Source: Promethearchaeota archaeon (GTDB taxonomy: Archaea > Asgardarchaeota > Lokiarchaeia > Sigyniarchaeales > SOKP01). From it: DNA of 64,000 nucleotides. The translations under genes and the position numbers were made by a program. Every line of letters starts with the position of its first letter. The first letter of the stretch is position 1. Under the pieces are notes generated by a model that saw only the letters and a program-made list of their open reading frames with translations, had not been told where the DNA came from and made no database searches. The stretch spans positions 224,001 to 288,000 of the forward strand of contig JAEOUA010000011.1 in assembly GCA_016839555.1 (NCBI GenBank). The letters run 5' to 3'. Positions 1 to 64,000 of the stretch are shown piece after piece.

Positions 1-2
1 TG

Positions 3-881
3 TGGGATAGCCTTAAAAGCAGTGAGGAATCTTTTTTGAATTTATTCCTATATAATAATACTTGCATTATTTCCAAAGCTATCGCCGATAGATTAAACAT
101 TAACGATATTGGTGCTCTTATACGATTAACCTTTATTAATCCCCAAATAGAAGATGATCCAGGCAATACTACTATCTTTCAAGTAGTAGGAATATCGGGA
201 GGGATGCCCGGATTTTGGAATTTTCGAACCTCTTTTATGGCTGCTAGTGGTGGAGGTGTTATGGTGTCTTTGGACGATTATATGAAATATATGGATGTTG
301 AAAATGCTGGAAAATCTAATATGATCGTTGATAAAGCCTATATAAATCTTAGAATTAATTCTGAATTTGTTGTTGAAGATTTTAAAGATGAAATTGAAAC
401 ACAATATGGTAATATAGATTTTAATATTGATGATTCTGTTTCCAAGATAAATGATACACAAGAAACAAATGAAAGTAGAAGCGCTCTAATGGAATTGATT
501 TTAATGTTTACCGTTATAATCTCTATATTCGGTCTAATCAGTAATATGTTTGCGGTAATCAAGGAGAGGAAGTTTGAAATTGGCATTCTTAGAAGTATGG
601 GACTTAAGACGAGAAATATCAGGCAAATGTTTTTAACGGAAAGCATAATTGTTATGATCTCTTCCGCTTTAATGGGATTTTTGATTGGATTGCTCTCGGC
701 TTATCTTTTAGAGACTACAATGGCATTAATCACAGAGATGCCCACGGTATTTTCTATTCCTTGGGATACAGTATTTCGGGTGTTTTCTATAACAATTATA
801 GTAGGAGTTATTGGTATGTATATTATTCTGTGGAATGTAAGCAGACAAAGTGTTGTAGAGATTTTCCGGCAAACTTTTTAA
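3..881 (+). CDS. ABC transporter permease, FtsX/MacB-like C-terminal part (5' end outside window)
   Basis: Frame open from window start; motif ERKFEIGILRSMG followed by 3-4 TM helices, typical of FtsX-like permeases. Confidence 0.85.
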   Translation, partial: WDSLKSSEESFLNLFLYNNTCIISKAIADRLNINDIGALIRLTFINPQIEDDPGNTTIFQVVGISGGMPGFWNFRTSFMAASGGGVMVSLDDYMKYMDVENAGKSNMIVDKAYINLRINSEFVVEDFKDEIETQYGNIDFNIDDSVSKINDTQETNESRSALMELILMFTVIISIFGLISNMFAVIKERKFEIGILRSMGLKTRNIRQMFLTESIIVMISSALMGFLIGLLSAYLLETTMALITEMPTVFSIPWDTVFRVFSITIIVGVIGMYIILWNVSRQSVVEIFRQTF

Positions 882-956
882 CAAATTTAATGGATTTGTT
901 TTTTAATGTCTTGAAACCATAAAAAGGAAAAAAAAAAAATTTGGTTATATTTGTAA

Positions 957-2669
957 TTACGAGATATGCCAATAACGCCGCTTTTTCGCCCATATCACTA
1001 GTATAACACTTATTCCAAGTAAACTCAATAGTATAACAATGCTATAGCTTGGAATTTGAGCTGAGGGAGGTGTTAAGGTAAGTAGGAAAAGCAATATATT
1101 TGGAGGCTCTGAGGGATAATCGTTTTCATCCAAAGGATTTGTACCCACCTTTATTTCTTCTCCATCAGTATATCCATCGCCATCCGTATCGTTATTAGTG
1201 GGATCCGTAATATAGCCGTCGATCCCTATGATTACCTCCTCTCCATCCGGAATCGAATCGGAATCCGTGTCATTATTGATTGGACTCGTACTATATATTT
1301 CTTCGGTGTAATTGCTTAGCATATCAAAATCAGGATCATGAAATCTCTGATTCTTATTTCTTCGAAAAGTAGTATCCCCTGAAAATCCTTGCCAGTAAAT
1401 TCTCTCACCCGAAGGAGAAGGTTTTAGTGCATAGATCTTATTATCATCACTACCGACCACCACCTCGAGTGTGCCATCGCCGTCAATATCACCCAATGCC
1501 GGCGAAGACCATACATCTCCCTGCGTTGTATAGCTCCATAGTATAGTGCCGTTTTCCCCTTCCAGTGCATATATCTTATTATCATCACTACCGACCACCA
1601 CCTCGAGCATGCCATCGCCGTCAATATCGCCCAGTGCCGGTGAAGAATCCACATCATTATTTGTTGTATAGCTCCATAGCTTGGTACCACTCTCCCCTTC
1701 CAATGCGTATATCTTATGATCCCAGCTGCCAACTACTACCTCGAGCATGCCATCGCCGTCAATATCGCCCAATGCCGGAGAAGGATACATAACTTTTCCC
1801 GTTATCGAAGTCGTATAGTTCCATAATTCAGTACCATCCTCTCCTTTTAACGCGTATATTTTATTATCCTCGCTGCCGAAAACCACCTCGAGCGTTCCAT
1901 CACCGTCAATATCGCCCAGTGCTGGAGAAGATTCCACACCTATCGCCGTATAATTCCATAACTCAGTGCCATCCTCTCCCTTCAGTGCATATATCTTATT
2001 ATCCCCGCTACCGACCACCACCTCGAGCGTGCCATCACCGTCAATATCGCCCAATGCCGGAGAAGAATATACATCACTCATCGTTGTATAGTTCCATAGT
2101 TCAGTACCATTCTCACCCTCTAATGCATAAATCTTATTATCATAACTACCGATTACCACCTCGAGCATGCCATCACCGTCAATATCACCCAATGCCGGTG
2201 AAGAATACACAACATCTTTTGTTGTATAATTCCATAGTTCGGTGCCATTTTCACCCTCTAATGCATAAATCTTTTTATCGAAACTACCGACCACCACCTC
2301 AAGCTTATCATCGCCGTCAATATCACCCAATGCAGGCGAAGACCACACAACATCTTTTGTTGTATAATTCCATAGTTCGGTGCCGTTCTCACCCTCTAAT
2401 GCATAAATCTTATTATCCCTACTACCGACCACCACCTCGAGCATGCCATCGCCGTCAATATCGCCCAGTGCTGGTGAAGAGACCACATGATCTTCTGTCG
2501 TATAATTCCATAGTTCTGAGACACTTGCCGAAGAATGGATTTTAGAATTTTCAGCTGGAAGAGTGAAATTATTCATAGTTTTTTCTTGTTGAAGGGATGG
2601 AAATAGCCACCATGAACTTAGAATGGCTAAAAACACAATAAAAACTATATATTTATATTTTTTTTTCAT
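957..2669 (-). CDS. Secreted, membrane-anchored FG-GAP/PQQ-like beta-propeller protein with Ca-binding DxDxDG repeats
   Basis: N-terminal signal/TM; 8 repeats of LWNYTT..V.SSPALGDIDGDG.LEVVVGS.DNKIYAL; DTDSDSIPDGEE/DTDGDGYTDGEE motifs; C-terminal TM followed by KKRR. Confidence 0.85.
   Translation of the reverse strand: MKKKYKYIVFIVFLAILSSWWLFPSLQQEKTMNNFTLPAENSKIHSSASVSELWNYTTEDHVVSSPALGDIDGDGMLEVVVGSRDNKIYALEGENGTELWNYTTKDVVWSSPALGDIDGDDKLEVVVGSFDKKIYALEGENGTELWNYTTKDVVYSSPALGDIDGDGMLEVVIGSYDNKIYALEGENGTELWNYTTMSDVYSSPALGDIDGDGTLEVVVGSGDNKIYALKGEDGTELWNYTAIGVESSPALGDIDGDGTLEVVFGSEDNKIYALKGEDGTELWNYTTSITGKVMYPSPALGDIDGDGMLEVVVGSWDHKIYALEGESGTKLWSYTTNNDVDSSPALGDIDGDGMLEVVVGSDDNKIYALEGENGTILWSYTTQGDVWSSPALGDIDGDGTLEVVVGSDDNKIYALKPSPSGERIYWQGFSGDTTFRRNKNQRFHDPDFDMLSNYTEEIYSTSPINNDTDSDSIPDGEEVIIGIDGYITDPTNNDTDGDGYTDGEEIKVGTNPLDENDYPSEPPNILLFLLTLTPPSAQIPSYSIVILLSLLGISVILVIWAKKRRYWHIS
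1425..2516 (-). repeat. Eight intragenic tandem repeats of ~138 bp (46 aa)
   Basis: Recurring DNA units such as ccgtcaatatc(g/a)ccca(a/g)tgc and cctcgagc; visibly more GC-rich than flanks. Confidence 0.95.
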
Positions 2670-3034
2670 CCATTTTCACTTCTTAAGTAAATAATTTTCA
2701 ATAAAAATTTTAAAATTAATACACATTTTATTGAAATCGTTTAAAAAATTGAATCAGATAGATTACATAATCATTTAAATACTTTTCTATACCATCCATC
2801 TATAGAAAATGGTGAATAATTACTCAATGTAAATTGTCAAATTGACTTAAAATATAGTTCGAGAAATTAATATCTTTGAGAAGTTAAATTTATTATATCC
2901 AAAATCTTTAAAATTTTTTCCAATGTTCAGTAATTCTATTTTGATTAATCAAATTTTAAGATTTAGTATATTTTTTAATCTTTTTTTTCCAATATTTATT
3001 AATTGTTTTATATTATAAAAGATTATATTATTAT

Positions 3035-3409
3035 ATGCCAACGAAGATGACTCAACCAGATTTAGAACTTCTCGAAGATGAGAATACATCCGGAATGAGG
3101 GTTGCCATTTTAGAAGAACCGTATAAAATTCGTCTTGCAAGAGCAAAAATTCCTGAGCCTCGCAAAGATGAAGTTTTAATTAAAATAAAATATGTGGGTA
3201 TTTGCGGTAGTGATGTAGAAGCATATATAGGAAACAGGGAATATGATCTGACTGATGAAGAGGCTCGTGGAAAATTTTTAGGTGTTGCCAATATTTCTCA
3301 AACGATTGGAAGAATACCAGGGTTAATGCTCGGAGGATATATTGCCGAATTTATCCCTTTTTTAAGCAATTCTTTTAATTTCGAAATAAAAAGAATTATT
3401 CATACTTAA
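3035..3409 (+). pseudogene. Chimeric remnant: N-terminus of a Zn-dependent alcohol/sorbitol dehydrogenase joined to an MFS transporter fragment
   Basis: IPEPRKDEVLIKIKYVGICGSD (MDR GroES-like start) abruptly followed by DLTDEEARGKFLG...IG...GGYIAE (MFS loop motif); too short for either. Confidence 0.65.
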
Positions 3410-3977
3410 TAAATTCGATTAATTTTGTTAAAGCTCTTCCTCGATGGGATATTTTATTTTTTTCTTTTTTGGAGAGTTCACCAAATGTTTTTTTTGGTCT
3501 CTCATTAGGGATAAAAATAGGATCATAGCCGAAACCATGAGTTCCTTTAATTTTGGGAGATATTTTTCCATCAACTCTTCCTGTAAATACAAGACTTTTA
3601 TCAGAACTATCATGATATAAAGCAATACATGAAGAAAAATGTGCTATTGAGTTTTTAAAATCTTTAATTAGCTGTAGAATACCTTCATTTCCGATAGTTT
3701 TAAAAACATAGGATGAATACACCCCAGGAAATCCTTTTAATGGATAATCAACAAAGAGTCCCGCATCTTCAACGAAATATGAGCCAATAACTTGATCTTT
3801 CATACTTTCTAATTTATATAATGCAACTTTAGCTATAGAATCTGCTTGAATCTCAATGGGTTTTAAATCTAATTGCTTTAAATCATATGAGAGATTTGCT
3901 TGCTTGAATAAATCTAACACTTCAGCAAATTTATGGGTATTTCCGGTTATAAAAAATATATCTTTTTTTTCAGTCAT
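3396..3977 (-). CDS. rdgB: Non-canonical purine NTP pyrophosphatase (RdgB/HAM1)
   Basis: TGNxHKF, EDAGL, GFPGVYS, GFGYDPIF, KNKISHRGRA motifs. Confidence 0.95.
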   Translation of the reverse strand: MTEKKDIFFITGNTHKFAEVLDLFKQANLSYDLKQLDLKPIEIQADSIAKVALYKLESMKDQVIGSYFVEDAGLFVDYPLKGFPGVYSSYVFKTIGNEGILQLIKDFKNSIAHFSSCIALYHDSSDKSLVFTGRVDGKISPKIKGTHGFGYDPIFIPNERPKKTFGELSKKEKNKISHRGRALTKLIEFIKYE

Positions 3978-4072
3978 TTCTTATTAGATTAACAAATTAA
4001 TATCTAAAAAATATAAGATAAAAAATCATATAATTTTCTTTGTATTATTATTAATATACTAGGGAGGAAAAA

Positions 4073-5377
4073 ATGAGTAAAAAATATAATTATATAATAA
4101 TTGGAGGCGGGATTTCTGGTTTACACATTGGCGCATTATTATCTCAGCATGGAAAGGTTTTGATTTTAGAAAAATTAAGTTTTTTAGGGGGTCGAGCCAG
4201 AGTTTCAATAATAGACGGTTTTAAATTAGATTTTGGACCACATCCTATAAGATTTGGTCCTGAAAGCGCATTGGGAACTTCATTATTAGAAATTAATAAA
4301 TCAATTGATTTTATTAAGCCAGGAAAATCTTGGGCATTTTTAAAAAATGGAGAAAAAATGTTATTTCCCACAGGAGGATTAGTAACCATCATTAGAAGTA
4401 AAATGGTATCTTTTATTGAGACTATAAAACTTTTAATAAAAATAAGAAAAATGGAACCAAACGAGTTTTACGATTTATATGATATCTCATTAGAAGATTG
4501 GTTTAAAAAAGAGAATATTTCTCCAAGGACTCAAAAATTTTTACTTATGACAAGTTCTGCTATGCAGGTCAATCCTTTTCCAGAACGTTCTTCTGTGGGA
4601 GAATTAATGCATAATATTAAGAGGGTTTTAGAAATTGGGAGTGTTTATTATCCAAGTGGGGGTTGGAATTCCATATTTTCAAAATTTATTGATAAAATAA
4701 GGGAAAATGGTGGAGAAATAAGGCTAAATTCGGAAGTAGAGAAGATAATAGTAGAAGATAATATTTGCAAGGCTGTAGAGGTTGATGGTGATAAAATATT
4801 TAGCGATCATGTCATCTCAACAATACCAGTACAGAACTTATTTACCATATTAAATGAGAACTTATGTGATAAGGAGTTCGTTGAAAAATGCAAGGAATTA
4901 AGACCAACTGCGGGAGTTTCTATTGATTTTTGTTTAGATAAAGCCATTAGTGATATTGATGGTCTCGTCTTTTTTGAAGAACCCTTGAGTTTTGGGTTTA
5001 TCCCTTCCAATTTATCTAAAGAAGTTGCTCCTAAAGGAAAATCTTTAATGACCTTTTTACGAGTTGCCAATGTTGAGGATATTAAAGATAAAAATAAAGC
5101 AGAAGAGCTTTATAAAGAATTTCGTCAAACCATCATAAATTTTTTCCCAGAAATTGAAAATCACATACTTCATGAACGATTGATATTTTTAGACATGGTT
5201 GATGGTGTTGAAGTCAATATTAATCAACATCAATTTAAACGTCCTGGGAATAGGATAAAAGGAATAAATAATCTATGGTTAGCAGGAGATAGCGTAGGAG
5301 GAGAAGGAGCTGGAGGAGATATTGGACATACTTCAGTAAGAGAATGCTGTAAACACATTTTGGAAAGAACTGAGTAA
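4073..5377 (+). CDS. FAD-dependent oxidoreductase, phytoene dehydrogenase-like
   Basis: GGGISG dinucleotide fold, LGGR, DFGPH, YPSGG, NLWLAGD. Confidence 0.85.
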   Translation: MSKKYNYIIIGGGISGLHIGALLSQHGKVLILEKLSFLGGRARVSIIDGFKLDFGPHPIRFGPESALGTSLLEINKSIDFIKPGKSWAFLKNGEKMLFPTGGLVTIIRSKMVSFIETIKLLIKIRKMEPNEFYDLYDISLEDWFKKENISPRTQKFLLMTSSAMQVNPFPERSSVGELMHNIKRVLEIGSVYYPSGGWNSIFSKFIDKIRENGGEIRLNSEVEKIIVEDNICKAVEVDGDKIFSDHVISTIPVQNLFTILNENLCDKEFVEKCKELRPTAGVSIDFCLDKAISDIDGLVFFEEPLSFGFIPSNLSKEVAPKGKSLMTFLRVANVEDIKDKNKAEELYKEFRQTIINFFPEIENHILHERLIFLDMVDGVEVNINQHQFKRPGNRIKGINNLWLAGDSVGGEGAGGDIGHTSVRECCKHILERTE

Positions 5378-5409
5378 TCAAAAAAAGTATTATTTCCTAT
5401 AATATTTTG

Positions 5410-6117
5410 CTATAACATTTTGGGATCTATCATGGGAACAACGAATATATCCCAAACAGGTTTACTATTATAATTCACCTTTTTAACCGCTTTTTTTAAG
5501 CGTTGATGATACATCTTGGGTATTTCCACAACTATATTAACTCGTTCTCCATTACCAACTCTTTCAATTAATGGAATACACCATTTTTGTGGGACATTAG
5601 CATACATTCCTTCAACTAATACTAATTTTTGATATAATTCATACGATTCTTCGCCATATTGATTAATAATGTTATCAATATCTTTCCAGAACTCTTGATA
5701 TGTTTTTGGTATAAATTTTAGAGATTTTTTTTGCTTCTTTAATTCTTCTCTAAATGTATCTTCAAATTTTTCGACAATATCCTTAGCTAATCCGCTTAAA
5801 ATTGGTTCAGTAGAAGCGGAAGACTGGGAGCGGGGGTATTGAATCATTAATGCTACAAATACAAACTCTCCAGAGCTAAATCGTGCTTCTAAATCGCCTG
5901 ATCGCATTAAGCTAACACCAGAAGGAAAATGGATTTCTTTTGCAAAATTATTAAGAGCAACAAGAAATCCACTAAGTAATTGATCATAGGAGTCTTCGGG
6001 AACTGTAATTATCGTATATTTATATAAAAGTAATCCTGAGTCTTTAGTAATTATATAGACTTCTACAGGATTTGATATTCTTTCATATTCAAAATTCTCT
6101 ATATTATTCTTCTCCAT
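5410..6117 (-). CDS. Longin-like domain protein
   Basis: VYIITKDSGLLLY...DQLLSGFLVALNNFAKE pattern typical of Asgard longin-like domains. Confidence 0.6.
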   Translation of the reverse strand: MEKNNIENFEYERISNPVEVYIITKDSGLLLYKYTIITVPEDSYDQLLSGFLVALNNFAKEIHFPSGVSLMRSGDLEARFSSGEFVFVALMIQYPRSQSSASTEPILSGLAKDIVEKFEDTFREELKKQKKSLKFIPKTYQEFWKDIDNIINQYGEESYELYQKLVLVEGMYANVPQKWCIPLIERVGNGERVNIVVEIPKMYHQRLKKAVKKVNYNSKPVWDIFVVPMIDPKML

Positions 6118-6172
6118 TTTTTTAATCTACAATTTTCATATATTTAAAATATTTTTAAAATTTAATTTTCGA

Positions 6173-7420
6173 TTAAAATTTCAGTGTTTTAACATTTCCT
6201 TCCTCATCTATAGATTGAAAAATTATTGGAGATTTTCGTTTTTCGTCTTTTTCATCTACATCTAAAAGCTCTTTCATTAGGTGGAGGACATCCATAACAT
6301 TTACACATGCTTCTGGGGGTATTACTCCTTTTTCATTGATTTTTCCACGTTGGATTAAAATTGCACCAAAAGCAGCAGGGATACCGGTTCCCTCGCCAAG
6401 CCCCATTCCTTTCCCAGCACCTTCAGAGACAAATGAAAACACATAACTTCTATCTTCTTTAGTTTTTTTCTTTTTTCCTTTCACTACAATTTTTACACAT
6501 CCTTTAGGTTCTCCGAAATTAGTTTCTTTTAGAATTTTTTCTCTCTGCTTAATTAAGTATTGAATTGAGAAATCATATGGTTGGATTTCGCGAGGCACTC
6601 CCTCAATATCTTTTACTGTTATAGATTCTTTACTATTGAGCCCAAGAGCATGAATTTTTCTTGTTAACTCATAATATCTTTCGGGAAGTACAGAACCTTT
6701 ATTTGTTACTCTTTGAACTCCTTTAATATACATCGGCAGAGTTATTGGCTCGGGATGAGGATATGGATATACCGTGTATTCTCCAGGAAGGTTTATAAAT
6801 TCCACTTGCTCTATATATTTATTACTTTCTTTTGGCTCAATTTTTTTTGCTTTTCCATCTAAAAATATTGGAATGGGATTTGACATACAATAAAATCTAT
6901 GGCCGATAACAGCGGGTCCTTCATTCGGTTCACCACCGTGAATATGATACATATCAATTGATTCACATTCGTCTAATAAATCGTTCGCAGCATATTTAGC
7001 TAAAACATTCGTAATACCCGGGCTTGAGCCCATACCTATTAAGACGGTGATTCCAGCGTCTTGTGCCGCAGAGTCTAATTCTAATGCATCGTAAGTAGCA
7101 CCAGTATCATCACATATATCGACATAATTGATTTTTTGTTCAATAACAGCTTCAAGAATGGTTTTTTCATATTTATAAAAGGGACCTATACAATTTACCA
7201 CCAAATGCATTCCATTAATAGCATTTGAAATAGAATCTTTTTTATTGGCGTCAACTTTCATAGCTTTTACTTTTTCTCCCAAATTTTTTGCCAAATTTTT
7301 TGCTTTTTCTAAGTTTATATCACCAATTAATACATCCGAAAAATCGGGAGCTTTAGAGAGAATATCAACCACTACCGAACCTACAACACCACAACCTCCA
7401 AGAACAATTACTTTTGCCAT
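6173..7420 (-). CDS. Saccharopine dehydrogenase family protein
   Basis: GGCGVVG Rossmann motif, NCIGPFY, YVDICDD, GSSPGITN, HPEPITLP, GVIPPE. Confidence 0.9.
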   Translation of the reverse strand: MAKVIVLGGCGVVGSVVVDILSKAPDFSDVLIGDINLEKAKNLAKNLGEKVKAMKVDANKKDSISNAINGMHLVVNCIGPFYKYEKTILEAVIEQKINYVDICDDTGATYDALELDSAAQDAGITVLIGMGSSPGITNVLAKYAANDLLDECESIDMYHIHGGEPNEGPAVIGHRFYCMSNPIPIFLDGKAKKIEPKESNKYIEQVEFINLPGEYTVYPYPHPEPITLPMYIKGVQRVTNKGSVLPERYYELTRKIHALGLNSKESITVKDIEGVPREIQPYDFSIQYLIKQREKILKETNFGEPKGCVKIVVKGKKKKTKEDRSYVFSFVSEGAGKGMGLGEGTGIPAAFGAILIQRGKINEKGVIPPEACVNVMDVLHLMKELLDVDEKDEKRKSPIIFQSIDEEGNVKTLKF

Positions 7421-7594
7421 AAAAACTTCAATATTTGTTTGTTTTTTTTACATTCTATAATATTTGATACAATAATATATTTTATATCTAAGTAAAAAAG
7501 TTGATTTACTTAAAAGAAATTATCAAAGCAAATAAATATAGAATCTGAGAAAAGTATTAGAAAAATTTTAAAAAAATAATACTTAAATAATGAT

Positions 7595-9130
7595 TTAAAT
7601 TTTATATAAATGACTCGCAATCATATCAGATATATGTAGGAATTCGCCCAGCTTATTTGGCTTGAATGGCTTGTATTTAGCCCATCTTCCATGGTGGAAA
7701 ATTATAGCCTGATAAATGTCTTTATCTATCGAAACCCCATACCTCTTTAAAACTGCAAGAGTTTCATCTACATGAAGATCTTTTCCATCGAAGCCAAAAA
7801 TTTCCTTAATTTCATGGTTAATGGCATCTTTTTCATAGTTTGAAGAGTAAATTTTTCTCACTTGGAATTGTTTTCGATAAGAATAATATGATACTTTTCC
7901 CATATCATGAAGGATACAGGATTTCACTACTCGTTTTAGGTCAAGATCTGAATAATTATCAGAATATGGAATGTTATATTGGTCCAAAAAGTCGCGATAT
8001 TCTGAAAAAAGGTTAGGATTTTTATAAAGTACATAAGAAATGTTAGAAACTAATAAAATATGGTCAAATAATCCTCCTCGATAATCACCATGGTAGCCTC
8101 CTAACGCAGCAGGAAGTTTTTTGGACTCTTTTAACATAATTTCTATGTTTTTCATTGCTTCTTCCTCTGTATTAAGCAAATTTAGAAAAAATTCTATGGA
8201 ATGACATTTAAATGGTAATTTATTTTGAATTTCTTTATTACAGAAAAGAAGTTCTTTCTGTTTTATTCTTTCCGTCTTATAATAATCTTTAACTTGAATA
8301 ACTAATTGTATTAAATGATGGAATCCCGAGAAACCTTCTTCTAAGGTTCGTAGTAATTCGTTAAAAGTAATTTGGCGATGAAATTTTCCACTTGTTAATT
8401 GACTAAATAAATAGATAATAAATTTATTCCGAAATTTTGAAAAATTTTTTGGAAAAGATTGATGGCCTCTACGAAATTTCATACTTTTGACTATTATTTT
8501 CAAAATTTTTTCATCAATTTTTTCTTCTAGTACGAGTTCATTTATTTTAGGTAGAATAACAGTTATAGATGTGGAATTAAAGCTTGGATCAAACAAGACT
8601 GCTAAATAAAATCCCAATTTGAAACAAGCTTTTGTGAACTGATGTATTGAGGCATTCTCATTTTTAGAAATATCTTCTTGAATACTTTTTTCTAAATGAT
8701 AAAGAACTCTTGCCAGAATATCATCGTAATCATATTTTATACTTGATATTTCGGGCAATTCTGCTCTTATATCTCGCCCTTCTAATAATTGCGAATTTTC
8801 AGGATTTTTTAATTCTAAAAGGGACCATTTATAATTTGTAAAGGATTGTTGTTTGAAATTTTCTTTACTGGAGTATGCTTCGAGAGAATTAAATCCAATC
8901 CAAATATCATATCCATTGAGGGCTTTTTTCTCATATCTTACATTAGTCCAATTTTTTTTAGGAATAAGGTCTAAGGAGTCTAAAAAAACAATTAGGTCAA
9001 TATCATTTGTAGCCCAATCCTCGGGAAGCGAAGGATCGAAATAACTTCCAATACCATAAATCGCGATGATATTTTCTTTATAGGTTTCTTTTAATTCAGA
9101 AATCAATCGGGTAATAAATGGTTTGTCCAT
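7595..9130 (-). CDS. Pol-beta-type nucleotidyltransferase fused to a C-terminal HD hydrolase domain
   Basis: N-terminal YGIGSYF...NDIDL; C-terminal YHGDYRGGLFDH...LHDMGK...FHHG...SDMIAS. Confidence 0.75.
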   Translation of the reverse strand: MDKPFITRLISELKETYKENIIAIYGIGSYFDPSLPEDWATNDIDLIVFLDSLDLIPKKNWTNVRYEKKALNGYDIWIGFNSLEAYSSKENFKQQSFTNYKWSLLELKNPENSQLLEGRDIRAELPEISSIKYDYDDILARVLYHLEKSIQEDISKNENASIHQFTKACFKLGFYLAVLFDPSFNSTSITVILPKINELVLEEKIDEKILKIIVKSMKFRRGHQSFPKNFSKFRNKFIIYLFSQLTSGKFHRQITFNELLRTLEEGFSGFHHLIQLVIQVKDYYKTERIKQKELLFCNKEIQNKLPFKCHSIEFFLNLLNTEEEAMKNIEIMLKESKKLPAALGGYHGDYRGGLFDHILLVSNISYVLYKNPNLFSEYRDFLDQYNIPYSDNYSDLDLKRVVKSCILHDMGKVSYYSYRKQFQVRKIYSSNYEKDAINHEIKEIFGFDGKDLHVDETLAVLKRYGVSIDKDIYQAIIFHHGRWAKYKPFKPNKLGEFLHISDMIASHLYKI

Positions 9131-9267
9131 AAAAATTATTATATTAAGAATCTTTTAAATCTAAATAAATTTTGCTTAGAAATCAAAAAATTTTTTTATT
9201 TTAATAAACTAGAGAAACTATAAGCAATTAAAAAATTTCTTTTAATCTCTTAATATAGTGAGGAAAT

Positions 9268-9726
9268 ATGGCACGATTGCACAGTAGGAAAAAAGGAAGA
9301 TCAGGTAGTACAAGGCCTGCACAATTGGAAAAACCCGTTTGGATTGAGCGTTCAGCAGAAGAAGTTGAAGCAGAGGTAATAAAGCTCGCAAAAAAGGGAT
9401 TTACAAAATCTCAAATTGGATTACATCTAAGAGATACATATGGAGTCCCATTAGTTAAAGTTATTACAGGAAAAAAAATAAGTCAAATTCTTGAAGAAAA
9501 CGAGCTTCGAGACCCACTTCCAGAAGATTTAACTAATTTAATTAAAAAAGCCTTAAACCTAAGGAGTCATCTTGAAAATAATAAAAAAGATTTAGAAGCA
9601 AAGAAGGGGCTCAATCGCATCGAATCAAAAATCTATAGACTACTTAAATATTATAAAAACAAAGGAGTAATAGCTAAAGATTTCAAGTACGATTCTGAAA
9701 AGGTAAGAACTTTAGTTGCTAAATAA
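9268..9726 (+). CDS. rps15: 30S ribosomal protein uS15 (S15P/S13e)
   Basis: MARLHSRKKGRSGS, LPEDL, ESKIYRL signatures. Confidence 0.97.
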   Translation: MARLHSRKKGRSGSTRPAQLEKPVWIERSAEEVEAEVIKLAKKGFTKSQIGLHLRDTYGVPLVKVITGKKISQILEENELRDPLPEDLTNLIKKALNLRSHLENNKKDLEAKKGLNRIESKIYRLLKYYKNKGVIAKDFKYDSEKVRTLVAK

Positions 9727-9774
9727 TTAAATCTTCTAAAATTTTCACAAATAATCAAAATGGTTTAAGAATTC

Positions 9775-10524
9775 ATGAGTCAAAAGGCAAAGTATAAAGA
9801 GAAGCAATGGTTTGATGTATATGCGCCAGTAAGTTTTAATAACGAAAAGGTCGGGGAGATCATCGGATTAGAGACCACCATTTTAAATAGGACAGTGGAA
9901 GCTCTATTGTACGATTTTACCGATGACTATAACCACATTAACTGTAAGTTAAAATTTAAAGTTATTAATTTGAATCCAAAGGCGAATAAATGTGACACTA
10001 CATTAGTCGGACATGAATATACTAATGATTATGTCAGAAGCCTTGTGGGAAGAGGTGCTACAAAGGTCACCTCTATAAAAAATTATACCACTAAGGATGA
10101 ATATATATATCGCATAACAGTGGTATGTGTTACTATTCGGCGAGCTCGAAGTTCCCAACAAGTTATAATAAGAAAAATTATGAGGGAAGTTCTTCAAAAA
10201 TTTGCTGTAAAGCTTAATCACGATAAATTTATCCGAGGGATGATATTCGGAGAGTTTGAAGCTCAAATTAAAAGGATTGCGAAAACCATTTATCCGCTCT
10301 TCAGTTGTACCATCATCAAGAGTAAATTAATATCGATGCCCGAAGGAGGGAAAGATAAAAAAGTATCTGATGAGGATTTTGATATTATAGAATTGGAAAT
10401 CGATAGAACCCGGAAATCTGAAATAAGACGCTCGGAACGGATAAATGTCAAAAAATACGCGCAACAAAAGGCAAAAGAAGAAGAGAAAGAAACCGAAGAA
10501 GAAGTCGAAGAGGAAGAAGAATAA
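9775..10524 (+). CDS. rps3ae: 30S ribosomal protein eS1 (S3Ae) with acidic tail
   Basis: KQWFDVYAP, GHEYTNDYVRSLV, IYPL; adjacent to rps15. Confidence 0.93.
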   Translation: MSQKAKYKEKQWFDVYAPVSFNNEKVGEIIGLETTILNRTVEALLYDFTDDYNHINCKLKFKVINLNPKANKCDTTLVGHEYTNDYVRSLVGRGATKVTSIKNYTTKDEYIYRITVVCVTIRRARSSQQVIIRKIMREVLQKFAVKLNHDKFIRGMIFGEFEAQIKRIAKTIYPLFSCTIIKSKLISMPEGGKDKKVSDEDFDIIELEIDRTRKSEIRRSERINVKKYAQQKAKEEEKETEEEVEEEEE

Positions 10525-10756
10525 ACCAATAATTAAAATTCAAGTTGTAGAGAATATCATCTTTTTTTAAAATTTTTTTTAATGTATTTAAATCTATTTA
10601 GGGTTTGAAAATCCTAAATATCTGCATTTTAACTCATTTTCTTCGGTAATCTTTTTTTCTTCAATCAAAATATAATGTACAGTTTCTTACAAATAAAAGA
10701 TTTTTAAATCTTGAAATGTATAATTAAATTAGGAATCTTAAAAAAGGAAATTAAAT

Positions 10757-12484
10757 ATGTATGGAAAAAATCAAGAAGGGGATCGCGATAATCCATATGA
10801 TTTTGATGATTATCTTTTAGTGAGAGACCAGTTTAATTATTATAAAGATGATGCATTTTTTCAAGCGTTAATTAAACACTATGTTTCAAAAGATGAATAT
10901 GAAAAAATCAATAACGATTTATTGGCATTATCAGATTATGTTTCGTATAAATTTAGGGATCTTGCAGATGCCGCAAACACCCTTGATAAGCGCTTAAAAG
11001 TAACTCAAATTAAACATTATGATGCGCATAACCACAGAATTGACAGAATTGAACGATGTAAGGAAACGGAAACATTAGAAAAAGAGATTTTTAGTCTTGG
11101 GCTATTCGATCCTAATAGAAATACTGCATGGAGTCGATTTGCGAAGTTATTTTTGTTATATCAAAATTCGGAATTTGGTGTGATGTGCCCAATCGCCTGT
11201 ACTCATGGGATGGTAGAGTTTTTACAAAAATATGAAGATGATCTTGACCCTGAAGCTAAAAAAATCCTTTATTCTGTGAGAGATGGTAAAGGGGGCGAAT
11301 ATAAGTTAGGGGCTCAATTTGTAAGTGAAATTCAAGGAGGTAGTGATGTTCCAGCCAACCTTGTTGAGGCGGTATATGAAGAGGATGAGGGAAAGGATGG
11401 AATCTCGAATTGCTGGCGATTATATGGACAAAAATTCTTTTGTTCTGCTATTCAGGCGGATCAAGCGGTTGTAACGGCAAAACCAAAAAATAGATCATCA
11501 TCGACTCGAGTTGCTGCTTTTGTAGTGCCTTCATGGTTGCCAGGAAACAAGCAAAAAGAAATTAGAAATTCATATACAATAGATAGATTGAAACCGAAAA
11601 TGGGAACCTCAGAATTACCCACAGCTGAAGTTACTTATAACGGAGCCGTTGCATATCCTATTGGACCTCTTGAAAAGGGATTAGCGAATGTCGTTGGTAT
11701 AGTCCTTTCAATTTCTAGGCTTCATATTGCATTTGGGATGGCAGCTGCAGCATTACGAATTGCTCGTGAGGCAACTTTATATACTCAATTTCGCACTGCA
11801 TTTGGTGTTCCTGTATCCTCGTTTCCCCTTATGATGAATCAAATAAATGATCTCAACGAATATGCGAAAAGAACCGCGGCGGGAGCCTTTAAAGTATATT
11901 CAGAATATATCCATTTTGATGAAGAACTTATCTCGGGAATTCGGGATCTTCAAAATATTGATGATTTACTAGAGAGGAAACAAAGATTTAGACTAAGAGA
12001 ATTAATTATGCTCCAAAAAATTGTTGTAGCTGATGAATCACCAGCAATGACGCGCATGGCAATCTCTTTCTTTGGAGGGCATGGAGTAATGGAAGACTTC
12101 TTATCTCTTCCACGATTTATACGTGATGCGTTTATCATGGAGTTATGGGAAGGACCTCGGAACGTATTATTAACACAAATGCATAGAGATATGCAAAGAG
12201 TAAGAGATTGGTATCCCCCAGAGGAATTTATAAAAGATTTATTAGAAGGAGCTGAATCTGATGTACTAAACTCCTTAAGCAATAAATATACGAAAATAAT
12301 AGATCATGATAGTCTTTTAAAAGTTGATGAAGAAACGCTTCAAATATGTAGAGACTGGCAAGATGTATCTAACGCTATCTTTAGAGAATATCAACGGATA
12401 GCATTAAAAGAAATGGAATATACGGAAAAACCATTGAAATTCTCAAGCTTGCTAAGAAAATTCAAAAAGCGAGAGAATATTTAA
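10757..12484 (+). CDS. Acyl-CoA dehydrogenase (AidB-like)
   Basis: CPIACTHG, SEIQGGSDV, GQKFFCS, RLKPKMGT, FGGHGVME, WEGPRN. Confidence 0.9.
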   Translation: MYGKNQEGDRDNPYDFDDYLLVRDQFNYYKDDAFFQALIKHYVSKDEYEKINNDLLALSDYVSYKFRDLADAANTLDKRLKVTQIKHYDAHNHRIDRIERCKETETLEKEIFSLGLFDPNRNTAWSRFAKLFLLYQNSEFGVMCPIACTHGMVEFLQKYEDDLDPEAKKILYSVRDGKGGEYKLGAQFVSEIQGGSDVPANLVEAVYEEDEGKDGISNCWRLYGQKFFCSAIQADQAVVTAKPKNRSSSTRVAAFVVPSWLPGNKQKEIRNSYTIDRLKPKMGTSELPTAEVTYNGAVAYPIGPLEKGLANVVGIVLSISRLHIAFGMAAAALRIAREATLYTQFRTAFGVPVSSFPLMMNQINDLNEYAKRTAAGAFKVYSEYIHFDEELISGIRDLQNIDDLLERKQRFRLRELIMLQKIVVADESPAMTRMAISFFGGHGVMEDFLSLPRFIRDAFIMELWEGPRNVLLTQMHRDMQRVRDWYPPEEFIKDLLEGAESDVLNSLSNKYTKIIDHDSLLKVDEETLQICRDWQDVSNAIFREYQRIALKEMEYTEKPLKFSSLLRKFKKRENI

Positions 12485-12712
12485 GGACTTTATCAAATGT
12501 AAATCAAATTCTTTTTTGAAAATTTTTTATTAAGAAAGCTTACTTAAAAATTTAAAGAGATTAATTAGTAAGACAAACAAGTTTGTGAGATGTTTGAAAT
12601 AGGAAAGCTATATTACCTTTTATTTTTCAAAAATGGACTATATTAAATAAATAAATCAGAATTGATTTATTAAAAATAATAAAAATTTTAATAAAATTAT
12701 TTAAGTGAGAAT

Positions 12713-13246
12713 ATGATAACAACAGATTATGAGAAAGTTTTTAGATGCCCTTCATGCGGCTCTCTGGGTGCAATATTTCTCGTAAAAGTGGATGGGGCTC
12801 AAGTTATAATAAAGCAGAAATGCCCCATACATGGCGGGAGGGTATTTAAAGTTCCTTTAAAGGAATTGGAGTCTTATATGAATCTTATTTTAGATGGAAT
12901 TTATCGATGCTATACGTGTGGAGGACCCGCTCTCTTGGGTCCTGTCCAATATAGTGGACCTTATGCCATAATTAAATGTGTTTGTCAAACCACTCATGCA
13001 GGTCAAAAACCTCAAAAAATTTGGAGTACCATTTATTTAGATGCTATTAAGAATCAATTGGAGCGACCAGAACCAGTAGTTCAACAGATTAAAGAAGAGG
13101 AAATTGAAGTAAAAGCACCAGAAATCGTTCCAGAAGAAGAGGAGGAGCCTGTACCAGAAAAGCTTAAGATATGTCCTAATTGTGGTACAGAGCTAGAGGG
13201 CAACGAGAAATTTTGCGGTATTTGCGGAGCAAAATTAACAGATTAA
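12713..13246 (+). CDS. Multi-zinc-ribbon protein
   Basis: CPSC..CPIH, CYTC..C..H, acidic/Pro linker, C-terminal CPNCG...FCGICG. Confidence 0.75.
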   Translation: MITTDYEKVFRCPSCGSLGAIFLVKVDGAQVIIKQKCPIHGGRVFKVPLKELESYMNLILDGIYRCYTCGGPALLGPVQYSGPYAIIKCVCQTTHAGQKPQKIWSTIYLDAIKNQLERPEPVVQQIKEEEIEVKAPEIVPEEEEEPVPEKLKICPNCGTELEGNEKFCGICGAKLTD

Positions 13247-13531
13247 TTTTTTTTATTCTTTTTTTCATTATTTTATATAAAATATTAAAATGTAGAGAAA
13301 AGAAAATGAAACCTAATCGCTATTAATTTTATTGCATGATTTATAAAAAAGAAATTAAAATTCAATTTAATTAATTCAATTACCATTTTTTTAATTAAAC
13401 ATTTTTCTAGGTTAATTAACTGTTAACATTCTAAAAGCTATAACTTTAAATATAATTAATGTTATGTTATCTATGGATAACAAAATTTAAAATAATAGGG
13501 AAAAATATTCAGTTTGGGGGTTAAAAAAATT

Positions 13532-13681
13532 ATGAATCAAATAATAAAATCTAGAGCATGTAGAACATGCCAGAATTATGATTACGAAAAGCAGATATGT
13601 ACATTTTTTAAAAGAAAACTCTCTCCTGATAGTTATTGTGTTATCGATGAGAATAGAGTTTTTTTTGTCAATTCACATTAG
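13532..13681 (+). CDS. 49-aa Cys-rich microprotein (not in ORF track)
   Basis: MNQIIKSRACRTCQNYDYEKQICTFFKRKLSPDSYCVIDENRVFFVNSH; four Cys; GGGGG tract ~11 nt upstream. Confidence 0.55.
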   Translation: MNQIIKSRACRTCQNYDYEKQICTFFKRKLSPDSYCVIDENRVFFVNSH

Positions 13682-13861
13682 TTTTTTTTAATACTTCTTA
13701 TATTTAGTATAATTCTTTAAATCTTAACTAAGATAACCAATAAAAATTAAAAAGAGTTATATATATTTTATTCCAATTGGTTTTATTAAGAAGAAATGAA
13801 GGATTTTTTTGTTTCTAACTTCTAAATACGCTATTAATTATTATTTTAAAAAAGAAGTTAT

Positions 13862-15007
13862 TTATATAGGTGTATCGAACGCGTTTCCTTTATCTTCAAC
13901 TACCCTACCATTAAATTTATTATATTTTTTGTCAAAGCGTCGGTTTTTTTTAATTTGTACCCATCTCTCTCTGTCACCATGACTCCAATGAATATCCGGG
14001 AAGTCGCAATCGGCTGCTATATCATCTATATGAATTCCTTTATGATAGATACACGGTGCACAGTCATCTCTCCATTTTACAAATGCTTTATCATCTCTAG
14101 GACATAAAAATCCTGTTAAATTGAAGAGATACTTACTTAAATGCCGAAATGGATTTAAATCTCCACAAAATTCTTTCTTTAGAATAGTTTCTTGGGAGAG
14201 TTCTTTTTTAAGCTTAAGAAAGACTTTATAAAATTGAGAAAAATTGCCATATGCGACAAAATCTAATGAATAATTATTAATATATCCATATAAAATAATT
14301 ATTTTATGTTTTCTGTTTTTTAAATCATTTATAAAGATTTCTTTGATATTTGTTTCAGCTCTTATCATTGTATTCATTGCGATTGTTGCCAGTTTCGCGG
14401 AAAGTTTTGAACAAAAGACTTCTATCATTTCGTCACTTGCATCCTCATCTAAGTTATCGAAAAAGTCGGCATTATATAATTTCGAAATTATGGGTAGCCC
14501 TTGAGTTGAAAGTCCGCAATAAAGCAATTTATTATCCTTTATATATGGGTATTCCGTAGGGTTGATTCTTTGTCTAATATCCTCTGATTTCAGCTTGTCA
14601 TCATATTGCAATTTTAAAAAATCAGTTTTTACCCCAAGTATTTCATCCATCATCGATCTTACTTCAGGTTGGAGCATGGAGTCTATTGAGCTATAAAATT
14701 GATCTACCTTTTTTTGATAATCTATTAACATCCTATAGCTTTCCTTAGAATCAGGATTGAAATACCCACTTATGCAATAAAAAAGATTGTCACCTTTATT
14801 ATTTACAATGTGTTTTATTATTATGCGCTCTTCATTTCCATCCTCACCTTCGCTATCCCCCAAGTAGATAGAATCTAAACGCCATATATTATTGATACTT
14901 TTCATTAATTTTTCGATAAATAGAATTGTCTCGAAGATATTATATTTCTCCTTATCCGATACGTATAAAATTTCCTCATTTAAGATAATAGCGAAGGCTG
15001 TAATCAT
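13862..15007 (-). CDS. Tandem longin/roadblock-like protein with Cys-rich C-terminal tail
   Basis: Two alpha/beta units (ITAFAIILNEEILY...; LLYCGLSTQGLPIISKLY...SAKLATIAMN), then CPRD..CAPC..H..C. Confidence 0.5.
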   Translation of the reverse strand: MITAFAIILNEEILYVSDKEKYNIFETILFIEKLMKSINNIWRLDSIYLGDSEGEDGNEERIIIKHIVNNKGDNLFYCISGYFNPDSKESYRMLIDYQKKVDQFYSSIDSMLQPEVRSMMDEILGVKTDFLKLQYDDKLKSEDIRQRINPTEYPYIKDNKLLYCGLSTQGLPIISKLYNADFFDNLDEDASDEMIEVFCSKLSAKLATIAMNTMIRAETNIKEIFINDLKNRKHKIIILYGYINNYSLDFVAYGNFSQFYKVFLKLKKELSQETILKKEFCGDLNPFRHLSKYLFNLTGFLCPRDDKAFVKWRDDCAPCIYHKGIHIDDIAADCDFPDIHWSHGDRERWVQIKKNRRFDKKYNKFNGRVVEDKGNAFDTPI

Positions 15008-15251
15008 TTTGACTTATTAAGAATTCAGTAGTAATCTACTATTAATAAAAAAAAATAATCAATCATTAATAAAAAATATTCTTAAATATAAATATATTGA
15101 TTTTCTGTTTTTTTATTCACCTACCTTTTAGGGAAACTTAGGAAATATTAGAGTCTGAAAAATGAAATATTATTATATTAAAAGGCTCAATTTTTAATAT
15201 GAAAAAAGTTTTAGTTTAATAAGAAAAATAAAACAACACAGAGATTTTTAA

Positions 15252-16064
15252 ATGGCGATTTTGAAATTAACGGAACGGAAAAAGGTACATCACGCTGCTG
15301 AACTCCTACTCAATTCTTCAAATGCAATCGCTTTAACGGGAGCAGGTATCTCGACTGAGTCTGGAATTCCAGATTTTCGAGGGGAAGGAGGAATTTGGAC
15401 CCGTTACAAGCCCGAGATATACGGAAACATCAAAAATTTCATTAGAGACCCCACAAAATTTTGGAAGTTGGCAGAGAAAGTGGCGCCCAAGCTTTTTTCT
15501 GCAGAACCAAATCCGGGACATTATGCTTTAGCAGAATTAGAGGATATGGATATTATTAAGGCCGTTATCACTCAAAATATTGATGAATTACATCAAAAGG
15601 CAGGATCGGTTATTGTCTATGAAGTCCATGGAAATATTAATCGCTTTACATGCTTTGGCTGTCGTGCGAGCTATACAAAAGACCAAGTTATGCGCAAATT
15701 AAAAAAAGAAAAACATTATCCTCCTCTATGTGACATGTGCTCCGCACCATTGAAACCGTCAGTAGTACTTTTCGGGGAATCATTGCCAACCTTTGAAATT
15801 TACCAGTCTCAAGCATTAGCCGAAAAGACAGATGTTATGCTTATTGCTGGCTCCTCCCTTAGCGTAGATCCAGTGGCAGATTTACCATTATATACTTTAA
15901 GTAATGGGGGTAAATTAATAATCGTAAATGATGCACCGACTCATTTAGATGAAAGAGCTGAAATAGTTATTAATCATAAAACAGGAAAAATATTACCCTT
16001 AATTGTTGAAGAAATAAAAAGATTACAAACCATACAGAACGAAGAACAGGATCCTTCCAATTGA
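15252..16064 (+). CDS. cobB: NAD-dependent protein deacylase (Sir2 family)
   Basis: TGAGISTESGIPDFRG, TQNIDELH, EVHG, two CxxC, VVLFGE, GSSL. Confidence 0.95.
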   Translation: MAILKLTERKKVHHAAELLLNSSNAIALTGAGISTESGIPDFRGEGGIWTRYKPEIYGNIKNFIRDPTKFWKLAEKVAPKLFSAEPNPGHYALAELEDMDIIKAVITQNIDELHQKAGSVIVYEVHGNINRFTCFGCRASYTKDQVMRKLKKEKHYPPLCDMCSAPLKPSVVLFGESLPTFEIYQSQALAEKTDVMLIAGSSLSVDPVADLPLYTLSNGGKLIIVNDAPTHLDERAEIVINHKTGKILPLIVEEIKRLQTIQNEEQDPSN

Positions 16065-16175
16065 TCAATAAATATTCTATTTTTCATAAATATGAAATTT
16101 TTAGTTGGTTAATGTTTAAAAAGGTTTTTTAACTCCAGAGAAAAAATCACGCTTTTCTAATTAAAAACCCGTGAA

Positions 16176-17333
16176 TTAATAATCTCTAAAATCTCGAATT
16201 GTGTCGAACATTGCTACAATATTTTCTGGGGGAACCTCAGCTGTAATATTATGAATATTGGCTGCAACATATCCACCCCCTGGTTTAAAGCATTTCATAT
16301 TGTATTTTACTTCTTCTCTTATTTGTTTTGGTGTACCAAATGGCAATGTGTTTTGAGTGTTGCACGCGCCACCCCAAAAAGTGATAATATCTCCAAATCT
16401 GGACTTTAGGCTGCAGGGTTCCATATCGTAGGCCGAGATTTGAACGGGATTATAAATATCATATCCAATATCGGCAAAATGGGGAATAAATTGTGGTGTT
16501 GATCCGCAACAATGGTAATTTATTTTCACATCTGCGAGTTCATGAATTTTTTGTGATAATTTGTGTTCTATTGGCTTAATAATTTTTTCATATACTTTTA
16601 CATTCATAATCGGTCCTGCTTGTTCAGCTAAATCTCCATTTACGCATATAACATCTAAATATTCTCCAACTTCATCCAAAAAAGCGATATTATAATCAAT
16701 CCAATATTTCAATAACCCTTCCATTGCTGCAATTATTAACTCTGGTTTAGTTTTTAGGTTTCTCAGAGCTGTTGTGAAGCCAAAGAGGAAAGTTGTATAT
16801 TCATAAATACATCCAGTAGTAGACGTAGATAATGCATACTCTGTATTTTCGTGAATATTTTTGGCATATTGCCTTAATCCTTTAAAAATAGTTGTATCCT
16901 TTCCATCAGGCCAATTATAATTTTCTATTTCCTGAACAGTTTTTAAGTCTTTAAAAGGATGAATTACAGGATCGTAATAAAGGATATCATCAAGATCCTT
17001 ACTAGCGTCATTACCCCAAAAAACACCAAACTGATCGTAGACCCCAACATATTTACCTTCATATTTTGGCTGGAAATCTTCTTTTACTTCCCAGCCTATG
17101 GGGCGAACATATCTCACATCTACTTCGAATCTTTCTAATAATTCTTCGCAAGGAGCAGCAATATGTTGTACAAAATCGGAGAATGTGATATTTTTATCTT
17201 CAATATCTAAATAGTCCAGTAACCTTTTATAAGCTTTAATGTGAATACTAGACTGATTTCCGCCTAAATCAATAGGAACCTTATCGGGTTCTTCATGATT
17301 TAAGGCTTTATTTACTCGTTCTCGAGAATTCAT
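16176..17333 (-). CDS. Uroporphyrinogen decarboxylase/MtaA-like family protein
   Basis: MNSRERV..AL.HEEPDKVP, HCCG, NPVQISA, FWGG, HNI...VPPEN. Confidence 0.85.
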   Translation of the reverse strand: MNSRERVNKALNHEEPDKVPIDLGGNQSSIHIKAYKRLLDYLDIEDKNITFSDFVQHIAAPCEELLERFEVDVRYVRPIGWEVKEDFQPKYEGKYVGVYDQFGVFWGNDASKDLDDILYYDPVIHPFKDLKTVQEIENYNWPDGKDTTIFKGLRQYAKNIHENTEYALSTSTTGCIYEYTTFLFGFTTALRNLKTKPELIIAAMEGLLKYWIDYNIAFLDEVGEYLDVICVNGDLAEQAGPIMNVKVYEKIIKPIEHKLSQKIHELADVKINYHCCGSTPQFIPHFADIGYDIYNPVQISAYDMEPCSLKSRFGDIITFWGGACNTQNTLPFGTPKQIREEVKYNMKCFKPGGGYVAANIHNITAEVPPENIVAMFDTIRDFRDY

Positions 17334-17549
17334 ATCGGAATTTTTTATTTTTGTTTTATTATTTTTTCAAATAATTTTGCAGATTATACTTTAAATAGTT
17401 ATTTGAAAAATTATATTTTTCTATTTTTTGATTTATTTCTTTATTATAAATAATGAATTAAAGTATTTTATAAACTTACTAATTATGATTTAGTTAGTGA
17501 GTGAAAAATTCATAATTATTTTTAAAAAGAGCTACTGGGATGATGATAT

Positions 17550-19142
17550 ATGGAAGCACAAGAAGAAATTAATGTTATTATAAAAGATTGGCGCACTATA
17601 GATATCTCATTTGGGCTTATTTATCCCAATATCTATTCGCTTGGGATGTCTTCTTATTCTATTAAGTTACTATATTCATTAATTAATGGATACAAAAATA
17701 TTGTCTGTGAACGTATCTTTTTACCCGAGAAATTGTATTATCCCGCCATAGAAGATTATAATCCTGAAAATGCCATTCGAAGCTTTGAAAACAGGATTCT
17801 TCCACAAAATTTTGATATTTTGGGCTTTTCAATTCATTTTGAAAATGATTTTCGAAATATTTTATGGTTATTGGATAAATCAAATATTCCATTATCATAT
17901 AAAGAGAGGCAAATGGAGAGAAAAGAAACTGGTTTGGAATTTCCTCTAATAGTGGGGGGAGGACCTGCGGTCACTTCAAATCCCCAACCCTTAAGTAAAA
18001 TATTCGATATCTTTTTTATTGGTGATGCAGAACCTATCTTGGAAGACTTTTTTCAAGTATATCTAAGATATAAGCTTAATAACCTCGAATTTAATCAATT
18101 TTTGAAAGATTCAGCTAAGATACCTGGACTTTATATTCCCTCTTTAAATAATAATGTAAATCGAGCTATCCTTGACAATTTAGATAAATCTAAAGTACCA
18201 ACTTATCAATTAATTCCAAATTTTAAAAAGAAAAAGGGAGCATTTGAGGAAAGTTTTTTTATAGAAATAAATAGAGGATGCCCATTTCAGTGTAGATTTT
18301 GTATATCATCCTATCATAATAGGCCATTTAGAAATCGAAGTCTTAATGATATATTAGAAACGATAAATATCGCCGTGGAGAGTTTCGAATTTGATAATAT
18401 TAGTTTAATTGGATCTTGTGTCTCTTCTCATCCACAATTTATTGATATTTGTAAACAGATTATTGCGAAACAAAAGAGATTATTAATCCCTTCCATAAGA
18501 ATTGATCAATTATCCCCTAAAATCATTAAAGTACTTGAAAAGGGTAAAATAAAAACATTAACCATTGCTCCCGAAACAGGATCAGAAAAATTAAGATTTG
18601 ATATAGGAAAAAAAATTACTGATGAATTAATTTATAACAAAATCGCCATGATTAGAGAATCGAAGATTCAAAATATTAAATTATATTTTTTAATTGGTTT
18701 GCCTTCAGAGACGGAGGAGGATATTGAAAGTATCATTTCTATGATAAAAGAAATTAATGAATTAAAATTCAATAAAAATGCCCTACGAATAAGCATAAAT
18801 CCAATGATACCCAAATTAAATACCCCTTTTGAGAAGGAAGTGGACTATTTTCTAGAGGAGAATCTCCCTATTTTACATGAGAGATTTCAGAGAATAAAGG
18901 ATAAACTAGCCCTTTTGAAATCAGTAAAGCTTAAAATAGGAGATCTATCCACACTAATTAAAACAGCACGACTTCAAACACTATTTTCCTTAGGAAATGA
19001 AGAAATTTCCGAAATTTTGATCGATTATTATCGTAATGGAGCTACTTTTGGTGCTTTAAGGAGAATTTTTAATCAGCGGCATTTTTCTATGGATGATTAT
19101 TTATTCCGTATAAAAAATGGGTATAGTCCTTGGATCTTTTGA
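17550..19142 (+). CDS. Radical SAM protein with B12-binding-like N-terminal domain
   Basis: YPNIYSLGMS, GGGP, RGCPFQCRFC, APETGSE, KLYFLIGLP. Confidence 0.88.
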   Translation: MEAQEEINVIIKDWRTIDISFGLIYPNIYSLGMSSYSIKLLYSLINGYKNIVCERIFLPEKLYYPAIEDYNPENAIRSFENRILPQNFDILGFSIHFENDFRNILWLLDKSNIPLSYKERQMERKETGLEFPLIVGGGPAVTSNPQPLSKIFDIFFIGDAEPILEDFFQVYLRYKLNNLEFNQFLKDSAKIPGLYIPSLNNNVNRAILDNLDKSKVPTYQLIPNFKKKKGAFEESFFIEINRGCPFQCRFCISSYHNRPFRNRSLNDILETINIAVESFEFDNISLIGSCVSSHPQFIDICKQIIAKQKRLLIPSIRIDQLSPKIIKVLEKGKIKTLTIAPETGSEKLRFDIGKKITDELIYNKIAMIRESKIQNIKLYFLIGLPSETEEDIESIISMIKEINELKFNKNALRISINPMIPKLNTPFEKEVDYFLEENLPILHERFQRIKDKLALLKSVKLKIGDLSTLIKTARLQTLFSLGNEEISEILIDYYRNGATFGALRRIFNQRHFSMDDYLFRIKNGYSPWIF

Positions 19143-19212
19143 GGTATAGTAAATAAGTAGTTGAAATAAATAGTTAAAATAGAAATCATAGTTCAAAAAT
19201 ATAGCTTAAAAC

Positions 19213-20016
19213 TCATTCTTCTTCAATATTATTTACCTTTTTAATAATCCTATCAAATAAATATTCTGCAATGCCAAACGGAGTAGTAATATTAAAAATT
19301 AATACTAGAAAATAATCCTCATTAATAAATTTAGAAAAAATAAGCTCTCGTTCTGTAGTATAAAATAATTTTAAAATTGCTTTATTTATAATCTTAACTC
19401 TAAAATCTATATTCTCCAAGATATAATTTAATTTTTCGTATGTAAGTGAACAATATACGATTCTTCCTTTATTATCAAACAAAATAAGACCTTCAACATC
19501 ATTTCTAAACAGAAATTTCTTTAATATCTCTTTAATTAACGCTTCTTTATTTTTTTCATAATTGCTTTTCTTCCTATTCTTATTTTCATTAAGAATTTTG
19601 TCAATATATCTATTTATAGATTCACTTCTGATACTACCTACATTTATATCTATATTATGTGTATTTATATATTTTCTGAGACGATTGTCAATAGAATCAA
19701 TATAATCTTCTAATATAATAGAATCAATATAATCGGATAAAAATCCGTAAAATAAATTATACCTCTGAATAATCACAATTTCAAGCGGATCCATATCGAT
19801 TTTTTTAATTCTTTTACCAACCATCTCCTTAGAAAAGGAAATTAAAGCACAACAAAATGCAGAGATTAATTGTTCATCTATTTCAATAACATTAGAATAG
19901 TTTCTGGCATAAAGACATACACCGCCTAAATTAGAAACAAAAAAATAGTGTATTAAAGGAGATTTATTATGCTTTTCTGTTGTTTTTTTGATCGATTGTT
20001 TATTTTCAATAGACAC
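19213..20016 (-). CDS. Longin-like plus roadblock-like two-domain protein
   Basis: FFVSNLGGVCLY...EQLISAFCCALISFSKE; second domain VEGLILFDNKGRIVY...FGIAEY. Confidence 0.6.
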   Translation of the reverse strand: MSIENKQSIKKTTEKHNKSPLIHYFFVSNLGGVCLYARNYSNVIEIDEQLISAFCCALISFSKEMVGKRIKKIDMDPLEIVIIQRYNLFYGFLSDYIDSIILEDYIDSIDNRLRKYINTHNIDINVGSIRSESINRYIDKILNENKNRKKSNYEKNKEALIKEILKKFLFRNDVEGLILFDNKGRIVYCSLTYEKLNYILENIDFRVKIINKAILKLFYTTERELIFSKFINEDYFLVLIFNITTPFGIAEYLFDRIIKKVNNIEEE

Positions 20017-20097
20017 GAAATCTTTTATATTAATAAATAAAAAAACTACAAGTTTTTTATGGGAAAAATAAGAAGTGAAAAAATGAGCTTTTTAATT

Positions 20098-21939
20098 TTA
20101 ATGATCTTTAGATTTCTTTGAAATTCTCTGTCGTTCTATCTGTTTCATTTTTTCAATTTTTTTGGCATCTCCAAAGATCACAGCATCTAAGAATAAATAG
20201 GTAAGGATATAAGCAAAAGGATAAAGTAAAATCCAAAACAAAATTCCCAGAATCTTTGTTTTTAAGAGTTTTCTTTTTGCATTTAAAATGTGAGGAATTC
20301 TCTTACAGATTAATTTTTGCTCATTTTTTTCACTCACTATTCCTTTCCTATTATATCCTTGTTGGAATTCATTTTGCCGCAGAAAAGAGCGAAAATCTCT
20401 ATAAATCCAAATAAACCAACCAGCTAGATAATCCTTTGCATTAAATGTGCGGATCGAATAATCAAGCACATGAAGCTGTCGTTCTTCACTAAATTTAAGT
20501 TGTTTATTCCAATCAGCATGAAATCCATATTTCGCACCTGCTCCAAATTCCGTATAAATCCAAGGTTTATTAAAAGTGGGAGTTCTCATAACATCTAACA
20601 TAAAACTTATTAATCTTGCAGAGCCCACATACCACCCAAAATAGAAATTAATTGTGGCAACATCAGCGTATCTTCTTGTTAAATCTGTAAATAATTTCAT
20701 TGATACATAAGTCACTATTCTTGTATCATCATGCATTCTTGTACATTCCATCAATCTTCTCATAAATTTAGCTACCTCTGGACGTTCAATGGGGATTTCG
20801 TTGCCTACACTCCACCAGATAACAGAGGGATGGTTTATATCTCTTTTTATTAAATTTCTAATCATTCGTGCAGCAGATTTGAAGGTTTCATTACTTTTAA
20901 AATTGCAGACCCAATAAACAGGAATTTCCTCAAGTATCAAAATTCCTTCCTTATCAGCGATATGAAGTAAATCTTCATCATGAGAATAATGAGCGGATCT
21001 TAAGGCATTAAAGCCTAAAGACTTCATAGTCCTTATATCCTTTTGTCGCTCTTTATAGGGAATAGTCCTTCCATATGGCATTAATTCTTCATGTAAGCTG
21101 ACACCTTTCATTAGCAATCTTCTTTTATTTAAAAGAATGGTAGTGCCTTTAATTTCAATTTCCCTAATCCCAAATGCAGTTTCATAAAGCAATTCTTTTT
21201 TATCTTTCTCAAAAATTCTTAAAATATATAAGTAAGGATGATCGGGGGACCAGAGCTGTGGATTTTTAAAAGTAAGGGTAATTCCGCTTTTTCCAGTAAT
21301 TTTTGAAATTGAACCCCCAAAAAGAGGGGCCGATTGTCCAGAGTCTAATATTTCCCATTTCAAGGAAAGTTCTCCGAGTATTATAAATGAAATCTCGATT
21401 TTACTACATAATCTTGATTCCAGATGAGTTTTTATAACCACATCTTTTATACGATTCTTATTTAGAATCAAAAATTCAACATCTCGATAAATCCCACCCC
21501 AATTAAACCAATCGAAGCTTATTGCCGGAATTCTGTTCTTTTTTCTTATATTATCTGTGCGGACTGCTAAAAAATTGTTATTTGGTTTGAGAGCATTTTT
21601 TAAGTTAAAATGAAATGGTGTGAATCCTCCCTCATGTTCTCCTAGATACTTTCCATTTAACCAGACTTTTGTTTTATAATTGCTGCCCTTAAATTTAATT
21701 CTATAATCAAAACTTTGATTAATAATTAATTGATCTAAAGAAAATTGATAAAAGTGCCAGAATATTCCTTCATAAACTTCAAACCCTTTTAAAGTATTGA
21801 AACTCATTGGAATTTGTATTTCCAATAATTTTAAGTTATCTTTATTAAAATTACTGGGAAGATACCACTTTTGATAAATTCCCTCATCATTATAATCAGG
21901 TTTACATTTCCAATTTCCATTGAGTGAAATTTTTTTCAT
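20098..21939 (-). CDS. Glycoside hydrolase family 2 (beta-glucuronidase/galactosidase)
   Basis: LNGNW, HEGGFTPF, GGIYRDV, KGVSLHE, RSAHY, NHPSVIWWSVGNE, TEFGA. Confidence 0.93.
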   Translation of the reverse strand: MKKISLNGNWKCKPDYNDEGIYQKWYLPSNFNKDNLKLLEIQIPMSFNTLKGFEVYEGIFWHFYQFSLDQLIINQSFDYRIKFKGSNYKTKVWLNGKYLGEHEGGFTPFHFNLKNALKPNNNFLAVRTDNIRKKNRIPAISFDWFNWGGIYRDVEFLILNKNRIKDVVIKTHLESRLCSKIEISFIILGELSLKWEILDSGQSAPLFGGSISKITGKSGITLTFKNPQLWSPDHPYLYILRIFEKDKKELLYETAFGIREIEIKGTTILLNKRRLLMKGVSLHEELMPYGRTIPYKERQKDIRTMKSLGFNALRSAHYSHDEDLLHIADKEGILILEEIPVYWVCNFKSNETFKSAARMIRNLIKRDINHPSVIWWSVGNEIPIERPEVAKFMRRLMECTRMHDDTRIVTYVSMKLFTDLTRRYADVATINFYFGWYVGSARLISFMLDVMRTPTFNKPWIYTEFGAGAKYGFHADWNKQLKFSEERQLHVLDYSIRTFNAKDYLAGWFIWIYRDFRSFLRQNEFQQGYNRKGIVSEKNEQKLICKRIPHILNAKRKLLKTKILGILFWILLYPFAYILTYLFLDAVIFGDAKKIEKMKQIERQRISKKSKDH

Positions 21940-22318
21940 TCATATATCAACTTTTTATACAATTATTAAATTGAATTTATTCTTTTTTTTACTTTATTTT
22001 TATTATTTTTCCATCTAATATTCTAATAGTAATTTTGTTATTAGGGAGCTTGAAAAGGTTAAAAAATATGGTCTTTTTGTATAATGCGATAAGGAAAGGA
22101 AAGCTTATCATATTTTTATTCTTTAAGATCTAAAATATAATTCTTAGCCTCTTAGAGACTGAGAGATTTGTTTTTTAAAAAATGCTATTTATGACCCTCT
22201 TAATAACATTCTATCACATTTTTTTAAGCTAGATTTAAATAGAATGGAGATAGAATTAATAATAATAATAAATTAAAAAATTTCAATTTTTAATAAATTA
22301 ATAGGAGGAATAAAAAAT

Positions 22319-22501
22319 ATGGCAGAAATATTATTTGTAAAAAGCAAAATTCGAGATTATATTAAAGTCAAAAAATGCAATACTGGTGGAGATGTAGTAG
22401 ATGGGGCTGTTCTAAATAATAGAATAATTGAGATTCTTGATAGAGCTATTGAACGAGCTAAGGCAAATGGACGAAAAACTGTTCAAGAAAAAGATCTCTA
22501 A
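22319..22501 (+). CDS. Small singlet histone-fold protein (DUF1931/alpha3-truncated type)
   Basis: 60 aa; VKSKIRDYIK...RAIERAKANGRKTVQEKDL with RKTV..KD loop motif; AGGAGG upstream. Confidence 0.85.
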   Translation: MAEILFVKSKIRDYIKVKKCNTGGDVVDGAVLNNRIIEILDRAIERAKANGRKTVQEKDL

Positions 22502-22630
22502 ATTATTGAATTAATAAGAAGAACTACTTAACAAAATTGGGTTTTTTTTTAATTCTCTTTATTTTTATATTTAATTACACGAGAGATTAAATATCTTAAG
22601 TATTTAAAAAGGAAAATAAGATTATCATAA

Positions 22631-23845
22631 TTAATTAATTGTTATCGGATATTGACCGAAATCTTCTACAGCGTGATTATAAGCTTCAAAATTCTCCAAT
22701 TTACACCATTGTGTCACTGAATGTGAAGAAGATATAATATGCCCTCCATCTCTCGATACATTTTCTAATAAATATTTAACATAATCATAATTATCCTTAG
22801 CGGTACCATGTGTTAATAAGGGGATTGGAACATTTCCAACTAATGTGATTTCATTACCATACTTACGTTTAATTTCTACAATATCGTTCCCCGCAGCTTT
22901 CTCGATAGGATGGAGCGCATCAAGACCTGTATCGATAATATCTTGAAAAAGTTCCATTACATAACCACATGAGTGCATCATTACATAGCCATCAAGCTGG
23001 TGAACTTTCTGACAAAATTTTTTAATCCCTGGCTTAAAAAATTCACGAAACATTTTAGGAGAAATTATACTGCGCCCCTTATATCCCAGATCACAAGTCA
23101 TATAGATGAATTTTCCCCCTCTTTCAAGGATTTTTTCAGCTACAATAATAGAATAGTCATTCAATTCTTTCACTATCTTTTTTATAAAAGCTTTATTTTT
23201 CACTAACAATTTAAATAGAGTTTCAAATCCAAATATTCCACACAATTCTTCGAAAAATGCACAGCCAAAAACGGAAAATATGGGAACAATATCTAATTCC
23301 ATACATTTTTTTACCGCATCTTCAACTAATAAGAAATTACCTGGATGTTCTCCGTCAAATTCTATATATTTATCCCAATCTTCTGGAGTTCTGAAAAAAC
23401 CATGGCGAGTATGAGCTCCATCTTGACTTACTTTCCATATTAATCTCCCATTTGGTCCACGAAGAATATTTCCATCTTGTTCACTATAAAAATCTTGAAA
23501 AAATTCATCTTTTAAAACAATAGGTAGGCCGGGGACATATAAAAACATGTCATAATTATAATCCCTGTGAATCTTACTCATACTCTCAACATCTGGAATT
23601 GCACTCCTAAACACATTCCTGCCCTTCTTCGCATATTTTTTAAATGCTGTAAATAATTCAGGATTTTTATGAAGAAGATCAATTTGTTTTGGACTAAAAA
23701 GAAAAACAGTAGAGGGTTCAATCTGTCCTCTAATGATAGGATTCAACTGTGGAATTTCTATTGAGCCCTCATACTTTGGCACCCTGTCTGGAATTTGTTT
23801 TTTAAAGGCGGCTTCAATTCTGCTATGAGAATTCCAAATAGTCAT
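22631..23845 (-). CDS. Uroporphyrinogen decarboxylase family protein
   Basis: PDRVP, CDLGYK, ISPKMFREF, HSCG, HPIE, GGHIISSSHS. Confidence 0.85.
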   Translation of the reverse strand: MTIWNSHSRIEAAFKKQIPDRVPKYEGSIEIPQLNPIIRGQIEPSTVFLFSPKQIDLLHKNPELFTAFKKYAKKGRNVFRSAIPDVESMSKIHRDYNYDMFLYVPGLPIVLKDEFFQDFYSEQDGNILRGPNGRLIWKVSQDGAHTRHGFFRTPEDWDKYIEFDGEHPGNFLLVEDAVKKCMELDIVPIFSVFGCAFFEELCGIFGFETLFKLLVKNKAFIKKIVKELNDYSIIVAEKILERGGKFIYMTCDLGYKGRSIISPKMFREFFKPGIKKFCQKVHQLDGYVMMHSCGYVMELFQDIIDTGLDALHPIEKAAGNDIVEIKRKYGNEITLVGNVPIPLLTHGTAKDNYDYVKYLLENVSRDGGHIISSSHSVTQWCKLENFEAYNHAVEDFGQYPITIN

Positions 23846-23979
23846 TATCTAACTCATTAATTCAAAATAATATAAATAAATAATTAAAGAAATAAATAAT
23901 ATCAAAAAAATCATTTAATTATTAATTAAGAATTTTAAGTTATTCAAAATTAAATGTTTCTATAATATTAAATCTTTTT

Positions 23980-24789
23980 TCATTTTTCCAAGAATTCTAT
24001 TAATCGAGAAAGCACTTTATCAGTTTCGTGAGCAAACAGCGCATGAGCAGTATTTTCAAACATCGCTAATTCTGAATTTGGAATTAATTCATGGAGAACC
24101 TCAGCATTTTTAGAAGGCATAAGCACGTCCTTTTTTCCTTGCATAATTAACGTTGGGATAGTTAAATTTTTCAACTTTCTACATGTGTTATGTTTAAATA
24201 AAGCCTTTCCTTGCAGTTCATAAACCTGATCCGAGATTGGATATTTATTCATATTTTCTTTTGCTTCCTCGATTTGATTAGCATAACTTTTAATAAAATC
24301 CTCTGTATAGAGAAGAAGAATTGTTTCCTCAGTTATCTCATTTCTGGAACGTCCCTCTCTCGGTTTTAAAAGAATTTTCTGGACTTCGGGGCCTGGTGGA
24401 ATAAACTTTGTGCCCCCACAAGATGTGGAACATAAGACAAGTTTTATTACCTTTTCAGGAAAATTAAGAGCCACTTCTTGGGCTATCATTCCTCCCATGG
24501 AAACTCCCAGAATATAAGCTTTTTGTATATTTACTTTATCCATTAGATTTACCACATCTTCAGCTAAATCCTTCATCGTAAATTCCTCAGCAACAACATC
24601 AGATCTACCAGTTCCTCTATTATCTAAAATCATAACTTTAAATGTATTACTTAGTTGATTAATTAAGTCTTCGCCCCACCATTCGGAATTCGCCCCTAAC
24701 CCAATTATCATTACTAGAGGGATTCCTTCTCCACTTATTTCATAATATATTTCAAATCCATTAATTTTTACTTTAGGCATTTTTTTCAA
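23980..24789 (-). CDS. Alpha/beta hydrolase
   Basis: DNRGTGRS, GVSMGG nucleophile elbow, G..D, terminal His. Confidence 0.92.
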   Translation of the reverse strand: MKKMPKVKINGFEIYYEISGEGIPLVMIIGLGANSEWWGEDLINQLSNTFKVMILDNRGTGRSDVVAEEFTMKDLAEDVVNLMDKVNIQKAYILGVSMGGMIAQEVALNFPEKVIKLVLCSTSCGGTKFIPPGPEVQKILLKPREGRSRNEITEETILLLYTEDFIKSYANQIEEAKENMNKYPISDQVYELQGKALFKHNTCRKLKNLTIPTLIMQGKKDVLMPSKNAEVLHELIPNSELAMFENTAHALFAHETDKVLSRLIEFLEK

Positions 24790-25045
24790 ATCCTTTTGAG
24801 AATTTAATTTGATTTAAATTAAAACATATGATTTCATGAAAAATACAAATTTTTACGATATAAAAAAACCTTTTTTACATATAAATGATACTAAAATTGT
24901 CTTAATTTATATTGAATTTCTCAATTTTTCTTAAGTGTGAAAATTTGTTGATATTACCTCAAAAAATTAGAAAATCAAAAACCACTTACTTTTTATATGC
25001 TAATATAAATATTCTTTATACAGCACACAATCTTATATGAAGGAA

Positions 25046-25128
25046 AGTAGTCCCCCTTAAATAAACGTTCAAATACAAATCGCCTGAAGCATATCTTTTT
25101 CTTACCTTAGAACGTTTATTTAACTACT
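25046..25128. repeat. Intergenic inverted repeat / predicted hairpin
   Basis: ttaaataaacgttc (25057-25070) and gaacgtttatttaa (25110-25123) perfect 14 bp; agtag/ctact extends it beyond a 6-nt bulge. Confidence 0.8.
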
Positions 25129-25172
25129 CTCTCTTTTTTTTTAAGGTTTATCTGTTTAAAATTAGATAGTAG

Positions 25173-25685
25173 CTATTTCAACTTTTTGCTGTCAATTTCT
25201 TTATCAATAATAAAAAGTCCTATGGAATGGACGCTTTTTAACCGTTCTAGAGTCTTTTTTAATTCCTTAACCCTCTCATAAGGGCCATTTACTGCAATAA
25301 TTTCTACGCATTTATCGTATTGAATATGAATGTGCATCGTAGAAATAATAATATTTAAGTAGTGATGTTCTATATCGGTTTTCAAAAGTTCATCTGATTT
25401 TATAACACTTGCATAACTGGGCCTACTGCTAAAATCATGTTCATGCTTGTGGGAGTCATCATGTTGGTGGGTGTCTTCAAAATGTTCGTGGCTATAAATC
25501 ATAGAAATACAGCCCACTACATCTCCAGGTGTTTTGGGAATGTTTTCTTGCATAGAAATATATCTATGCATAGCTTTTCGGACGGCATCAGAGCGAGAGA
25601 TATCTAATTTTTTCCTAAATGCTTCAAATTCTTCATATAGATTCTTGGGAAGCGAAATAGTAAATCTTTTGTATTCTTCACTCAT
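25173..25685 (-). CDS. nikR: Nickel-responsive regulator NikR with His-rich insertion
   Basis: RHH N-terminus (RFTISLP...SRSDAVR), HHY..IISTMHIH...CVE metal site. Confidence 0.88.
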   Translation of the reverse strand: MSEEYKRFTISLPKNLYEEFEAFRKKLDISRSDAVRKAMHRYISMQENIPKTPGDVVGCISMIYSHEHFEDTHQHDDSHKHEHDFSSRPSYASVIKSDELLKTDIEHHYLNIIISTMHIHIQYDKCVEIIAVNGPYERVKELKKTLERLKSVHSIGLFIIDKEIDSKKLK

Positions 25686-25726
25686 ACTTTTTTTAAATTG
25701 CTTATATTAAATAAGGATTTTATAAT

Positions 25727-26467
25727 TTATTTTGCTATAAAAACGGCAATTGGGACACTAGCTTCGCGCCACTGAGCAATCTTCCCAGAATATTCGAAAT
25801 CTAGTTTTGAGCGACCGTGATCACCGAGGATAATCATTAATGAACCAGGCCTGAGCTGTTTATAATTTGTTTTAATCCATTTATCAGTTCTTAATATTAA
25901 CTTCTCGATTAATTCTTCTGGAGTGCGTTGTTTTAATCGTTGTTGTTGTTTATGAAGATTTTCGAAATCAAGATAGTGCATCCAAGTAAGGTCATAATTG
26001 TTAATCACTTTCGCAGATTCAATCCAAGTATTCATATCAGAATCTTTTAGTTGAGAAAAAGTTCCTCCATCATAACGTTTTAAATCTTTTTCTCTGCCTA
26101 TAAAGCACGAATTTTTATCATGAGCATTAAGATATTTTAAGAAATGAAATCCATTAGGCTCTACCTCAAACCCTCCAAACATCATTTGGTGAAGCACACC
26201 TAAGGTATAGGGATTTTTTGTACTTAGAAGAACCATAACTTCTGAGTTAGTGATAATAAAACGGGGCTTAAAATAAGTAATTTCGAAAAGCCCAAAATTA
26301 TCTATTAGGTTTATACTAACCCTTTTTATTCCTGCATATTTTTCTATAATAAAATCTATAGGTTTTGGGATCTGATTAGTGGGGGGTTCTACTTCGAGTA
26401 ATTTTAGAATGGTTGCGGGTAATTGATTAAGATACGCTTTAATATTTACTAATTCACTCATAGACAA
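25727..26467 (-). CDS. Alkaline-phosphatase-superfamily protein
   Basis: LIDNFG and ILGDHG motifs, terminal VP. Confidence 0.55.
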   Translation of the reverse strand: MSMSELVNIKAYLNQLPATILKLLEVEPPTNQIPKPIDFIIEKYAGIKRVSINLIDNFGLFEITYFKPRFIITNSEVMVLLSTKNPYTLGVLHQMMFGGFEVEPNGFHFLKYLNAHDKNSCFIGREKDLKRYDGGTFSQLKDSDMNTWIESAKVINNYDLTWMHYLDFENLHKQQQRLKQRTPEELIEKLILRTDKWIKTNYKQLRPGSLMIILGDHGRSKLDFEYSGKIAQWREASVPIAVFIAK

Positions 26468-26716
26468 TCGTACTTTTATATTTAATAATTTTTATTTTTT
26501 TTTTATATTCTAATATTATAATAATAACAATAATTATTAATTAATTGTTTATTTATTAATTCAATAGATGAGCCTCTTATTCGATTATGGCTTCATACAA
26601 AGAAGATTGAATAATTTAAAAGCAAAAACAATTTAAATTTATAAAATCGTTGTAATATATATCAAATAGAGCAAGCATATTCTAAAAGAAGAATAATAAA
26701 TAAAAAGGTTTTAATA

Positions 26717-26962
26717 ATGAAAAGATCTGCAAGCGAAAAAATAGCTCTTATTGATAAGGTTTTAGATCGGTGGGACGATGGAGTCTGTTTATATTGTGGC
26801 AACGTGTTAAATGGGGATATGGAAGGGCCAGATTATGATTCGATGCGTTCAGATACCTTCTGTCTGAACTGTGGTAAAGATATTGATCCTTATGATGAAT
26901 GGGATGATAGTGCTGTAAAAGCGATCAAAAAAATAGTCAATGATGAAAAATTTAAACCTTAA
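26717..26962 (+). CDS. Small zinc-binding protein
   Basis: CLYC...CLNC. Confidence 0.7.
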   Translation: MKRSASEKIALIDKVLDRWDDGVCLYCGNVLNGDMEGPDYDSMRSDTFCLNCGKDIDPYDEWDDSAVKAIKKIVNDEKFKP

Positions 26963-27117
26963 CTTATTTTTCTTTTATTATTTTTTTTACTTTAAGAAAT
27001 TTTAATTTAATTTAGCGTGTAATAGAAAGTTAATCATGAAAAAGAGTAAAAAAGATTTAAATTAAATTGATGGGGTAAATTAAAAGAATATAATGAGAGA
27101 AAAAAATTCTAGCATAA

Positions 27118-28419
27118 GTGGCGAGCAAATTTTTGAATATACTTTATATTGATTGTACCAACTCGGGAATATCGGGAGACATGTTTTTAGCAGCATTATT
27201 AGATTTACTTCCAAATCCAGAACAAATTTTAGATCTTTTATCAGATTTAAAAGAATATTTAACAGGAGTCTCTAAGTTAAAAATCAAATTAAAAAAAGTG
27301 AATAAAAATGAGCTACGAGTTAATCAATTACAACTAAAAATTAAAGAAAAAAAAGCATATCGCTCTGTAAAAGCTCTTAAAGATTCTTTAAATCGTTTTA
27401 TAAAGGAGAAAGGATACTTATCCCAGGTTTCTAAATATGCTAATAATGTTTTAGATACCCTAATAAAAGCTGAGGCACATGTACATGAAAAATTAGACGA
27501 TAAAATACATTTACATGAGCTTAGCTCAATTGATACTTTAATTGATATCTTAGGAGTGAGTAAAGCTTTAGAACTACTCGGAGTTTTTTCCGGTAATTTC
27601 AAGATTTATTGCAGTGACTTACCCGTAGGTGGTGGAGCTATTGAAGCTGCTCATGGTTTAATTCCAATTCCTGCGCCCGCTACAGTTAATATTTTAGAAA
27701 CATCTAATCTAAAAATCACCCCCGGTCCAATCCAAGATGAATTAAGTACTCCAACGGGTGTAGCATTATTAACTAATTTGAATCCCATTCTAAAAAAGCC
27801 ATCTTTTAATATTCATAAGGTTGGTCAGAGTCTCGGACAGAAGAACTTTCCGAATTTTTTGAATATGTTAAGAATATTTATTGGTCAAATTGATTCAGAG
27901 ATAAGCGAAGATTTAGATAACCCACTACTCAAATATAGGGAAAAAGTCTCGGTAATTGAGACGAATGTTGATGATATATCTGGAGAAGTTATTGGAGATT
28001 TCATAGAAATTATGGAAAATGAGGAGGTATTAGATGTTCAAGTGAACCAATCTATAACAAAAAAGAATAGACCAAGTTATGTTATTAAGGTGTTAACTAA
28101 ACCTGAATCAAAATATCAGATTATTGGAAAAATTATTCACACTCTAGGAACGTTGGGAGTAAGATATTATACAGTTGACCGCATCTGTGTAGAAAGACAA
28201 ATTAAAGTAACGCAGATTAACATAGATCAAGCCATATATCCCATACGATATAAACTTTCTTATATTATCATTGAAGGAGAAAAAAAAATAGTAAATATTA
28301 AGCCAGAATACGATGATCTTAGAAATTTACGAGATAAAACAAAATATTCTGTAAATATATTACAAGATTTGTTTTTTAATAGTATAGATATTGAAAAAGA
28401 AAAAGAAAAATCTAAATAA
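27118..28419 (+). CDS. larC: Nickel-pincer cofactor nickel insertase LarC
   Basis: SGISGDMFL, AEAHVH..IHLHE, AHGLIPIPAPAT, TPTG, ETNVDD, TLGVR, KPEYDD. Confidence 0.93.
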   Translation: MASKFLNILYIDCTNSGISGDMFLAALLDLLPNPEQILDLLSDLKEYLTGVSKLKIKLKKVNKNELRVNQLQLKIKEKKAYRSVKALKDSLNRFIKEKGYLSQVSKYANNVLDTLIKAEAHVHEKLDDKIHLHELSSIDTLIDILGVSKALELLGVFSGNFKIYCSDLPVGGGAIEAAHGLIPIPAPATVNILETSNLKITPGPIQDELSTPTGVALLTNLNPILKKPSFNIHKVGQSLGQKNFPNFLNMLRIFIGQIDSEISEDLDNPLLKYREKVSVIETNVDDISGEVIGDFIEIMENEEVLDVQVNQSITKKNRPSYVIKVLTKPESKYQIIGKIIHTLGTLGVRYYTVDRICVERQIKVTQINIDQAIYPIRYKLSYIIIEGEKKIVNIKPEYDDLRNLRDKTKYSVNILQDLFFNSIDIEKEKEKSK

Positions 28420-28550
28420 CTCTGATAATCTTTAATTTAAAATAGAAATAAAAAATGGAATTGAAATAAATTCCAAAATTAATTGAAACTTATTTTTTTA
28501 TCCTTGATATAGTATTTTGTTTTTCTTGTAAAATGTATAAGCTTTTTTTT

Positions 28551-29093
28551 TTAATAATCGTCTATATTAAACTTATTTAACATGTAATCTTGCTCTAATG
28601 CTTCTTTTGAAAAATCTTGTAACTTTTTCAATTTCTTATTAATCATAGTAACTTCTTTTTGTTTACCCAATTCTTTAAAAATCTGCATTGCTTCCTTATA
28701 AGTATCAATTGATTCATCATAATCCCCTCTGACTTCTAAATCCTCAGCTATGAATATGAGCCCTTGAGCAACATCAATCTTTTTACCCAATTTTTTCTGA
28801 ATTTTCAGAGATAACCAGTGATGTTTTAAAGATTCTACATATTGTTTAAATATAGAATAAGTTCGCCCCATAGCTCTTAAAACAATAGCTTCTTCTTCTT
28901 TAAGATTATTTTCTTTACAATGTTTTAAAAATTTCGAGAGAAAACTAATATACTGTTTGCTATCCTCTGAATGATTAATCTTTGAAATTGCCTTTTCATA
29001 TGTTACTAAGGAATTGTTAATTTCGCCATTTTCAAAAAATTCTTTTGATCTTTGAAAAAGATCATTCATAATTGCGACCAATTTTAGTCTCAA
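28551..29093 (-). CDS. TPR protein
   Basis: Helical repeats (EAIVLRAMGRTY..., GDYDESIDTYKEAMQIFKELG). Confidence 0.75.
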   Translation of the reverse strand: MRLKLVAIMNDLFQRSKEFFENGEINNSLVTYEKAISKINHSEDSKQYISFLSKFLKHCKENNLKEEEAIVLRAMGRTYSIFKQYVESLKHHWLSLKIQKKLGKKIDVAQGLIFIAEDLEVRGDYDESIDTYKEAMQIFKELGKQKEVTMINKKLKKLQDFSKEALEQDYMLNKFNIDDY

Positions 29094-29558
29094 CTACGTT
29101 TTTATATTTTACTTTTTTTTAGATGATTAAAAAATAGATTCATATAACATATAATCATCAACATATTTATAGTTATCGGGTCTTAAAATTTAGAACTAGG
29201 ATTGGTGAAATAGGGAAAAATTAGAAGTCTGCTAATGTCCGCCTCCTATTAAAGTTTCAATCAAACAATTGTTTTATTAAATTATTATTTTATTAAGTAA
29301 ATTCTCTTTTAAATTTTCAAGAGAATTTAAAAATAATCCCTTAATTTTAGTGTATTTTGATTAAATCTTTGTTGAAGTTATGAGATAGTCAATTTTATTC
29401 AATATCGATTTATTGATTTAAGAATGATGATTTGGAATTTTTAAAATCTATTATGATTTATAATTTCTAAAATCTAAGAACTAACTATTTAGAGTACTTT
29501 AAGAATAAGAATTATAATAGAAGGAAAAAAAAATATTTAATTTTCATGTTTTAATGTT

Positions 29559-30209
29559 TTAAATCCATCCTAATAATATAAATATGAAGAATGCGCCTCC
29601 TCCAATAGCATAAATAGTACCTACAAATTTTATTTGTTTCTTTTGATCTTCTAAATCATGCACATAAAACGCACCCACAAAAAACCACAAGTATCCTATA
29701 GGGTATATTAAGATTGGATTATACCAATTCCACCATGGATATTCCCAGATAAGATAATTACCCCAATTTAGTAAAATCTCTACGAAAACACAAAATGCTG
29801 CGAAAAGAAGGGCGTTGAACCAACGATTCGAAATACCAAAAACTTTTTCTTCTTTATTATCCGATAAAAATTTCGAGAACACAATTCCAGCGATAGAAAA
29901 CATAAAAAATATTTCTATGTTCCATCCAATTAGAATAATATATGCACTTGCACCTGGGGTTGTCCAAAATGCAGAATAATCGGTGAAAAAGAAGACTAGA
30001 GCGTTCCAGACCTCATTTATCAAATCTAAGCCTAAAACGGTCAATCCAGCAAAAATAGGAGACCAATTTCCAGTTTTTCTAGCTTTTTGTATTTCTACTC
30101 CGTAAATATATAATACAATAGCAAGGATGGGGATGATATACCAGCCGAAATGAGGATTTAAAACACGCAAATTTTCAAGAGCTTTTTGAGATGCCGCAGT
30201 TGGAGCCAT
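29559..30209 (-). CDS. Integral membrane protein
   Basis: About 6 hydrophobic, Trp-rich segments. Confidence 0.8.
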   Translation of the reverse strand: MAPTAASQKALENLRVLNPHFGWYIIPILAIVLYIYGVEIQKARKTGNWSPIFAGLTVLGLDLINEVWNALVFFFTDYSAFWTTPGASAYIILIGWNIEIFFMFSIAGIVFSKFLSDNKEEKVFGISNRWFNALLFAAFCVFVEILLNWGNYLIWEYPWWNWYNPILIYPIGYLWFFVGAFYVHDLEDQKKQIKFVGTIYAIGGGAFFIFILLGWI

Positions 30210-30689
30210 ATTTATTTCTATTCTCTTTTAATTTTTAATATATATTTATTATATAAATCTATATCAGAGATATTAATAAATGTTTAAAATTATTGCTTAG
30301 AAAGAAATATAAATTATAGAGAGAATTTTAAAAATGTATAGAAAATATTCAGATTTAAGGCATTTATTTTTATAAATATACTTAAATGAATATTTCTAAG
30401 AAGGAAGATTCTGAAAAAAATTATTTATTTTTTTTTAACTAAAATTATCTTCATTCTTCACGGATTAATCAATTCTTTAATTCCTGTATTAGAATCCTTT
30501 TAGATAAATCATATACTCATAGTTGCAACAAACACGGTAATATCATTATTCTTTAGCCAAATCTATTAACAAATTTTATTTATAAAGATATTGTGAGAAC
30601 ATGAAATTAAAATAAAATAGGAAGCTTTTTTATCTCTATTTTAAAGATATAATTTCAAAATTGAAATTTAATATTAGAAGGAAATAATC

Positions 30690-30920
30690 TTATTCTAGTT
30701 CTTTTTTAAGAAGCTTAATATAATTTTTTTTTAACGATGTTATTTTACTATCTAAATCTTTTGGTTTTATAAAGTTTCTATAATCTATAAATACTTTTTT
30801 GCATTGTGATATAAAGTGATAGGCATCCAGCTCATTAGTATTTTTCTGATTTTTCTTAATTGTTTTATATTCACTCTGAGGTGTCATTTTATTAACTTTA
30901 CCTGAAACTCTATTGGACAT
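30690..30920 (-). CDS. Hypothetical protein
   Basis: 76-aa ORF, no motif. Confidence 0.4.
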   Translation of the reverse strand: MSNRVSGKVNKMTPQSEYKTIKKNQKNTNELDAYHFISQCKKVFIDYRNFIKPKDLDSKITSLKKNYIKLLKKELE

Positions 30921-31068
30921 AGTTAGATTGAAAATCTCTTCATTAAAAAATCATAGAAGGCTGATGATTTACTATGATCACATAAAATAAATTTGTTTTG
31001 AGATAGAAAATATAAGGAAGAAAATCGTAATGTTTTGAAGTTCTATTAAAAAAAGAGTGAAAGGTTTA

Positions 31069-31305
31069 TTATTTTCGTTTTAATGACAAATTTTTTAGAG
31101 CTTCAATTACTTCTGGCGTAAATAAGGTTCCAACGAGAATAACAGACAAAAATATTAGAATTAAAGTTAATACTATATTCATCCCAAAAATTATTATTAA
31201 AATAATATCCAAAACAAGTAGTATTATCAAACTTATAGGTAAAATTTGGTATAATAATTCTTTTCTCTCTGCCTTAGTTTCATTTTCAGTTTCTTCAACG
31301 CTCAT
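31069..31305 (-). CDS. Small two-TM membrane protein
   Basis: Two hydrophobic helices. Confidence 0.65.
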   Translation of the reverse strand: MSVEETENETKAERKELLYQILPISLIILLVLDIILIIIFGMNIVLTLILIFLSVILVGTLFTPEVIEALKNLSLKRK

Positions 31306-31438
31306 TTTTTAAACCTATTTTACTATAAAATTATTAATTAATTTAGATTATTCATTTCTTCATTTAAATTTTGTTGATTATAGAAATTTCAAAAACTAAT
31401 TTGATTTATATATGAAGAGTTGACTTAAATTGAATAAT

Positions 31439-32218
31439 TTATTTTCTTACTCTATTTGCAATCAATGCCGCAGAAGCCCCAGCCCCAAATCCATTATCTA
31501 TATTTACCACTAATAATCCAGGGGAGCATGATTGAAGCATAGTAGTTAATGCTCCTTCTCCATTCTTTCCTATCCCATATCCCGAAGAAATAGGCACACC
31601 TATAACTGGTACATCAACTAAACTGGCAACAACTCCGGGAAGAGTTCCTTCCATTCCCGCTAAAACAATAATCACATCCACACCTTGTTTAATCATTTCA
31701 CTTAATGGTTGAAAAATGCGATGAATACCTGCAATTCCAACGTCATAGCCAGTAATTACAGAGCATCCCATTATTTCTGCTATAGTTTTTGCTTCTTCTG
31801 CTATAATAATATCCGAGCTACCAGCAGTAATTATTCCAATAACTCCTTTTCTTTTCTTAAATGAATATTCTTTTTTTTTTATAATTATAATTTTCCCTAG
31901 CTCATTAAATTTTATTTCATATTGCGTATTTTCCTTGAATGTTTCTATTAATAGACTTTTCTGAGTTTCTGTAACTTTTGATACAATAACAAAATGATGT
32001 TCCTCTAAAAACGATGATACAATAGATAATACCATTTCTGGTGTTTTATTATGTCCAAGCACAACTTCAGGTACTCCTGTTCGTAGTTCCCTAAAAATAT
32101 CTAATTGTGCTAATCCCTCAACATTTTTAATAAAATTTGCCCGTAACAAGTCTTCTGTTTGATCTATTGAAATTTTACCCTCAAGAAGGGCTTTTAATAT
32201 GTCTTTAATATCTCTCAA
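31439..32218 (-). CDS. larB: Nickel-pincer cofactor biosynthesis protein LarB
   Basis: RELRTGVPEVV, TAGSSD, DVGIAGIHR, AGMEGTL, SCSPG..VVNIDNGFGA. Confidence 0.95.
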   Translation of the reverse strand: MRDIKDILKALLEGKISIDQTEDLLRANFIKNVEGLAQLDIFRELRTGVPEVVLGHNKTPEMVLSIVSSFLEEHHFVIVSKVTETQKSLLIETFKENTQYEIKFNELGKIIIIKKKEYSFKKRKGVIGIITAGSSDIIIAEEAKTIAEIMGCSVITGYDVGIAGIHRIFQPLSEMIKQGVDVIIVLAGMEGTLPGVVASLVDVPVIGVPISSGYGIGKNGEGALTTMLQSCSPGLLVVNIDNGFGAGASAALIANRVRK

Positions 32219-32227
32219 GTAAAAAGA

Positions 32228-34891
32228 TCACCCATAAAGTTTTCCATATTTTATAATGAGTTTAATTAAATGTCTTAAGATAAAACTTCTAATTTTGTCA
32301 AAAAAAAGGTTGACAGCATTATAATAGTAACCTGGCGCTCCAAAATAATCTTGAGTAAGAGATTTCTCGCCATTTAATAAGTCTGGTTTCATGATATCAC
32401 CATTAAGGTTTGGAGGAGGTCCATAAGATTTTACTTCTTTCCAATCAGAACTTTCAAAATTTAATTTTTTCCACTCGTCTGTTAAAGTATAATCGTCATT
32501 CTTTGAATATTTCCAACTTTTATCTGATAAGATTTCCAAAATATTTCCATCATTAAATTCAATTTCACCAAAAATATTAAATGCACCTTTATATGCATCA
32601 TAATTAACAGCTTCTATTGCTAATATATTTTTTCCTTGGTTTAGATATTGATTTATATCAAAAACCTGTACTCGTAAAAGAATAGGTAATCTCGATAAAG
32701 AAAATCTTCCCAGAACCTTCCCTATAAATTTATTATTTATAAAGATTTTCATATAGGTATTAACCGTTGCTTGTATCAGAGCTTTTTTAACTGGTTTATT
32801 GATTTGAATTTCTTTCCTAAAAAAACGCGGTTTTAGAGGAGATATTTTCTCATCAGCCCATATCCATTCTGATTCTAAGTAGGGATTTTTAAAGTAGACA
32901 TTCTCTTTAATCTGGGCTATTTTATTATTATATGCTTTGATTAAAAAATCAAAAAGTTGCAAATTATAGTCTAGACAAGGACGCTTTGCTGCCCGTAGCC
33001 ATAAACGCTCATATTTATCTTTTAAATAGATAATTTTATCCCTTATATATTCAATTTTTTCAATTATTTTTTGAAATTTCTCTTTAGAAATATGCCTTTT
33101 CCTTAAGTGATTCGAAATATTAACTGATAATTTAATTTTTTCTCCACAATATTTTGCTAATTCTGCTCCAAATTGAATATATTCGAAATTATTCTTTTCA
33201 AGATTGACTTTCTCAATTAATTTATTGTATAGTTCTACACATTCCTCTCCAATTTTTTCCAATTGTTTATATTTCTTTAATCCAGGTTTGAATCTCTGTG
33301 AAGCAAAGGGATGTTTAAAAAAGTCAGTATAAAATAGAGGAGGTAATAATAATCGCAAACGATAATAAAGTTCTGCAGAAGAGCTTAAAAGGGTAAACAG
33401 ATTTTTAAATGATATTAGACTTTTTTTGTCTATTCCAAAAAATAGAAACCCATATTTATTTTTGAATTGATCATATTCAAATTTTTTCATATTCCAAGCT
33501 TTATCAGCAGTAAGTATTGCTCCGAATATTTCATTCTCCCGTAATGAAAAATACCTCTGATCTCCCCATGTAGAAGTTAAAACCCCTAAGCATCCATTAT
33601 TTCTATATTTATACGCTAATTCAATCATCTTTATTATATTTTCACTAGCATTTTTATTATCAGGAAAATTTCTGTTCCAGTTTAGCATTGAAGGAGATAT
33701 TATGACCCGATGACCAGCTTCTATAAATTTTTCAACTGGCGGGTTTTTTATTTTTGGATTATATTCCCAATACATTAAGATCATATTCTTATTTAGGTTT
33801 TCCAGAATATTAGCATCCTTTCTTACGATATCATCGTACATAATCACATTTTCATTATTATTTTTTTCTGTAATATTATAAATCTTATTATAGAACTCAG
33901 CTAACGCTTGACCTTTTCCACGTGCTTCAATAAATTCTTTTGATTTATATTTTCCCACATCAAAACTTTCATCACATCCAATATGGAAAAAATGAGTGGA
34001 GAAACATTCACTTAATTTAGAGATGTAATTCGTTAAAAAGGGAAAAATTTCGGGATTAGAAATATCCAATGATTGCGCACCGGGAAATTCTCCTAAGTAC
34101 CAATATTTTTTATGCTGCAAGATATTATCAAAATGTCCTAAACATTCAAAAATGGGTATGAGTTCAATAAAATGATCTTTAGCATACCTATCAATTTCTT
34201 TAATTTCTTCGCAAGTGAAGGCACCTCTATTCTTTCCTATAAGAGGGTGATCGGGATGAGCAAACATATCTTCTATATAAAGGCAATAAAAATTCATTTT
34301 ATAATGGCTTGATTTTTTAATATATCGTTTTGCATTTTCCACAGTGCAGACTTGACCACGCGACACATCTTGAGCGACACCCCTCATATTTAAATCAGGG
34401 CTATCTTTGATATTTATTTCTGGAATTATAAAATAATTAAGTTTTTCTTCTTTTTTAAGTATATAATAGTTCTTTAGTAATTGAATAAGAGTTTGAATTC
34501 CATAAAATAATCCTCTTTCAGATATACTAAAGATAATAAAAAGCCCCTCCGAATTTATTATATTATAAGCTTCTTGATTATTTGGACTTAATAAATCCTC
34601 TTTAGAATATCTCTGAAAAAGCTCTTGCTTTGAGCCTATATAATCTATTATTTGTAAGGATACACTGGAATATTCATTCAAATATTCTATTAGATTATTA
34701 AAAAGTAGAGTTTTCTTTTCAACATTGACGAATGAAATTAAATTTTTCGGTCCTAATTTATAGCTAATTTGAGAATTAAAAGCAATAATTTTTTGTGGTT
34801 CTGGAATCAATACTAAGTCATCATAAAGTAATGGTTCGGTCTCTACTGGTTCCAAACCATCAATTATTACGAATTTTAAGAATGAACTCAT
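32228..34891 (-). CDS. Glycoside hydrolase family 20 (beta-N-acetylhexosaminidase) with C-terminal carbohydrate-binding-like domain
   Basis: LIPEPQ, GLFYGIQTL, DSPDLNMRG..DVSRG, HIGCDE catalytic motif; C-terminal WIW...FRKE...GKNILAIE. Confidence 0.9.
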   Translation of the reverse strand: MSSFLKFVIIDGLEPVETEPLLYDDLVLIPEPQKIIAFNSQISYKLGPKNLISFVNVEKKTLLFNNLIEYLNEYSSVSLQIIDYIGSKQELFQRYSKEDLLSPNNQEAYNIINSEGLFIIFSISERGLFYGIQTLIQLLKNYYILKKEEKLNYFIIPEINIKDSPDLNMRGVAQDVSRGQVCTVENAKRYIKKSSHYKMNFYCLYIEDMFAHPDHPLIGKNRGAFTCEEIKEIDRYAKDHFIELIPIFECLGHFDNILQHKKYWYLGEFPGAQSLDISNPEIFPFLTNYISKLSECFSTHFFHIGCDESFDVGKYKSKEFIEARGKGQALAEFYNKIYNITEKNNNENVIMYDDIVRKDANILENLNKNMILMYWEYNPKIKNPPVEKFIEAGHRVIISPSMLNWNRNFPDNKNASENIIKMIELAYKYRNNGCLGVLTSTWGDQRYFSLRENEIFGAILTADKAWNMKKFEYDQFKNKYGFLFFGIDKKSLISFKNLFTLLSSSAELYYRLRLLLPPLFYTDFFKHPFASQRFKPGLKKYKQLEKIGEECVELYNKLIEKVNLEKNNFEYIQFGAELAKYCGEKIKLSVNISNHLRKRHISKEKFQKIIEKIEYIRDKIIYLKDKYERLWLRAAKRPCLDYNLQLFDFLIKAYNNKIAQIKENVYFKNPYLESEWIWADEKISPLKPRFFRKEIQINKPVKKALIQATVNTYMKIFINNKFIGKVLGRFSLSRLPILLRVQVFDINQYLNQGKNILAIEAVNYDAYKGAFNIFGEIEFNDGNILEILSDKSWKYSKNDDYTLTDEWKKLNFESSDWKEVKSYGPPPNLNGDIMKPDLLNGEKSLTQDYFGAPGYYYNAVNLFFDKIRSFILRHLIKLIIKYGKLYG

Positions 34892-34974
34892 TTTAAATTC
34901 TTTTGTGATTATACTATTATGTTATGTGATTAATATTTAAAAATCAATTTAAGAACTTAAATTTATGAATTATT

Positions 34975-35178
34975 ATGGATATTTTTTTTGAATTGCATAC
35001 AAATTTGCCAAGAGAAGGACCAGGAGATAATGAATCGATAATAAAAACCTTAAAAAAGAAATATAAAAGAAAGAGAGGAATAATAACAACCCTCGAAAAT
35101 GAGATGGAAGAAATTAGAATTTTTGAAAAATATAACTCCTATTATATTCAAGTTTTTTATGTCGTGCAAATAATTTAA
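34975..35178 (+). pseudogene. Internally deleted class I SAM methyltransferase remnant
   Basis: N-terminal FFELHTNLPREGPGDNES joined directly to a C-terminus-like EEIRIFEKYNSYY..VFY; SAM-binding core missing. Confidence 0.55.
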
Positions 35179-35387
35179 TTCAAAATTTCTAGTCTGTCTT
35201 AGAAGGAAATAAAAAGTGAACAAGAAGAGAAAAATGATTTAATTATTTTTTTTCAGTCAGTTAATTTACAATTAAGACACAAATTTCTTAAAAAGTCTAT
35301 ATAGAAAGAATATAAAAACCACTAAAATTTATTTTTATTTAGAAAATTTAGAAAATTGTAACTAAAATAATAAGTGATGAATTCAGA

Positions 35388-36608
35388 ATGGTGTTTGAAT
35401 ATACCTCATATAAAGATGTAGATTTGAAAGGAAAGAAAATTCTCATTAGACCTGATATTAATAGCAATATAGATGTAGAAAACAATACTATACGGGAATC
35501 TCCGCGCATACAAGCTCTAGCTGAAGCATTAGAAGAATTTAAAGAATGTGCTGTGGTAATTATGGCCCATCAATCTCGCCCAGGAGATAAAGATTTTACT
35601 TCTCTTAAATTACATGCGGATGAATTAAAGAAATATACTGATCTACCAGTAAAATTTGTTGATGATATTTTTGGAGAAAAAGCCATCCAAGCTATAAAGG
35701 ATTTAAAAATCGGTGAAGTCTTAGTTCTTGATAATGTGAGAAAATGGGATACAGAAAATGAATTATTTGATGATTTCTCAGAAGCTGAAAAAACGGAAAT
35801 GATTCAAACTTTAGCTCCTCTATTCGATTATTTTATAGCGGATGCATTTGGTGCGGCTCATAGAGCCCAACCTTCTATCATTGGATGGCCCTCTTTAATT
35901 GCTGGACCTACTGTAGTTAAAGAATTTGAATATATGACTAAAGTTTTAGAAAATCCAGATAGACCTTTAACAATGCTGATTGGTGGAGCCAAAGCAATTG
36001 ACAAATTTAAAGCAATGAAATATAATTTTGAGAATGATAGACTGGACTATGCTTTATGCGCTGGCTTAACTGCTGTGTTAATTTTTGAAGCTATTGGAAT
36101 AAATACAGGAAAACCAAATAAAGATGCTATCGCAAAGGATTTAGCTAAAGCAAAAGATGAAATTGTTAAAACATATGAAAAATTCAAAGAAAAAATAATT
36201 TTACCAAAAGATTTGGTCATAGTGAAAGATGGAGAAAGAGAAAATATTGAGATCAATAAAGTAGGTGAATATAATGAGGTTACGGGAGATATCGGAAAAG
36301 AAACTACAAATGAATTTGAAAATATTATCCGAAAAAGCAAGGTCGTCATAGCCAATGGTCCACCAGGCATTTTTGAGAAGGAGGTGTTCCGAAAAGGTAC
36401 CAAGGAAATGGCAGAGGCAATGGCAAAAGCAACAAAAGAGAATGATGCCTTGACAATCATCGGCGGAGGCGAGTTTGGAACCGCAGCGGAGATGTTTGGA
36501 TATTCAGATGAAATCTCCTTTATCTCTACTGGCGGTGGAGCAATGTTAGAAATCCTTAGTGGAATTGATGTCCCTTTAGTAAAAGCCTTAAGAGAAAAAA
36601 AACCATAA
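35388..36608 (+). CDS. pgk: Phosphoglycerate kinase
   Basis: RPDINS, AHQSRPG, DNVR, DAFGAAHR, GGAK, NGPPGIFE, STGGGA. Confidence 0.96.
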   Translation: MVFEYTSYKDVDLKGKKILIRPDINSNIDVENNTIRESPRIQALAEALEEFKECAVVIMAHQSRPGDKDFTSLKLHADELKKYTDLPVKFVDDIFGEKAIQAIKDLKIGEVLVLDNVRKWDTENELFDDFSEAEKTEMIQTLAPLFDYFIADAFGAAHRAQPSIIGWPSLIAGPTVVKEFEYMTKVLENPDRPLTMLIGGAKAIDKFKAMKYNFENDRLDYALCAGLTAVLIFEAIGINTGKPNKDAIAKDLAKAKDEIVKTYEKFKEKIILPKDLVIVKDGERENIEINKVGEYNEVTGDIGKETTNEFENIIRKSKVVIANGPPGIFEKEVFRKGTKEMAEAMAKATKENDALTIIGGGEFGTAAEMFGYSDEISFISTGGGAMLEILSGIDVPLVKALREKKP

Positions 36609-36796
36609 TTTAAACTATATTCATTTTATTTTCTTTATTATTTTGTTTGATAACATTAGAAACTAGATAATATTTTTTACAATAAATTAGTATATATAAA
36701 TTAATACAAACCTTTTTTGTACCTAATCCCTTACAGTGTCTAATCCATAGTTGAATATATTTAGGTATTAATAAAAAATCGAAGGTAAGAGATATA

Positions 36797-37582
36797 GTGA
36801 AAACATTAATAGTATTAATAACAATAGGTATAATTGTTATAATTGGTGCATTAATCTATTTTGTTAGGTTTGTTCGTTCTATTATAAAATCCAAAAAATC
36901 AGTTACCATAGTGGGCAGTGATGGTTCTGGTAAATCAAGTTTAGCAAAAGCATTACTTCTAGAATTTGAAAAAATGGGTTATTCAGCAGGAATTATTCAT
37001 CTTCCCCGTTATAAAGAAGCAGGGGGATATCCCGCATTCTTTGGAAAATATATCTATGGTTTTTTCTCTGAGCTAGCAGAAAGACTAAAGAGTAGAAAAA
37101 TGAAAATTTTTTCGCTCATTTATAATGGTTTAGCCCTTTTAACCCCCATTTCTAAATTAATTATGATTTCTAAAGATATTATTATTCATGAACGACATTT
37201 AAGAATAGATAGCGTTGCTATGTCCTATTATTATGCTCCAAATGCGTTCCTAAATTCTCTTGCATCGGTTTTAACCCGTTTAGAGTCTCAAAAACCCAGT
37301 TTTGTAGTGTTTGTAGATCTTAATGATCCTCATTTAGCTTATCAAAGGATTAAAGATAGACTCCTACTCGATAAGAAATATCCTCATTTACATGAAAAAT
37401 CTCTTAAATTATTACGACTATCTCAAAAAAGATATAGAGAGATCATAAAAAAAATACAAACCGGTAAAACCACTATAATTCGAATAAATGGGAGTAATCC
37501 CATCATGTTTAATGTTTACTCCGTTATTGAAACTCTTAAGAATTTAAATTTTTTAGACAAAAATAGAAAAGAAATAGAGTAG
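36797..37582 (+). CDS. Membrane-anchored P-loop kinase, thymidylate-kinase-like
   Basis: N-terminal TM; GSDGSGKSS; ER motif; P..VVFVD...AYQRI..R. Confidence 0.65.
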   Translation: MKTLIVLITIGIIVIIGALIYFVRFVRSIIKSKKSVTIVGSDGSGKSSLAKALLLEFEKMGYSAGIIHLPRYKEAGGYPAFFGKYIYGFFSELAERLKSRKMKIFSLIYNGLALLTPISKLIMISKDIIIHERHLRIDSVAMSYYYAPNAFLNSLASVLTRLESQKPSFVVFVDLNDPHLAYQRIKDRLLLDKKYPHLHEKSLKLLRLSQKRYREIIKKIQTGKTTIIRINGSNPIMFNVYSVIETLKNLNFLDKNRKEIE

Positions 37583-37938
37583 ATCCTTTTTTCATTATAA
37601 AATCTTTGATTATAAATTTTCACTTTTTTTTAAAGAAAGGAAAAAAAATTGTAATTTTTAATTAGGAAACCCTCTATTTCATTGAGATTAGTATCCATTT
37701 AAAAGAAAAGTTTATATATGTACTAAATATAATAATTATAAAAAATATAGTTTTTTTATTAATTTACCTGTGAGTCTTAAACGATTAAACAGGAATTTTT
37801 GAGAGCAAAAATTATCTATAATTCAATGAATAATAAGGGATTTAAAAATTAATAAGGGAAAACTACATATAATTAAAAATAATTCAATAATTCTATCATA
37901 TAAATGATTTAGTTAAACATTAAAGAAAAAAAATAGTT

Positions 37939-39321
37939 ATGAAAAAAATTGAATTAGTTTATAGGACAATAGGAGAAAGAACTTCAGATATAGCATTAAA
38001 CTTCGCAATTAAGAATATTAATCCTTATAAGATCCATATTATGGAAAACATCAAACCTTTTGCCAAAGCGATGGAAAAAATTTTGAGCATAGATTATGAA
38101 GGTGATTATATTGTTTTTATGGATGCTGATTGCATAATTATGGAAAATTTGCAAGAATTTTTAAAAAACAATAATCACGCATATGTTGATTGCTTTATAA
38201 TGGATAAATTTAGAGGAACAATTCATACGGGAGTCCATATCACGAGAAGGGATGTGGTTGAAGAAATGAAAAAAATAGAAATCTCTCCTGATGATATTAA
38301 ATATGTTTTACGACCTGAATCCAGAATTAGAAATATTGCATTAGAAAATTTAGGAGAAAAAAAAGCCTTTAAAAAATTTAGGATTTTCCATGATTTTTTT
38401 CAATATTATCGAGATATTTTCATAAAATATGCGATTAGAGAATTACGAAGTCGCTCTAAATATAAGAAAGAGAAATTAGAATTCTGTATGACTAACTGGC
38501 GTAATAATGACCTTGATTATGTGCTAGCAAAAAAAGCTGTTAAATTTACTAAAGAGAAAATACCTATTGGGACTCACGCTAAGCAAATCGCAAAATATAT
38601 AGAAAAGCTTCCCAACTTTGCGGATCAACAGCTGACCAAGCTTAATATCATGGAAAAAAAACCTCTAGAACTGCAAGAAGTATTAGATTTAAGAATAGCC
38701 TATAATACGCTGCCAGATCCAAATTCGGATAAAAAGATATTTTGTATTGGGCTTAGTCGAACAGGTACTAAAAGTCTTACAGTTGCTTTATATATTCTTG
38801 GATATAATATAATCCATTATCCCAGCGATGAACAAACCTTAAAAGATCTAATAGAGGGAAATTATAATTTCAGCGTTCTTAAAGATTACGATGGCATTTC
38901 AGATATAACTGTTTCCTCTTACTTTGCTCAGCTTCACAAGCTTTTTCCAAATAGTAAATTTATACTTACTGTAAGAAATAAAGAGGATTGGCTTCGATCT
39001 TTTCAAAAACATTGGAGTGACAGACCTCCTTTCGAAGATCCTACACAAAATGAAATCTATATGAAAGTGAGAAGATTATTAAGAGCAAGCGTATATGGGA
39101 CTTATAAATTTAATAGAGATAGAATGTCTTATGTATATGATCTCCATAAAAAGAATATACTTGATTATTTTAAGAATAAACCTCGTTCATTGTTAGTACT
39201 GAATATTTTTAATAAAAAGGCTTGGAAAAAACTCACCAAATTTCTTAATGTGCCAAAACCTAAGAGCTTTCAAGAATTTCCAAATATTAAATCTAATGAA
39301 CGGTTATTTCAAATATTATAA
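37939..39321 (+). CDS. GT-A-like domain fused to a sulfotransferase domain
   Basis: FMDADC (DxD) in N-terminal half; KIFCIGLSRTGTKSL and KFILTVR...W..S in C-terminal half. Confidence 0.75.
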   Translation: MKKIELVYRTIGERTSDIALNFAIKNINPYKIHIMENIKPFAKAMEKILSIDYEGDYIVFMDADCIIMENLQEFLKNNNHAYVDCFIMDKFRGTIHTGVHITRRDVVEEMKKIEISPDDIKYVLRPESRIRNIALENLGEKKAFKKFRIFHDFFQYYRDIFIKYAIRELRSRSKYKKEKLEFCMTNWRNNDLDYVLAKKAVKFTKEKIPIGTHAKQIAKYIEKLPNFADQQLTKLNIMEKKPLELQEVLDLRIAYNTLPDPNSDKKIFCIGLSRTGTKSLTVALYILGYNIIHYPSDEQTLKDLIEGNYNFSVLKDYDGISDITVSSYFAQLHKLFPNSKFILTVRNKEDWLRSFQKHWSDRPPFEDPTQNEIYMKVRRLLRASVYGTYKFNRDRMSYVYDLHKKNILDYFKNKPRSLLVLNIFNKKAWKKLTKFLNVPKPKSFQEFPNIKSNERLFQIL

Positions 39322-39354
39322 AATCGATATTAAAAAATTTATTTTAGGATTTTG

Positions 39355-40224
39355 TTAAATTTTTTTTTTTTTATATTTTTCATCCTTTAATAATTTTTTA
39401 TTAAAATCCCTTGCTTTTTCATTAAAAAGTTTAAGAATTGCAGGATCAAGTTCTTTTTTCCATCTTTGATCATATTTTATTTGAAGCGGGTGGTCCTTAT
39501 AATAATATTTATTCCGTTCACTTAGTTTAATAGGCGTGTTAGAGCTTTTTTCTTGTTGTGCTTTAATAATTAATGACTGTGTGCCAATGTTCCCTCCTAG
39601 AGGATGATGCTCATATTGATAAAACTTTAGCATTGAAGGTTCAAATTCAATATTCAACAAATTTGTAAGAGATTTTACTGTTTTCTTAGGATTTAAAGCA
39701 AAATTTTTATATTGAATTTTCATTTTTTCTCCCTGAAAATTTTCAAAAATTTGATTTGTTTTTTTAATATGAATAATCCAATCATCAATAACTTGTGAGG
39801 GATCCGAAGTTTTATATTTTCTCAATCTGGAATTAATAACACCTCTTCCATCTCTAAATAAATATATAAGATATGATCTAACTAATTTCTTTTTCAAATT
39901 TATTATTTGTTTTTCCAACCAACTAATATTTTTAGTAGAGTCGATAATGATAGGTTTTTGAGTTCTTAATGAAAGTTGCTTATATAAATCTTTAATATCA
40001 TCAATATAAAAATCACGCCAAATTGGACAATCCTTCCCACAGATTTTACATGTGGTATCTTTGTGAGCATTTTCTAAGTGAAGAAACTTTATTTTATTGG
40101 TCTCACCAGCATAAAAACAATGTGAATGGCTACCTAGGATTAATCCTAATAAAGTACTTCCAGAATGGGGTGCTCCGCATATAAAACAAACCTTTTCATT
40201 CCTCATAGGTATGTTTGAATTCAT
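39355..40224 (-). CDS. Sulfotransferase family protein
   Basis: FICGAPHSGSTLL..ILGSH, DSTK, RDGRGVINS. Confidence 0.85.
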   Translation of the reverse strand: MNSNIPMRNEKVCFICGAPHSGSTLLGLILGSHSHCFYAGETNKIKFLHLENAHKDTTCKICGKDCPIWRDFYIDDIKDLYKQLSLRTQKPIIIDSTKNISWLEKQIINLKKKLVRSYLIYLFRDGRGVINSRLRKYKTSDPSQVIDDWIIHIKKTNQIFENFQGEKMKIQYKNFALNPKKTVKSLTNLLNIEFEPSMLKFYQYEHHPLGGNIGTQSLIIKAQQEKSSNTPIKLSERNKYYYKDHPLQIKYDQRWKKELDPAILKLFNEKARDFNKKLLKDEKYKKKKI

Positions 40225-40379
40225 CCATTTTTCTTTTAAACAAATCAGATAAATTATTTTATATTGATGATTCTAAGTTTATGTTATTTTTAACGTATAT
40301 AAATAAGTTGATAATAATATCTTTTATTATGAATTTTAAGAAAAGAAATTATCTATTTACTCTCTTATTTTAGGACCTA

Positions 40380-40910
40380 TTATGCATCTTCTAAAGAATA
40401 CATTTCGGGTAAATTTCTATATTTTTCTTTATAATCAAGTCCATATCCTACAATAAATTTATTAGGTACTGTAAAACCTAAATAATCTATCTGCACTTTC
40501 CTTTTTCTGCGAGAAGGTTTGCTTGTTAATGCACATAACCTTATTGAGGATGGATTTCTTTTTTCTAAATAATTTAATAAAGATGTAATTGTAATTCCCG
40601 TATCTATGATATCTTCTACTATTAATAAATCTCTATTTTCAATATTAATATCTAATCCCTTAATAAATTTCACGTCGCCCGAAGTTTTAGTATCATTTTC
40701 ATAGCTAGATAATTCAACAAAACAAATTTCTATGTTTATTAATAATTGGCGTATTAAATCAGCTATAAATACAAAAGATCCTTTTAAAACCCCAATTAAT
40801 AGTGGTATTTTATTTTGGTAATCTTTATTGATTTTTTTAGCCAATTGGCTAACCGTAACAGATATCTCTTTTTTTGATTTAAAAAGTTTAAGATTAATTT
40901 GTTTATTCAT
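40380..40910 (-). CDS. hpt: Hypoxanthine phosphoribosyltransferase
   Basis: GVLKGS, VEDIIDTGIT, FIVGYGLDY. Confidence 0.95.
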   Translation of the reverse strand: MNKQINLKLFKSKKEISVTVSQLAKKINKDYQNKIPLLIGVLKGSFVFIADLIRQLLINIEICFVELSSYENDTKTSGDVKFIKGLDINIENRDLLIVEDIIDTGITITSLLNYLEKRNPSSIRLCALTSKPSRRKRKVQIDYLGFTVPNKFIVGYGLDYKEKYRNLPEMYSLEDA

Positions 40911-41101
40911 AATATTTGCTTATCTGTGAAAAATAAAACTAAAATAAAAAATATGGTGTTTATAATTTTTAAATATTATAAAAAGAGCTTATATTTAAGA
41001 TTGATTGTGATTTATGCATTGATTTCTAAATAAAACGAATTTAAAAGAAAAATTTATATAATTGATATTTCAAGCGAATAATAAGAGTATTATGAATTAA
41101 T

Positions 41102-41368
41102 TCACTGTTTTTTTTCCTTCTTTCGCCGTCTTTTTGAAAGTATAAAAGCTATAATGATTAATATAATACCTAGTAGGAGAAATGTCATTGAATTTAATAC
41201 TTCAGCAGCTTCTGCTCTCCAAAAAATGTCAGAAGGAACATTTTCAGGCATAAAACCTTGGATATAATGAAAGTGCAATTCACTGATAAATGAAAATATG
41301 AATAAAAAAAGTCCCGAAATTAAAATGACTTTCTCAGCAGTGGTAAAATAATTTTTGTTAGAATTCAT
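41102..41368 (-). CDS. Small two-TM membrane protein
   Basis: Two hydrophobic helices, basic tail. Confidence 0.65.
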   Translation of the reverse strand: MNSNKNYFTTAEKVILISGLFLFIFSFISELHFHYIQGFMPENVPSDIFWRAEAAEVLNSMTFLLLGIILIIIAFILSKRRRKKEKKQ

Positions 41369-41649
41369 ATAATCATATTAAATTCATATAGATATAAACA
41401 TTCCTATATTAAGTTATAAATTTTCATCATTTGAAAAATTATTTCTTCTGAAAATTATTTTATACGAACTTTTTAATAAAAATACTTCTTATTTCATAGA
41501 TTTATATCTTTTTTTATCTGTACATGAAAAATATAGTATTTTATTACTCCGTCTATTAATGATTTTACTCTATATTTATTTCTCGATTTTAGATAAATTT
41601 TTTTAAAAAGTATAAATTATAGTATTCATAAAAAATGTTTTAAAGCTTT

Positions 41650-41722
41650 GGGCCGATGGTCTAGCTGGTATGACGCTTGCTTGACGTGCAAGAGGTCGTG
41701 AGTTCAAATCTCACTCGGCCCA
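41650..41722 (+). tRNA. tRNA-Val(GAC)
   Basis: Acceptor GGGCCGA/TCGGCCC-A, anticodon arm CTTGC-TTGACGT-GCAAG, T-loop GTTCAAATC; CCA not encoded. Confidence 0.96.
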
Positions 41723-41750
41723 TTTCTAAATCCATATATAAAATTTCAAA

Positions 41751-42212
41751 ATGCCTTTAAGAATCCGTTGGAAATCTAAAGAAAATATCGGTATTGCCCT
41801 TATGCTGGTTGGAGGATGTGGATTATCTCAAGCTATGTTTATTTTAATTGGACAGCTATTTTTAGGGGTAAATAATTATTTTGTTATGATTATTATTCCA
41901 ATTGGAATTATAATTGCAACATTTTATGGGACAATTATTATTTATGAAAATTATGCCCAAATAAGAAGACGAGAAAAATTAAGAAGTCAATTTCAAGCTC
42001 AAAGGGAAAAAAATGCATTTAAAAAATTTATAAATTTCCCCATTACAAAACCTCTTTTAATTATGAGTTCTGTATTCATATTATTTTTCATTATTTTTTA
42101 TTTAATTTTGAACATTTTTCTTGAAGGACAATTATCATTTGTATTTTCAGAGACTTTAGCAGCGACAATCTTTTTATTAATCTGTAATGTGATTGAAAGA
42201 TATTATGCTTAA
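41751..42212 (+). CDS. Four-TM membrane protein
   Basis: Four hydrophobic segments; starts 28 bp after tRNA-Val. Confidence 0.75.
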   Translation: MPLRIRWKSKENIGIALMLVGGCGLSQAMFILIGQLFLGVNNYFVMIIIPIGIIIATFYGTIIIYENYAQIRRREKLRSQFQAQREKNAFKKFINFPITKPLLIMSSVFILFFIIFYLILNIFLEGQLSFVFSETLAATIFLLICNVIERYYA

Positions 42213-42544
42213 AATTAATAGATATGAGATTCTTCCTCCTTAGGTTTAAAATTGATAATTCCATATTATTCATCGGACGTTTATCAACCATAAAAGAGTC
42301 TAAAAATTTTTCTATTCAATATTAAATCTATAATAAAACTACTTTTAGATGAAAAGTTCTAATTTAAAATTCAAACTTTCAAAAAACTAAAGATTTTTAG
42401 AAAGAAATAAATATAAGAAATCCGTAAGAAAAAAACCTTTATTTTATGAACCATTATTGAAAAAAATAAATTTAGATTTCAAAAAAAAAAATTTTTTACT
42501 TGAAAAATGTTTAAAATATTTTAAGAAACTAAAATTGAAAATGA

Positions 42545-43372
42545 TTGAATATGAATGAACAAGAAGAGAAATTATTGCTTGAAAAAAAGGGAAAAATTGC
42601 ATATATTACAATAGACAATCAAAAGAAGAAAAATGCTATAGAAGTCCCAATGATTTATAAGTTCCTTGATTATCTCGATGATGTGGATAATGATCCAAAA
42701 ATTAGATGCCTAGTTATAAGAAGTGCTGGAGATAGTGTTTTTTGTGCAGGATGGGATTTAGCAATGTTCCAACCAGGAAAAACGGAAAATATTGATATTC
42801 TGCTTAAAGATGGATCAAAAATCTCCAAAAAAATTCATTTATTGAAGAAACCAGTTATTATGCAAATTCAAGGCTCAGCTGTAGGAACGGGTACAATTAT
42901 AGCATTAGCTGCGGATTTTAGATTTGTAGCTAATAGAAAGGATATATTTTTTCAATTACCAGAATTGATTATAGGACCAGGAATTTTTCCTGCAACGGGT
43001 CCAACTGTAGGAGCAGTGAAACTTTTGGGAAATGCGAGAGCAAAAGATATGCTATTAACAGGTCGGAGAGTTTTTCTTGAGGAATTCAATTCTTGGGGAG
43101 CTATTAGCCGAGTTATAAACCCACCGGAAGAATTACCGAATGCTGTCATAAAATTCGCCAAAGATCTTTCCAAAAAGCCAGCAGAATTATTGATTCTTAC
43201 AAAGAATGCGATTAATAGAATGTCTATGCGCTTATTAAATGAATTTTATAAACTTGAAAATGAGATGGGAAGATATTATTTCAATGGTCTCGAAGGTAAA
43301 AAGAGAGAGGAAATTGATGAATTTCTTGAGAAAATAAATATAAATTATTCATCATTAAATAGTGGAAAATAA
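42545..43372 (+). CDS. Enoyl-CoA hydratase/isomerase family protein
   Basis: FCAGWDL, KPVI..IQG.AVG.G, ADFR, PE. Confidence 0.9.
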   Translation: MNMNEQEEKLLLEKKGKIAYITIDNQKKKNAIEVPMIYKFLDYLDDVDNDPKIRCLVIRSAGDSVFCAGWDLAMFQPGKTENIDILLKDGSKISKKIHLLKKPVIMQIQGSAVGTGTIIALAADFRFVANRKDIFFQLPELIIGPGIFPATGPTVGAVKLLGNARAKDMLLTGRRVFLEEFNSWGAISRVINPPEELPNAVIKFAKDLSKKPAELLILTKNAINRMSMRLLNEFYKLENEMGRYYFNGLEGKKREEIDEFLEKININYSSLNSGK

Positions 43373-43725
43373 CTGAATATTACAACTGGAAAGATTATTT
43401 ATCTATTATGATAATAAACGTAATAATAAATTAAAATCGACTTTTAGAAATTTTTTATTTTTATTATTAAAAATATCTAGCTCACAAGAAAATATTTAGA
43501 TATATGAAATTCATTAATTCAAAATATAAAGAAGAATAATAGCAGGGATAAGAAGATTTAAAACCTTTGAGTTTATTAATATTATTAGATTTATTGATAA
43601 TTAATTTTGATTTTTTCAAAAATATCTTTAATAATAAATTTGTATTTTAATAGACTATAAACCAAATTAAAAGAATAATTATTCATCAGACTCATAAAAG
43701 ATATATTATAATAAATTAAATCAAA

Positions 43726-44571
43726 ATGAAAATAGAAATTCGCTGCCCAACCTGCAGCAAAATAGGTTTTATTGAAGTTTCCGAGGATAAACTTAAAGAT
43801 GTATCACGGGGATTATTAGCTATAAATATATCAGAAAATATTGTATGTAAACATTCTTTTGTGGCTTATATTGATAAAAATTTAGAGGTTCGGGATTGCT
43901 TCCAAGCAGATTTTCAGATTGAAATCCCGGTACTGGAATCGGCAAAACCTGGAGAGGCAGAAGAAGCCTTTGAGAAGGAAAAATTTGATTTAATATTAAT
44001 AAAATTGAATTTTCCAGCAACTTCAATAGCTTATTTATTAAAAGGGATTTTATCTAAACAGAAATTAGCTATTATAAATGACCAAAAATTCTTAGAATCT
44101 CACTTAAGAAATTTTATAGAATCCATTTCAGAGGGGACTTTTAAGCCGCATGTGGAAATAATTCCCCGAGAAATCTATATTAATAATAAGAAAAATTATG
44201 CTGATTATGTTATATTGGACGAAAATAAAATAATTCAAAATGAAGAGCGCGTATTAAATAATAGCGAATTAAATGTTGAAAGAACTATTGTTCAGAAATT
44301 TTTGTTGGAAATAGATGAAATGGCCAGTTTTATTATTCTTAGAAATGAGCTTGAAAAAGCATACTCATTAGCAAATTCAATTACCGAATTAATTAATAAT
44401 TTCGAGGGGAAAGAACTTCAATCAAAAAAAATTATTGATTATCTAGTCAAAAAACATAATATCGATATCAAAATTCCTTATCTCAACTTTTTATTAGCTA
44501 TTGTACAGAATTATTTTGGCATTGAGGTTCCAAGAAGTTCAGAAGTCGGAAATTTCTTGGGATTTTTGTAA
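43726..44571 (+). CDS. Hypothetical protein with N-terminal Zn-binding domain
   Basis: CPTC...CKHSFVAYIDKN..VRD. Confidence 0.7.
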   Translation: MKIEIRCPTCSKIGFIEVSEDKLKDVSRGLLAINISENIVCKHSFVAYIDKNLEVRDCFQADFQIEIPVLESAKPGEAEEAFEKEKFDLILIKLNFPATSIAYLLKGILSKQKLAIINDQKFLESHLRNFIESISEGTFKPHVEIIPREIYINNKKNYADYVILDENKIIQNEERVLNNSELNVERTIVQKFLLEIDEMASFIILRNELEKAYSLANSITELINNFEGKELQSKKIIDYLVKKHNIDIKIPYLNFLLAIVQNYFGIEVPRSSEVGNFLGFL

Positions 44572-44811
44572 AAATTAAGAGAAGTTTCTTATTTCCTTTT
44601 TATTTGCATTTTATTATTTATAAAAAATAAAAAAAGTAAAACTTAATTCGTGAAACGTCTCTTTCACGTTACTTTAGATAGACCCAGATAATATTGAATT
44701 TTTTAAAGTAAGATTTCAAGTGAAAAAATTTAGATTTGAGATGTTCTACTATGTTGAAGTTCCATTCTACTATATTAAAAAAATTTTGATACTGAAGAGG
44801 AAAAAGAAAAG

Positions 44812-44911
44812 TGCGCCCGCCGGGGTTCGAACCCGGGTCACGAGGAATTTACAGAATAACTATAAGTCTCTTCCTTGGCAACCTCGCATACTGCCACTAT
44901 ACTACGAGCGC
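44812..44911 (-). tRNA. tRNA-Gly(GCC) with a 29-nt intron (44847-44875) at canonical position 37/38
   Basis: Acceptor GCGCTCG/CGGGCGC-A, anticodon stem CGAGG/CCTCG, T-loop GTTCGAAC; bulge-helix-bulge: TTGC:GTAA helix, bulges CAA and ATT, outer helix GGAA:TTCT. Confidence 0.95.
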
Positions 44912-44958
44912 TTAAATACTTGAGCTATACTATTTTGAATATAGGAAAAAATTAAAAT

Positions 44959-45969
44959 TTAATGTAAAATCTTGGAAATATTTTGCATTAAGCTATGACT
45001 TTCGACAAATTCTTCTAAATCCTCATAGCAATTAGGAACTCCCTCCCTTACACCTGCCTCCTGGCTCTCAAGATACCCCATAGAAGTAGCAACTTTTGCC
45101 ATTTGTTGTAATGGAATATTTCTCAAATATGAAACAATTAATCCACTTAAGAATGCATCTCCCGCACCCGTGGTATCTTCTACCTTACCGTCATAGACAT
45201 CACTCCTAATAATTGTTTCTCCATCCGATAAATATGAGCCATTTGATCCATCAGTAATCGCAATTATTTCTATTCCCAAATCTGCAAAAGAGCTAATGAT
45301 ATTGCCAAGATCTTCTTTTTTTGTAAATTCTTTAGCTTCCTCTTTATTTAATGAAACTACATCAGATTTAGAAATTAAGATTTTTGCCCATTTTTCATTA
45401 TTTTTAATAATACTCATACTAGGGGCCGCAAAAACGTGTCCATTATGACTTTTTGTAAGCATTATAGCTTTATCAATCGCTTTGCAGGAATCTTCCTTAG
45501 TTAGAGAGGTCCAGGCAAAGACCTTCACATCATCAAATAATTCTTCTTTTATATCATTTGGAGTTAATAAATCATTTGCTCCTTTATACGCAAGAATACT
45601 TCTATCTTTACCCCATTCTGTTTTTAAGATGATTGAAATCGCGGTATGATCCTCGTTCGTTTTTATAATATTTGATAAATCAACCCCCCGCTTTTCCATA
45701 TCATCCATACATATTTGAGCAGAAAAATCATTTCCCAAAACACCGATATAAGTGGATCTTAATCCTAACATCGCACCATTGCATGCAATGTTCGCCGCAG
45801 ACCCTCCTGGTACGAAGCGAACGCTTTCAACATTTAATTTTCTACTATATTCGATAGCAGTATATTTCTTAATTATATCTTTATCAAACAACTCAAACCG
45901 GAGAATATCTTTTATTCCTAAAATGCAATCGAGTGTACAACTTCCGATTGTTATTAATTCTGGCTTCAT
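44959..45969 (-). CDS. PfkB family carbohydrate kinase
   Basis: GGSAAN, N..EA, DTTGAGDAF. Confidence 0.92.
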   Translation of the reverse strand: MKPELITIGSCTLDCILGIKDILRFELFDKDIIKKYTAIEYSRKLNVESVRFVPGGSAANIACNGAMLGLRSTYIGVLGNDFSAQICMDDMEKRGVDLSNIIKTNEDHTAISIILKTEWGKDRSILAYKGANDLLTPNDIKEELFDDVKVFAWTSLTKEDSCKAIDKAIMLTKSHNGHVFAAPSMSIIKNNEKWAKILISKSDVVSLNKEEAKEFTKKEDLGNIISSFADLGIEIIAITDGSNGSYLSDGETIIRSDVYDGKVEDTTGAGDAFLSGLIVSYLRNIPLQQMAKVATSMGYLESQEAGVREGVPNCYEDLEEFVESHSLMQNISKILH

Positions 45970-46166
45970 ACTTTTCTATTTAATTTTTAATTGGAATATA
46001 ATCAAATTTAAGATAAAATAAGGAATACCCCTAAAAATATTTTTAGAACTAAATAAAAAAGAGTAAAATTAGAGAAAAAATAATTTCAGTTTTCCATATT
46101 TACTTTTATAATTCTCTGTTTTTAAATCTAATTTAAAAAAATGTGTATAATTATTTCCAAAGAATT

Positions 46167-47033
46167 TTATAGTTTAGCACCACAATATTGACAAAAATTT
46201 TGATTTGGATTTTCAATTTTTTTACCACAATTAGGACAATAATTAAGATTATAACCTCTTGAGTGAGTTGTCTCTTCGGGAGTCTCAATAGCATGTGGGA
46301 TTTCAATAGGCATTCTGACTCTGAAATCTCTTCGATCATAACTTTTTTGCACTCCTTTTCCATATCCAAAGGACATATTTTTCATTCTTTTTAATATGAT
46401 AAAAATAAGAGCAATAACTATAATAGTTATATAAATAATAAACTTAATATTAAATATAATAAAATCTCTTGTAGATACTCTTATTAATCCTTCTATAATT
46501 CTTATTAGATCGGCCAACGCAACAATAAAATGCCCAGAAACTTGAATCCAGCCAGCAATAAAAATGTAATAATCCTTATTTTTATATCCATGAAAAATTA
46601 AAAAAAGCATACCAATAATGAATAAAATATCTGGAATGAGATAATAAATAAAAATCCCAAAAATAGAAAAAAATGGCATTATATTATAATAAAAACTTAT
46701 CCAGCTTGATACAAGCAATAATATTGAAGTTATTAAAATAAAACTCCCAAAATTATGTCGATTTTGCTTTGAATAATTTAATAGAAGAATAATTCCAATA
46801 ATTATCAAGATATTAATTACCAAATAAGCTAGAAAAGTATAAGTTAGAGATAGAAAAATTAATAACATGATGATTGAGACTAATCCGAATATACCATAAA
46901 TCATTAAATACACTTTATTAGTTATGAGTTCGTCATTTTGTGTTATTGATGAAACAATGATAAAACTATAATATAATAGAGGAATCACGCCATTACTAAT
47001 ATAAAATAAGATCGAATATGGCATTTTTGTCAA
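46167..47033 (-). CDS. Multi-pass membrane protein with C-terminal zinc ribbon
   Basis: About 7 TM segments; CPNCG...FCQYCG. Confidence 0.75.
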   Translation of the reverse strand: MTKMPYSILFYISNGVIPLLYYSFIIVSSITQNDELITNKVYLMIYGIFGLVSIIMLLIFLSLTYTFLAYLVINILIIIGIILLLNYSKQNRHNFGSFILITSILLLVSSWISFYYNIMPFFSIFGIFIYYLIPDILFIIGMLFLIFHGYKNKDYYIFIAGWIQVSGHFIVALADLIRIIEGLIRVSTRDFIIFNIKFIIYITIIVIALIFIILKRMKNMSFGYGKGVQKSYDRRDFRVRMPIEIPHAIETPEETTHSRGYNLNYCPNCGKKIENPNQNFCQYCGAKL

Positions 47034-47262
47034 ATACTCTCTTGCTAAATAGATTTTAATTATAAAATAATGTATATGATTTAAAAATTTTGAAACTAAG
47101 AAGAGAATGAGAATTTTTATTTTGATTGAAAAAATTCATTAATCATACCAATTAAAATAAAATATGAAATAGAATAGATTTAAGATTTAGATAAATAATA
47201 TATGCTCTTAAAGGATTTTATTAGAACTAATAAAAAAGACTCGTGGGAGGAAAAAATTGCAA

Positions 47263-47889
47263 TTAATCCTTAGATTTGAGCTTTTCTAATTCTTTTTCTA
47301 ATTCGTCGATTTTCTCATCTGAGGCAACACTTGGAAGTGAACTTGATACTTCAGCACCAATCTCGGCATCTATTTCTCCTAAAAGTTCTTTTACATCATC
47401 ATCAGATACTGCAGTGTCCATCGTTATGTTATCAGTAGCATCAGCAGTGATTTCTTGGGTCACTTCGAAATCTTGAATATCAAGATCGATGCTTGACATT
47501 AACTCTGTAATTTGCGGGATGGAAAGGTTTGCCTTTAACGCTGAAACTGAATTTGCAATAGTTTGCACGATTTTTGCTACATCATGGACAGCATCTGCCT
47601 GCTCCATTTTAAAAACGAGACCTTCGAGGTTGGTTCGAAAAGTGTCAATTGCACGTGCCTGTTTTTTAGTTTGTAAATAATTTCTGGCGTTAAATTTTGC
47701 ACCATTCATATCCCCTTGTTTTCGAAGGTTTACTGCTTTATCACGTGCTTGCTTGGCGCTCATTTCTAATTTTTTGGATTGTCGCATTAATCTTTTATTA
47801 AAAACTCGTAATTTGATTGCTGCAGATCGAACAGAATTATCAGTTTTTCCACCTGTGAGCCAATCACTTACTCGTTTTAGAAAACCCAT
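47263..47889 (-). CDS. ESCRT-III subunit, Vps2/24/46 (Snf7 family)
   Basis: Basic N-terminal helical hairpin, acidic C-terminus, terminal MIM1-like helix DELEKELEKLKS; divergent from vps4. Confidence 0.88.
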   Translation of the reverse strand: MGFLKRVSDWLTGGKTDNSVRSAAIKLRVFNKRLMRQSKKLEMSAKQARDKAVNLRKQGDMNGAKFNARNYLQTKKQARAIDTFRTNLEGLVFKMEQADAVHDVAKIVQTIANSVSALKANLSIPQITELMSSIDLDIQDFEVTQEITADATDNITMDTAVSDDDVKELLGEIDAEIGAEVSSSLPSVASDEKIDELEKELEKLKSKD

Positions 47890-48149
47890 CTTCTATTTCT
47901 CCATTCTCCTTATTATTATTAATATATTTAAGAAAAAAATATCATTCTTCTATATAATAAAAAAAAATTAATTATATAAACTTAATTTAAAGTTAGTGAA
48001 CTCTACTATTTAAAATTATATTATCTTAATTTAAAAAACTACTTTAGTCCATTTTTTTAGTCCAGTATTTTTATATTTAAAATAAATTTAATTAAAATAA
48101 TTTCTATTCTAATAGTAATAAAAAGAATAAAACGAATCATTTAGTAATC

Positions 48150-49349
48150 ATGTCCAGTTTTGATTCAAAATTATATCAGTTCGCGGTGAAAGAAGCAAAC
48201 GAAGCCGTTGCATATGATGGAAAAGGGCAATATCGGCAAGCCATAAACAAATATCAAAGAGCTGCTGAAAGTTTAATCCAATTTATTAAATATAATAACA
48301 ATCAAATTATGATTAAAAAATGTAAAAAACAAATAGAAGAATATCTCGACCGTGCAAAACTTTTAAAATCTCATCTCAATGGGGCAAGATCAATAAAATC
48401 AGCTACTGATAGAGATATCAAAGAAGCTGGTGGAGAAGGAGAAATATCCGACGAGGAACGAGAAATATTGGATATGATTAGTGGAACTATCATAACAGAA
48501 TCGCCCAACGTGAAATGGTCTGATATTGCGGGACTAAAAAGTAGTAAACAAGTTCTAAGGGAAGCCATCGTATTACCCATTATGAAACCCAAATTATTTA
48601 CAGGAGCACGAAAGCCTTGGTCGGGAGTTTTATTATTTGGACCACCGGGATGTGGAAAAACATTATTAGCTAAAGCAGCCGCCTCAGAATGTAAGGCGAC
48701 TTTCTTTAGTGCATCTTCTGCAGATTTATTAAGTAAATGGCTAGGAGAAAGTGAAAAATTAGTTAGCGCTTTATTTAAAATCGGTCGTTTAAGAGCTCCG
48801 AGTTTAATTTTTATTGATGAAATAGATTCTCTTGCCACAAAAAGAGGAGAAGGCTCGGAAAGTGGAGGTGAACGTAGAGTAAAAACCCAACTTCTTAGTG
48901 AAATTCAAGGAATGAAAACCACAGAGAATAAACCTATGTTAGTTTTGGGCGCTACAAATCGTCCATGGGACCTTGATAATGCGATGCTCAGCAGATTTCA
49001 GAAAAAAGTATATGTTCCTTTACCGGATCTTGAAGCAAGAGCGGAGATCTTTAAGATTCACACCAAGGGAGTAAACATGGCTTTAGATGATGAAGACTTT
49101 ATTGAATTAGGTGTTAGATCAGAGAGATATTCTGGGAGAGATATTTCCAATGTCTGTAGAGAGGTCATAATGATGCCCATTAGAGAATTAGATGCTTCAG
49201 GGATGTTAGAACATCCTGAGCAAGAGGTTAAGGTTAGAGATATTACACTTGATGATTTTAAAAAAACTCTAAAAAAAGTGAAACCTATGATGGACAACAA
49301 AGATTTGGCAAGATACGAAGATTGGGCACAAAAATACGGGGAATATTAA
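48150..49349 (+). CDS. vps4: Vps4 AAA+ ATPase (MIT + AAA)
   Basis: MIT domain (AV..D....AI..Y...EYLDRA), PNVKWSDIAGL, GPPGCGKT, SKWLGESEK, IDEID, GATNRPW. Confidence 0.93.
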   Translation: MSSFDSKLYQFAVKEANEAVAYDGKGQYRQAINKYQRAAESLIQFIKYNNNQIMIKKCKKQIEEYLDRAKLLKSHLNGARSIKSATDRDIKEAGGEGEISDEEREILDMISGTIITESPNVKWSDIAGLKSSKQVLREAIVLPIMKPKLFTGARKPWSGVLLFGPPGCGKTLLAKAAASECKATFFSASSADLLSKWLGESEKLVSALFKIGRLRAPSLIFIDEIDSLATKRGEGSESGGERRVKTQLLSEIQGMKTTENKPMLVLGATNRPWDLDNAMLSRFQKKVYVPLPDLEARAEIFKIHTKGVNMALDDEDFIELGVRSERYSGRDISNVCREVIMMPIRELDASGMLEHPEQEVKVRDITLDDFKKTLKKVKPMMDNKDLARYEDWAQKYGEY

Positions 49350-49375
49350 TATAAACAAAATGACGAGGATTAAAG

Positions 49376-50296
49376 ATGGAAAAACAAAGAGATGAAGTAA
49401 AAGAAATTTCAAAAGAGCTTAAAGAAAAAGCTGATAAAGAATTAGAAAGACTCAGAAGAGAGTTATATCGTTTAAGAAAACTAAAAGAGCAAAAAGAAAA
49501 AGAAAAAAAAAAAAAGAAAAAGAAAACCGCTACCGAAGAATTAACTAAAGAATCTGCTTCATCTGTTTCCGAAAAACCAAAGAATATTAGCGGAGTAAAA
49601 GAAATTGAAGAATCATTTGAAGAGATTGATTCTTTATTAAGTCAAGAATTAGAAAAAGAGAATCACAAAACTTATGAAAAAAATGCGAATTATATTGAAA
49701 CCCAATTACAAAAATTAGAACAAGAAATAATTGGAGAAACGGGTCTCATTGAAGAGGAACTTTCGCCTTATGAAAAATTATTAGATGAATATCCTTGGTT
49801 GGAACAACCTCGATATGAATATATGTTTCATATCCCGAATAAAACAAAAAATCCAAATGATTTCGAATCCTGGGTCAATGAATGGAGTAAAATTTTATTT
49901 GATTATGCCAAATATGCGATTTTACATATCCTTTATTTGAGGCAGTTATACACAGAAGCCCCATTTTCTAAATTTGAGAATCGAAAGCAAGCAATCAAGG
50001 AAATTAGTAATTGGTTGGTAAAGCAAGATTTAGCAAGGTGGCTTTCAAAGAAAAAGGAAAAATTAAGGGTGTATTGGAAAACTTTGGATTTAATGGCCGA
50101 AGAAATTTATGACTGGGCTTATGATAGCGGGAAATTAGAGCCAATACTTATTTATGAAATTAGGGAAGCCAAAAAGGAATTTAATGGTCTTCCAAAAGAC
50201 GAATTTGAAAAAATATTTGAAAAACTTTCAGAACAAAATAGAGCAGAAATAATAAAAATAAAAGATCGGATTGCTTTAAAGATCCTTCTCGAATAA
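49376..50296 (+). CDS. vps25: ESCRT-II Vps25 with long N-terminal coiled-coil/Lys-rich extension
   Basis: W..EWSKILFDY, ARW....RVYWK...IYDWA..G....IYEI match Vps25 winged helices; downstream of vps4. Confidence 0.8.
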   Translation: MEKQRDEVKEISKELKEKADKELERLRRELYRLRKLKEQKEKEKKKKKKKTATEELTKESASSVSEKPKNISGVKEIEESFEEIDSLLSQELEKENHKTYEKNANYIETQLQKLEQEIIGETGLIEEELSPYEKLLDEYPWLEQPRYEYMFHIPNKTKNPNDFESWVNEWSKILFDYAKYAILHILYLRQLYTEAPFSKFENRKQAIKEISNWLVKQDLARWLSKKKEKLRVYWKTLDLMAEEIYDWAYDSGKLEPILIYEIREAKKEFNGLPKDEFEKIFEKLSEQNRAEIIKIKDRIALKILLE

Positions 50297-50617
50297 TGGA
50301 AATTTCTTTTCCATAAACTTAAGAATTTTTTCCCTTTTATAATGATTACAGAATGCTGAATTACAATCAAAGGGGTGATGACATTCGTTAATATGCCCGA
50401 ATTCGCAGAACATACACGAAAATATTTCATCGTCAAATAATTCTCTTTCATCTCTGGGACAAAAGGCGTGACCATATTGAAGGGTGATCATCCTTCTGAG
50501 ATTTCTGAGTTTTATTTTATCGTAAGCGGATTTCTCTTTCTTCTCTTCTAAGCGTTTGACTGCTTTAATGATGGTTATAATTGCTTCTGCGTGGTGATTG
50601 CTTATTTTTTGAGCCAT
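50276..50617 (-). CDS. Cys/His-rich hypothetical protein overlapping the left att site
   Basis: CPRD..CMFC..GH..ECH....C....CNH. Confidence 0.7.
   Translation of the reverse strand: MAQKISNHHAEAIITIIKAVKRLEEKKEKSAYDKIKLRNLRRMITLQYGHAFCPRDERELFDDEIFSCMFCEFGHINECHHPFDCNSAFCNHYKREKILKFMEKKFPLFEKDL
50277..50296 (+). repeat. Left attachment-site-like repeat (current 3' end of vps25)
   Basis: taaagatccttctcgaataa = K-I-L-L-E-stop. Confidence 0.8.
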
Positions 50618-50620
50618 TGT

Positions 50621-50815
50621 TTAGATCAGTCCCCGTTCTTTGAGTGGATTTTTACGGTGGCATTCATAACATTCGTCATAATCGGGTTCAATATCTCCGT
50701 AGCCACAATAAGGGCAGTGCAACACTCCATCCATTACTGCGGTTTTCAACATATCGAGGAGTCCTTTTTGCGTTATTTCTCTTTTTACAAAATTTTTATT
50801 CATTTTTGGTTTCAT
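50621..50815 (-). CDS. Small double-CxxC zinc-ribbon protein
   Basis: CPYC...EPD...CYEC...NPL. Confidence 0.72.
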   Translation of the reverse strand: MKPKMNKNFVKREITQKGLLDMLKTAVMDGVLHCPYCGYGDIEPDYDECYECHRKNPLKERGLI

Positions 50816-50867
50816 CTCTTTTTTGATTTTTAAGGTTTTTTATTGGTTTATTTGGTGTTTGAAAAAA

Positions 50868-51149
50868 TTAGAATTTGCCCCATAAATGCCGATATTTATC
50901 GTTTTCGTCTTTACTGCGGGGGGCGTATTTTTCGGCGTGTTTCTGGGCGATGTAAAATATTGAGTTTCTGGTGTGTCGTGCCTTAAAAAAGCATTCTCTA
51001 TCGCAAAACGTGAAACCAAAGGGATCGATGAAAAAAGATTTCTCTATCTGGATCTGCTTTGAACAATAACAGCAATAATAAGTTTTTGTTGTGTGTTTGT
51101 TTCGGGGTAAGTAAAATAAGTTAATCTTTTCTAACTTTTCGTCAAACAT
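50868..51149 (-). CDS. TRASH/FCS-type zinc-finger small protein
   Basis: CCYC...FCDREC. Confidence 0.68.
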   Translation of the reverse strand: MFDEKLEKINLFYLPRNKHTTKTYYCCYCSKQIQIEKSFFIDPFGFTFCDRECFFKARHTRNSIFYIAQKHAEKYAPRSKDENDKYRHLWGKF

Positions 51150-51171
51150 TATTACATAAATGAGGCAATCC

Positions 51172-51201
51172 TTTTTAAATCATAATAGGGTAATGATTTA
51201 G
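51172..51201 (-). promoter_or_regulatory. Shared promoter motif copy A
   Basis: Coding strand ctaaatc-attacc-CTATT-atg-ATTTAAAAAG; TATA ~22 nt before the ATG at 51149. Confidence 0.55.
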
Positions 51202-51221
51202 AATAATTGAACTTAATCTCA

Positions 51222-51282
51222 TAATCTATGAGCATTTCAAATATTGTTTTATAATAAAATGGAGTTTTCTACTCATAGATTA
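51222..51282. repeat. 11-bp perfect inverted repeat, 39-nt spacer
   Basis: taatctatgag / ctcatagatta. Confidence 0.7.
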
Positions 51283-51643
51283 GAATAAAGAATATTTTGA
51301 ATAAAATCTCTCCTGCTATATACAATTTCTTAATCATTCTCATCAATAGAATTGGAGAAGATACAAAATAAATAAAAAACTAGTAGTTCTTTTTCAGGTA
51401 AAAGCTAAAAATTTCAATCTTCATCCGATCCTTACCAAAAAATATATTTAAATTTCTTTACCTGAGCAAAATAAAAATCTCTCGTTAATATCCCAAAAAA
51501 GAATTTTGGTGTTTTAATTCTGTGTGGTAAAATTCAATAATATCTTAACAATGTTAATATTGATCTTAACTTATAAAAAAAAAGTAAAAATAGGAAAAAA
51601 CAAAAAAATGTAAGTATAAATAGGAAATTTTTGGATCTTTAAC

Positions 51644-51868
51644 CTAATTTCCCAAAAAAATACGATTCAATTCCACCTCGAAATTAATACCATTTAATCT
51701 CTTAAGCATTGTTTTAAGTGTTTTAAATTTTTTAATTGCTTCTGCTGTTGTTTTACTGCTTGTGTCACATAAATGAAAAATAGTTTGGTCGTCATCTGGG
51801 TGTTCTATTAAATATTTCGTTAAGGTAAAAATTTTTTCTATTAGCGAATTTATTTGATCTTTATTCAT
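51644..51868 (-). CDS. Hypothetical protein
   Basis: 74-aa ORF with upstream promoter motif. Confidence 0.6.
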   Translation of the reverse strand: MNKDQINSLIEKIFTLTKYLIEHPDDDQTIFHLCDTSSKTTAEAIKKFKTLKTMLKRLNGINFEVELNRIFLGN

Positions 51869-51916
51869 TTTATTTGATTAGATTTTTGTTTATTATGTAT
51901 AAACATACAATATTCA

Positions 51917-51947
51917 TTTAAATAATGAAATAGCGTGGTGGATTATT
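51917..51947 (-). promoter_or_regulatory. Shared promoter motif copy C
   Basis: Coding strand aataatc-caccacg-CTATT-tcat-TATTTAAA. Confidence 0.55.
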
Positions 51948-52083
51948 ATAAATATATCCGATCTTTAACTTTATAGATATTTCAAATCGTCTTGTGAGGG
52001 GAATAGAATCCATTTTTTAATAGTTTAGTAAAATAAAGAAAAAAAAAATAGAAAAAAAAAGAAAATATAAGAGTTTAAAATGG

Positions 52084-52428
52084 TTAGAATTTGCTATATA
52101 TCACCTTTCCCGTTAATCTGTCAAAAATCTTTCTGCATGTTGGACAAATAAGATATTCTCCGTTGTCAAATAACTTATTCTTGCATAAACAATCAAATTT
52201 GGTTTCCTTAAGGTTTGATAAATCCATCTTCATTTTCTTTTCTCCGATTATGGTATTTATAATCTCTTTAAACTTTGGAATCCATTTTAGCAATAAGATA
52301 TAGATGGATTCTTCTAAAGTTTGCTTTTCTAAGGGTTCTAAATTGTAGATAAAGGTATATCTCTCTTCTAAAAATTCTATTATTTCATCTGTCATAATGT
52401 CTAAGGTTTTATTAACCAGTGCGTTCAT
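52084..52428 (-). CDS. Hypothetical protein with C-terminal zinc ribbon
   Basis: CLC...CPTC; overlaps the upstream ORF. Confidence 0.6.
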   Translation of the reverse strand: MNALVNKTLDIMTDEIIEFLEERYTFIYNLEPLEKQTLEESIYILLLKWIPKFKEIINTIIGEKKMKMDLSNLKETKFDCLCKNKLFDNGEYLICPTCRKIFDRLTGKVIYSKF

Positions 52429-52735
52429 CTCCTTTTTGCTGTGAAATTTGGGGTTGATGAGAAAAGATATTCGGTTTATGGTTTTGGGCGATCCATTTTC
52501 CGATATCTTTAAAAAAATGGGTAATATCTCCGTTGTGAAAGTCGATTTTGACTAATTGCATTCTAATCTGCTGATGGATGGCGGGATCACAATGTTTAAT
52601 ATACTCAATGATGACCCCTAAAGGCATATAATGATATGTGTTATCATCGTCAATAAACTCGAAAGCAGTTGCTTCTGCGTCTATCTCCTTTTCTTCCAAT
52701 AGTCGTTCTAACCATTTGTTAAATTGAAGGCTCAT
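52412..52735 (-). CDS. Phage/plasmid-type hypothetical protein
   Basis: KWL...EEK.ID...LVKIDFHNGD..HFF pattern, recalled from mobile-element hypotheticals and not verified. Confidence 0.7.
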   Translation of the reverse strand: MSLQFNKWLERLLEEKEIDAEATAFEFIDDDNTYHYMPLGVIIEYIKHCDPAIHQQIRMQLVKIDFHNGDITHFFKDIGKWIAQNHKPNIFSHQPQISQQKGDERTG

Positions 52736-52756
52736 ATAATATAAATAGAGTTCTGG

Positions 52757-52786
52757 CTTATTAATGTGAATAGACTAATGATTTAG
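52757..52786 (-). promoter_or_regulatory. Shared promoter motif copy B
   Basis: Coding strand ctaaatc-attagt-CTATT-cac-ATTAATAAG; 16/18 identical to copy A; TATA ~21 nt before the ATG at 52735. Confidence 0.55.
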
Positions 52787-52995
52787 TTATTTTCATCTGG
52801 ATTTTTCTATTTTTGGAATAATTCGATTATAAGATATACATTGAAAGAAAAAAAATGAAAAAATTTTGAAATTCAATATTCTGTAATAGAAAATTTCACA
52901 TTAAAGGAATTATCTTTATAATAATTGAGGAGAATTGAGAATTTTTATTCTCATTTATTCTCATATTTTCAGCAAAAAGGAAAAAAAAGAGTGAA

Positions 52996-53220
52996 TTAAA
53001 ATATAGGTATTTTAGATTTAGGAAATTTTATAGAAGGGTTATCCATTCTGAAAGTTATATAATCATCTGGGTTACGAGTCAATGCGTTCTCAAAATCATA
53101 ATTCTTGATATTCTCGATCAGTTCTTTTGTTAAGAGTTCTTTGAGTTGTTCATTAGAATACTGAGAAGTGTTAATACCTAAATCTTGAGTGCTTAGTTTA
53201 ACTTTAAAGATTGCTTCCAT
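52996..53220 (-). CDS. Hypothetical protein
   Basis: 74-aa ORF with upstream promoter motif. Confidence 0.6.
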   Translation of the reverse strand: MEAIFKVKLSTQDLGINTSQYSNEQLKELLTKELIENIKNYDFENALTRNPDDYITFRMDNPSIKFPKSKIPIF

Positions 53221-53290
53221 TTTGGCTTCCTTTTATTTTTATATGAGGTATTAATAATAGTTTTTATTGAATTTATTTAAACAAAAATCC

Positions 53291-53321
53291 TTTAAATACT
53301 AAAATAGAGCATTAGATTATT
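53291..53321 (-). promoter_or_regulatory. Shared promoter motif copy D
   Basis: Coding strand aataatc-taatgct-CTATT-ttag-TATTTAAA; 24/31 identical to copy C. Confidence 0.55.
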
Positions 53322-53585
53322 GTAAAAATTAAAAAAAGAATTAAGTAAAAAAAGAAAAGAAAATTTCTGTTTCTAATATATATTTGGTCTCCCATCTTGC
53401 CATAGTCTTATAGTAAGAATAGGAATGATATATATCTTGTTTCTGGATCTCATAAACAGAATCGCTTAAAATAATTCTTATACCTTTATTCACCATTAAG
53501 AATTGAATTTTTTTTATTCTATTGCTGAGATTTTATATTCCTTATTTTAAAGAAAGTTTCATAAAACAGAGCAAAATCTTTTTTC

Positions 53586-53975
53586 TTATTGACTGATATA
53601 GTTTTGTAGGTTATAACTCTTCATAGCTCTCTTGATAGTTTGTATCAATGATTTGATTGTAAATGGTTTCTCTAAAAAAGAAAAAGCTCCGCAGGCGAAA
53701 GCCTCTCTCTTTATTCTTTTATCTCCTGTAATAAAAATAATTTTTATATTAGGATCTATTTGTAAAATTTCTTTTGAAGCTTCTATGCCGTTCTTTTTCG
53801 GTAAATGATGATCCATCAAAATCACTTGAGGTTTACTTTTGAATGCCTTAAACATTGAAATTGCTTCTTCTCCATCCTCTGCTATCCTTACTACTTCAAA
53901 ACCGTTTAATCTTAAAACTTTTTTATAAAAGGAATTTAAAGATTTGTCATCTTCGACAATAAATATTTTATCCAA
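53586..53975 (-). CDS. Stand-alone response regulator receiver (CheY-like)
   Basis: VEDD, ILMD phospho-Asp, ITG, EKPF. Confidence 0.92.
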   Translation of the reverse strand: MDKIFIVEDDKSLNSFYKKVLRLNGFEVVRIAEDGEEAISMFKAFKSKPQVILMDHHLPKKNGIEASKEILQIDPNIKIIFITGDKRIKREAFACGAFSFLEKPFTIKSLIQTIKRAMKSYNLQNYISQ

Positions 53976-54092
53976 TTTAATCCCTTAACCTAATTTTATA
54001 CCCAATAATTGTGTGAATTCTAATCAATCTCATATAAATTACAGATAGTTCGGTATTTAAATATTTCGATCCCATATAGAATGTAGATAAAA

Positions 54093-54305
54093 ATGAATGG
54101 GGAGATAGTTAAATATAGATTTTATAAGGATACATCACAAAGTCTTATTACAATTCCAAAAGCAATTGCTAGGTCATTAAATTGGAATGATAAAGATGAT
54201 ATTCATATGGTTATAACAACTATTGAAAATAAATTGGGTGTGTTTCTATTTAAAGACTCAGAGAAAAAGTCCGAGAAAAAGTACCTAAACCAAAAATTTC
54301 TCTAG
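54093..54305 (+). CDS. AbrB/MazE/SpoVT-like DNA-binding protein
   Basis: SLITIPKAIARSLNW..KD.I swapped-hairpin pattern. Confidence 0.75.
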   Translation: MNGEIVKYRFYKDTSQSLITIPKAIARSLNWNDKDDIHMVITTIENKLGVFLFKDSEKKSEKKYLNQKFL

Positions 54306-54703
54306 GAAAAATAAAGATAAAAAGAGAAAAAAAATAGATGTCCTCGCTTAATATCATAACTTATAAGAAAAGGTTAGAATAAGATCTACTCTATAGAGTT
54401 CTATAAAGTAATTCACTAAAAGACAAAAATCCAGGGATTTAAGCAAGGTTATCTATTTTTTTAACAAGACCTTACTTTTTTACTGATTCGTCGAATAATT
54501 ATAAATATGATTCCTATTTAAATTTAAGTATAAAAAAGCCATATATTCATAAAAATTAAGATTTCCTATAAGATAAATTATTTTAATGTAAATGTTTTCA
54601 AGAATCTCTGTGGAGTTGAAGCAGGAAAGAGATTGACACCATTATTTTAGATATATGAATCATTATATTAATTTCCATAAAATAGATGGGGTTATATGAA
54701 TCT

Positions 54704-54970
54704 TTATACTTTCCTAATGTCCACTTCAATGACATCTCCTGCGTTCAGATCTAATTTTTCAGCAACATAATATCGGATGGATACTCCTTTCGAACTCCCT
54801 ACCCAACGTACTTGGCGTGTCATAGTATGCGAGGGCTTATTTTCTACAGCCTTAAAGATTTCTATTTCTACGAGATCGCCGACATCGAGTTCTAATCCGT
54901 CAATAATATGTGATTGGATGATAAAACCCAATGTTCTGCCACTTTCAATAAGTAATACCGTATCTTTCAT
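54704..54970 (-). CDS. Tandem AbrB-like DNA-binding protein
   Basis: Internal duplication: GRTLGFII...LELDVGDLVEIEI / GSSKGVSI...LDLNAGDVIEVDI. Confidence 0.75.
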   Translation of the reverse strand: MKDTVLLIESGRTLGFIIQSHIIDGLELDVGDLVEIEIFKAVENKPSHTMTRQVRWVGSSKGVSIRYYVAEKLDLNAGDVIEVDIRKV

Positions 54971-55170
54971 GGGAATCTACATGTAAAAATTATTATTTTT
55001 TCAAAGTTCTACTTGTAATACTACCTAAAATCTCTACTATTATTTAAGATTTCACTTAATCATTTAATATTTTGATTAAATGTATTCAACTCCTTCCTTA
55101 GTTTCACTATAATAATCAGAGCTTTCATTATATCTTATTTATTTATCACAATTAATTCACCATATTAGAT

Positions 55171-55210
55171 TATGATATCATCATAAAGATTTAAATATGA
55201 TCTTATCATA
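55171..55210. promoter_or_regulatory. Two palindromic operator-like sites TATGAT-N3-ATCATA around a TATA box
   Basis: tatgat-atc-atcata (55171-55185) and tatgat-ctt-atcata (55196-55210), 25 bp apart, with tttaaata between them and overlapping the second. Confidence 0.7.
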
Positions 55211-55268
55211 ATATTATCTTGTATTATCTCCATAAAATATCAGGTAAATAAAAAATAAAAACATTAGA

Positions 55269-55622
55269 ATGAGTACTTCAGACCATCCATCAAAGCTAAC
55301 ACCTAAACCTAAGAAAATATCCTTAATTTATTCACAATTTATCGAAATTCTCAGTGAGAGCTTGGAAGATAATTTTGATGTGTGGTTTGTTTGGGTTACT
55401 AAACTCCTTATACAGCTTTTACACTCAGATACACTAAAAGGGGAGTATCTGACCAACTTTTTACGGATTTTTACTTCCTTAACACATAGGAAAAAATTGA
55501 TTTCTCCAATTCCAGAAGGGAAAGACATTCACACATTATCAGCTCAAAAAAAAGCTCACATAAAAGAAATTCTTGAGGATTTAATATTTTTATCTGAATA
55601 TAAAGACAAAGAAGAGGTATAA
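55269..55622 (+). CDS. Hypothetical protein, first gene of putative tfb operon
   Basis: 117-aa ORF. Confidence 0.6.
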   Translation: MSTSDHPSKLTPKPKKISLIYSQFIEILSESLEDNFDVWFVWVTKLLIQLLHSDTLKGEYLTNFLRIFTSLTHRKKLISPIPEGKDIHTLSAQKKAHIKEILEDLIFLSEYKDKEEV

Positions 55623-55680
55623 TAATATTCAAGATCCTCACCATAAAGTTAGGCAGGAAATTAATAGGATACGAAAGAGA

Positions 55681-56214
55681 TTGGATTTACCTCTCTCGAT
55701 TAACGAGCAGATCTATATTATATTTCAGGAAATCGAGAAATGTGCTATTCAGACAGATCCTCTGAAACTCATACCGCTCTTATTCCTTCTCTATTTAAAC
55801 ACAAATAATTACTTTCTAAGCTTGGATAAAATTGCCAAAATATCCTATATTTCCGTAAATGAGTGCTTATCCTTTACTGAGGATCTCCGAAGGTTTGAAT
55901 TTGACGAAAAACGATGCACGTTTCAAAATATTAAAACATTTAACCTTACGTTTTCGAAATTCCGCAAAAAATATGGAGTTTGTCCCGTATGTAATACTAA
56001 ATTAGATGAGGAATATTTGAGGCTCTACTATTTTGATAGATTGTATGACCGTCAGAAACTTAAGGAAAATCTCAACAATAGGTTGAGCCGGGAAAAATCC
56101 TTTCGATATGTATATGAGAGACGGATCACCCTCAAAATTCCCTGTATTATCTGCTTTCTGGAGTTATTACAGCAATTAAATTATAAAAATGTACCCATTG
56201 GAGTAAATCAATAA
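55681..56214 (+). CDS. Hypothetical protein with split CxxC...CxxC Zn site
   Basis: CPVC and PCIIC. Confidence 0.6.
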   Translation: MDLPLSINEQIYIIFQEIEKCAIQTDPLKLIPLLFLLYLNTNNYFLSLDKIAKISYISVNECLSFTEDLRRFEFDEKRCTFQNIKTFNLTFSKFRKKYGVCPVCNTKLDEEYLRLYYFDRLYDRQKLKENLNNRLSREKSFRYVYERRITLKIPCIICFLELLQQLNYKNVPIGVNQ

Positions 56215-56240
56215 AATAATAAAATAGGAGTGTATATAAT

Positions 56241-57545
56241 ATGATTGTTCAAGATTGTTTGTATAATAATAATAGTAATAATTTAGATGTATGTGACCTT
56301 AGCTGTGAGTTATGTCATTCCTCTGAAATTAGAGAAACCCAACAAGGGTATGTGTGTGCCGAGTGCGGGTGCGTTTTAGATCTTCCCATTTTAAAATATC
56401 ACGTGCCCTATACCCAAAAAAAGATCCATTATGAAGTATCTGTGGGAAATACCTTTCTTGGATTACAAAAAGAACGAAGATCCAATCGACACTCTCCCAA
56501 ACTGAAGCGATTACACAAACTTCAGTGTTCCCAATCATATCAAGATATGGTATATCATGATACAGAGATCGAAATTTGCCGGATTCTGGCAGGATTAGAT
56601 CTCCCCCACACCTTTAAAGATCCTATCTTCAAAACCTTTAAAGAACTTTGGGGTAATTATTCACAGAGAAGTCGGTTTCAAAGTATTGAGAAATTAATAC
56701 CTGTTCTTATCTATTATTTCTGCAAAAAGCAATACATATCCATAAATGAACATGAACTATTGGAAATCGCTAAGGTGAATAGAAAACAATATATTTATTA
56801 TAAATTGAAATTTCTTGCCCCTCCCTCTGCATATAAGAATGCTAATCGAAAAAAGCTTATAAAATCAAAATTGTTTAGGCTGGCAGTTGAGTTAGGTTTG
56901 GGAATGGATTTCTACCACGATGCAGTAAAGTTGTTAAATAAACTATATAAAGAGATTTGTTGCACGAAAGAGAGTGTGATCGCGGGACTTATCTCATCGA
57001 TTGTAGTATTATGTCGTTATAGAGAGGAAATAACTGTCAATTCCATCTGTAATTACTTCAATATAGCAATGAGTACCATTCAATCGCGGGTTAAACGGCA
57101 TTTTATAGAAAAATTTAAGGTCGTCGGATTCGAAAGCCTGGTAAAATCGGCTCATATCATCAAAACGACTATTTATAAGTTAGGGATCTTCGAAGAACCG
57201 TCCGGAGAACAAATCAATGAGCCATTCAAAGAGCTTTATGTTACCATAGAAACGAATGCTACTGAAGAATCAGAAGAAGGAGACTTCTTTTCCGAAACTC
57301 TTGATACCCCTAAAATAATTCAAGTGAAAGCAATCTATAGAAACTTACGCAAGAGATTTCCCAGACTCCAGAGATCCTATAATTGCTTCCTCTTTATTCT
57401 TCAAAATCGATTTGATTTACACCCCATCTTCATCTCTCTATTATTGCCAACCAATTCGATTATGCATATTCTCAAGCAAAATGGAAATAAAGCCATACTG
57501 AAAAGAATGACCAAATATTTATACCCTTCAAAAGGACCTCCATAA
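56241..57545 (+). CDS. Divergent TFB/TFIIB paralog with C-terminal extension
   Basis: Zn ribbon CELC...GYVCAECGCVL; two cyclin-like repeats (EICRILAGLDLP..; ..L.L....Y..A..L..; HTH-like TVNSICNYFNIAMSTIQSRV); AGGAG upstream. Confidence 0.75.
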   Translation: MIVQDCLYNNNSNNLDVCDLSCELCHSSEIRETQQGYVCAECGCVLDLPILKYHVPYTQKKIHYEVSVGNTFLGLQKERRSNRHSPKLKRLHKLQCSQSYQDMVYHDTEIEICRILAGLDLPHTFKDPIFKTFKELWGNYSQRSRFQSIEKLIPVLIYYFCKKQYISINEHELLEIAKVNRKQYIYYKLKFLAPPSAYKNANRKKLIKSKLFRLAVELGLGMDFYHDAVKLLNKLYKEICCTKESVIAGLISSIVVLCRYREEITVNSICNYFNIAMSTIQSRVKRHFIEKFKVVGFESLVKSAHIIKTTIYKLGIFEEPSGEQINEPFKELYVTIETNATEESEEGDFFSETLDTPKIIQVKAIYRNLRKRFPRLQRSYNCFLFILQNRFDLHPIFISLLLPTNSIMHILKQNGNKAILKRMTKYLYPSKGPP

Positions 57546-57564
57546 TACACTCATTTATCACAGT

Positions 57565-57713
57565 AATATTCCTTCATTGAAGGAGTATTCATCAAGATAA
57601 GAATTTCACCGAGATTTCTGGATTTTTGTCTAATAATCTTTTGTTTGATTGACGCAAAGAAAAGATTCGCTCTCATTCCTTTTTTGATCATCTCGGATGA
57701 TCCTTCTTATCTT
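57565..57713. other. Multi-stem structured non-coding segment downstream of the tfb-like gene
   Basis: aatattccttca/tgaaggagtatt; aagataagaa/ttcttatctt; ccgagat/atctcgg; aatctttt/aaaagatt. Confidence 0.6.
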
Positions 57714-58074
57714 TATCTTTTTCTCTTTTTCTTTTAAAAAATGATTTTATGTATCACTTATTTCTCTAATATAAGTCATTAAAGTGAAAAATTTTCCTGT
57801 TGGATTAGGATTTCTACTTATATTGTATTTTATTTCTTTTATCAGTGGTACAAATTTAAGTCTATAATTGTCAAGGGTTGGATTAAATTTACATTTCTTG
57901 TATTAAAAATTAAATGTCTTTTAATAAAATCGGTATAAACATTTATAAGTCAATTTAATTATACTATTAATAATAGCAGTCGATTTATTTCTATTTATTT
58001 AAATTTTCTTAGAATTTGAGGGTTGAAAGATACATCGAAATGCAGGAGCTATACAAAGAAAATATAATTAAAAA

Positions 58075-58850
58075 ATGAAGATACCAAAACAGCTAAAAAA
58101 AAATAGAAATTTTAAATTTAACCAGAAAAATACTAAAACATATTTGAGATTGCTTAAAAGTGAGTTCAAAACTCATTTTAAAGAACTTATGGTTAGATTT
58201 AATGATAAAAGAAATATTAGGTTTATTTCGAAAAATGGCAAAAGTATTTTCCCATTTGATGAAAATCAAGCTTATAATGAGTATGATTTCAGAGTATTTT
58301 GGCATAAGAATCAGATTGAAATAGTATATAATGATGAAATAATCGAAAAAAATCTTCTTAGAAAGTATAAACTCACCTTTTTGAAAAATCTATTTAGTCA
58401 AATAGCACATCACGAATATGCTCATACAAGACAATTCGAATCAATGTTCTATAAATATTCTCAATCTATTTATAATGAGATTTTCAATAAAGATTTAGAG
58501 ATTATTTCATCTGATGATATAAAGAGATGTGATATAAAATATAGATCTATTACACAAAAAATACAAAAATCTCTTAAAAATATTCATATACTATATATTG
58601 ACCATACTTTTATTGAGTTTTGGGCGAATTCAATTATATATGATGAAATAGACTCTAATCGTCCCGCAGAAAGGCTGATAGAAAGAAGAGACTTAATGGT
58701 TGATAAAGAATGTTTATACCCTGATCATATTTTAAATCCTGAAATAAGATATGGAAAGAGAATTTTAGACCTTTTGGAATTATCCCAAGAACATTTTATC
58801 TTTAAAGACTGGGAACCATTAGAAAATCTTTTCAAAAGATTGAATCGATT
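58075..58850 (+). pseudogene. HEXXH metallopeptidase-like gene, 3'-truncated (the 58075-59106 ORF reads through into foreign sequence)
   Basis: IAHHEYAH plus downstream EFWAN; after ~58845 base composition changes and the translation becomes out-of-frame-like. Confidence 0.6.
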
Positions 58851-58916
58851 CGTACGTTTCAACTCATCCCCTCGGATGCGCCCCCTCTTAAGTCTAACAT
58901 TACTTCTATTACTATT

Positions 58917-61900
58917 ATGTCATTCCAATTATTCGGCGAGTTCTCTTTCGATTCTTCAATCACATTATATCCCAACGAGTTCACTTACGACTCTTCGACG
59001 GGGAAAGTATCCATCAAACCCGCTGCTTTCGAACAGATTAGGGCGAGAACCAGCAATATGGAGTGGTCGAGCAATTCTCACTCTGAAGCGAATCTTCTCT
59101 ATATAATATCCCTTGAATCCGTGCGCTCCATTTATAGTACCGAGGACGATCTCTCGTTGTCGCAGGCAAAGCAAATAATGCTCATGCAAGGCATTCAGAT
59201 GGGCATCGTCGATTATATGAACGAGTATGTCCAAGGATTTGCGAAGGCTCAGCTGGATTATCAGACCGGGTATAATTTAATCATAGCATCGGTTAAAATT
59301 GTGGCGACCATTATCGCGATAATTGCGACTAAAGGTGCCCTGGGCGGAATTGAAGCGCTTAAGCAAAGTTCAGCAGCTAGCGCTTCGGATGCGTCAGGAA
59401 GTGCTTCGGGTTCGGCTGCTGGTGGTTCGAGTTCGGCAGCTGCCGGCACAGGTGAAGCATATATTGGTCTTGATGGTATCCTCTATAATGAATTCGGGGT
59501 AGCTGTCGATGTTGCCGGCGGAATTGCCGTAGACTACGCTACCGAAACCGCCAAAGAAGTCATCAACACCTATTTGGAACAAAGCTTGGTGCAAATGTCA
59601 AATAGACTCGTACAATCCCTTTCTATTCAACAAATTTTGAAAATTGTGGTTCCATCTGTCGGTCAGTTGTCCGTTCAAGGGCTTTCAGAAGTTTCCCTTA
59701 CGCAAGTAATTACACAATCCATTGAGCTATCCATCGGACTCGACGGCAGCATCGTCGGACTCATCGGCGGCTATTTACTGACCGATATATTCGGCGAGAT
59801 AAGCAACCCGCAGCTCTATGTTCTCTCCCAGGAACTCGCCTCCATGCAAGAACAGCTCGCCTCTCCTACTAAATCGGCTCGGCTTACCCCGCAATTGGCA
59901 CAAGTCTTCTTTGAGCTTCGCCCCTATGGATTTGCGGGCGCCTCGGCACAAGAATTGCAGAAATTAACTCCAAGTGCGGTTGAAGTGGTTAATCAGGATG
60001 AAAAAGAGCGTCAGATGGCAGAAAATGCTCAAGACTATGCCGAGTTCATAGCGTGGTTGGAGATGGTGTTTGGCCTTATCAATATGACTATATGGGAATG
60101 GTATGAATTTTTAAATCGACCCTGGGATTATTCCATTTTCGATGAGATACGGGAGTTTAGACTGTGGGTAGAGGGGGGAATTTCCGATAATTATATTACG
60201 AACGAAGAGATTAAGAATAATCGCATTTATCAGAAATATCTGGAACTTTACCGTAGGAATAAGGAAGAATTTGCCCGAAGATTGGCTCGATACGATGAAT
60301 GGACAAAAGAGGCGGAAGTTTACTCCTTACGGAAGGCAATGAAAAATTATACAAAGCAAACCAGCAGATCCCCTTGTTTTCAATCAACAAATAAATTTAA
60401 AGGTAAATTTATTACATGGTTTCAAGAACATTATAACATACCATTCCCCCTTCACGATGAAGAGATACGGGAAAAGTTTTACAACATATATCCCGCCTTC
60501 ACTCGAATTCTTTTAGAGCATTTCGAAATCTATGACTCTTTTGAGAATGTTATGGACGACCCCCTTGATGTAGTGGAATGGGTAGAAAAATTAACGGGCA
60601 GGTTTAAGAAATACAACAATTCTGACTTAAAGCCCGCCCTATATAATGAACCTCGTGGTGGTCGTGATCTCTATAATATTGAAGGGGCGCCCTCTAGTAC
60701 ATCTTTTTATCCTTATGTTAAGATCTTCATTCGGGAAGCGTTCCGATTTGCGTATGAAAATGGAATGCGAAGGAGATTAACCCCACAAGAAGTGTCTCTT
60801 ATCCGTTCCTTGGCTCTGGATAAAACAATAACTACCTATCAAAAGATCGTCCGTGCCGTTCAAAAGGCCTCCAAGCCCGACGAGGGAAAGACCCTTGAAT
60901 TAGTCACAACACCCCGAGATTTCTTAAATTTCATGCTTCAAGCGGCAAATAATCCTGATTTACACCCTTCGCATGTTCGTGTGATAATTCGTTGGGTCGA
61001 GGGAGCGCAAGAGTATTCTCCACAAATTCGTAGAATTTATTTAAATCCTCACCGTAAATTGGACGGGTGGTATAAATCTACGGCTTTAACAGCAAAAAAT
61101 ATTAGAGAGATGGTAGAGCAATATGGATTTGAAATAGTATACATGACCGACGAGCAGATAAACAATGAGTTGAATAGAGTACGGAACGATCCGAAGAGGG
61201 GTGTTAATAACATTAGGTTAACCGTTCGATGTACAAGATGCCACACGGTTCAAACCAAATCGCTTTATAGTATACAGACATCTGCGCATTGTAGCTATTG
61301 TATGCCAAAGATTTATACCAATGAAGCGTATGCCCTCAAAGTATTAACCGAAATACTCTCGAAGCAGTCCAGCTCTTTCGACAGCTTTCTCAGGACCGAC
61401 CTTAAAGGAAACAAACTCCCCAAACTCCAAGCAACCCCTCTCTGGAGAAATCAGCATGTATATATCAAGGATCTGATCCACCCCCTTAAGAAAGGCGCGT
61501 GGATTCTCAATAAACATGGACAATGGGAATGGAATAAAAACTATTACCAATATGAAACGGATACGGATTACATAAAATTCTTCTGGAGCGTACATGTAGA
61601 TGGTGCAATATTTGTAAAGGTAAAACTAAAGAACTCCGACCAATTTGTCAAACAAGCAGACGGCACCGACATGGTATTCAAATTTCTATTAGAACGCCAG
61701 GGAGAGCAGCATCAAACCTCATGGAAGGGATTTATAGCGTGGCTCCGATTACATGGGGAAAACACCATCGCGGATATCGTAGAGCCCATTGGCAACATTG
61801 AAGATACACTTATCGTTCGGAGGTTAACACCTAAACAAAAGGACATACTTGATAAAGAGCATGAAAAATGGCTCAAGCAACTGCAACGAGATCGGGATAA

Positions 61901-62189
61901 AGTTAAGCTGTTTGAGTATCACCAGAAAGACGGGTTCTATCTGCTGGTGATGGACCATACCGTGAAGCCCGACCAAATGCTTCAGTTCCTCTGCGCTCAG
62001 ATTACCGAGATCGTTAATTTACATTTGATTGAGACCATAGAGAATATTCGGGGCGAAGATCTTGTATCTTTTGAGGAGATACGACAGATCCTAGAGGATA
62101 CCCTGATGCCTTACGGCAAATATATTCCTTGGTTAAAGCAGAGAAGAGTATGGGGAGATATAACGGATTATCTTAATAAAACGGGATAA
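58917..62189 (+). CDS. Probably 5'-truncated large membrane protein with C-terminal Zn ribbon and Vsr/DUF559-like endonuclease (polymorphic-toxin-like)
   Basis: Frame open back to 58806; TM plus Ala/Ser/Gly linker; CTRC...CSYC; NE..., VDG, ERQGEQH, QRDRDK motifs. Confidence 0.6.
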   Translation: MSFQLFGEFSFDSSITLYPNEFTYDSSTGKVSIKPAAFEQIRARTSNMEWSSNSHSEANLLYIISLESVRSIYSTEDDLSLSQAKQIMLMQGIQMGIVDYMNEYVQGFAKAQLDYQTGYNLIIASVKIVATIIAIIATKGALGGIEALKQSSAASASDASGSASGSAAGGSSSAAAGTGEAYIGLDGILYNEFGVAVDVAGGIAVDYATETAKEVINTYLEQSLVQMSNRLVQSLSIQQILKIVVPSVGQLSVQGLSEVSLTQVITQSIELSIGLDGSIVGLIGGYLLTDIFGEISNPQLYVLSQELASMQEQLASPTKSARLTPQLAQVFFELRPYGFAGASAQELQKLTPSAVEVVNQDEKERQMAENAQDYAEFIAWLEMVFGLINMTIWEWYEFLNRPWDYSIFDEIREFRLWVEGGISDNYITNEEIKNNRIYQKYLELYRRNKEEFARRLARYDEWTKEAEVYSLRKAMKNYTKQTSRSPCFQSTNKFKGKFITWFQEHYNIPFPLHDEEIREKFYNIYPAFTRILLEHFEIYDSFENVMDDPLDVVEWVEKLTGRFKKYNNSDLKPALYNEPRGGRDLYNIEGAPSSTSFYPYVKIFIREAFRFAYENGMRRRLTPQEVSLIRSLALDKTITTYQKIVRAVQKASKPDEGKTLELVTTPRDFLNFMLQAANNPDLHPSHVRVIIRWVEGAQEYSPQIRRIYLNPHRKLDGWYKSTALTAKNIREMVEQYGFEIVYMTDEQINNELNRVRNDPKRGVNNIRLTVRCTRCHTVQTKSLYSIQTSAHCSYCMPKIYTNEAYALKVLTEILSKQSSSFDSFLRTDLKGNKLPKLQATPLWRNQHVYIKDLIHPLKKGAWILNKHGQWEWNKNYYQYETDTDYIKFFWSVHVDGAIFVKVKLKNSDQFVKQADGTDMVFKFLLERQGEQHQTSWKGFIAWLRLHGENTIADIVEPIGNIEDTLIVRRLTPKQKDILDKEHEKWLKQLQRDRDKVKLFEYHQKDGFYLLVMDHTVKPDQMLQFLCAQITEIVNLHLIETIENIRGEDLVSFEEIRQILEDTLMPYGKYIPWLKQRRVWGDITDYLNKTG

Positions 62190-62378
62190 ACTCTGTGGAT
62201 TTTTTCTCGTTTACTTTTTATATTATTTTTGCAAAGAATATAATACGATCTAAAAGAACGAAATGATAATGAAAGATAAAAGAAAAAAATAAATATGAAG
62301 GTTGTTGTTATTTATATAATTACCAGCGCACCATTACAGTTTTATCAGTTTAAACCACTAAAAAAAGATTAATATAAA

Positions 62379-63371
62379 ATGGTTGTCGTATTTTATTGGG
62401 TTCAAAGCGAAGAAGAGCGGCTTGCCTTTTACGAATATTATTGGAACCCTCAAACGTATTTTTCTCATCATAATTCCATGATTTTGTTCGAACCCATTAC
62501 GCTAGATGATGGTAAGATTTTTGGGGAGAAAGACATACCCTCCGTGGTGCTGGAGTTTTCCGCGGGGTGGGATACAATTAAAGATATGATCAAAAAAAAC
62601 ATCGTGGTCGAAGAGCGTGTACTTTTATTCGATGACTTGAAGGATGAGGAGAGATATAATGAATTTATGATAAATTTAACGCAAAACCACAATGCATATA
62701 AAGGGTTTGATGCTGGTTCTTACGATATGATAAGATATCTCCATCGTCTTAACTATCGTTATATCGACGGCTCGATTCCTTCCCATGATTTAATAGAGTT
62801 GGAAAACTGGCTTATCTATTTACCCTCGAAGACGCTTCACGACGCAATCTTGGACGCCCTTTTTGAGGAGAACAAGCTTCAAAACTCATTTAGTTACCTA
62901 TTCATAAGGGATATATTGGAAACGAAAGATGGTTGCACTTTCGGTAAGGAAAACAAGCATACCTTGTTTATACACATCTTTTCCACCTTTCATAAGAACG
63001 CGGTTTACGAATTAATCGAAAAGGGCATCATAGAGAAACGACTGGCAATTCAACAGCGACACATCAAGGATTCTATGTTTCAAGATGCGCGAGATCGCGA
63101 TTTACGTAATATGACGCTTTTTTTGGTACTTCTAGACAAGGTAAGATTTAAGTATTATTTTTCCAAAAAACCTTATCGATTTGAAGACGGCTCCCGCCTA
63201 ACACTGGACAACTCCAACTTGTTTCAGAGAAAATTGGATTGGTGGGCGTCAAGGATGATAAAAGAAGAAGACTACTATTGTCCCGCGTGCAAGACAAAAG
63301 TTGAGCAGCGAACTATAAACTTTCGTGAGAAGGGGGAATTCTGTAATCTCTGTTGGGCTAAATTAACTTAA
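62379..63371 (+). CDS. Hypothetical protein with C-terminal zinc ribbon (candidate partner/immunity protein)
   Basis: CPAC...CNLC; same GC-richer composition as the upstream gene. Confidence 0.65.
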   Translation: MVVVFYWVQSEEERLAFYEYYWNPQTYFSHHNSMILFEPITLDDGKIFGEKDIPSVVLEFSAGWDTIKDMIKKNIVVEERVLLFDDLKDEERYNEFMINLTQNHNAYKGFDAGSYDMIRYLHRLNYRYIDGSIPSHDLIELENWLIYLPSKTLHDAILDALFEENKLQNSFSYLFIRDILETKDGCTFGKENKHTLFIHIFSTFHKNAVYELIEKGIIEKRLAIQQRHIKDSMFQDARDRDLRNMTLFLVLLDKVRFKYYFSKKPYRFEDGSRLTLDNSNLFQRKLDWWASRMIKEEDYYCPACKTKVEQRTINFREKGEFCNLCWAKLT

Positions 63372-63622
63372 AACTCATTTAAAAATGATTTTTTTTATTA
63401 CTCATACCTATTAGCTTGAAACTCTCAATTCTAAATTTTAATATTTTATCTTATATAAATTTACTTTCAGATCATCTAAATGATATTACTATTCTTTTTG
63501 ATCCCAAAGGTTAAAATTTCAAAAAATACCGAAGAAATATTTAACAAAGGAGACAGAATTAACTCCACAACAAATAAATGAAATAGCAATAGAATTGCTA
63601 CTGAAATGGGGAAAAAAAAAAA

Positions 63623-63642
63623 TAAAGATACTTCTTGAATAG
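63623..63642 (+). repeat. Right attachment-site-like repeat (displaced vps25 3' end)
   Basis: taaagatacttcttgaatag = K-I-L-L-E-stop; 17/20 identical to the left copy, mismatches at third codon positions. Confidence 0.8.
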
Positions 63643-63739
63643 ATATATCTTATTTTGTTTCCATTGTTTTTCTAGAATTTTTCTGAAAAACTAAATTTTT
63701 ATTGATATAAAATAAAGTGGGCTATGAAATACAATGGAA

Positions 63740-64000
63740 TTATATGCTTGGGAAAAACCATTGCTTCCCTTTTAGCATTGATTCTGTATATTTAGCTAGT
63801 CCGCTATCTTCCAAGGATTTTAATGATTTAAGCGCTCTACTCTGGGTCCATTGCAATTCATTAATAATATTTTCCAAGGAAATGACGCCCTCTCCTCTTT
63901 TTTTTACTAATTCAATAATTTTTTGTTCATCTTGAGTGTATTCAATAGGGAAAAACTGAACCATTACTGCCCCAGATTTTACTTCTTCCACATTTTCTAT
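63740..64000 (-). CDS. ESCRT-II Vps22/36 (EAP30) C-terminal winged helix (5' part outside window)
   Basis: VQFFPIEYTQDEQKIIEL...ELQWTQSRA...L...GLA....WFFPSI aligns by eye with the Vps22 C-terminus; frame open to window end. Confidence 0.8.
   Translation of the reverse strand: MENVEEVKSGAVMVQFFPIEYTQDEQKIIELVKKRGEGVISLENIINELQWTQSRALKSLKSLEDSGLAKYTESMLKGKQWFFPSI

Follow-up and report, generated by a model that had tools for sequence, protein, structure and literature searches.

A 13.3-kb accessory-gene island inserted at the 3′ end of the ESCRT-II gene vps25 in a Lokiarchaeal genome

An ESCRT locus split by an island

The window analysed here is a 64,000-nt stretch of a metagenome-assembled draft Lokiarchaeal genome (12 contigs, 6.4% contamination), in which a 13.3-kb block of accessory genes is inserted within the last 20 bases of vps25 (Table 1). 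The vps25 ORF is complete, with its last 13-20 nt of an imported type, and the convergent vps22/36 gene, which runs on to ~64465 outside the window (full ORF of 241 aa in the genome), now lies 13.4 kb away. A previous sequence-only reading had proposed that Vps25 is kept intact while the ESCRT locus is split, and this description holds.

Table 1. Features of the split vps25 locus and its island (window coordinates)
Feature	Position	Strand	Evidence or remark
Snf7-family ESCRT-III gene	47263..47889	-	Pfam PF03357, E=1.6e-16; protein 96% identical to L057
vps4 (MIT + AAA + Vps4_C)	48150..49349	+	Pfam PF04212, PF00004, PF09336
vps25 (ESCRT-II), intact 306-aa ORF	49376..50296	+	Pfam PF05871, E=3.8e-11; homology to 50295-50298
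Left repeat (attL-like), vps25 end now in use	50277..50296	+	16/20 to L057, 15/20 to L068 (empty-site relatives)
Inserted island, 13,326 bp	50297..63622		Absent from all relatives examined
Cys/His-rich 113-aa ORF, left edge	50276..50617	-	Last 7 codons overlap repeat, opposite strand
Five small ORFs (74-114 aa), several with CxxC pairs	50868..53220	-	ORF list
Receiver-domain and AbrB/SpoVT-like genes	53531..54462		Recent intragenomic duplicate
Receiver-domain gene	53586-53975	-	PF00072, E=1.5e-23
AbrB/SpoVT-like gene	54093-54305	+	PF04014, weak
Three-gene unit: 117 aa, 177 aa, 434-aa TFB/TFIIB-like paralogue	55269..57545	+	Weak TFIIB zinc ribbon, NF001658
HExxH-motif ORF (HEYAH in translation)	58075..58845	+	Apparently cut off at composition break
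1090-aa ORF	58917..62189	+	N-terminal domain common to giant Lokiarchaeal proteins
330-aa partner gene of 1090-aa ORF	62379..63371	+	Pair recurs in G005, 31-32% identical
Non-coding right tail, A11 run at end	63372..63622		Not homologous to relatives
Right repeat (attR-like), stranded native vps25 end	63623..63642	+	19/20 to L057, 18/20 to L068; TAG stop shared
Native vps25-vps22/36 spacer, 97 bp	63643..63739		Aligns to spacers of L057 (101 bp) and L068 (97 bp)
vps22/36 (EAP30), 3′ part	63740..64000	-	PF04157, weak on fragment; 92% identical to L057

Two copies of the vps25 end border the island

The left copy of the repeat, TAAAGATCCTTCTCGAATAA, supplies the Vps25 ORF (ALKILLE*) with its final six codons and its stop, and the vps25 end in use reads ...ATCCTTCTCGAATAA; the right copy, TAAAGATACTTCTTGAATAG, lies 97 bp ahead of the convergent EAP30/Vps22-36 stop. 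Re-reading of the sequence and a window search placed both 20-mers where they had been reported: 17 of 20 bases are identical, the initial seven (TAAAGAT) carry no mismatch, and all three differences are synonymous, namely ATC/ATA (Ile), CTC/CTT (Leu) and TAA/TAG (stop). When the whole window was searched with up to three mismatches, only these two sites were recovered, versus 0.04 expected by chance. An ungapped match as good as the best one between the junction regions was obtained with 1.7% of randomly paired regions of this genome (p ~0.02). Taken alone, the repeat is only moderately unusual, and the decisive evidence is comparative.

Beyond the stop codon the repeat does not extend significantly (its score of 18 is the mean of the null). 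A longer Vps25-like remnant to the left of the right-hand (orphan) copy was considered and rejected by HMM search and anchored extension: an HMM built on the Vps25 C-termini of 19 relatives did not match the 46-aa frame at 63502-63639 (E<=100, 94,105 genomic frames), and leftward extension anchored on the orphan 20-mer scored 0-2. A comparison of this region for colinear local similarity gave p=0.03 with the vps25 gene of the window itself and p=0.17 with that of the close relative L057. By eye, an in-frame GGx-AAA (Gly-Lys) just upstream of the orphan is the sole match to the family tail, a hint that the imported arm may imitate ~33 nt of vps25.

Two close relatives retain the empty site

Among related Lokiarchaeia, ~125 class-level genomes have both genes on one contig, and vps25 and vps22/36 are convergent neighbours in these, separated by 1-121 bp except in the present genome (G000) and six others. 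A distance of 13.4 kb was seen in the present genome only. The six other occupied spacers hold unrelated inserts of 0.6-1.2 kb (G022 and G056, for example, have a flavodoxin-like gene there), without a duplicated vps25 end in any of them (scores of 8-10, equal to the null). The relatives do not carry the same 13 kb, and recurrent use of vps25 as a target found no counterpart in these six inserts, leaving a single event.

L057 and L068, two close relatives from metagenomes, both have the empty site, which reads ...ATTGC(G/T)T TAAAAATACTTCTTGA(A/G)TAG followed by a 97-101 bp spacer and the vps22/36 stop. This is nearly letter for letter the empty site that had been predicted from the window, including the spacer of ~100 bp. 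The 20-mer is single in both relatives and both window flanks align onto it: window 47050-50295 corresponds to L057 640-3880 and window 63623-64000 to L057 3862-4240, with 19-20 nt of the empty site (L057 3862-3880) claimed by both flanks. The 20-mer has therefore been duplicated in the present genome. On the right, homology to relatives restarts at 63738-63740, or exactly at 63623 for the closest relative, L057, and the island itself shows no homology to 19 related loci or to L057.

The two relatives also served as outgroups for the two ends. It is in the copy in use that all three differences between the repeats are derived. The orphan is closer to the relatives (Table 1) and runs straight on into a homologous spacer (64-66% identity to L057/L068; local alignment score of 47 versus a null of ~18); this identifies it as the native end and the end in use as imported, in agreement with the claim that the complete vps25 ORF closes on a synonymously recoded replacement. 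A neutral 20-mer beside a spacer of 64-66% identity would retain 19/20 matches with a P of 0.002-0.02. Since the conservation of the orphan lies far above that of its spacer, this end was coding until recently, which argues against a target-site duplication with later drift. By these identities, the insertion is recent relative to lineage divergence.

The island is a mosaic of accessory genes

Paralogous blocks of the island are present on C1, C4 and C11, contigs of the same genome. The segment holding the receiver-domain and AbrB/SpoVT-like genes is 92% identical at the DNA level to C4:211201-212136, the three-gene unit is 77% identical to C1:138600-141079, and the ORF at 52996-53220 has 78-83% paralogues on C1 and C11. 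Base composition is also heterogeneous, with a GC content of 0.29 across 50297-58844 and 0.41 across 58845-63371 (genome, 0.296) and a climb from 0.25 to 0.48 near 58.9 kb. Components of the island were found at other loci in the closest genome, G005; because of this and the elevated GC content of its right-hand part relative to the genome, the island is regarded as foreign.

The left-edge ORF has a 209-aa homologue in G005 with similarity ending near 50330, so it looks 3′-truncated. The ORF at 52412-52735 matches phrog_6004, a family of unknown function (E=3.5e-15), and the HExxH ORF matched no family. The 1090-aa ORF had no match in Pfam, PHROG, PADLOC or NCBIfam; its C-terminal domain features conserved D...E-x-QG-x-QH...RD-x-x-K motifs and, going by these motifs only, may be nuclease-like. 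A remnant of this ORF and its partner, in which the large ORF is reduced to its last 89 aa, lies among metabolic genes on other contigs. Searches of IMG/VR and GTDB genomes returned no relatives of the 330-aa or TFB-like proteins, and the ESM Atlas gave no usable match for the former. The right tail includes a promoter-like 40-mer at 63420-63459, and the imported-arm pattern was absent from the searched genome contigs and IMG/VR. No tRNA or Rfam RNA was found in the island, and PADLOC reported receiver-domain noise only. With their TFB paralogue, receiver domain, AbrB-like protein and large orphan proteins, the contents resemble host accessory genes and not a virus or plasmid.

Mobility genes and comparison with known elements

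No recombinase was detected among the island ORFs by Pfam, PHROGs, PADLOC or NCBIfam, and PF00589, PF16795 and PF00239 had no match within it. Genome-wide, PF16795 and PF00239 were likewise absent, and the single PF00589 match is a XerA equivalog on C10, adjoining orc1/cdc6. The island contains no match to a transposase or Cas1, and its ends have no terminal inverted repeats (end-to-end inverted alignment score of 18 versus a null of 17). Capsid, packaging and replication hallmarks of viruses were also missing from the island, where the PHROGs matches amounted to a single family without known function plus a weak hit. A gene split over both island ends, as in SSV-type elements, was not found: joining the ends adds only 8 codons to the left-edge ORF, and the C-terminus of its 209-aa homologue is not restored. 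The structural part of the earlier interpretation is supported by the empty sites, which attest the insertion, the duplicated end and the imported end, but its tyrosine recombinase is not, as the island has none and the genome encodes no other than XerA.

Substitution of a gene's 3′ end by an integrating element is familiar from e14 and phage 21, which integrate inside the 3′ part of Escherichia coli icd with their own tyrosine integrase, supply a substitute end of ~165 bp with mostly synonymous differences, and leave icd intact and its displaced native end orphaned at the far junction. The vps25 island likewise has a substitute end, an intact gene and an orphan native end, but it differs in the 20-nt length of the duplicated segment, the lack of a detected integrase and its Asgard host. 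Within Asgard archaea, integrated elements of Atabeyarchaeia have tyrosine integrases and an 11-bp attachment motif, and ten of them have coexisting circular forms (PMC11529989). The vps25 island shares with these its location in an Asgard chromosome, a short repeated border motif and cargo of largely unknown function; unlike them, it has no integrase or circular form that we could find, and in this Lokiarchaeon the place of attachment is where the coding sequence of an ESCRT gene ends. Elements with an SSV-type ('suicidal') integrase (PMC7253208) carry attP within an integrase gene that is split upon integration. Both they and the vps25 island are archaeal, integrated and bordered by att or att-like repeats, whereas the vps25 island has no gene split over its ends and its genome has no PF16795 match. 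Our literature search found no paper tying vps25 to a mobile element.

At least two further cassettes in the same genome have a related architecture. On C2, the 3′ end of acdB is repeated (272 bp, 89% identity) around a HEPN gene, and on C5 the 3′ end of an FAD-oxidoreductase gene is repeated (298 bp, 91%), with a PIN gene and a small ORF between the copies; relatives have one copy of each repeated end, and neither cassette encodes a recombinase. As at vps25, the gene on one side of the cassette keeps an intact end while an orphan copy of that end stands on the other. They differ from the vps25 island in the length of their repeats, in that both copies are about equally distant from relatives, and in carrying one or two toxin- or defence-type genes in place of 13 kb of cargo.

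Origin of the island

We think it rather likely that the island arose from circular foreign DNA, with an imitation of the vps25 end aboard, integrated by one reciprocal conservative crossover. The incoming circle would have carried a short version of the 3′ end, at least TAAAGAT-CCTTCTCGAATAA, and the crossover would have taken place in or just ahead of the identical 7-bp block TAAAGAT, 20 nt before the vps25 stop. vps25 now ends on 13 imported nt that encode the same I-L-L-E-stop with three synonymous changes, and the native 20-nt end and its 97-bp spacer lie 13.3 kb downstream, beside vps22/36. For the enzyme, we infer a site-specific recombinase of the tyrosine type, which would fit a crossover held within the 7 identical bp of two imperfect repeats; since the present island is a mosaic without a mobility gene, such a recombinase may have been supplied in trans or deleted since.

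The same Campbell-type topology could also result from homologous or short-homology recombination by the host with no dedicated integrase, the vps25 island then being an instance of something more general in this lineage, whereby cassettes carrying a fragment of a neighbouring gene's 3′ end re-insert there. This is a less likely but serious alternative, consistent with a genome devoid of integrases except XerA and with at least two other integrase-less cassettes of the same architecture, far longer repeats and single-copy counterparts in relatives. Against it, the homology available at vps25 is only 7 bp perfect (17/20 overall), which is very short for RadA-type recombination when the other islets have 270-300 bp, and the sequence to the left of the orphan is not vps25-like. 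A transposon-like insertion with a 20-bp target-site duplication whose copies have since diverged would account for direct repeats exactly at the insert borders; it is an improbable and already disfavoured explanation, given that terminal inverted repeats, transposase and Cas1 are lacking, that the selected copy holds all three differences while the orphan, which is not under selection, holds none, and that the copies differ at 3/20 positions despite a recent event.

Even less probable is ordinary gene accretion in a permissive convergent spacer with a chance likeness of the 20-mers. The unrelated, repeat-less inserts in six other genomes and the modest significance of the repeat by itself would suit it, but the orphan sits at the exact position of the native end beside a homologous spacer, with close matches to both relatives, while a second complete end closes vps25 13.3 kb upstream, and chance does not yield both. 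The two empty-site relatives refute it for practical purposes. An assembly chimera at a boundary, which the draft state of the genome and its contamination might suggest, seems the most remote of these explanations. Logan contigs of 5546 nt (run X1) and 1968 nt (run X2) span the left junction and a 3292-nt contig (X2) spans 62486-64000 on the right, all with 0 differences, and island pieces of identical sequence occur in runs from two other studies; X1 contigs break near 63430-63456, where a variant contig is present. Because independent contigs from two runs cross both junctions with 0 differences, the misassembly that had been raised as a concern is absent. An empty-site or circle (attB/attP) joint was not seen in contigs of four runs, although Logan contigs represent ~5-12x coverage with rare variants dropped; the joints that are listed have sides of <=41 nt in A-rich repeats and count neither way.

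Whichever enzyme was involved, the locus records a clean entry of foreign DNA into an Asgard genome, checked against empty sites, and its sequence shows the exact junctions, tells the native end from the imported one and dates the event as recent. Its target is a eukaryote-signature ESCRT-II gene, and the nearly invariant vps25-vps22/36 pair, now split by 13 kb, provides a natural experiment on the importance of tight linkage among ESCRT-II genes. Since no integrase was detected and other genes of the genome show the same pattern, the question arises of which enzyme inserts such islands in Asgard archaea, and the predicted attB and attP sequences make it testable. A more speculative and rather doubtful proposal is an integrase-free route, in this Lokiarchaeon and perhaps its relatives, by which cassettes of 1-13 kb bearing a 20-300 nt copy of a gene's 3′ end would be spliced into the end of that gene, keeping it intact, through an unrecognised trans-acting recombinase or unusually efficient short-homology recombination. 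If such a route exists, this one genome would hold at least three examples of its use, the vps25 island being the largest and the most clearly polarised.

Survey of the vps25-vps22/36 locus

In 19 loci belonging to this genus and family, vps4 and vps25 are followed directly by a convergent vps22/36, with stop-to-stop gaps of mostly 1-61 bp (112 bp in one locus and ~620 bp in three). A wider survey of 161 genomes of the class, using both Vps25 and Vps22/36 as queries, gave a gap of ≤121 bp wherever both genes share a contig, except in the source genome (G000, a Lokiarchaeia draft of 12 contigs whose contig C11 holds the window at 224001-288000), where it is 13,443 bp, in G005, G012, G022, G056 and G053 (625-1099 bp, measured between match ends) and in G092 (1175 bp). 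DNA homology between the window and its relatives breaks at 50295-50298 and restarts at 63738-63740, and the intervening 13.4 kb is an insertion; no relative carrying the same 13 kb was found. Six genomes have spacer inserts of 0.6-1.2 kb (loci L002, L008, L014, L053, L054 and L055), but these are related neither to each other nor to the G000 island, and none of the six spacers features repeats or a duplicated vps25 end. In another family member, G123:C14:35160-35372 holds a fragment resembling vps25 (residues 95-165; one in-frame TAA), ~900 bp past vps22/36.

Empty sites and the origin of the two 20-mers

The 20-mer that ends vps25 (50277-50296, the copy in use) has an orphan counterpart 97 bp before the stop of the convergent EAP30 (Vps22/36) gene, which reads on the reverse strand from 63740. 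The two match at 17/20 bases, and the three mismatches (Ile, Leu, stop) are all synonymous, exactly as the sequence-only reading had described them. That reading also predicted the empty site, which was found nearly letter for letter in two close relatives. A Vps25 scan of JGI metagenome contigs identified L057, a 7.2-kb contig whose locus is 85% identical in DNA to the window (protein identities: Snf7, 96%; Vps4, 93%; Vps22/36, 92%; Vps25, 82%). Here vps25 has the terminus ...ATTGCGT TAAAAATACTTCTTGAATAG, and 101 bp of spacer separate it from the vps22/36 stop. The left flank (window 47050-50295) aligns to L057 640-3880 and the right flank (window 63623-64000) to L057 3862-4240, such that the two overlap on one 19-nt stretch. 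A second, independent empty site is present in L068, a 1.17-Mb contig from a different sample, where vps25 ends ...ATTGCTT TAAAAATACTTCTTGAGTAG and the spacer is 97 bp. A single copy when empty and two around the insert is the signature of either att-type integration or target duplication.

The orphan is identical to L057 at 19/20 positions and to L068 at 18/20, as against 16/20 and 15/20 for the copy in use. At all three differing positions both outgroups side with the orphan, whose TAG stop they share. In addition, the orphan is contiguous with a spacer homologous to those of the relatives (64-66% identity; local score 47 versus a null of ~18). The orphan and spacer therefore represent the original chromosome, and the final 13 nt of vps25 as now used came with the insert, in agreement with the replacement 3' end first proposed. 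No vps25 homology was detected left of the orphan (...GGGGAAAAAAAAAAA), which points to a crossover within TAAAGAT or immediately before it. The adjoining neutral sequence is ~35% diverged, and a neutral 20-mer would retain 19/20 identity with P 0.002-0.02; the orphan was thus coding-constrained until recently, and the insertion is young relative to the split from L057 and L068.

Just 5' of the left repeat (50245-50276), Vps25 of G000 reads KIKD-RIALK and lacks one codon and the conserved glycine of a tail motif, D-G-(K/Q)-I-A-(F/L)-K, that is present in 21/21 relatives compared. An in-frame GGA-AAA (Gly-Lys) is retained on the orphan side.

Coordinates of features at the vps25 island and related loci (C, contigs of G000; L, loci)
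Feature	Position	Description
Vps25 ORF	49376-50296	Pfam ESCRT-II; ends ...GCT TTA AAG ATC CTT CTC GAA TAA
Orphan 20-mer	63623-63642	TAAAGATACTTCTTGAATAG
Predicted attB junction		synthetic; ...GATTGCTT-TAAAGAT(A/C)CTTCT(T/C)GAATA(G/A)-ATATATCTTATT...
Predicted attP junction		synthetic; ...GGGGAAAAAAAAAAA-TAAAGAT(A/C)CTTCT(T/C)GAATA(A/G)-TGGAAATTTCTT...
Cys/His-rich 113-aa ORF	50276-50617	left edge; antisense to vps25; last codons overlap repeat
Five small ORFs	after left-edge ORF	one matches a PHROG of unknown function
Receiver-domain and AbrB-like genes		in segment 92% identical to C4:211201-212136
Second AbrB-like gene	after receiver/AbrB-like segment	
Three-gene unit		last gene a TFB/TFIIB-like paralogue; 77% identical to copy on C1
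HExxH-motif ORF	ends near 58.85 kb	ends at sharp composition break
1090-aa ORF and 330-aa partner gene	final island genes	block GC 0.41 vs genome 0.296
acdB repeat pair	C2:34217-34488 and 35683-35954	L059 1217-1488 / 2683-2954
FAD-oxidoreductase repeat pair	C5:126872-127169 and 128640-128937	L058 1372-1669 / 3140-3437
Repeat pair	C3:51572-51767/53514-53713	
Repeat pair	C10:315907-316033/317657-317785	
Repeat pair	C1:121975-122140/123760-123930	
Repeat pair	C5:23548-23607/24895-24953	
Repeat pair	C4:300325-300385/305557-305617	
Repeat pair	C5:191386-191459/202001-202073	
Spacer insert	G022 and G056	flavodoxin-like gene, common to both
Spacer insert	G053	186-aa ORF
Spacer insert	G012	zinc-ribbon ORF

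Mechanism of insertion

The structural part of the integrative-element reading was correct, with empty sites and a duplicated gene end, but no island ORF matched an integrase, transposase, Cas1 or replication protein. Six-frame searches of the whole genome with PF00589 returned one gene, a XerA equivalog (242.6 bits; cutoff 220) that adjoins orc1/cdc6, while PF16795 and PF00239 returned nothing. The island ends feature no terminal inverted repeats, and a test for a gene split across them was negative. Topologically, a circular molecule bearing a look-alike of the vps25 end must have undergone a single reciprocal exchange with the chromosome, limited to ≤7 identical bases between imperfect repeats. 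Tyrosine recombinases cross over within such a span, which for homologous recombination would be very short. The fairly probable agent is therefore a site-specific recombinase that acted in trans or has since been lost. The main rival, a host-mediated, Campbell-type insertion as part of general cassette traffic, faces the difficulty of so short an exchange and is possible but rather doubtful.

Transposition with target duplication would also leave two copies around the insert. It is unlikely, as a drifted duplication should have accumulated changes on the unselected orphan, yet these are found on the selected gene end, and the recent constraint on the orphan likewise argues against duplication followed by drift. 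The description of the two 20-mers is exact, yet their resemblance by itself is only moderately improbable, given that a junction-to-junction match this good has an empirical p=0.017 among random region pairs of the same genome; a search of the window with ≤3 mismatches returned these two sites alone (0.04 expected by chance), and chance resemblance is considered unlikely. Misassembly at the boundaries, also unlikely, is contradicted by Logan contigs from two source-study runs, which cross the left junction (contigs of 5546 nt and 1968 nt) and the right one (a contig of 3292 nt) with 0 differences. Island pieces of identical sequence also occur in runs of two other studies. Neither an empty-site joint nor a circular one was listed among the Logan contigs, which are blind to rare forms. 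A variant contig in both source runs (marine sediment runs X1 and X2; higher depth, 14.6 and 16.4) has 63268-63685, which covers the right tail together with the ends of the 330-aa gene and of orphan vps25, swapped for 33 other letters; the population is therefore polymorphic at the island's right end.

The closest analogues are e14 and phage 21, which integrate in Escherichia coli icd and bring a substitute 3' end. Within the Asgard archaea, Atabeyarchaeia have been described as carrying integrated elements that have integrases and short attachment motifs (PMC11529989). No report tying a mobile element to vps25 was present in the literature searched. The insertion is real, and it is unusual in that its target is an ESCRT-II gene and that no integrase was found.

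Gene content of the island

Compared with its 209-aa homologue in the related genome G005, the Cys/His-rich ORF appears to be truncated; the 1090-aa/330-aa pair was also found again in G005, at low identity. Other Lokiarchaeal contigs carry a remnant of this pair among metabolic genes, in which only the final 89 codons of the large gene accompany the partner. For example, in L038 (4608-6040; also L037 and L039) these codons and the intact 330-aa gene (79% DNA identity) are flanked by oxidoreductase and TPP-enzyme genes, an arrangement reminiscent of orphan toxin-tip and partner cassettes. The C-terminal domain of the 1090-aa protein retains the motifs D..., E-x-QG-x-QH and RD-x-x-K across homologues, which suggest a nuclease with a restriction-endonuclease-like fold; none of the profile libraries detects a nuclease domain in this protein. 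No tRNA or known RNA was found within the island. In the closest genome, the island components occupy separate loci adjoining LRR and large orphan proteins, with no integrase nearby, and the island is thus a mosaic that looks closer to host accessory DNA than to a virus or plasmid.

At 58845-58917, GC rises from ~0.25 to 0.48 and the HExxH ORF overlaps the start of the 1090-aa ORF in a different frame, which looks like a junction of two blocks of different origin. A ~150 bp repeat at 54314-54472, with 24-nt inverted ends (54328-54351 / 54439-54462) and copies on C3, C4, C6, C7 and C11, looks like a miniature transposable element within the island. A 40-nt AT-rich element in the right tail (63420-63459) faces the orphan end and the vps22/36 3' end; it matches C5:450791-450830, just 5' of a 461-aa ORF, at 39/40 positions and may be a promoter. 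Part of the island has a second copy at C1:138600-142783 (L021 10600-14783; 77-86% DNA identity), which encodes a small ORF and 117-aa, 177-aa and TFB-like proteins between genes for a 1346-aa protein kinase and an Spt5-NGN-like protein.

Similar repeat-flanked islets

Self-comparison of G000 revealed several further repeat-flanked islet candidates. In one, a single HEPN gene lies between two copies (89% identity) of the terminal 272 bp of acdB (ATP-grasp_5), with no integrase in the islet; G005, G001, G002 and G004 each have this end once, and in G000 its downstream copy continues into the conserved flank. In another, a PIN gene and an 83-aa ORF lie between two copies (91% identity) of the terminal 298 bp (~95 codons) of a gene for an FAD-dependent oxidoreductase, an end that is single-copy in G006. 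The copies in each islet are 89-91% alike and about equally far from relatives, so neither islet can be polarised. Given these two cases, the vps25 island belongs to a recurring pattern in G000. Six further direct-repeat pairs (60-200 bp, 80-97% identical, 1.3-10.5 kb apart) may mark more islets of this kind; an MFS transporter gene lies within one pair.

What the first reader, a model, noticed from the sequence alone, without database searches (positions are those of the whole stretch)
51172..57545. Candidate element-encoded alternative-TFB regulon: own TFB paralog plus a shared non-canonical motif at four promoters
Seen: four minus-strand units of small ORFs (starts 51149, 51868, 52735, 53220) are each preceded by AATC-N6/7-CTATT-N3-5-TATA box (A/B 16/18 identical, C/D 24/31). 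In A and B the TATA box is ~21-22 nt from the ATG, which fits leaderless transcripts. A weaker fifth copy (CTATC-tgta-ATTTATA, ~54031-54048) precedes the receiver gene. Established: TFB reads the purine-rich BRE just upstream of TATA through its second cyclin repeat. Inference: this pyrimidine-rich motif replaces the BRE and is read by the element's divergent TFB (56241-57545), like a phage-encoded sigma factor. An activator site is the alternative, and AT-rich DNA raises the chance-match rate.
Basis: partly seen in the sequence, partly recalled or inferred. Interest (0 to 1): 0.85.

Follow-up and report, generated by a model that had tools for sequence, protein, structure and literature searches.

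The report
Shared promoter motif in integrated Asgard element
A 13-kb mobile element inserted next to the ESCRT genes of an Asgard archaeon has four small-gene promoters with one real, conserved upstream motif and also carries a copy of an unusual transcription factor B, but nothing yet shows that this factor reads the motif.

Summary
Four co-oriented minus-strand promoters (ATGs 51149, 51868, 52735, 53220) carry AATC-N6/7-CTATT-N4-TATA.

- **Chance:** 4 of 12 island upstream regions carry the motif, against 5 of 2,296 host ones. No dyad reached 4 in any of 20,000 random or 2,284 consecutive sets of 12 host upstream regions.
- **Conservation:** The same layout precedes orthologous small genes in related elements of three other genomes from two genera, at only 34-60% protein identity.
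- **Island:** The region is a 13.4-kb insertion (about 50277-63642) at the 3' end of the ESCRT-II (vps25) gene. It is missing at this site in four congeners.
- **TFB:** ORF 56241-57545 is a true but divergent TFB, with a Zn ribbon, two cyclin folds and an extra C-terminal domain. It belongs to a family whose host ortholog sits in conserved radA/helicase synteny. The island copy is a fast-evolving duplicate.

The inference that this TFB reads the motif is not supported. The motif is at background level around 20 family loci in relatives. AATC lies 15-16 bp upstream of the TATA box, beyond where a BRE lies. The promoter element that does travel with this TFB family is a different one. The likeliest reading is an element-specific upstream promoter site bound by a still unidentified factor. 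The TFB reading stays possible, at about 0.2.

The parts
50277..63642 (.). Integrated element (13.4 kb) inserted at the 3' end of the ESCRT-II (vps25) gene
   Evidence: In four congeners (G002, G004, G005, G006) the ESCRT-II gene is followed directly by the homolog of 63740-64465. An 18-bp imperfect direct repeat (15/18) at 50279-50296 and 63625-63642 encodes the same KILLE-stop gene end. No integrase was recognised.
51172..51198 (-). Motif copy, N6 type: AATC-N6-CTATT-N4-TATA, 22 nt before ATG 51149
   Evidence: Orthologous promoters of homologs of the 93-aa protein in G005, and in G020 (another genus), keep the layout. A homologous promoter at C3:~18470 drives an AAA/Orc-like gene.
51917..51944 (-). 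Motif copy, N7 type, 48 nt before ATG 51868
   Evidence: No homolog of the 74-aa ORF was found in the 60 family genomes searched.
52757..52783 (-). Motif copy, N6 type, 21 nt before ATG 52735
   Evidence: In two G005 orthologs the block -60..-1 is 80% and 65% identical, against 43% and 33% further upstream and 51% and 49% at codon third positions.
53291..53318 (-). Motif copy, N7 type, 70 nt before ATG 53220
   Evidence: Near-identical paralogous copies lie at C1:142204 and C11:~18739. In the C11 copy AATC reads AATT.
50868..51149 (-). 93-aa Cys-rich small protein (unit with ATG 51149)
   Evidence: Homologs in G005 (59%), G004 and G020 (34-38%). No Pfam or PHROG family.
51644..51868 (-). 74-aa ORF (unit with ATG 51868)
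   Evidence: ORF list. No family and no homolog found, so coding status is unproven.
52084..52735 (-). Two overlapping genes, 107 aa (52412-52735) and 114 aa (52084-52428, Zn ribbon)
   Evidence: The 107-aa protein matches phrog_6004 at E 3.5e-15. Homologs occur in G005, G019 and G010. The 114-aa protein is 63% identical in G005.
52996..53220 (-). 74-aa ORF (unit with ATG 53220)
   Evidence: Three copies in this genome at 78-84% protein identity. None found in the 60 relatives searched.
53586..53975 (-). Stand-alone response-regulator receiver gene
   Evidence: Pfam PF00072, E 1.5e-23. The segment 53531-54462 is 92% identical to C4:211201-212136.
54093..54305 (+). AbrB/MazE-like small DNA-binding protein, a candidate regulator
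   Evidence: Weak Pfam MazE_antitoxin match, E 0.0017, below cutoff. A second such ORF lies at 54704-54970 on the minus strand (E 0.005).
55088..55210 (+). Promoter region of the TFB operon. It holds the family-type element AACTCCTTCC (55088-55097) and two TATGAT-N3-ATCATA palindromes (55171-55185, 55196-55210) around TATA 55190-55197. It has no AATC/CTATT motif.
   Evidence: Sequence read. The same 10-mer follows the TATA box of the host TFB genes of this family at C11:104516 and C7:168597, and of orthologs in other genera.
55269..57545 (+). Three-gene unit: 117-aa ORF, 177-aa Zn-binding ORF, and the 434-aa divergent TFB (56241-57545)
   Evidence: PDB phmmer hit to Pyrococcus TFB core 1ais_B, E 2.5e-6, residues 111-294. 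The 42 best Foldseek hits are all TFIIB, TFB or Brf. Four Zn-ribbon Cys are conserved. The trio recurs at C1:138796-140994 and in G005.

Best explanation
The motif is an element-specific upstream promoter element. It sits in fixed phase just upstream of the TATA box of several independently transcribed small genes of an integrative element. A sequence-specific DNA-binding factor most likely occupies it and acts on TBP/TFB recruitment as an activator or a repressor, coordinating a block of small genes, many of them Zn-binding.

**Shown:**
- The insertion.
- The four sites and their rarity at host promoters.
- Conservation of the layout at orthologous genes in other elements.

**Inferred:**
- That these are active promoters.
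- That the N6 sites give leaderless mRNAs.
- That a dedicated factor binds.

The factor is not identified. Candidates are the two AbrB-like proteins, the Zn-ribbon proteins, or a host factor. The island's TFB copy is a captured, fast-evolving duplicate of a host-conserved divergent TFB.
For: **Specificity**
- 4 of 12 island upstream regions carry the motif, against 5 of 2,296 host ones.
- No dyad reached 4 in any random or consecutive set of 12 host upstream regions.

**Selection**
- The promoter block of the 107-aa gene is 80% and 65% identical in two G005 orthologs, while neutral sites are near 33-51%.
- Homologs of the 93-aa protein in G005 (59% identity) and G020:C143 (another genus, 37% protein identity) keep AATC-N6/7-CTxTx-N4-TATA about 22 nt before the ATG. 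A second G020 copy has GATC and G004 a looser spacing.
- Three co-oriented promoters within 1.6 kb of G005:C119 share the layout. A relaxed pattern has only 7 hits in the whole 3.74-Mb genome.

**Position**
- AATC ends 15-16 bp upstream of the TATA start. That is about -46 to -50 from the expected start site, where archaeal activator sites lie (established knowledge, for example Ptr2).

**Candidate readers**
- The island holds other candidate DNA binders.
Against:
- The motif is not palindromic, which is unusual for the dimeric AbrB, ribbon-helix-helix or HTH regulators common in archaeal elements.
- The two subtypes are pairwise more alike than across subtypes, so part of the similarity is shared descent.
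- CTATT is loosely kept in other elements (CTATA, CTCAG, CTCAC, CTTAT).
Confidence: 0.45

Rival explanations
1. The island TFB copy reads the motif and directs RNA polymerase to the element's promoters, as a phage sigma factor does. The helix-turn-helix of cyclin 2 would contact the ATT of CTATT in the BRE position. The extra C-terminal domain, which leaves cyclin 2 on the upstream side, would reach AATC.
For: - The gene and the promoters lie in the same island.
- The unit with ATG 53220 and the TFB operon are neighbours in two islands of this genome.
- The full 117/177/TFB module was found only in G000 and G005, the two genomes with the best motif copies.
- Canonical TFBs of this genome have TEVTLRSRYK in the recognition helix. 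The family has MSTIQSQVKR and the island copies MSTIQSRVKR. The positions matching human TFIIB V283 and R286 (recalled, not checked here) are S and Q.
- No purine-rich BRE is present.
- The phasing with the TATA box is fixed.
- A precedent exists for a TFB paralog with its own regulon and promoter architecture: Sulfolobus TFB2 (bioRxiv 10.64898/2026.09.06.749720).
Against: - The motif is at background around 20 family loci in relatives: 3 hits in 322 kb.
- It is absent at the C11:104606 and C7:167542 loci.
- Extended patterns sit at control level in 61 genomes.
- The G005 contig with the TFB module (L031, 15.5 kb) has no relaxed-pattern hit and one strict-pattern hit, and the motif-bearing contigs have no TFB.
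- G020 and G004 keep a motif-like promoter before the 93-aa gene homolog without the full 177-aa module.
- The recognition helix is nearly invariant family-wide, but the motif is not.
- The element conserved at the TFB genes of this family is AACTCCTNCC downstream of the TATA box.
- The C-terminal domain model has low confidence, pLDDT 30-62.
Confidence: 0.2
2. There is no dedicated reader. The four promoters are descendants of one or two ancestral promoters, copied with their genes as modules shuffled between related elements. The host's general machinery recognises them, and the conserved bases simply make a good core promoter.
For: - The island is a mosaic of segments repeated elsewhere in the genome.
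- The subtypes are pairwise similar (16/18 and 24/31).
- Modules are reshuffled between G000 and G005.
- The genome has 10 canonical TFB paralogs that could serve varied promoters.
Against: - The layout survives at protein identities of 34-38% across genera, where neutral DNA is randomised.
- What the two subtypes share is exactly the AATC, CTATT and TATA positions.
- Host upstream regions almost never have it (5 of 2,296) and show no positional CTATT enrichment.
Confidence: 0.2
3. Chance matches in AT-rich intergenic DNA.
For: In a free search, 22.6% of 2.2-kb windows contain some equally improbable dyad. The claimed fifth copy is no better than chance.
Against: The promoter-anchored empirical test, conservation at orthologs and recurrence in G005:C119.
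Confidence: 0.03

Closest known systems
TFB homologs encoded by Asgard viruses and mobile elements (WyrdV1; the 10H_0 and 7H_42-like elements; JinchiV1) and by some rudiviruses
   Same: A TFB gene carried by a mobile element of an Asgard archaeon, together with many small Zn-binding proteins (bioRxiv 10.1101/2021.07.29.453957; PMC13700489).
   Different: In the passages found by searching those two papers for TFB, TFIIB and promoter, no cognate promoter motif or regulon of the element TFB is described. Here the TFB is a recent, fast-evolving duplicate of a host-conserved divergent TFB with a C-terminal domain. No relative was found in IMG/VR by pattern scan.
Cellular TFB paralog regulons (Sulfolobus TFB2; Halobacterium TFBa-g)
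   Same: Paralogous TFBs serve distinct promoter sets. TFB2 promoters differ in BRE-TATA spacing, and TFB2 feeds back on its own gene. The conserved promoter of this family's own genes suggests similar self-control.
   Different: Those are chromosomal regulators with ChIP evidence. Here no binding data exist, and the motif extends well beyond a BRE. The Halobacterium case is recalled from memory.
Phage-encoded sigma factors (T4 gp55, SPO1 gp28)
   Same: The concept of a mobile element bringing its own promoter-recognition subunit.
   Different: Different protein family and domain of life. This is an analogy only, and the recognition step is not shown here.
Upstream activator sites and virus-specific promoter elements in archaea (M. 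jannaschii Ptr2 sites; SIRV1 promoter consensus with host Sta1)
   Same: A short element phased just upstream of BRE/TATA, or shared by a virus's promoters, and read by a separate DNA-binding protein that helps TBP/TFB recruitment (from memory, not checked here).

Membership tests
TFB/TFIIB family (for ORF 56241-57545) | N-terminal four-Cys Zn ribbon | tested here: met
   C22, C25, C39 and C42 are invariant in 19 family members. Pfam Zn_Ribbon_TF gives only E 0.017, below cutoff.
TFB/TFIIB family (for ORF 56241-57545) | Two cyclin-fold repeats | tested here: met
   PDB 1ais_B and 1d3u_B at E 2.5e-6 over residues 111-294. The AlphaFold model has pLDDT 80-92 there. The 42 best Foldseek hits are all TFIIB, TFB or Brf, probability 1.00.
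TFB/TFIIB family (for ORF 56241-57545) | Passes the curated Pfam TFIIB (PF00382) threshold | tested here: not met
   No Pfam family at E <= 0.01. Ten other genes of the genome pass. It is therefore a divergent member by fold, not by the curated profile.
TFB/TFIIB family (for ORF 56241-57545) | Canonical BRE-recognition helix in cyclin 2 | tested here: not met
   Canonical TEVTLRSRYK against MSTIQSRVKR. Specificity may be altered or lost.
TFB/TFIIB family (for ORF 56241-57545) | Binds TBP-DNA and recruits RNA polymerase | not testable with these tools
   Needs biochemistry.
Alternative initiation-factor regulon (factor plus cognate promoter element) | The motif co-occurs with the factor's gene family across genomes | tested here: not met
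   Background rate around 20 family loci. Control-level counts in 61 genomes. Co-presence at genome level only in G000 and G005.
Alternative initiation-factor regulon (factor plus cognate promoter element) | The motif lies within reach of the factor's DNA-reading surface | tested here: inconclusive
   The ATT of CTATT falls in the BRE zone, 5-7 bp from the TATA box. AATC is 15-16 bp away. Only the unmodelled C-terminal domain could reach it.
Integrative mobile element | Present or absent at a conserved chromosomal site | tested here: met
   Four congeners lack the 13.4 kb between the ESCRT-II gene and the next gene.
Integrative mobile element | Flanking direct repeats (att) | tested here: met
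   An 18-bp repeat, 15/18 identical, at 50279-50296 and 63625-63642. Both copies encode the gene's last five codons plus the stop.
Integrative mobile element | Integrase or recombinase gene | tested here: not met
   No Pfam or PHROG recombinase in any island ORF searched. It may be degraded or of an unknown type.
Archaeal core promoter | TATA box centred about 26-27 nt upstream of the start site | tested here: inconclusive
   The geometry fits leaderless starts at the two N6 sites. No TSS data exist.

The most novel reading that the evidence does not exclude
A mobile element of an Asgard archaeon has captured and re-tuned a host TFB paralog. Its recognition helix, which carries a Q-to-R change, together with its divergent C-terminal domain, reads a bipartite upstream element (AATC plus CTATT) at the element's own promoters. 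This would be the first archaeal counterpart of a phage sigma-factor takeover, and an extended-BRE mode of promoter recognition by a TFIIB-like factor with a C-terminal extension, as in Brf1 or Rrn7.
Probability: 0.17. Interest if true: 0.85.

Novelty: new variant of a known kind. Interest (0 to 1): 0.5.

Why it matters
Promoter logic in Asgard archaea is essentially unmapped, and no function has been shown for the TFBs carried by their mobile elements. This locus offers a compact test case:
- a defined set of conserved, element-specific promoters;
- three TFB types in one genome: canonical, host divergent and element divergent;
- candidate small regulators.

If the TFB link held, it would show initiation-factor swapping by an archaeal mobile element. 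If it fails, the motif still defines a cis-element usable to find related elements and their early genes. The host-conserved divergent TFB with a C-terminal domain and its own deeply conserved promoter is also worth study, because TFIIB-family diversification (Brf1, Rrn7) is a eukaryotic hallmark.

Tried and rejected
- **Host BRE consensus, from TATA-like boxes:** Aligning 249 upstream regions on TATA-like boxes gave no signal in 79% A+T DNA.
- **Host BRE consensus, from tRNA promoters:** Only 12 tRNAs were found, too few to use.
- **Free dyad enrichment in 2.2-kb windows:** CRISPR arrays, repeats and homopolymers dominate, and the test does not single out this motif. It was replaced by the promoter-anchored test.
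- **IMG/VR scans:** No relatives were found for the TFB family or for the 107-aa protein.
- **Rfam on 50000-58200:** No match.
- **The 177-aa and 117-aa partners of the TFB:** No informative PDB, Pfam, PHROG or ESM-Atlas match.
- **Extended 28-30-nt patterns with 3 mismatches in 61 genomes:** Counts equal the reversed-pattern control. One look-alike in genus g8 precedes a 269-aa ORF that I judged host-like from its N-terminus alone, and I treat it as chance.
- **Reading AATC as the BRE seen at this family's TFB genes (AAYCRTAAR abutting the TATA box):** Rejected, because the spacing differs by about 9-10 bp.
- **Complex prediction:** Not used. TFB-TBP is a textbook pair, and a pass would not bear on motif reading.

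Full report
**Setting.** The window is C11:224001-288000 of a 3.74-Mb, 30% G+C genome in 12 contigs. Homolog names place it among Asgard archaea ('Promethearchaeati'). Window 47263-50296 holds host ESCRT genes: Snf7, Vps4 and ESCRT-II.

**The island.** Four congeners were compared by tblastx. In each, the ESCRT-II gene is followed directly by the homolog of window 63740-64465, so about 13.4 kb is extra here. The ends carry an 18-bp imperfect direct repeat (15/18) at 50279-50296 and 63625-63642. Both copies encode the last five codons (KILLE) and the stop of the ESCRT-II gene. This agrees with earlier first-stage notes on the same stretch. No integrase was recognised. Parts of the island recur elsewhere in the genome at 68-92% DNA identity, so it is a mosaic of shuffled modules.

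**The motif.** Four sites on the minus strand read AATC-N6/7-CTATT-N4-A/T box. They fall into two subtypes.
- The N6 sites (ATG 51149 and 52735) are 16/18 identical to each other. Their boxes end 22 and 21 nt before the ATG, which is leaderless geometry.
- The N7 sites (ATG 51868 and 53220) are 24/31 identical to each other. Their boxes end 48 and 70 nt before the ATG.
- T-runs after each upstream stop codon mark separate transcription units.

**Is it chance?**
- Genome-wide the full pattern has 56 hits on both strands, about one per 64 kb. Four of them lie in 2.1 kb here, on one strand.
- A free search is not decisive. In 22.6% of 2.2-kb windows some dyad is equally improbable.
- A promoter-anchored empirical test is decisive. 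Four of 12 island upstream regions share the dyad plus box. No dyad with at least two G/C reached four in 20,000 random or 2,284 consecutive sets of 12 host upstream regions. Only 5 of 2,296 host upstream regions carry the motif.
- CTATT shows no positional enrichment upstream of host genes.

**Conservation.**
- *The 107-aa gene.* It matches phrog_6004 and has two orthologs in G005 at 60% and 53% protein identity. Their -60..-1 blocks are 80% and 65% identical to the window, against 43% and 33% further upstream and 51% and 49% at codon third positions.
- *G005:C119.* Two further co-oriented small ORFs have the same layout (AAATC-N6-CT...-N4-box). A relaxed pattern gives three hits in 1.6 kb there, against seven in the whole G000 genome.
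- *The 93-aa gene.* Its homologs in G005 (59%) and G020:C143 (37%, another genus) keep AATC-N6/7-CTxTx-N4-TATA about 22 nt before the ATG. A second G020 copy reads GATC, and the G004 homolog (33%) has a looser spacing.
- *A further homologous promoter.* One at C3:~18470 drives an AAA/Orc-like gene.

The motif is therefore a selected cis-element of a family of related elements. AATC and the phasing with the TATA box are its best-kept parts, and CTATT is looser.

**The TFB.** ORF 56241-57545 has no Pfam family above threshold. It does match the Pyrococcus TFB core at E 2.5e-6. Its model, with pLDDT 80-92 over the cyclin folds, retrieves only TFIIB, TFB or Brf chains among the best 42 hits.
- The genome has 10 canonical TFB genes and four of this divergent family.
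- The family occurs in 18 of 24 genomes searched in the same taxonomic family.
- It has an almost invariant recognition helix (MSTIQSQVKR, against canonical TEVTLRSRYK) and an extra C-terminal domain ending in KGPP.
- One copy per genome lies in conserved synteny with radA and helicase genes. In G000 this is C11:104606.
- The island copy and its C1 paralog form a long-branched sister group to the genus's host clade, with 100/99 support. They are captured, fast-evolving duplicates.
- In both islands the TFB follows a 117-aa and a 177-aa ORF. The full trio was found only in G000 and G005.

**Does the TFB read the motif?**

*For:*
- The gene and the promoters lie together, and the unit with ATG 53220 neighbours the TFB operon in two islands.
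- The helix positions matching human TFIIB V283 and R286 (recalled, not checked here) are changed.
- No purine-rich BRE is present.
- The motif is phased with the TATA box.
- The C-terminal domain leaves cyclin 2 on the upstream side.

*Against:*
- The motif is at background in 322 kb around 20 family loci of relatives, and absent at two of the four own loci.
- Extended patterns are at control level in 61 genomes.
- The contigs carrying motif-bearing promoters in G005, G020 and G004 have no such TFB, though most are short.
- AATC is out of BRE range.
- The promoters of the family's own genes share a different, deeply conserved architecture: AAYCRTAAR, then TTTAAAAGG, then AACTCCTNCC, then CTTAAG. 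Its 10-mer also lies upstream of the island's TFB operon at 55088-55097. That operon promoter has two TATGAT-N3-ATCATA palindromes and no AATC/CTATT motif.

I put the TFB reading at about 0.2. A separate DNA-binding factor acting beside TBP/TFB gets about 0.45. A promoter family served by general machinery gets about 0.2.

**Literature.** TFB genes on Asgard viruses and mobile elements are already described, without a reported target motif in the passages I searched. A TFB paralog with its own regulon and altered BRE-TATA spacing is described for Sulfolobus TFB2.

**Verdict.** The element and the TFB identity are confirmed. The causal link is untested and, on the co-occurrence evidence, not favoured.

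Noticed in passing
G000 C11:104480-104560, C7:168560-168640; loci L026-L043 upstream of the TFB-family genes: The genes of the divergent TFB family share a deeply conserved promoter across genera. It reads a BRE-like AAYCRTAAR, then TTTAAAAGG, then AACTCCTNCC a few bases downstream of the TATA box, then CTTAAG near the expected start site. This suggests autoregulation or a dedicated regulator.
   Followed up: partly
window 56241-57545 and proteins P0001-P0019: A host-conserved TFB paralog of this archaeal family has a roughly 110-aa C-terminal domain ending in an almost invariant KGPP tail. This is a TFIIB core plus extension, the same overall layout as Brf1 and Rrn7. It is not covered by the Pfam TFIIB profile.
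   Followed up: partly
whole genome G000: Ten canonical TFB genes plus four divergent ones sit in one 3.7-Mb Asgard genome, an unusually large set of initiation-factor paralogs.
   Followed up: no
window 51265-51445 and 51536-51665: The 446-bp spacer between the units with ATG 51868 and 51149 holds non-coding blocks repeated elsewhere: C3:18244-18502, C4:186860-187247, C1:142736-142783 and C12:277976-278062, at up to 96% identity. One block of about 60 nt is highly conserved. There is no Rfam match. It could be a small RNA or an origin-like region.
   Followed up: partly
window 54314-54472: A roughly 150-bp multi-copy segment with a 24-nt inverted repeat (54328-54351 / 54439-54462, 88% complementary) recurs on at least five contigs at 72-89% identity. 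It looks like a MITE or a structured RNA.
   Followed up: no
window 55171-55210: Two perfect TATGAT-N3-ATCATA palindromes bracket and overlap the TATA box of the TFB operon, opposite an AbrB-like gene. This looks like an operator pair for a dimeric repressor.
   Followed up: partly
window 58000-62200: The right part of the island is G+C-richer (0.38-0.41, against 0.30). It holds overlapping 343-aa and 1090-aa ORFs with no Pfam or PHROG family, so it is probably of separate origin.
   Followed up: no
G000 C4:2000-14300; C6:1-2200; C1:308000-311300: These regions gave the strongest local dyad repetition in the genome. They are probably CRISPR arrays or tandem repeats.
   Followed up: no

Follow-up and report, generated by a model that had tools for sequence, protein, structure and literature searches.

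A probable 5′-truncated polymorphic-toxin-like gene and its candidate immunity gene on an element inserted at vps25 in a Promethearchaeota archaeon

Toward the right end of the window (the whole 64,000-nucleotide stretch of the contig that was analyzed), a large open frame is followed on the same strand by a smaller gene. The pair is best explained, with a probability that we put at roughly 65%, as an orphan-like, 5′-truncated gene of polymorphic-toxin type together with the immunity gene that belongs to it, carried as cargo by a 13.4-kb element at vps25; the toxin and immunity functions are putative. The open frames had been located in an initial annotation of this DNA, and their coordinates are confirmed (Table 1); all the motifs that it had listed are present, here as CTRC, CSYC, HVDG, ERQGEQH and QRDRDK.

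Table 1. Coordinates of the features discussed in the text (positions in the window).
Feature	Position	Strand	Basis or remark
Strain-specific insertion of 13.4 kb at the 3′ end of ESCRT-II vps25, holding the entire module	50277..63642		Repeats, sister genomes
AT-rich HExxH (metallopeptidase-motif) gene, 3′-truncated	58075..58840	+	ORF
Lineage-specific large membrane protein gene, 5′-truncated	58806..62189	+	1127 codons open; ATG 58917
Boundary between AT-rich and GC-rich DNA, with out-of-frame fusion of two truncated genes	58830..58850		Composition, ORFs
Remaining conserved N-module, including DDLS..Q motif block	58836..59408	+	Residues 11–201
Sole predicted TM helix, residues 157–175	59274..59330	+	Kyte-Doolittle 19-residue window, score 2.17
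Ala/Ser/Gly-rich linker, residues ~188–216	59367..59453	+	Translation
Middle region, residues ~505–800	60318..61205	+	Common only to proteins with the same nuclease type
Predicted Vsr-like PD-(D/E)xK nuclease domain	61206..62030	+	Alignments, fold searches
Predicted zinc ribbon, CxxC...CxxC (C809–C832)	61230..61301	+	Treble-clef (DUF4379-like) in relatives
Candidate immunity gene, 330 aa (P0002)	62379..63371	+	ORF; homologues directly 3′ of nuclease

The large frame (numbered with residue 1 at 58806) is bounded by an in-frame stop at 58803–58805 and stays open through 62189; the database gene call starts it at GTG 59121. It is not a chance frame: among 1.84 billion representative proteins HMMER found 12 relatives, the best with an E value of 6.6e-120. 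Positions 203–724 of the family HMM (730 positions) correspond to residues 10–521, so HMM positions 1–202 and everything 5′ of them are missing. Homology to the family begins at ~58836, upstream of the ATG, and since residues 11–37, which precede the ATG, align with paralogues, the pre-ATG frame is genuine coding sequence, consistent with the earlier view that it remains open as far as a compositional junction. The alignments with a paralogue and with metagenomic relatives start at residue 11, and these proteins have 217 to >660 residues ahead of that point. Judged by these alignments, the gene is a 5′-truncated copy, and the original description of a remnant of a large membrane protein is supported. 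The further label 'giant' holds for some relatives, in frames of 3454 and 5235 aa; for the ancestor of this copy the closest architecture-mates suggest only a length of at least about 1350–2000 aa. The 3.4-kb frame is uninterrupted and contains an ATG and a GTG from which a shortened protein is possibly still expressed.

What remains of the N-module is 35–38% identical to P0008 residues 218–404 and P0009 residues 669–867; an identity of ~36% to paralogues is too low for a recombination donor in this genome. Where several hydrophobic helices had been read from the sequence, there is one strong helix and just one clear TM segment, which corresponds to the third TM helix of the full-length relatives and aligns with a TM helix in all family members. 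The Ala/Ser/Gly linker was found as described. The 5′ truncation point coincides with a jump in GC and GC3 and with the truncated upstream gene: GC is 0.40–0.48 over 58.85–63.4 kb versus 0.22–0.32 in the surroundings, and GC3 is 0.447 in the large ORF and 0.453 in the partner gene, matching the claim that the two share one composition, compared with 0.20–0.26 in host genes and 0.198 in the upstream HExxH gene. The nuclease/partner module has a foreign composition. The HExxH frame continues, out of frame, inside the toxin-like gene as far as 59106, and its sole relative is a 352-aa protein in genome G247 (28% identity over 295 aa).

The relatives are confined to one Asgard (Promethearchaeota) family, the protein family not being found outside it among 400 sampled genomes of the phylum, and have lengths of 1100–5235 aa. 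They are encoded by single genes amid ordinary genes. Full-length relatives have three TM helices and a common order of parts, in which a variable N-terminal extension is followed by a TM hairpin, a conserved ~400-aa loop, the third TM helix, a linker and an exchangeable C-terminal domain. Modularity was assessed by all-against-all BLASTP of 13 family proteins. Proteins that are 30–54% identical in their N-terminal and central parts differ in their C-termini; L026 and L028, for example, share 54% identity across ~1450 aa and are unrelated beyond, and the same pattern of similarity followed by unrelated ends is found for L022 and L024, each compared with L026. Conversely, end types recur on distant N-parts (L022 and L023; L024 and P0009; P0001, P0006 and L034). 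The middle region behaves accordingly: P0006 residues 407–990 match residues 505–1110 of the large ORF (E = 4e-66), and P0005 and P0010 match it too. Homologues are therefore not uniform proteins of ~1090 aa; those with the N-module span 1104–2758 aa and their ends differ, which answers the annotators' question whether the C-termini vary.

The C-terminal end is predicted to comprise a zinc ribbon and a PD-(D/E)xK nuclease fold closest to Vsr-type structures. CTRC lies at residue 809 and CSYC at 829, with sub-threshold DUF4379 matches in four of nine relatives (E 2e-4 to 4e-2). The nuclease motifs are HVDG at 930, ERQGEQH at 963 and QRDRDK at 1027, and the family-invariant residues are D932, E963, G966, Q968, H969, W1022 and D1029; the invariance of D932, E963, Q968, H969 and D1029 extends over 15–23 sequences, and in the model these five fall on strands 2 and 3 and on the long helix. 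The structure that AlphaFold predicts for a compact member of the family (pLDDT 90, pTM 0.85) found its best PDB match in Vsr (1cw0_A; Z 8.7, rmsd 3.0, 116 aa), along with the RAP domain of FASTKD4 (9gek_A; Z 8.3), I-Bth0305I (3r3p_B; Z 8.2, 95/98 residues) and the NGO0050 endonuclease-like protein (3hrl_A; Z 7.1); ~20 more PD-(D/E)xK nucleases rank below these. The same families lead for the model of the window's own protein (pLDDT 65), at Z 4.2–4.9, and the proposal of a Vsr-like nuclease stands as a fold prediction. Foldseek gave no match in the PDB at E ≤ 0.001, Pfam gave no Vsr or DUF559 match for P0001 even at E ≤ 1 nor for its relatives, no Pfam nuclease model matches, and a profile of the family found nothing among PDB sequences at E ≤ 10. 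As there is no Pfam or PDB-sequence match, the end would have a Vsr-branch fold outside the Vsr/DUF559 sequence families. With the Vsr/DUF559/I-Bth0305I/RAP branch it shares the alpha-beta-beta-beta-alpha-beta restriction-endonuclease-like core and a motif logic of D ... ExxGxxH ... D/R on the subsequent helix; it differs in the motif E-x-[QH]-G-x-Q-H with its invariant Q-H, in the treble-clef-like zinc ribbon that precedes the nuclease, in an extra ~70 aa that separate helix 1 from strand 1 in this copy, and in forming the terminal part of a large membrane protein.

The place of I-Bth0305I, a homing endonuclease, among the top fold matches (Z as above) also suits a homing-endonuclease-like selfish nuclease, that is, a zinc-ribbon and Vsr-like (EDxHD-type) gene that became fused to the 3′ ends of large genes, with an unrelated gene downstream. 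Stand-alone nuclease forms of 135–250 aa exist, with zinc-ribbon (DUF4379-like) repeats before the nuclease, and these fit as well. Such an origin is nevertheless very improbable: the nuclease is always in frame and at the extreme C-terminus, behind a shared middle region and in frames as long as 3454 and 5235 aa, nothing related to it was found in viral contigs, and a conserved partner directly 3′ plays no role in homing.

That partner, encoded by P0002, consists of two tandem copies of a ~130-aa domain and a C-terminal CxxC...CxxC, and no TM helix was seen in its translation, read by eye. Its homologues lie immediately 3′ of the nuclease domain, on the same strand, at 11 loci (G000, G275, G274, G230 with two, G225, G189, G175, G245, G168 and G165), behind proteins that range from a 121-aa frame cut at the contig start (G165) through 388 aa to 3454 aa. 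The suggested toxin-immunity-like pairing is supported by this conserved adjacency, and the P0002 family is a candidate for immunity to the nuclease end. Of 28 partner-family matches, only 11 stand beside a nuclease that was detected, and roughly half of the best nuclease matches, mostly stand-alone proteins of 400–520 aa, have other genes downstream. LRR proteins sit behind other C-terminal types (two end types), and in the gene neighborhoods the partner type co-varies with the end type.

Spare ends with their own partners are found apart from the large genes. In the same genome, a cassette at C4:298980-300398(-) begins at the motif KKLNTQSEAHEKT, which recurs at residue ~681 of P0008; it matches the C-terminal end of P0008 (E = 3e-25) and is accompanied by an LRR partner 38% identical to that of P0008. 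At KKLNTQSEAHEKT the GC3 of P0008 drops from 0.45–0.67 to 0.20–0.30, and this break in composition marks the swap junction. In G275, the pair formed by P0010 and its partner is a ~6-kb insertion relative to a syntenic stretch on contig C8 of the present genome; tyrosine integrases lie near two other cassettes. These features resemble the polymorphic toxins of bacteria (CdiA-CT/CdiI, Rhs, MafB; Zhang et al. 2012, PMC3482391), in which Imm-LRR is a named immunity class, in several respects: a constant N-terminal and central part carries unrelated nuclease-type ends; the directly downstream partner changes with the end type, LRR partners included; 5′-truncated spare ends keep their own partner (the C4 cassette, P0010 in G275 and the window's copy); a short conserved motif stands at the swap point; and a constant region of foreign composition is joined to a host-like end. 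They also depart from the bacterial systems. Known trafficking modules (T5SS, T6SS, T7SS, Rhs/YD, HINT etc.) and a releasing peptidase are missing; the constant part, anchored by TM helices, corresponds to no described module and is limited to a single Asgard family; neither the toxin family nor the immunity family has a Pfam match; the archaeal host lacks an outer membrane; and the cassettes, instead of forming an array behind the main gene, are dispersed on insertions. Among archaea, polymorphic toxin systems are described as uncommon and for the most part acquired from bacteria (Zhang et al. 2012, PMC3482391), and the papers in the full-text library searched that mention both Asgard archaea and polymorphic toxins do not, judged mostly by titles and abstracts, describe such a system.

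Pfam recognized no family in the nine large members or in P0001, P0006, P0008 and P0009, and in P0012 merely a sub-threshold NADAR match; in no family member was a signal peptide, a releasing peptidase or any domain for secretion or trafficking recognized, and only TM helices are seen. Export is consequently proposed from TM topology, and an undescribed archaeal export path is possible. Family proteins of up to 5235 aa have no Pfam, PDB-sequence, PHROG or PADLOC match, and despite this the module can be read as a toxin/immunity system. The lack of an export signal would also suit antiviral or anti-plasmid defense, in which a membrane sensor with an exchangeable nuclease effector acts in its own cell by abortive infection, with a regulator or antitoxin encoded downstream and not an immunity protein directed at incoming toxin. 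Defense systems, too, typically swap effectors on a constant scaffold, nucleases of the Can2, Cdn1 and Cap4 types occur among the fold matches, and the module rides an integrated element that also has AbrB/MazE-like genes. We consider defense unlikely, although it is the strongest of the alternatives: no PADLOC family matches P0001, P0002, P0008, P0009 or L026, the co-variation of partner and end types speaks against it, and spare 5′-truncated ends with partners, together with a lone partner gene (G247:C61), are hallmarks of toxin/immunity systems and not of known defense systems.

The entire module lies within a strain-specific insertion, the ends of which are marked by a 17/19 repeat (50277–50295 and 63623–63641). 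A decayed 3′ end of vps25, the gene being identified by Pfam ESCRT-II, occupies 63502–63642; in three sister species the site is empty and the right flank follows ~20–50 nt behind vps25. The nuclease/partner pair adjoins the right end inside the insertion, the ORFs of which gave only MazE/AbrB-like and response-regulator domains in a Pfam scan. This position would also suit an addiction (toxin-antitoxin-like) module that would secure the retention of the 13.4-kb element by the chromosome and play no part between cells, all the more as related pairs are insertions elsewhere, near integrases, and short nuclease-plus-partner pairs exist (L030, L032). The same nuclease, however, ends membrane proteins of 1500–5235 aa, an architecture unlike that of addiction modules, and as this copy is beheaded it would be an odd stabilizer of the element; addiction is accordingly a doubtful explanation, somewhat weaker than defense.

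Giant relatives and an integrated element in an Asgard host recall the aloposons of Ca. Heimdallarchaeum (Wu et al. 2022, PMC8813620), in which tandem genes for proteins of 3000–6000 aa, Otus and Ephialtes, lie upstream of the tRNA gene at which the element integrates and are preceded by four genes that include a MinD/ParA-like ATPase. An aloposon remnant was rejected here, in line with the doubt already voiced in the initial annotation: the window has a single truncated 1127-codon gene and no tandem giant pair, the family being one of single genes found in one Asgard family among the 400 genomes; integration is at the 3′ end of the protein gene vps25, where there is no tRNA (the window's only tRNAs are at 41649–41723 and 44812–44911); and a MinD/ParA four-gene block is missing from the element ORFs. 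For this genome, a MAG, contamination is estimated at 6.4%, and an assembly chimera could likewise join foreign GC-rich DNA to the contig. Since host-like DNA flanks the island on both sides on a 312-kb contig, a chimera would need two mis-joins, and sister genomes share the synteny of the right flank; taken together, an aloposon remnant or a chimera is the least credible account of all.

Under the preferred toxin/immunity reading, the nuclease end would bind and cut DNA through D932, E963 and H969 with a divalent metal, and the 330-aa partner would stay in the cytoplasm of the producer cell, where it would bind and block the nuclease. Weighing against this reading are the negative results for an export signal, for Foldseek and for Pfam nuclease models, the many partner and nuclease genes that stand apart from each other, the low N-module identity to paralogues and the uninterrupted frame. 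The C-terminal domain may be exposed or delivered to other cells and be toxic to them. The beheaded copy would no longer yield a deliverable toxin, while the cell may still be immune through the partner gene.

More broadly, one Loki-type Asgard family may possess its own polymorphic nuclease-toxin system for cell–cell conflict, built of wholly undescribed modules, namely a three-TM anchoring/delivery module, a toxin of zinc-ribbon/Vsr-like type and immunity proteins either of a new fold or of the LRR kind, with ends and antidotes moved between strains by small integrating elements; to this wider proposal we give even odds. The window's own copy is only a truncated remnant; it shows such modules traveling with an element whose target is an ESCRT gene. 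Should the toxin/immunity reading hold, it would bear on how cells interact within the archaeal lineage closest to eukaryotes, and both the Vsr-like nuclease and the immunity fold would be new. The wider proposal, if true, would provide a first testable handle on how these eukaryote-related archaea fight or recognize each other.

The large gene and its partner form a GC-rich island (GC 0.40–0.48) in a metagenome-assembled genome of 3.74 Mb (12 contigs, 29–30% GC), and their GC3 values (0.447 and 0.453, respectively) are compared with 0.20–0.26 in host genes, so that the contrast lies in codon usage and not in amino-acid content. The initial annotation had assigned a common composition to the two genes, a coding frame extending upstream of the annotated ATG, and the status of a remnant to the large gene; the analysis bears out each of these points. 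The large protein (P0001, residues numbered from 58806) aligns from residue 11, 5' of the ATG, with a paralogue from the same genome (P0008, contig C4:292273-295611) and with metagenomic relatives such as P0009 (1599 aa), and 217 to more than 660 extra residues precede this position in relatives: the gene has been beheaded. Its residues 10–521 correspond to positions 203–724 of the 730 in the family HMM. In full-length relatives, a TM hairpin is followed by a conserved ~400-aa loop and then by a third TM helix; only this last helix is retained in the window copy. The start of homology, at ~58836, coincides with the switch from AT-rich to GC-rich sequence, and the AT-rich HExxH gene just upstream is ~95 residues shorter than its sole relative among 135 family genomes, a 352-aa protein in G247; the junction therefore joins two truncated genes. 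No Pfam match was obtained for the HExxH gene, and its assignment as a DUF4157-type toxin-associated peptidase was dropped for want of Pfam support.

Features of the insertion and its surroundings (window coordinates)
Feature	Position	Strand	Remarks
Vps4 gene	48150-49349		
ESCRT-II/Vps25 gene	49376-50296		
Insertion, 13.4 kb	50277-63642		At 3' end of ESCRT-II vps25
AbrB/MazE-like small gene	54093-54305	+	Sub-threshold Pfam MazE_antitoxin
AbrB/MazE-like small gene	54704-54970	-	Sub-threshold Pfam MazE_antitoxin
TFB-like gene	56241-57545		Adjoins AbrB/MazE-like pair; no Pfam match
HExxH gene	58075-58840		AT-rich; motif AHHEYAH; 3' end cut by junction; frame enters GC-rich island out of frame
Large gene	58806-62189	+	Open frame of 1127 codons; ATG at 58917
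Partner ORF	62379-63371	+	330 codons; next 3' of large gene

Both genes lie within an insertion bounded by a 17/19 repeat (50277-50295 and 63623-63641); at its right-hand end, the last part of vps25 recurs in decayed form (63502-63642, terminating ...KILLE-stop). Three sister genomes lack the insertion: in each, the counterpart of 63740-64000 follows vps25 within ~20–50 nt. Thus, the candidate toxin remnant and its partner are the right-hand cargo of the insertion. Beyond this cargo the insertion is AT-rich, with genes for AbrB/MazE-like proteins, a response regulator and a TFB-like protein; neither an integrase nor ParA was found among the insertion ORFs, and a repeat search revealed no long exact direct repeats around the GC-rich island. 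The GC-rich part may have belonged to the same element or to a second element integrated in tandem. The genome is marked as that of an Asgard archaeon by its Vps4 and ESCRT-II/Vps25 genes, by the relatives of Vps4 and by an intron-containing tRNA: the relatives of Vps4 (66–84% identity) are all labeled Promethearchaeota/Promethearchaeia, including Loki_b31, and a 100-nt Rfam tRNA match (51 bits) at 44812-44911 (-), unreported by ARAGORN, is probably an intron-containing archaeal tRNA.

All of the Zn-ribbon and nuclease motifs named in the initial annotation are present in the translation of the large gene. Over its C-terminal ~330 residues it can be aligned with 22 relatives, and D932, E963, G966, Q968 and H969 are invariant; W1022 and D1029 are invariant across a 15-sequence alignment, with D1029 at least 90% conserved across 23 sequences. 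Just upstream of these positions lies a CxxC...CxxC ribbon, for which sub-threshold DUF4379 (treble clef) matches were obtained in 4 of 9 relatives. A ~70-aa insertion limited the structural model of the window nuclease to a mediocre pLDDT of 65, and even so the best matches of this model were I-Bth0305I, the RAP domain, VRR_NUC and Vsr (Z 4.2–4.9). The compact homologue L032 (215 aa) was modeled at pLDDT 90 and pTM 0.85, and an exhaustive VIA comparison with the PDB matched it to Vsr (1cw0_A, Z 8.7, 116 residues, rmsd 3.0), FASTKD4 RAP (Z 8.3) and I-Bth0305I (Z 8.2, 95/98 residues), followed further down the list by Can2, VC1899, NGO0050 (3hrl), VRR_NUC, Cdn1, Bax1 and other PD-(D/E)xK nucleases, so that the nuclease fold proposed earlier is recovered by structure prediction. 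These fold matches come from the exhaustive VIA search only; with Foldseek, neither model had a PDB match at E ≤ 0.001. Sequence-based searches of the PDB, whether by profile or by single protein, were negative. From the Vsr-branch fold matches, together with the lack of any match of the window protein to the Pfam Vsr or DUF559 models, we infer that its C-terminal domain belongs to a new sequence family with a predicted Vsr-branch fold. The domain occurs in 48 of 135 family genomes (local HMMs and whole-genome searches), with no relative in IMG/VR viral contigs; it forms the extreme C terminus of every ORF inspected closely, in frames ranging from stand-alone forms of ~135 aa up to 3454 and 5235 aa.

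The large protein itself is narrowly distributed. HMMER searches of 1.84 billion representative proteins yielded only 12 relatives, and in a set of 400 genomes from the phylum, 17 of the 134 in the window's own family gave matches versus 0 of 266 elsewhere; a pattern search of genome contigs with the N-module, the conserved N-terminal part, gave no relative. Proteins bearing the N-module span 1104–2758 aa, and all-against-all comparison showed that their N-terminal and central parts are conserved (two relatives, L026 and L028, share 54% identity across ~1450 aa) and that their last 400–700 residues are unrelated, which is the C-terminal variability that the initial annotation had proposed to look for. 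The same end types recur on distant N-terminal parts, in L022 and L023, in L024 and P0009, and in P0001, P0006 and L034. GIY-YIG ends, suggested by eye from GIY-...-YIG-like motifs in P0009 (residue ~1248), L022 (residue ~929) and L023 (residue ~884), were unconfirmed by Pfam and so carry no weight in the argument.

The partner protein (P0002), a candidate immunity protein, consists of two tandem copies of a ~130-aa domain and a C-terminal zinc ribbon, and has homologues in 25 of 135 family genomes; a search with the partner alignment among proteins of 30–69 aa gave no match. Among its 17 best family matches, 11 lie directly 3' of a nuclease match on the same strand; one such neighbor (G168:C155) is at least 1495 aa long and has the same N-module and nuclease architecture. 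The nuclease/partner pair, carried here as insertion cargo, might be an element-addiction module, which we consider improbable. Pairing with the partner is not universal, as several stand-alone nuclease proteins of 400–520 aa adjoin other genes. A lone partner-family gene was observed at G247:C61 (9193-9621, -) with no nuclease gene beside it, and a second, weak partner-family match exists in the genome under study (C6:40621-41004). L022 and L023, which have a common end type, are each followed 3' by an LRR protein; Imm-LRR is a recognized immunity class (PMC3482391).

Evidence for end-swapping is present elsewhere in the same genome. The region C4:292270-300400 contains P0008 (5'-truncated relative to P0009), an LRR protein next 3' of it, and a spare C-terminal cassette, a 472-aa ORF on the opposite strand 2.5 kb away that matches the P0008 end (E 3e-25) and is backed by an LRR protein 38% identical to that of P0008 (E 9e-56). 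The cassette starts at KKLNTQSEAHEKT, a motif that P0008 bears at residue ~681 as KKVNTQSQTHEKT and P0009 in a variant form. At the common junction motif KK[LV]NTQS..HEKT, the GC3 of P0008 drops from 0.45–0.67 to 0.20–0.30, a step that marks the joining of a GC-rich constant part onto an AT-rich end already resident there. Two further family copies lie at a contig start (C7:3-4076(+), N-module and diverged nuclease) and a contig end (C11:308841-311750(-)); these assembly breaks may be due to the repeated gene family, and unassembled full-length genes are possible. Compared with contig C8 of the genome under study, the syntenic region of a sister species (G275:C98) has ~6 kb inserted at 6952-13078; the inserted DNA contains a nuclease gene truncated at its 5' end (P0010, 706 aa), its 331-aa partner (GC3 0.46) and a pair of AT-rich ORFs. 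At two relatives' loci, L030 (11828-12751, E 3e-42) and L027 (2925-3833, E 7e-23), genes for tyrosine integrases (Pfam Phage_integrase) were seen 0.4–4 kb from family cassettes.

The family combines a constant scaffold with unrelated ends, has matched partners downstream, and includes truncated spare cassettes that bear a junction motif. These are the structural hallmarks of polymorphic toxin systems, in keeping with the toxin–immunity parallel drawn in the initial annotation, and on this basis we read the window pair as an orphan-like candidate toxin/immunity module. With the long N terminus inside the cell, three TM helices would place the C-terminal part outside, an arrangement consistent with export; the family showed neither a known trafficking domain nor a signal peptide nor a releasing peptidase. 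None of the three window proteins and ~25 relatives reached the threshold of any family in Pfam, NCBIfam, PHROGs or PADLOC, with the large family members lacking any match, and leads from the ESM Atlas for the partner and middle region all stayed below 0.9. A defence effector system is an unlikely identity for the family, though a less remote one than element addiction is for the pair. The resemblance to the aloposon, the giant-gene element of Heimdallarchaeum, had already been doubted, rightly so: tandem giant genes, integration at a tRNA and a MinD/ParA gene are all lacking here. The candidate toxin/immunity module is of a kind known from bacteria, here with a putative delivery scaffold, nuclease subfamily and partner family that, judged by sequence, match no curated family and are confined to one Asgard family. 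The window copy is a remnant, and its worth is as an entry point to this family and as a candidate toxin/antidote pair.
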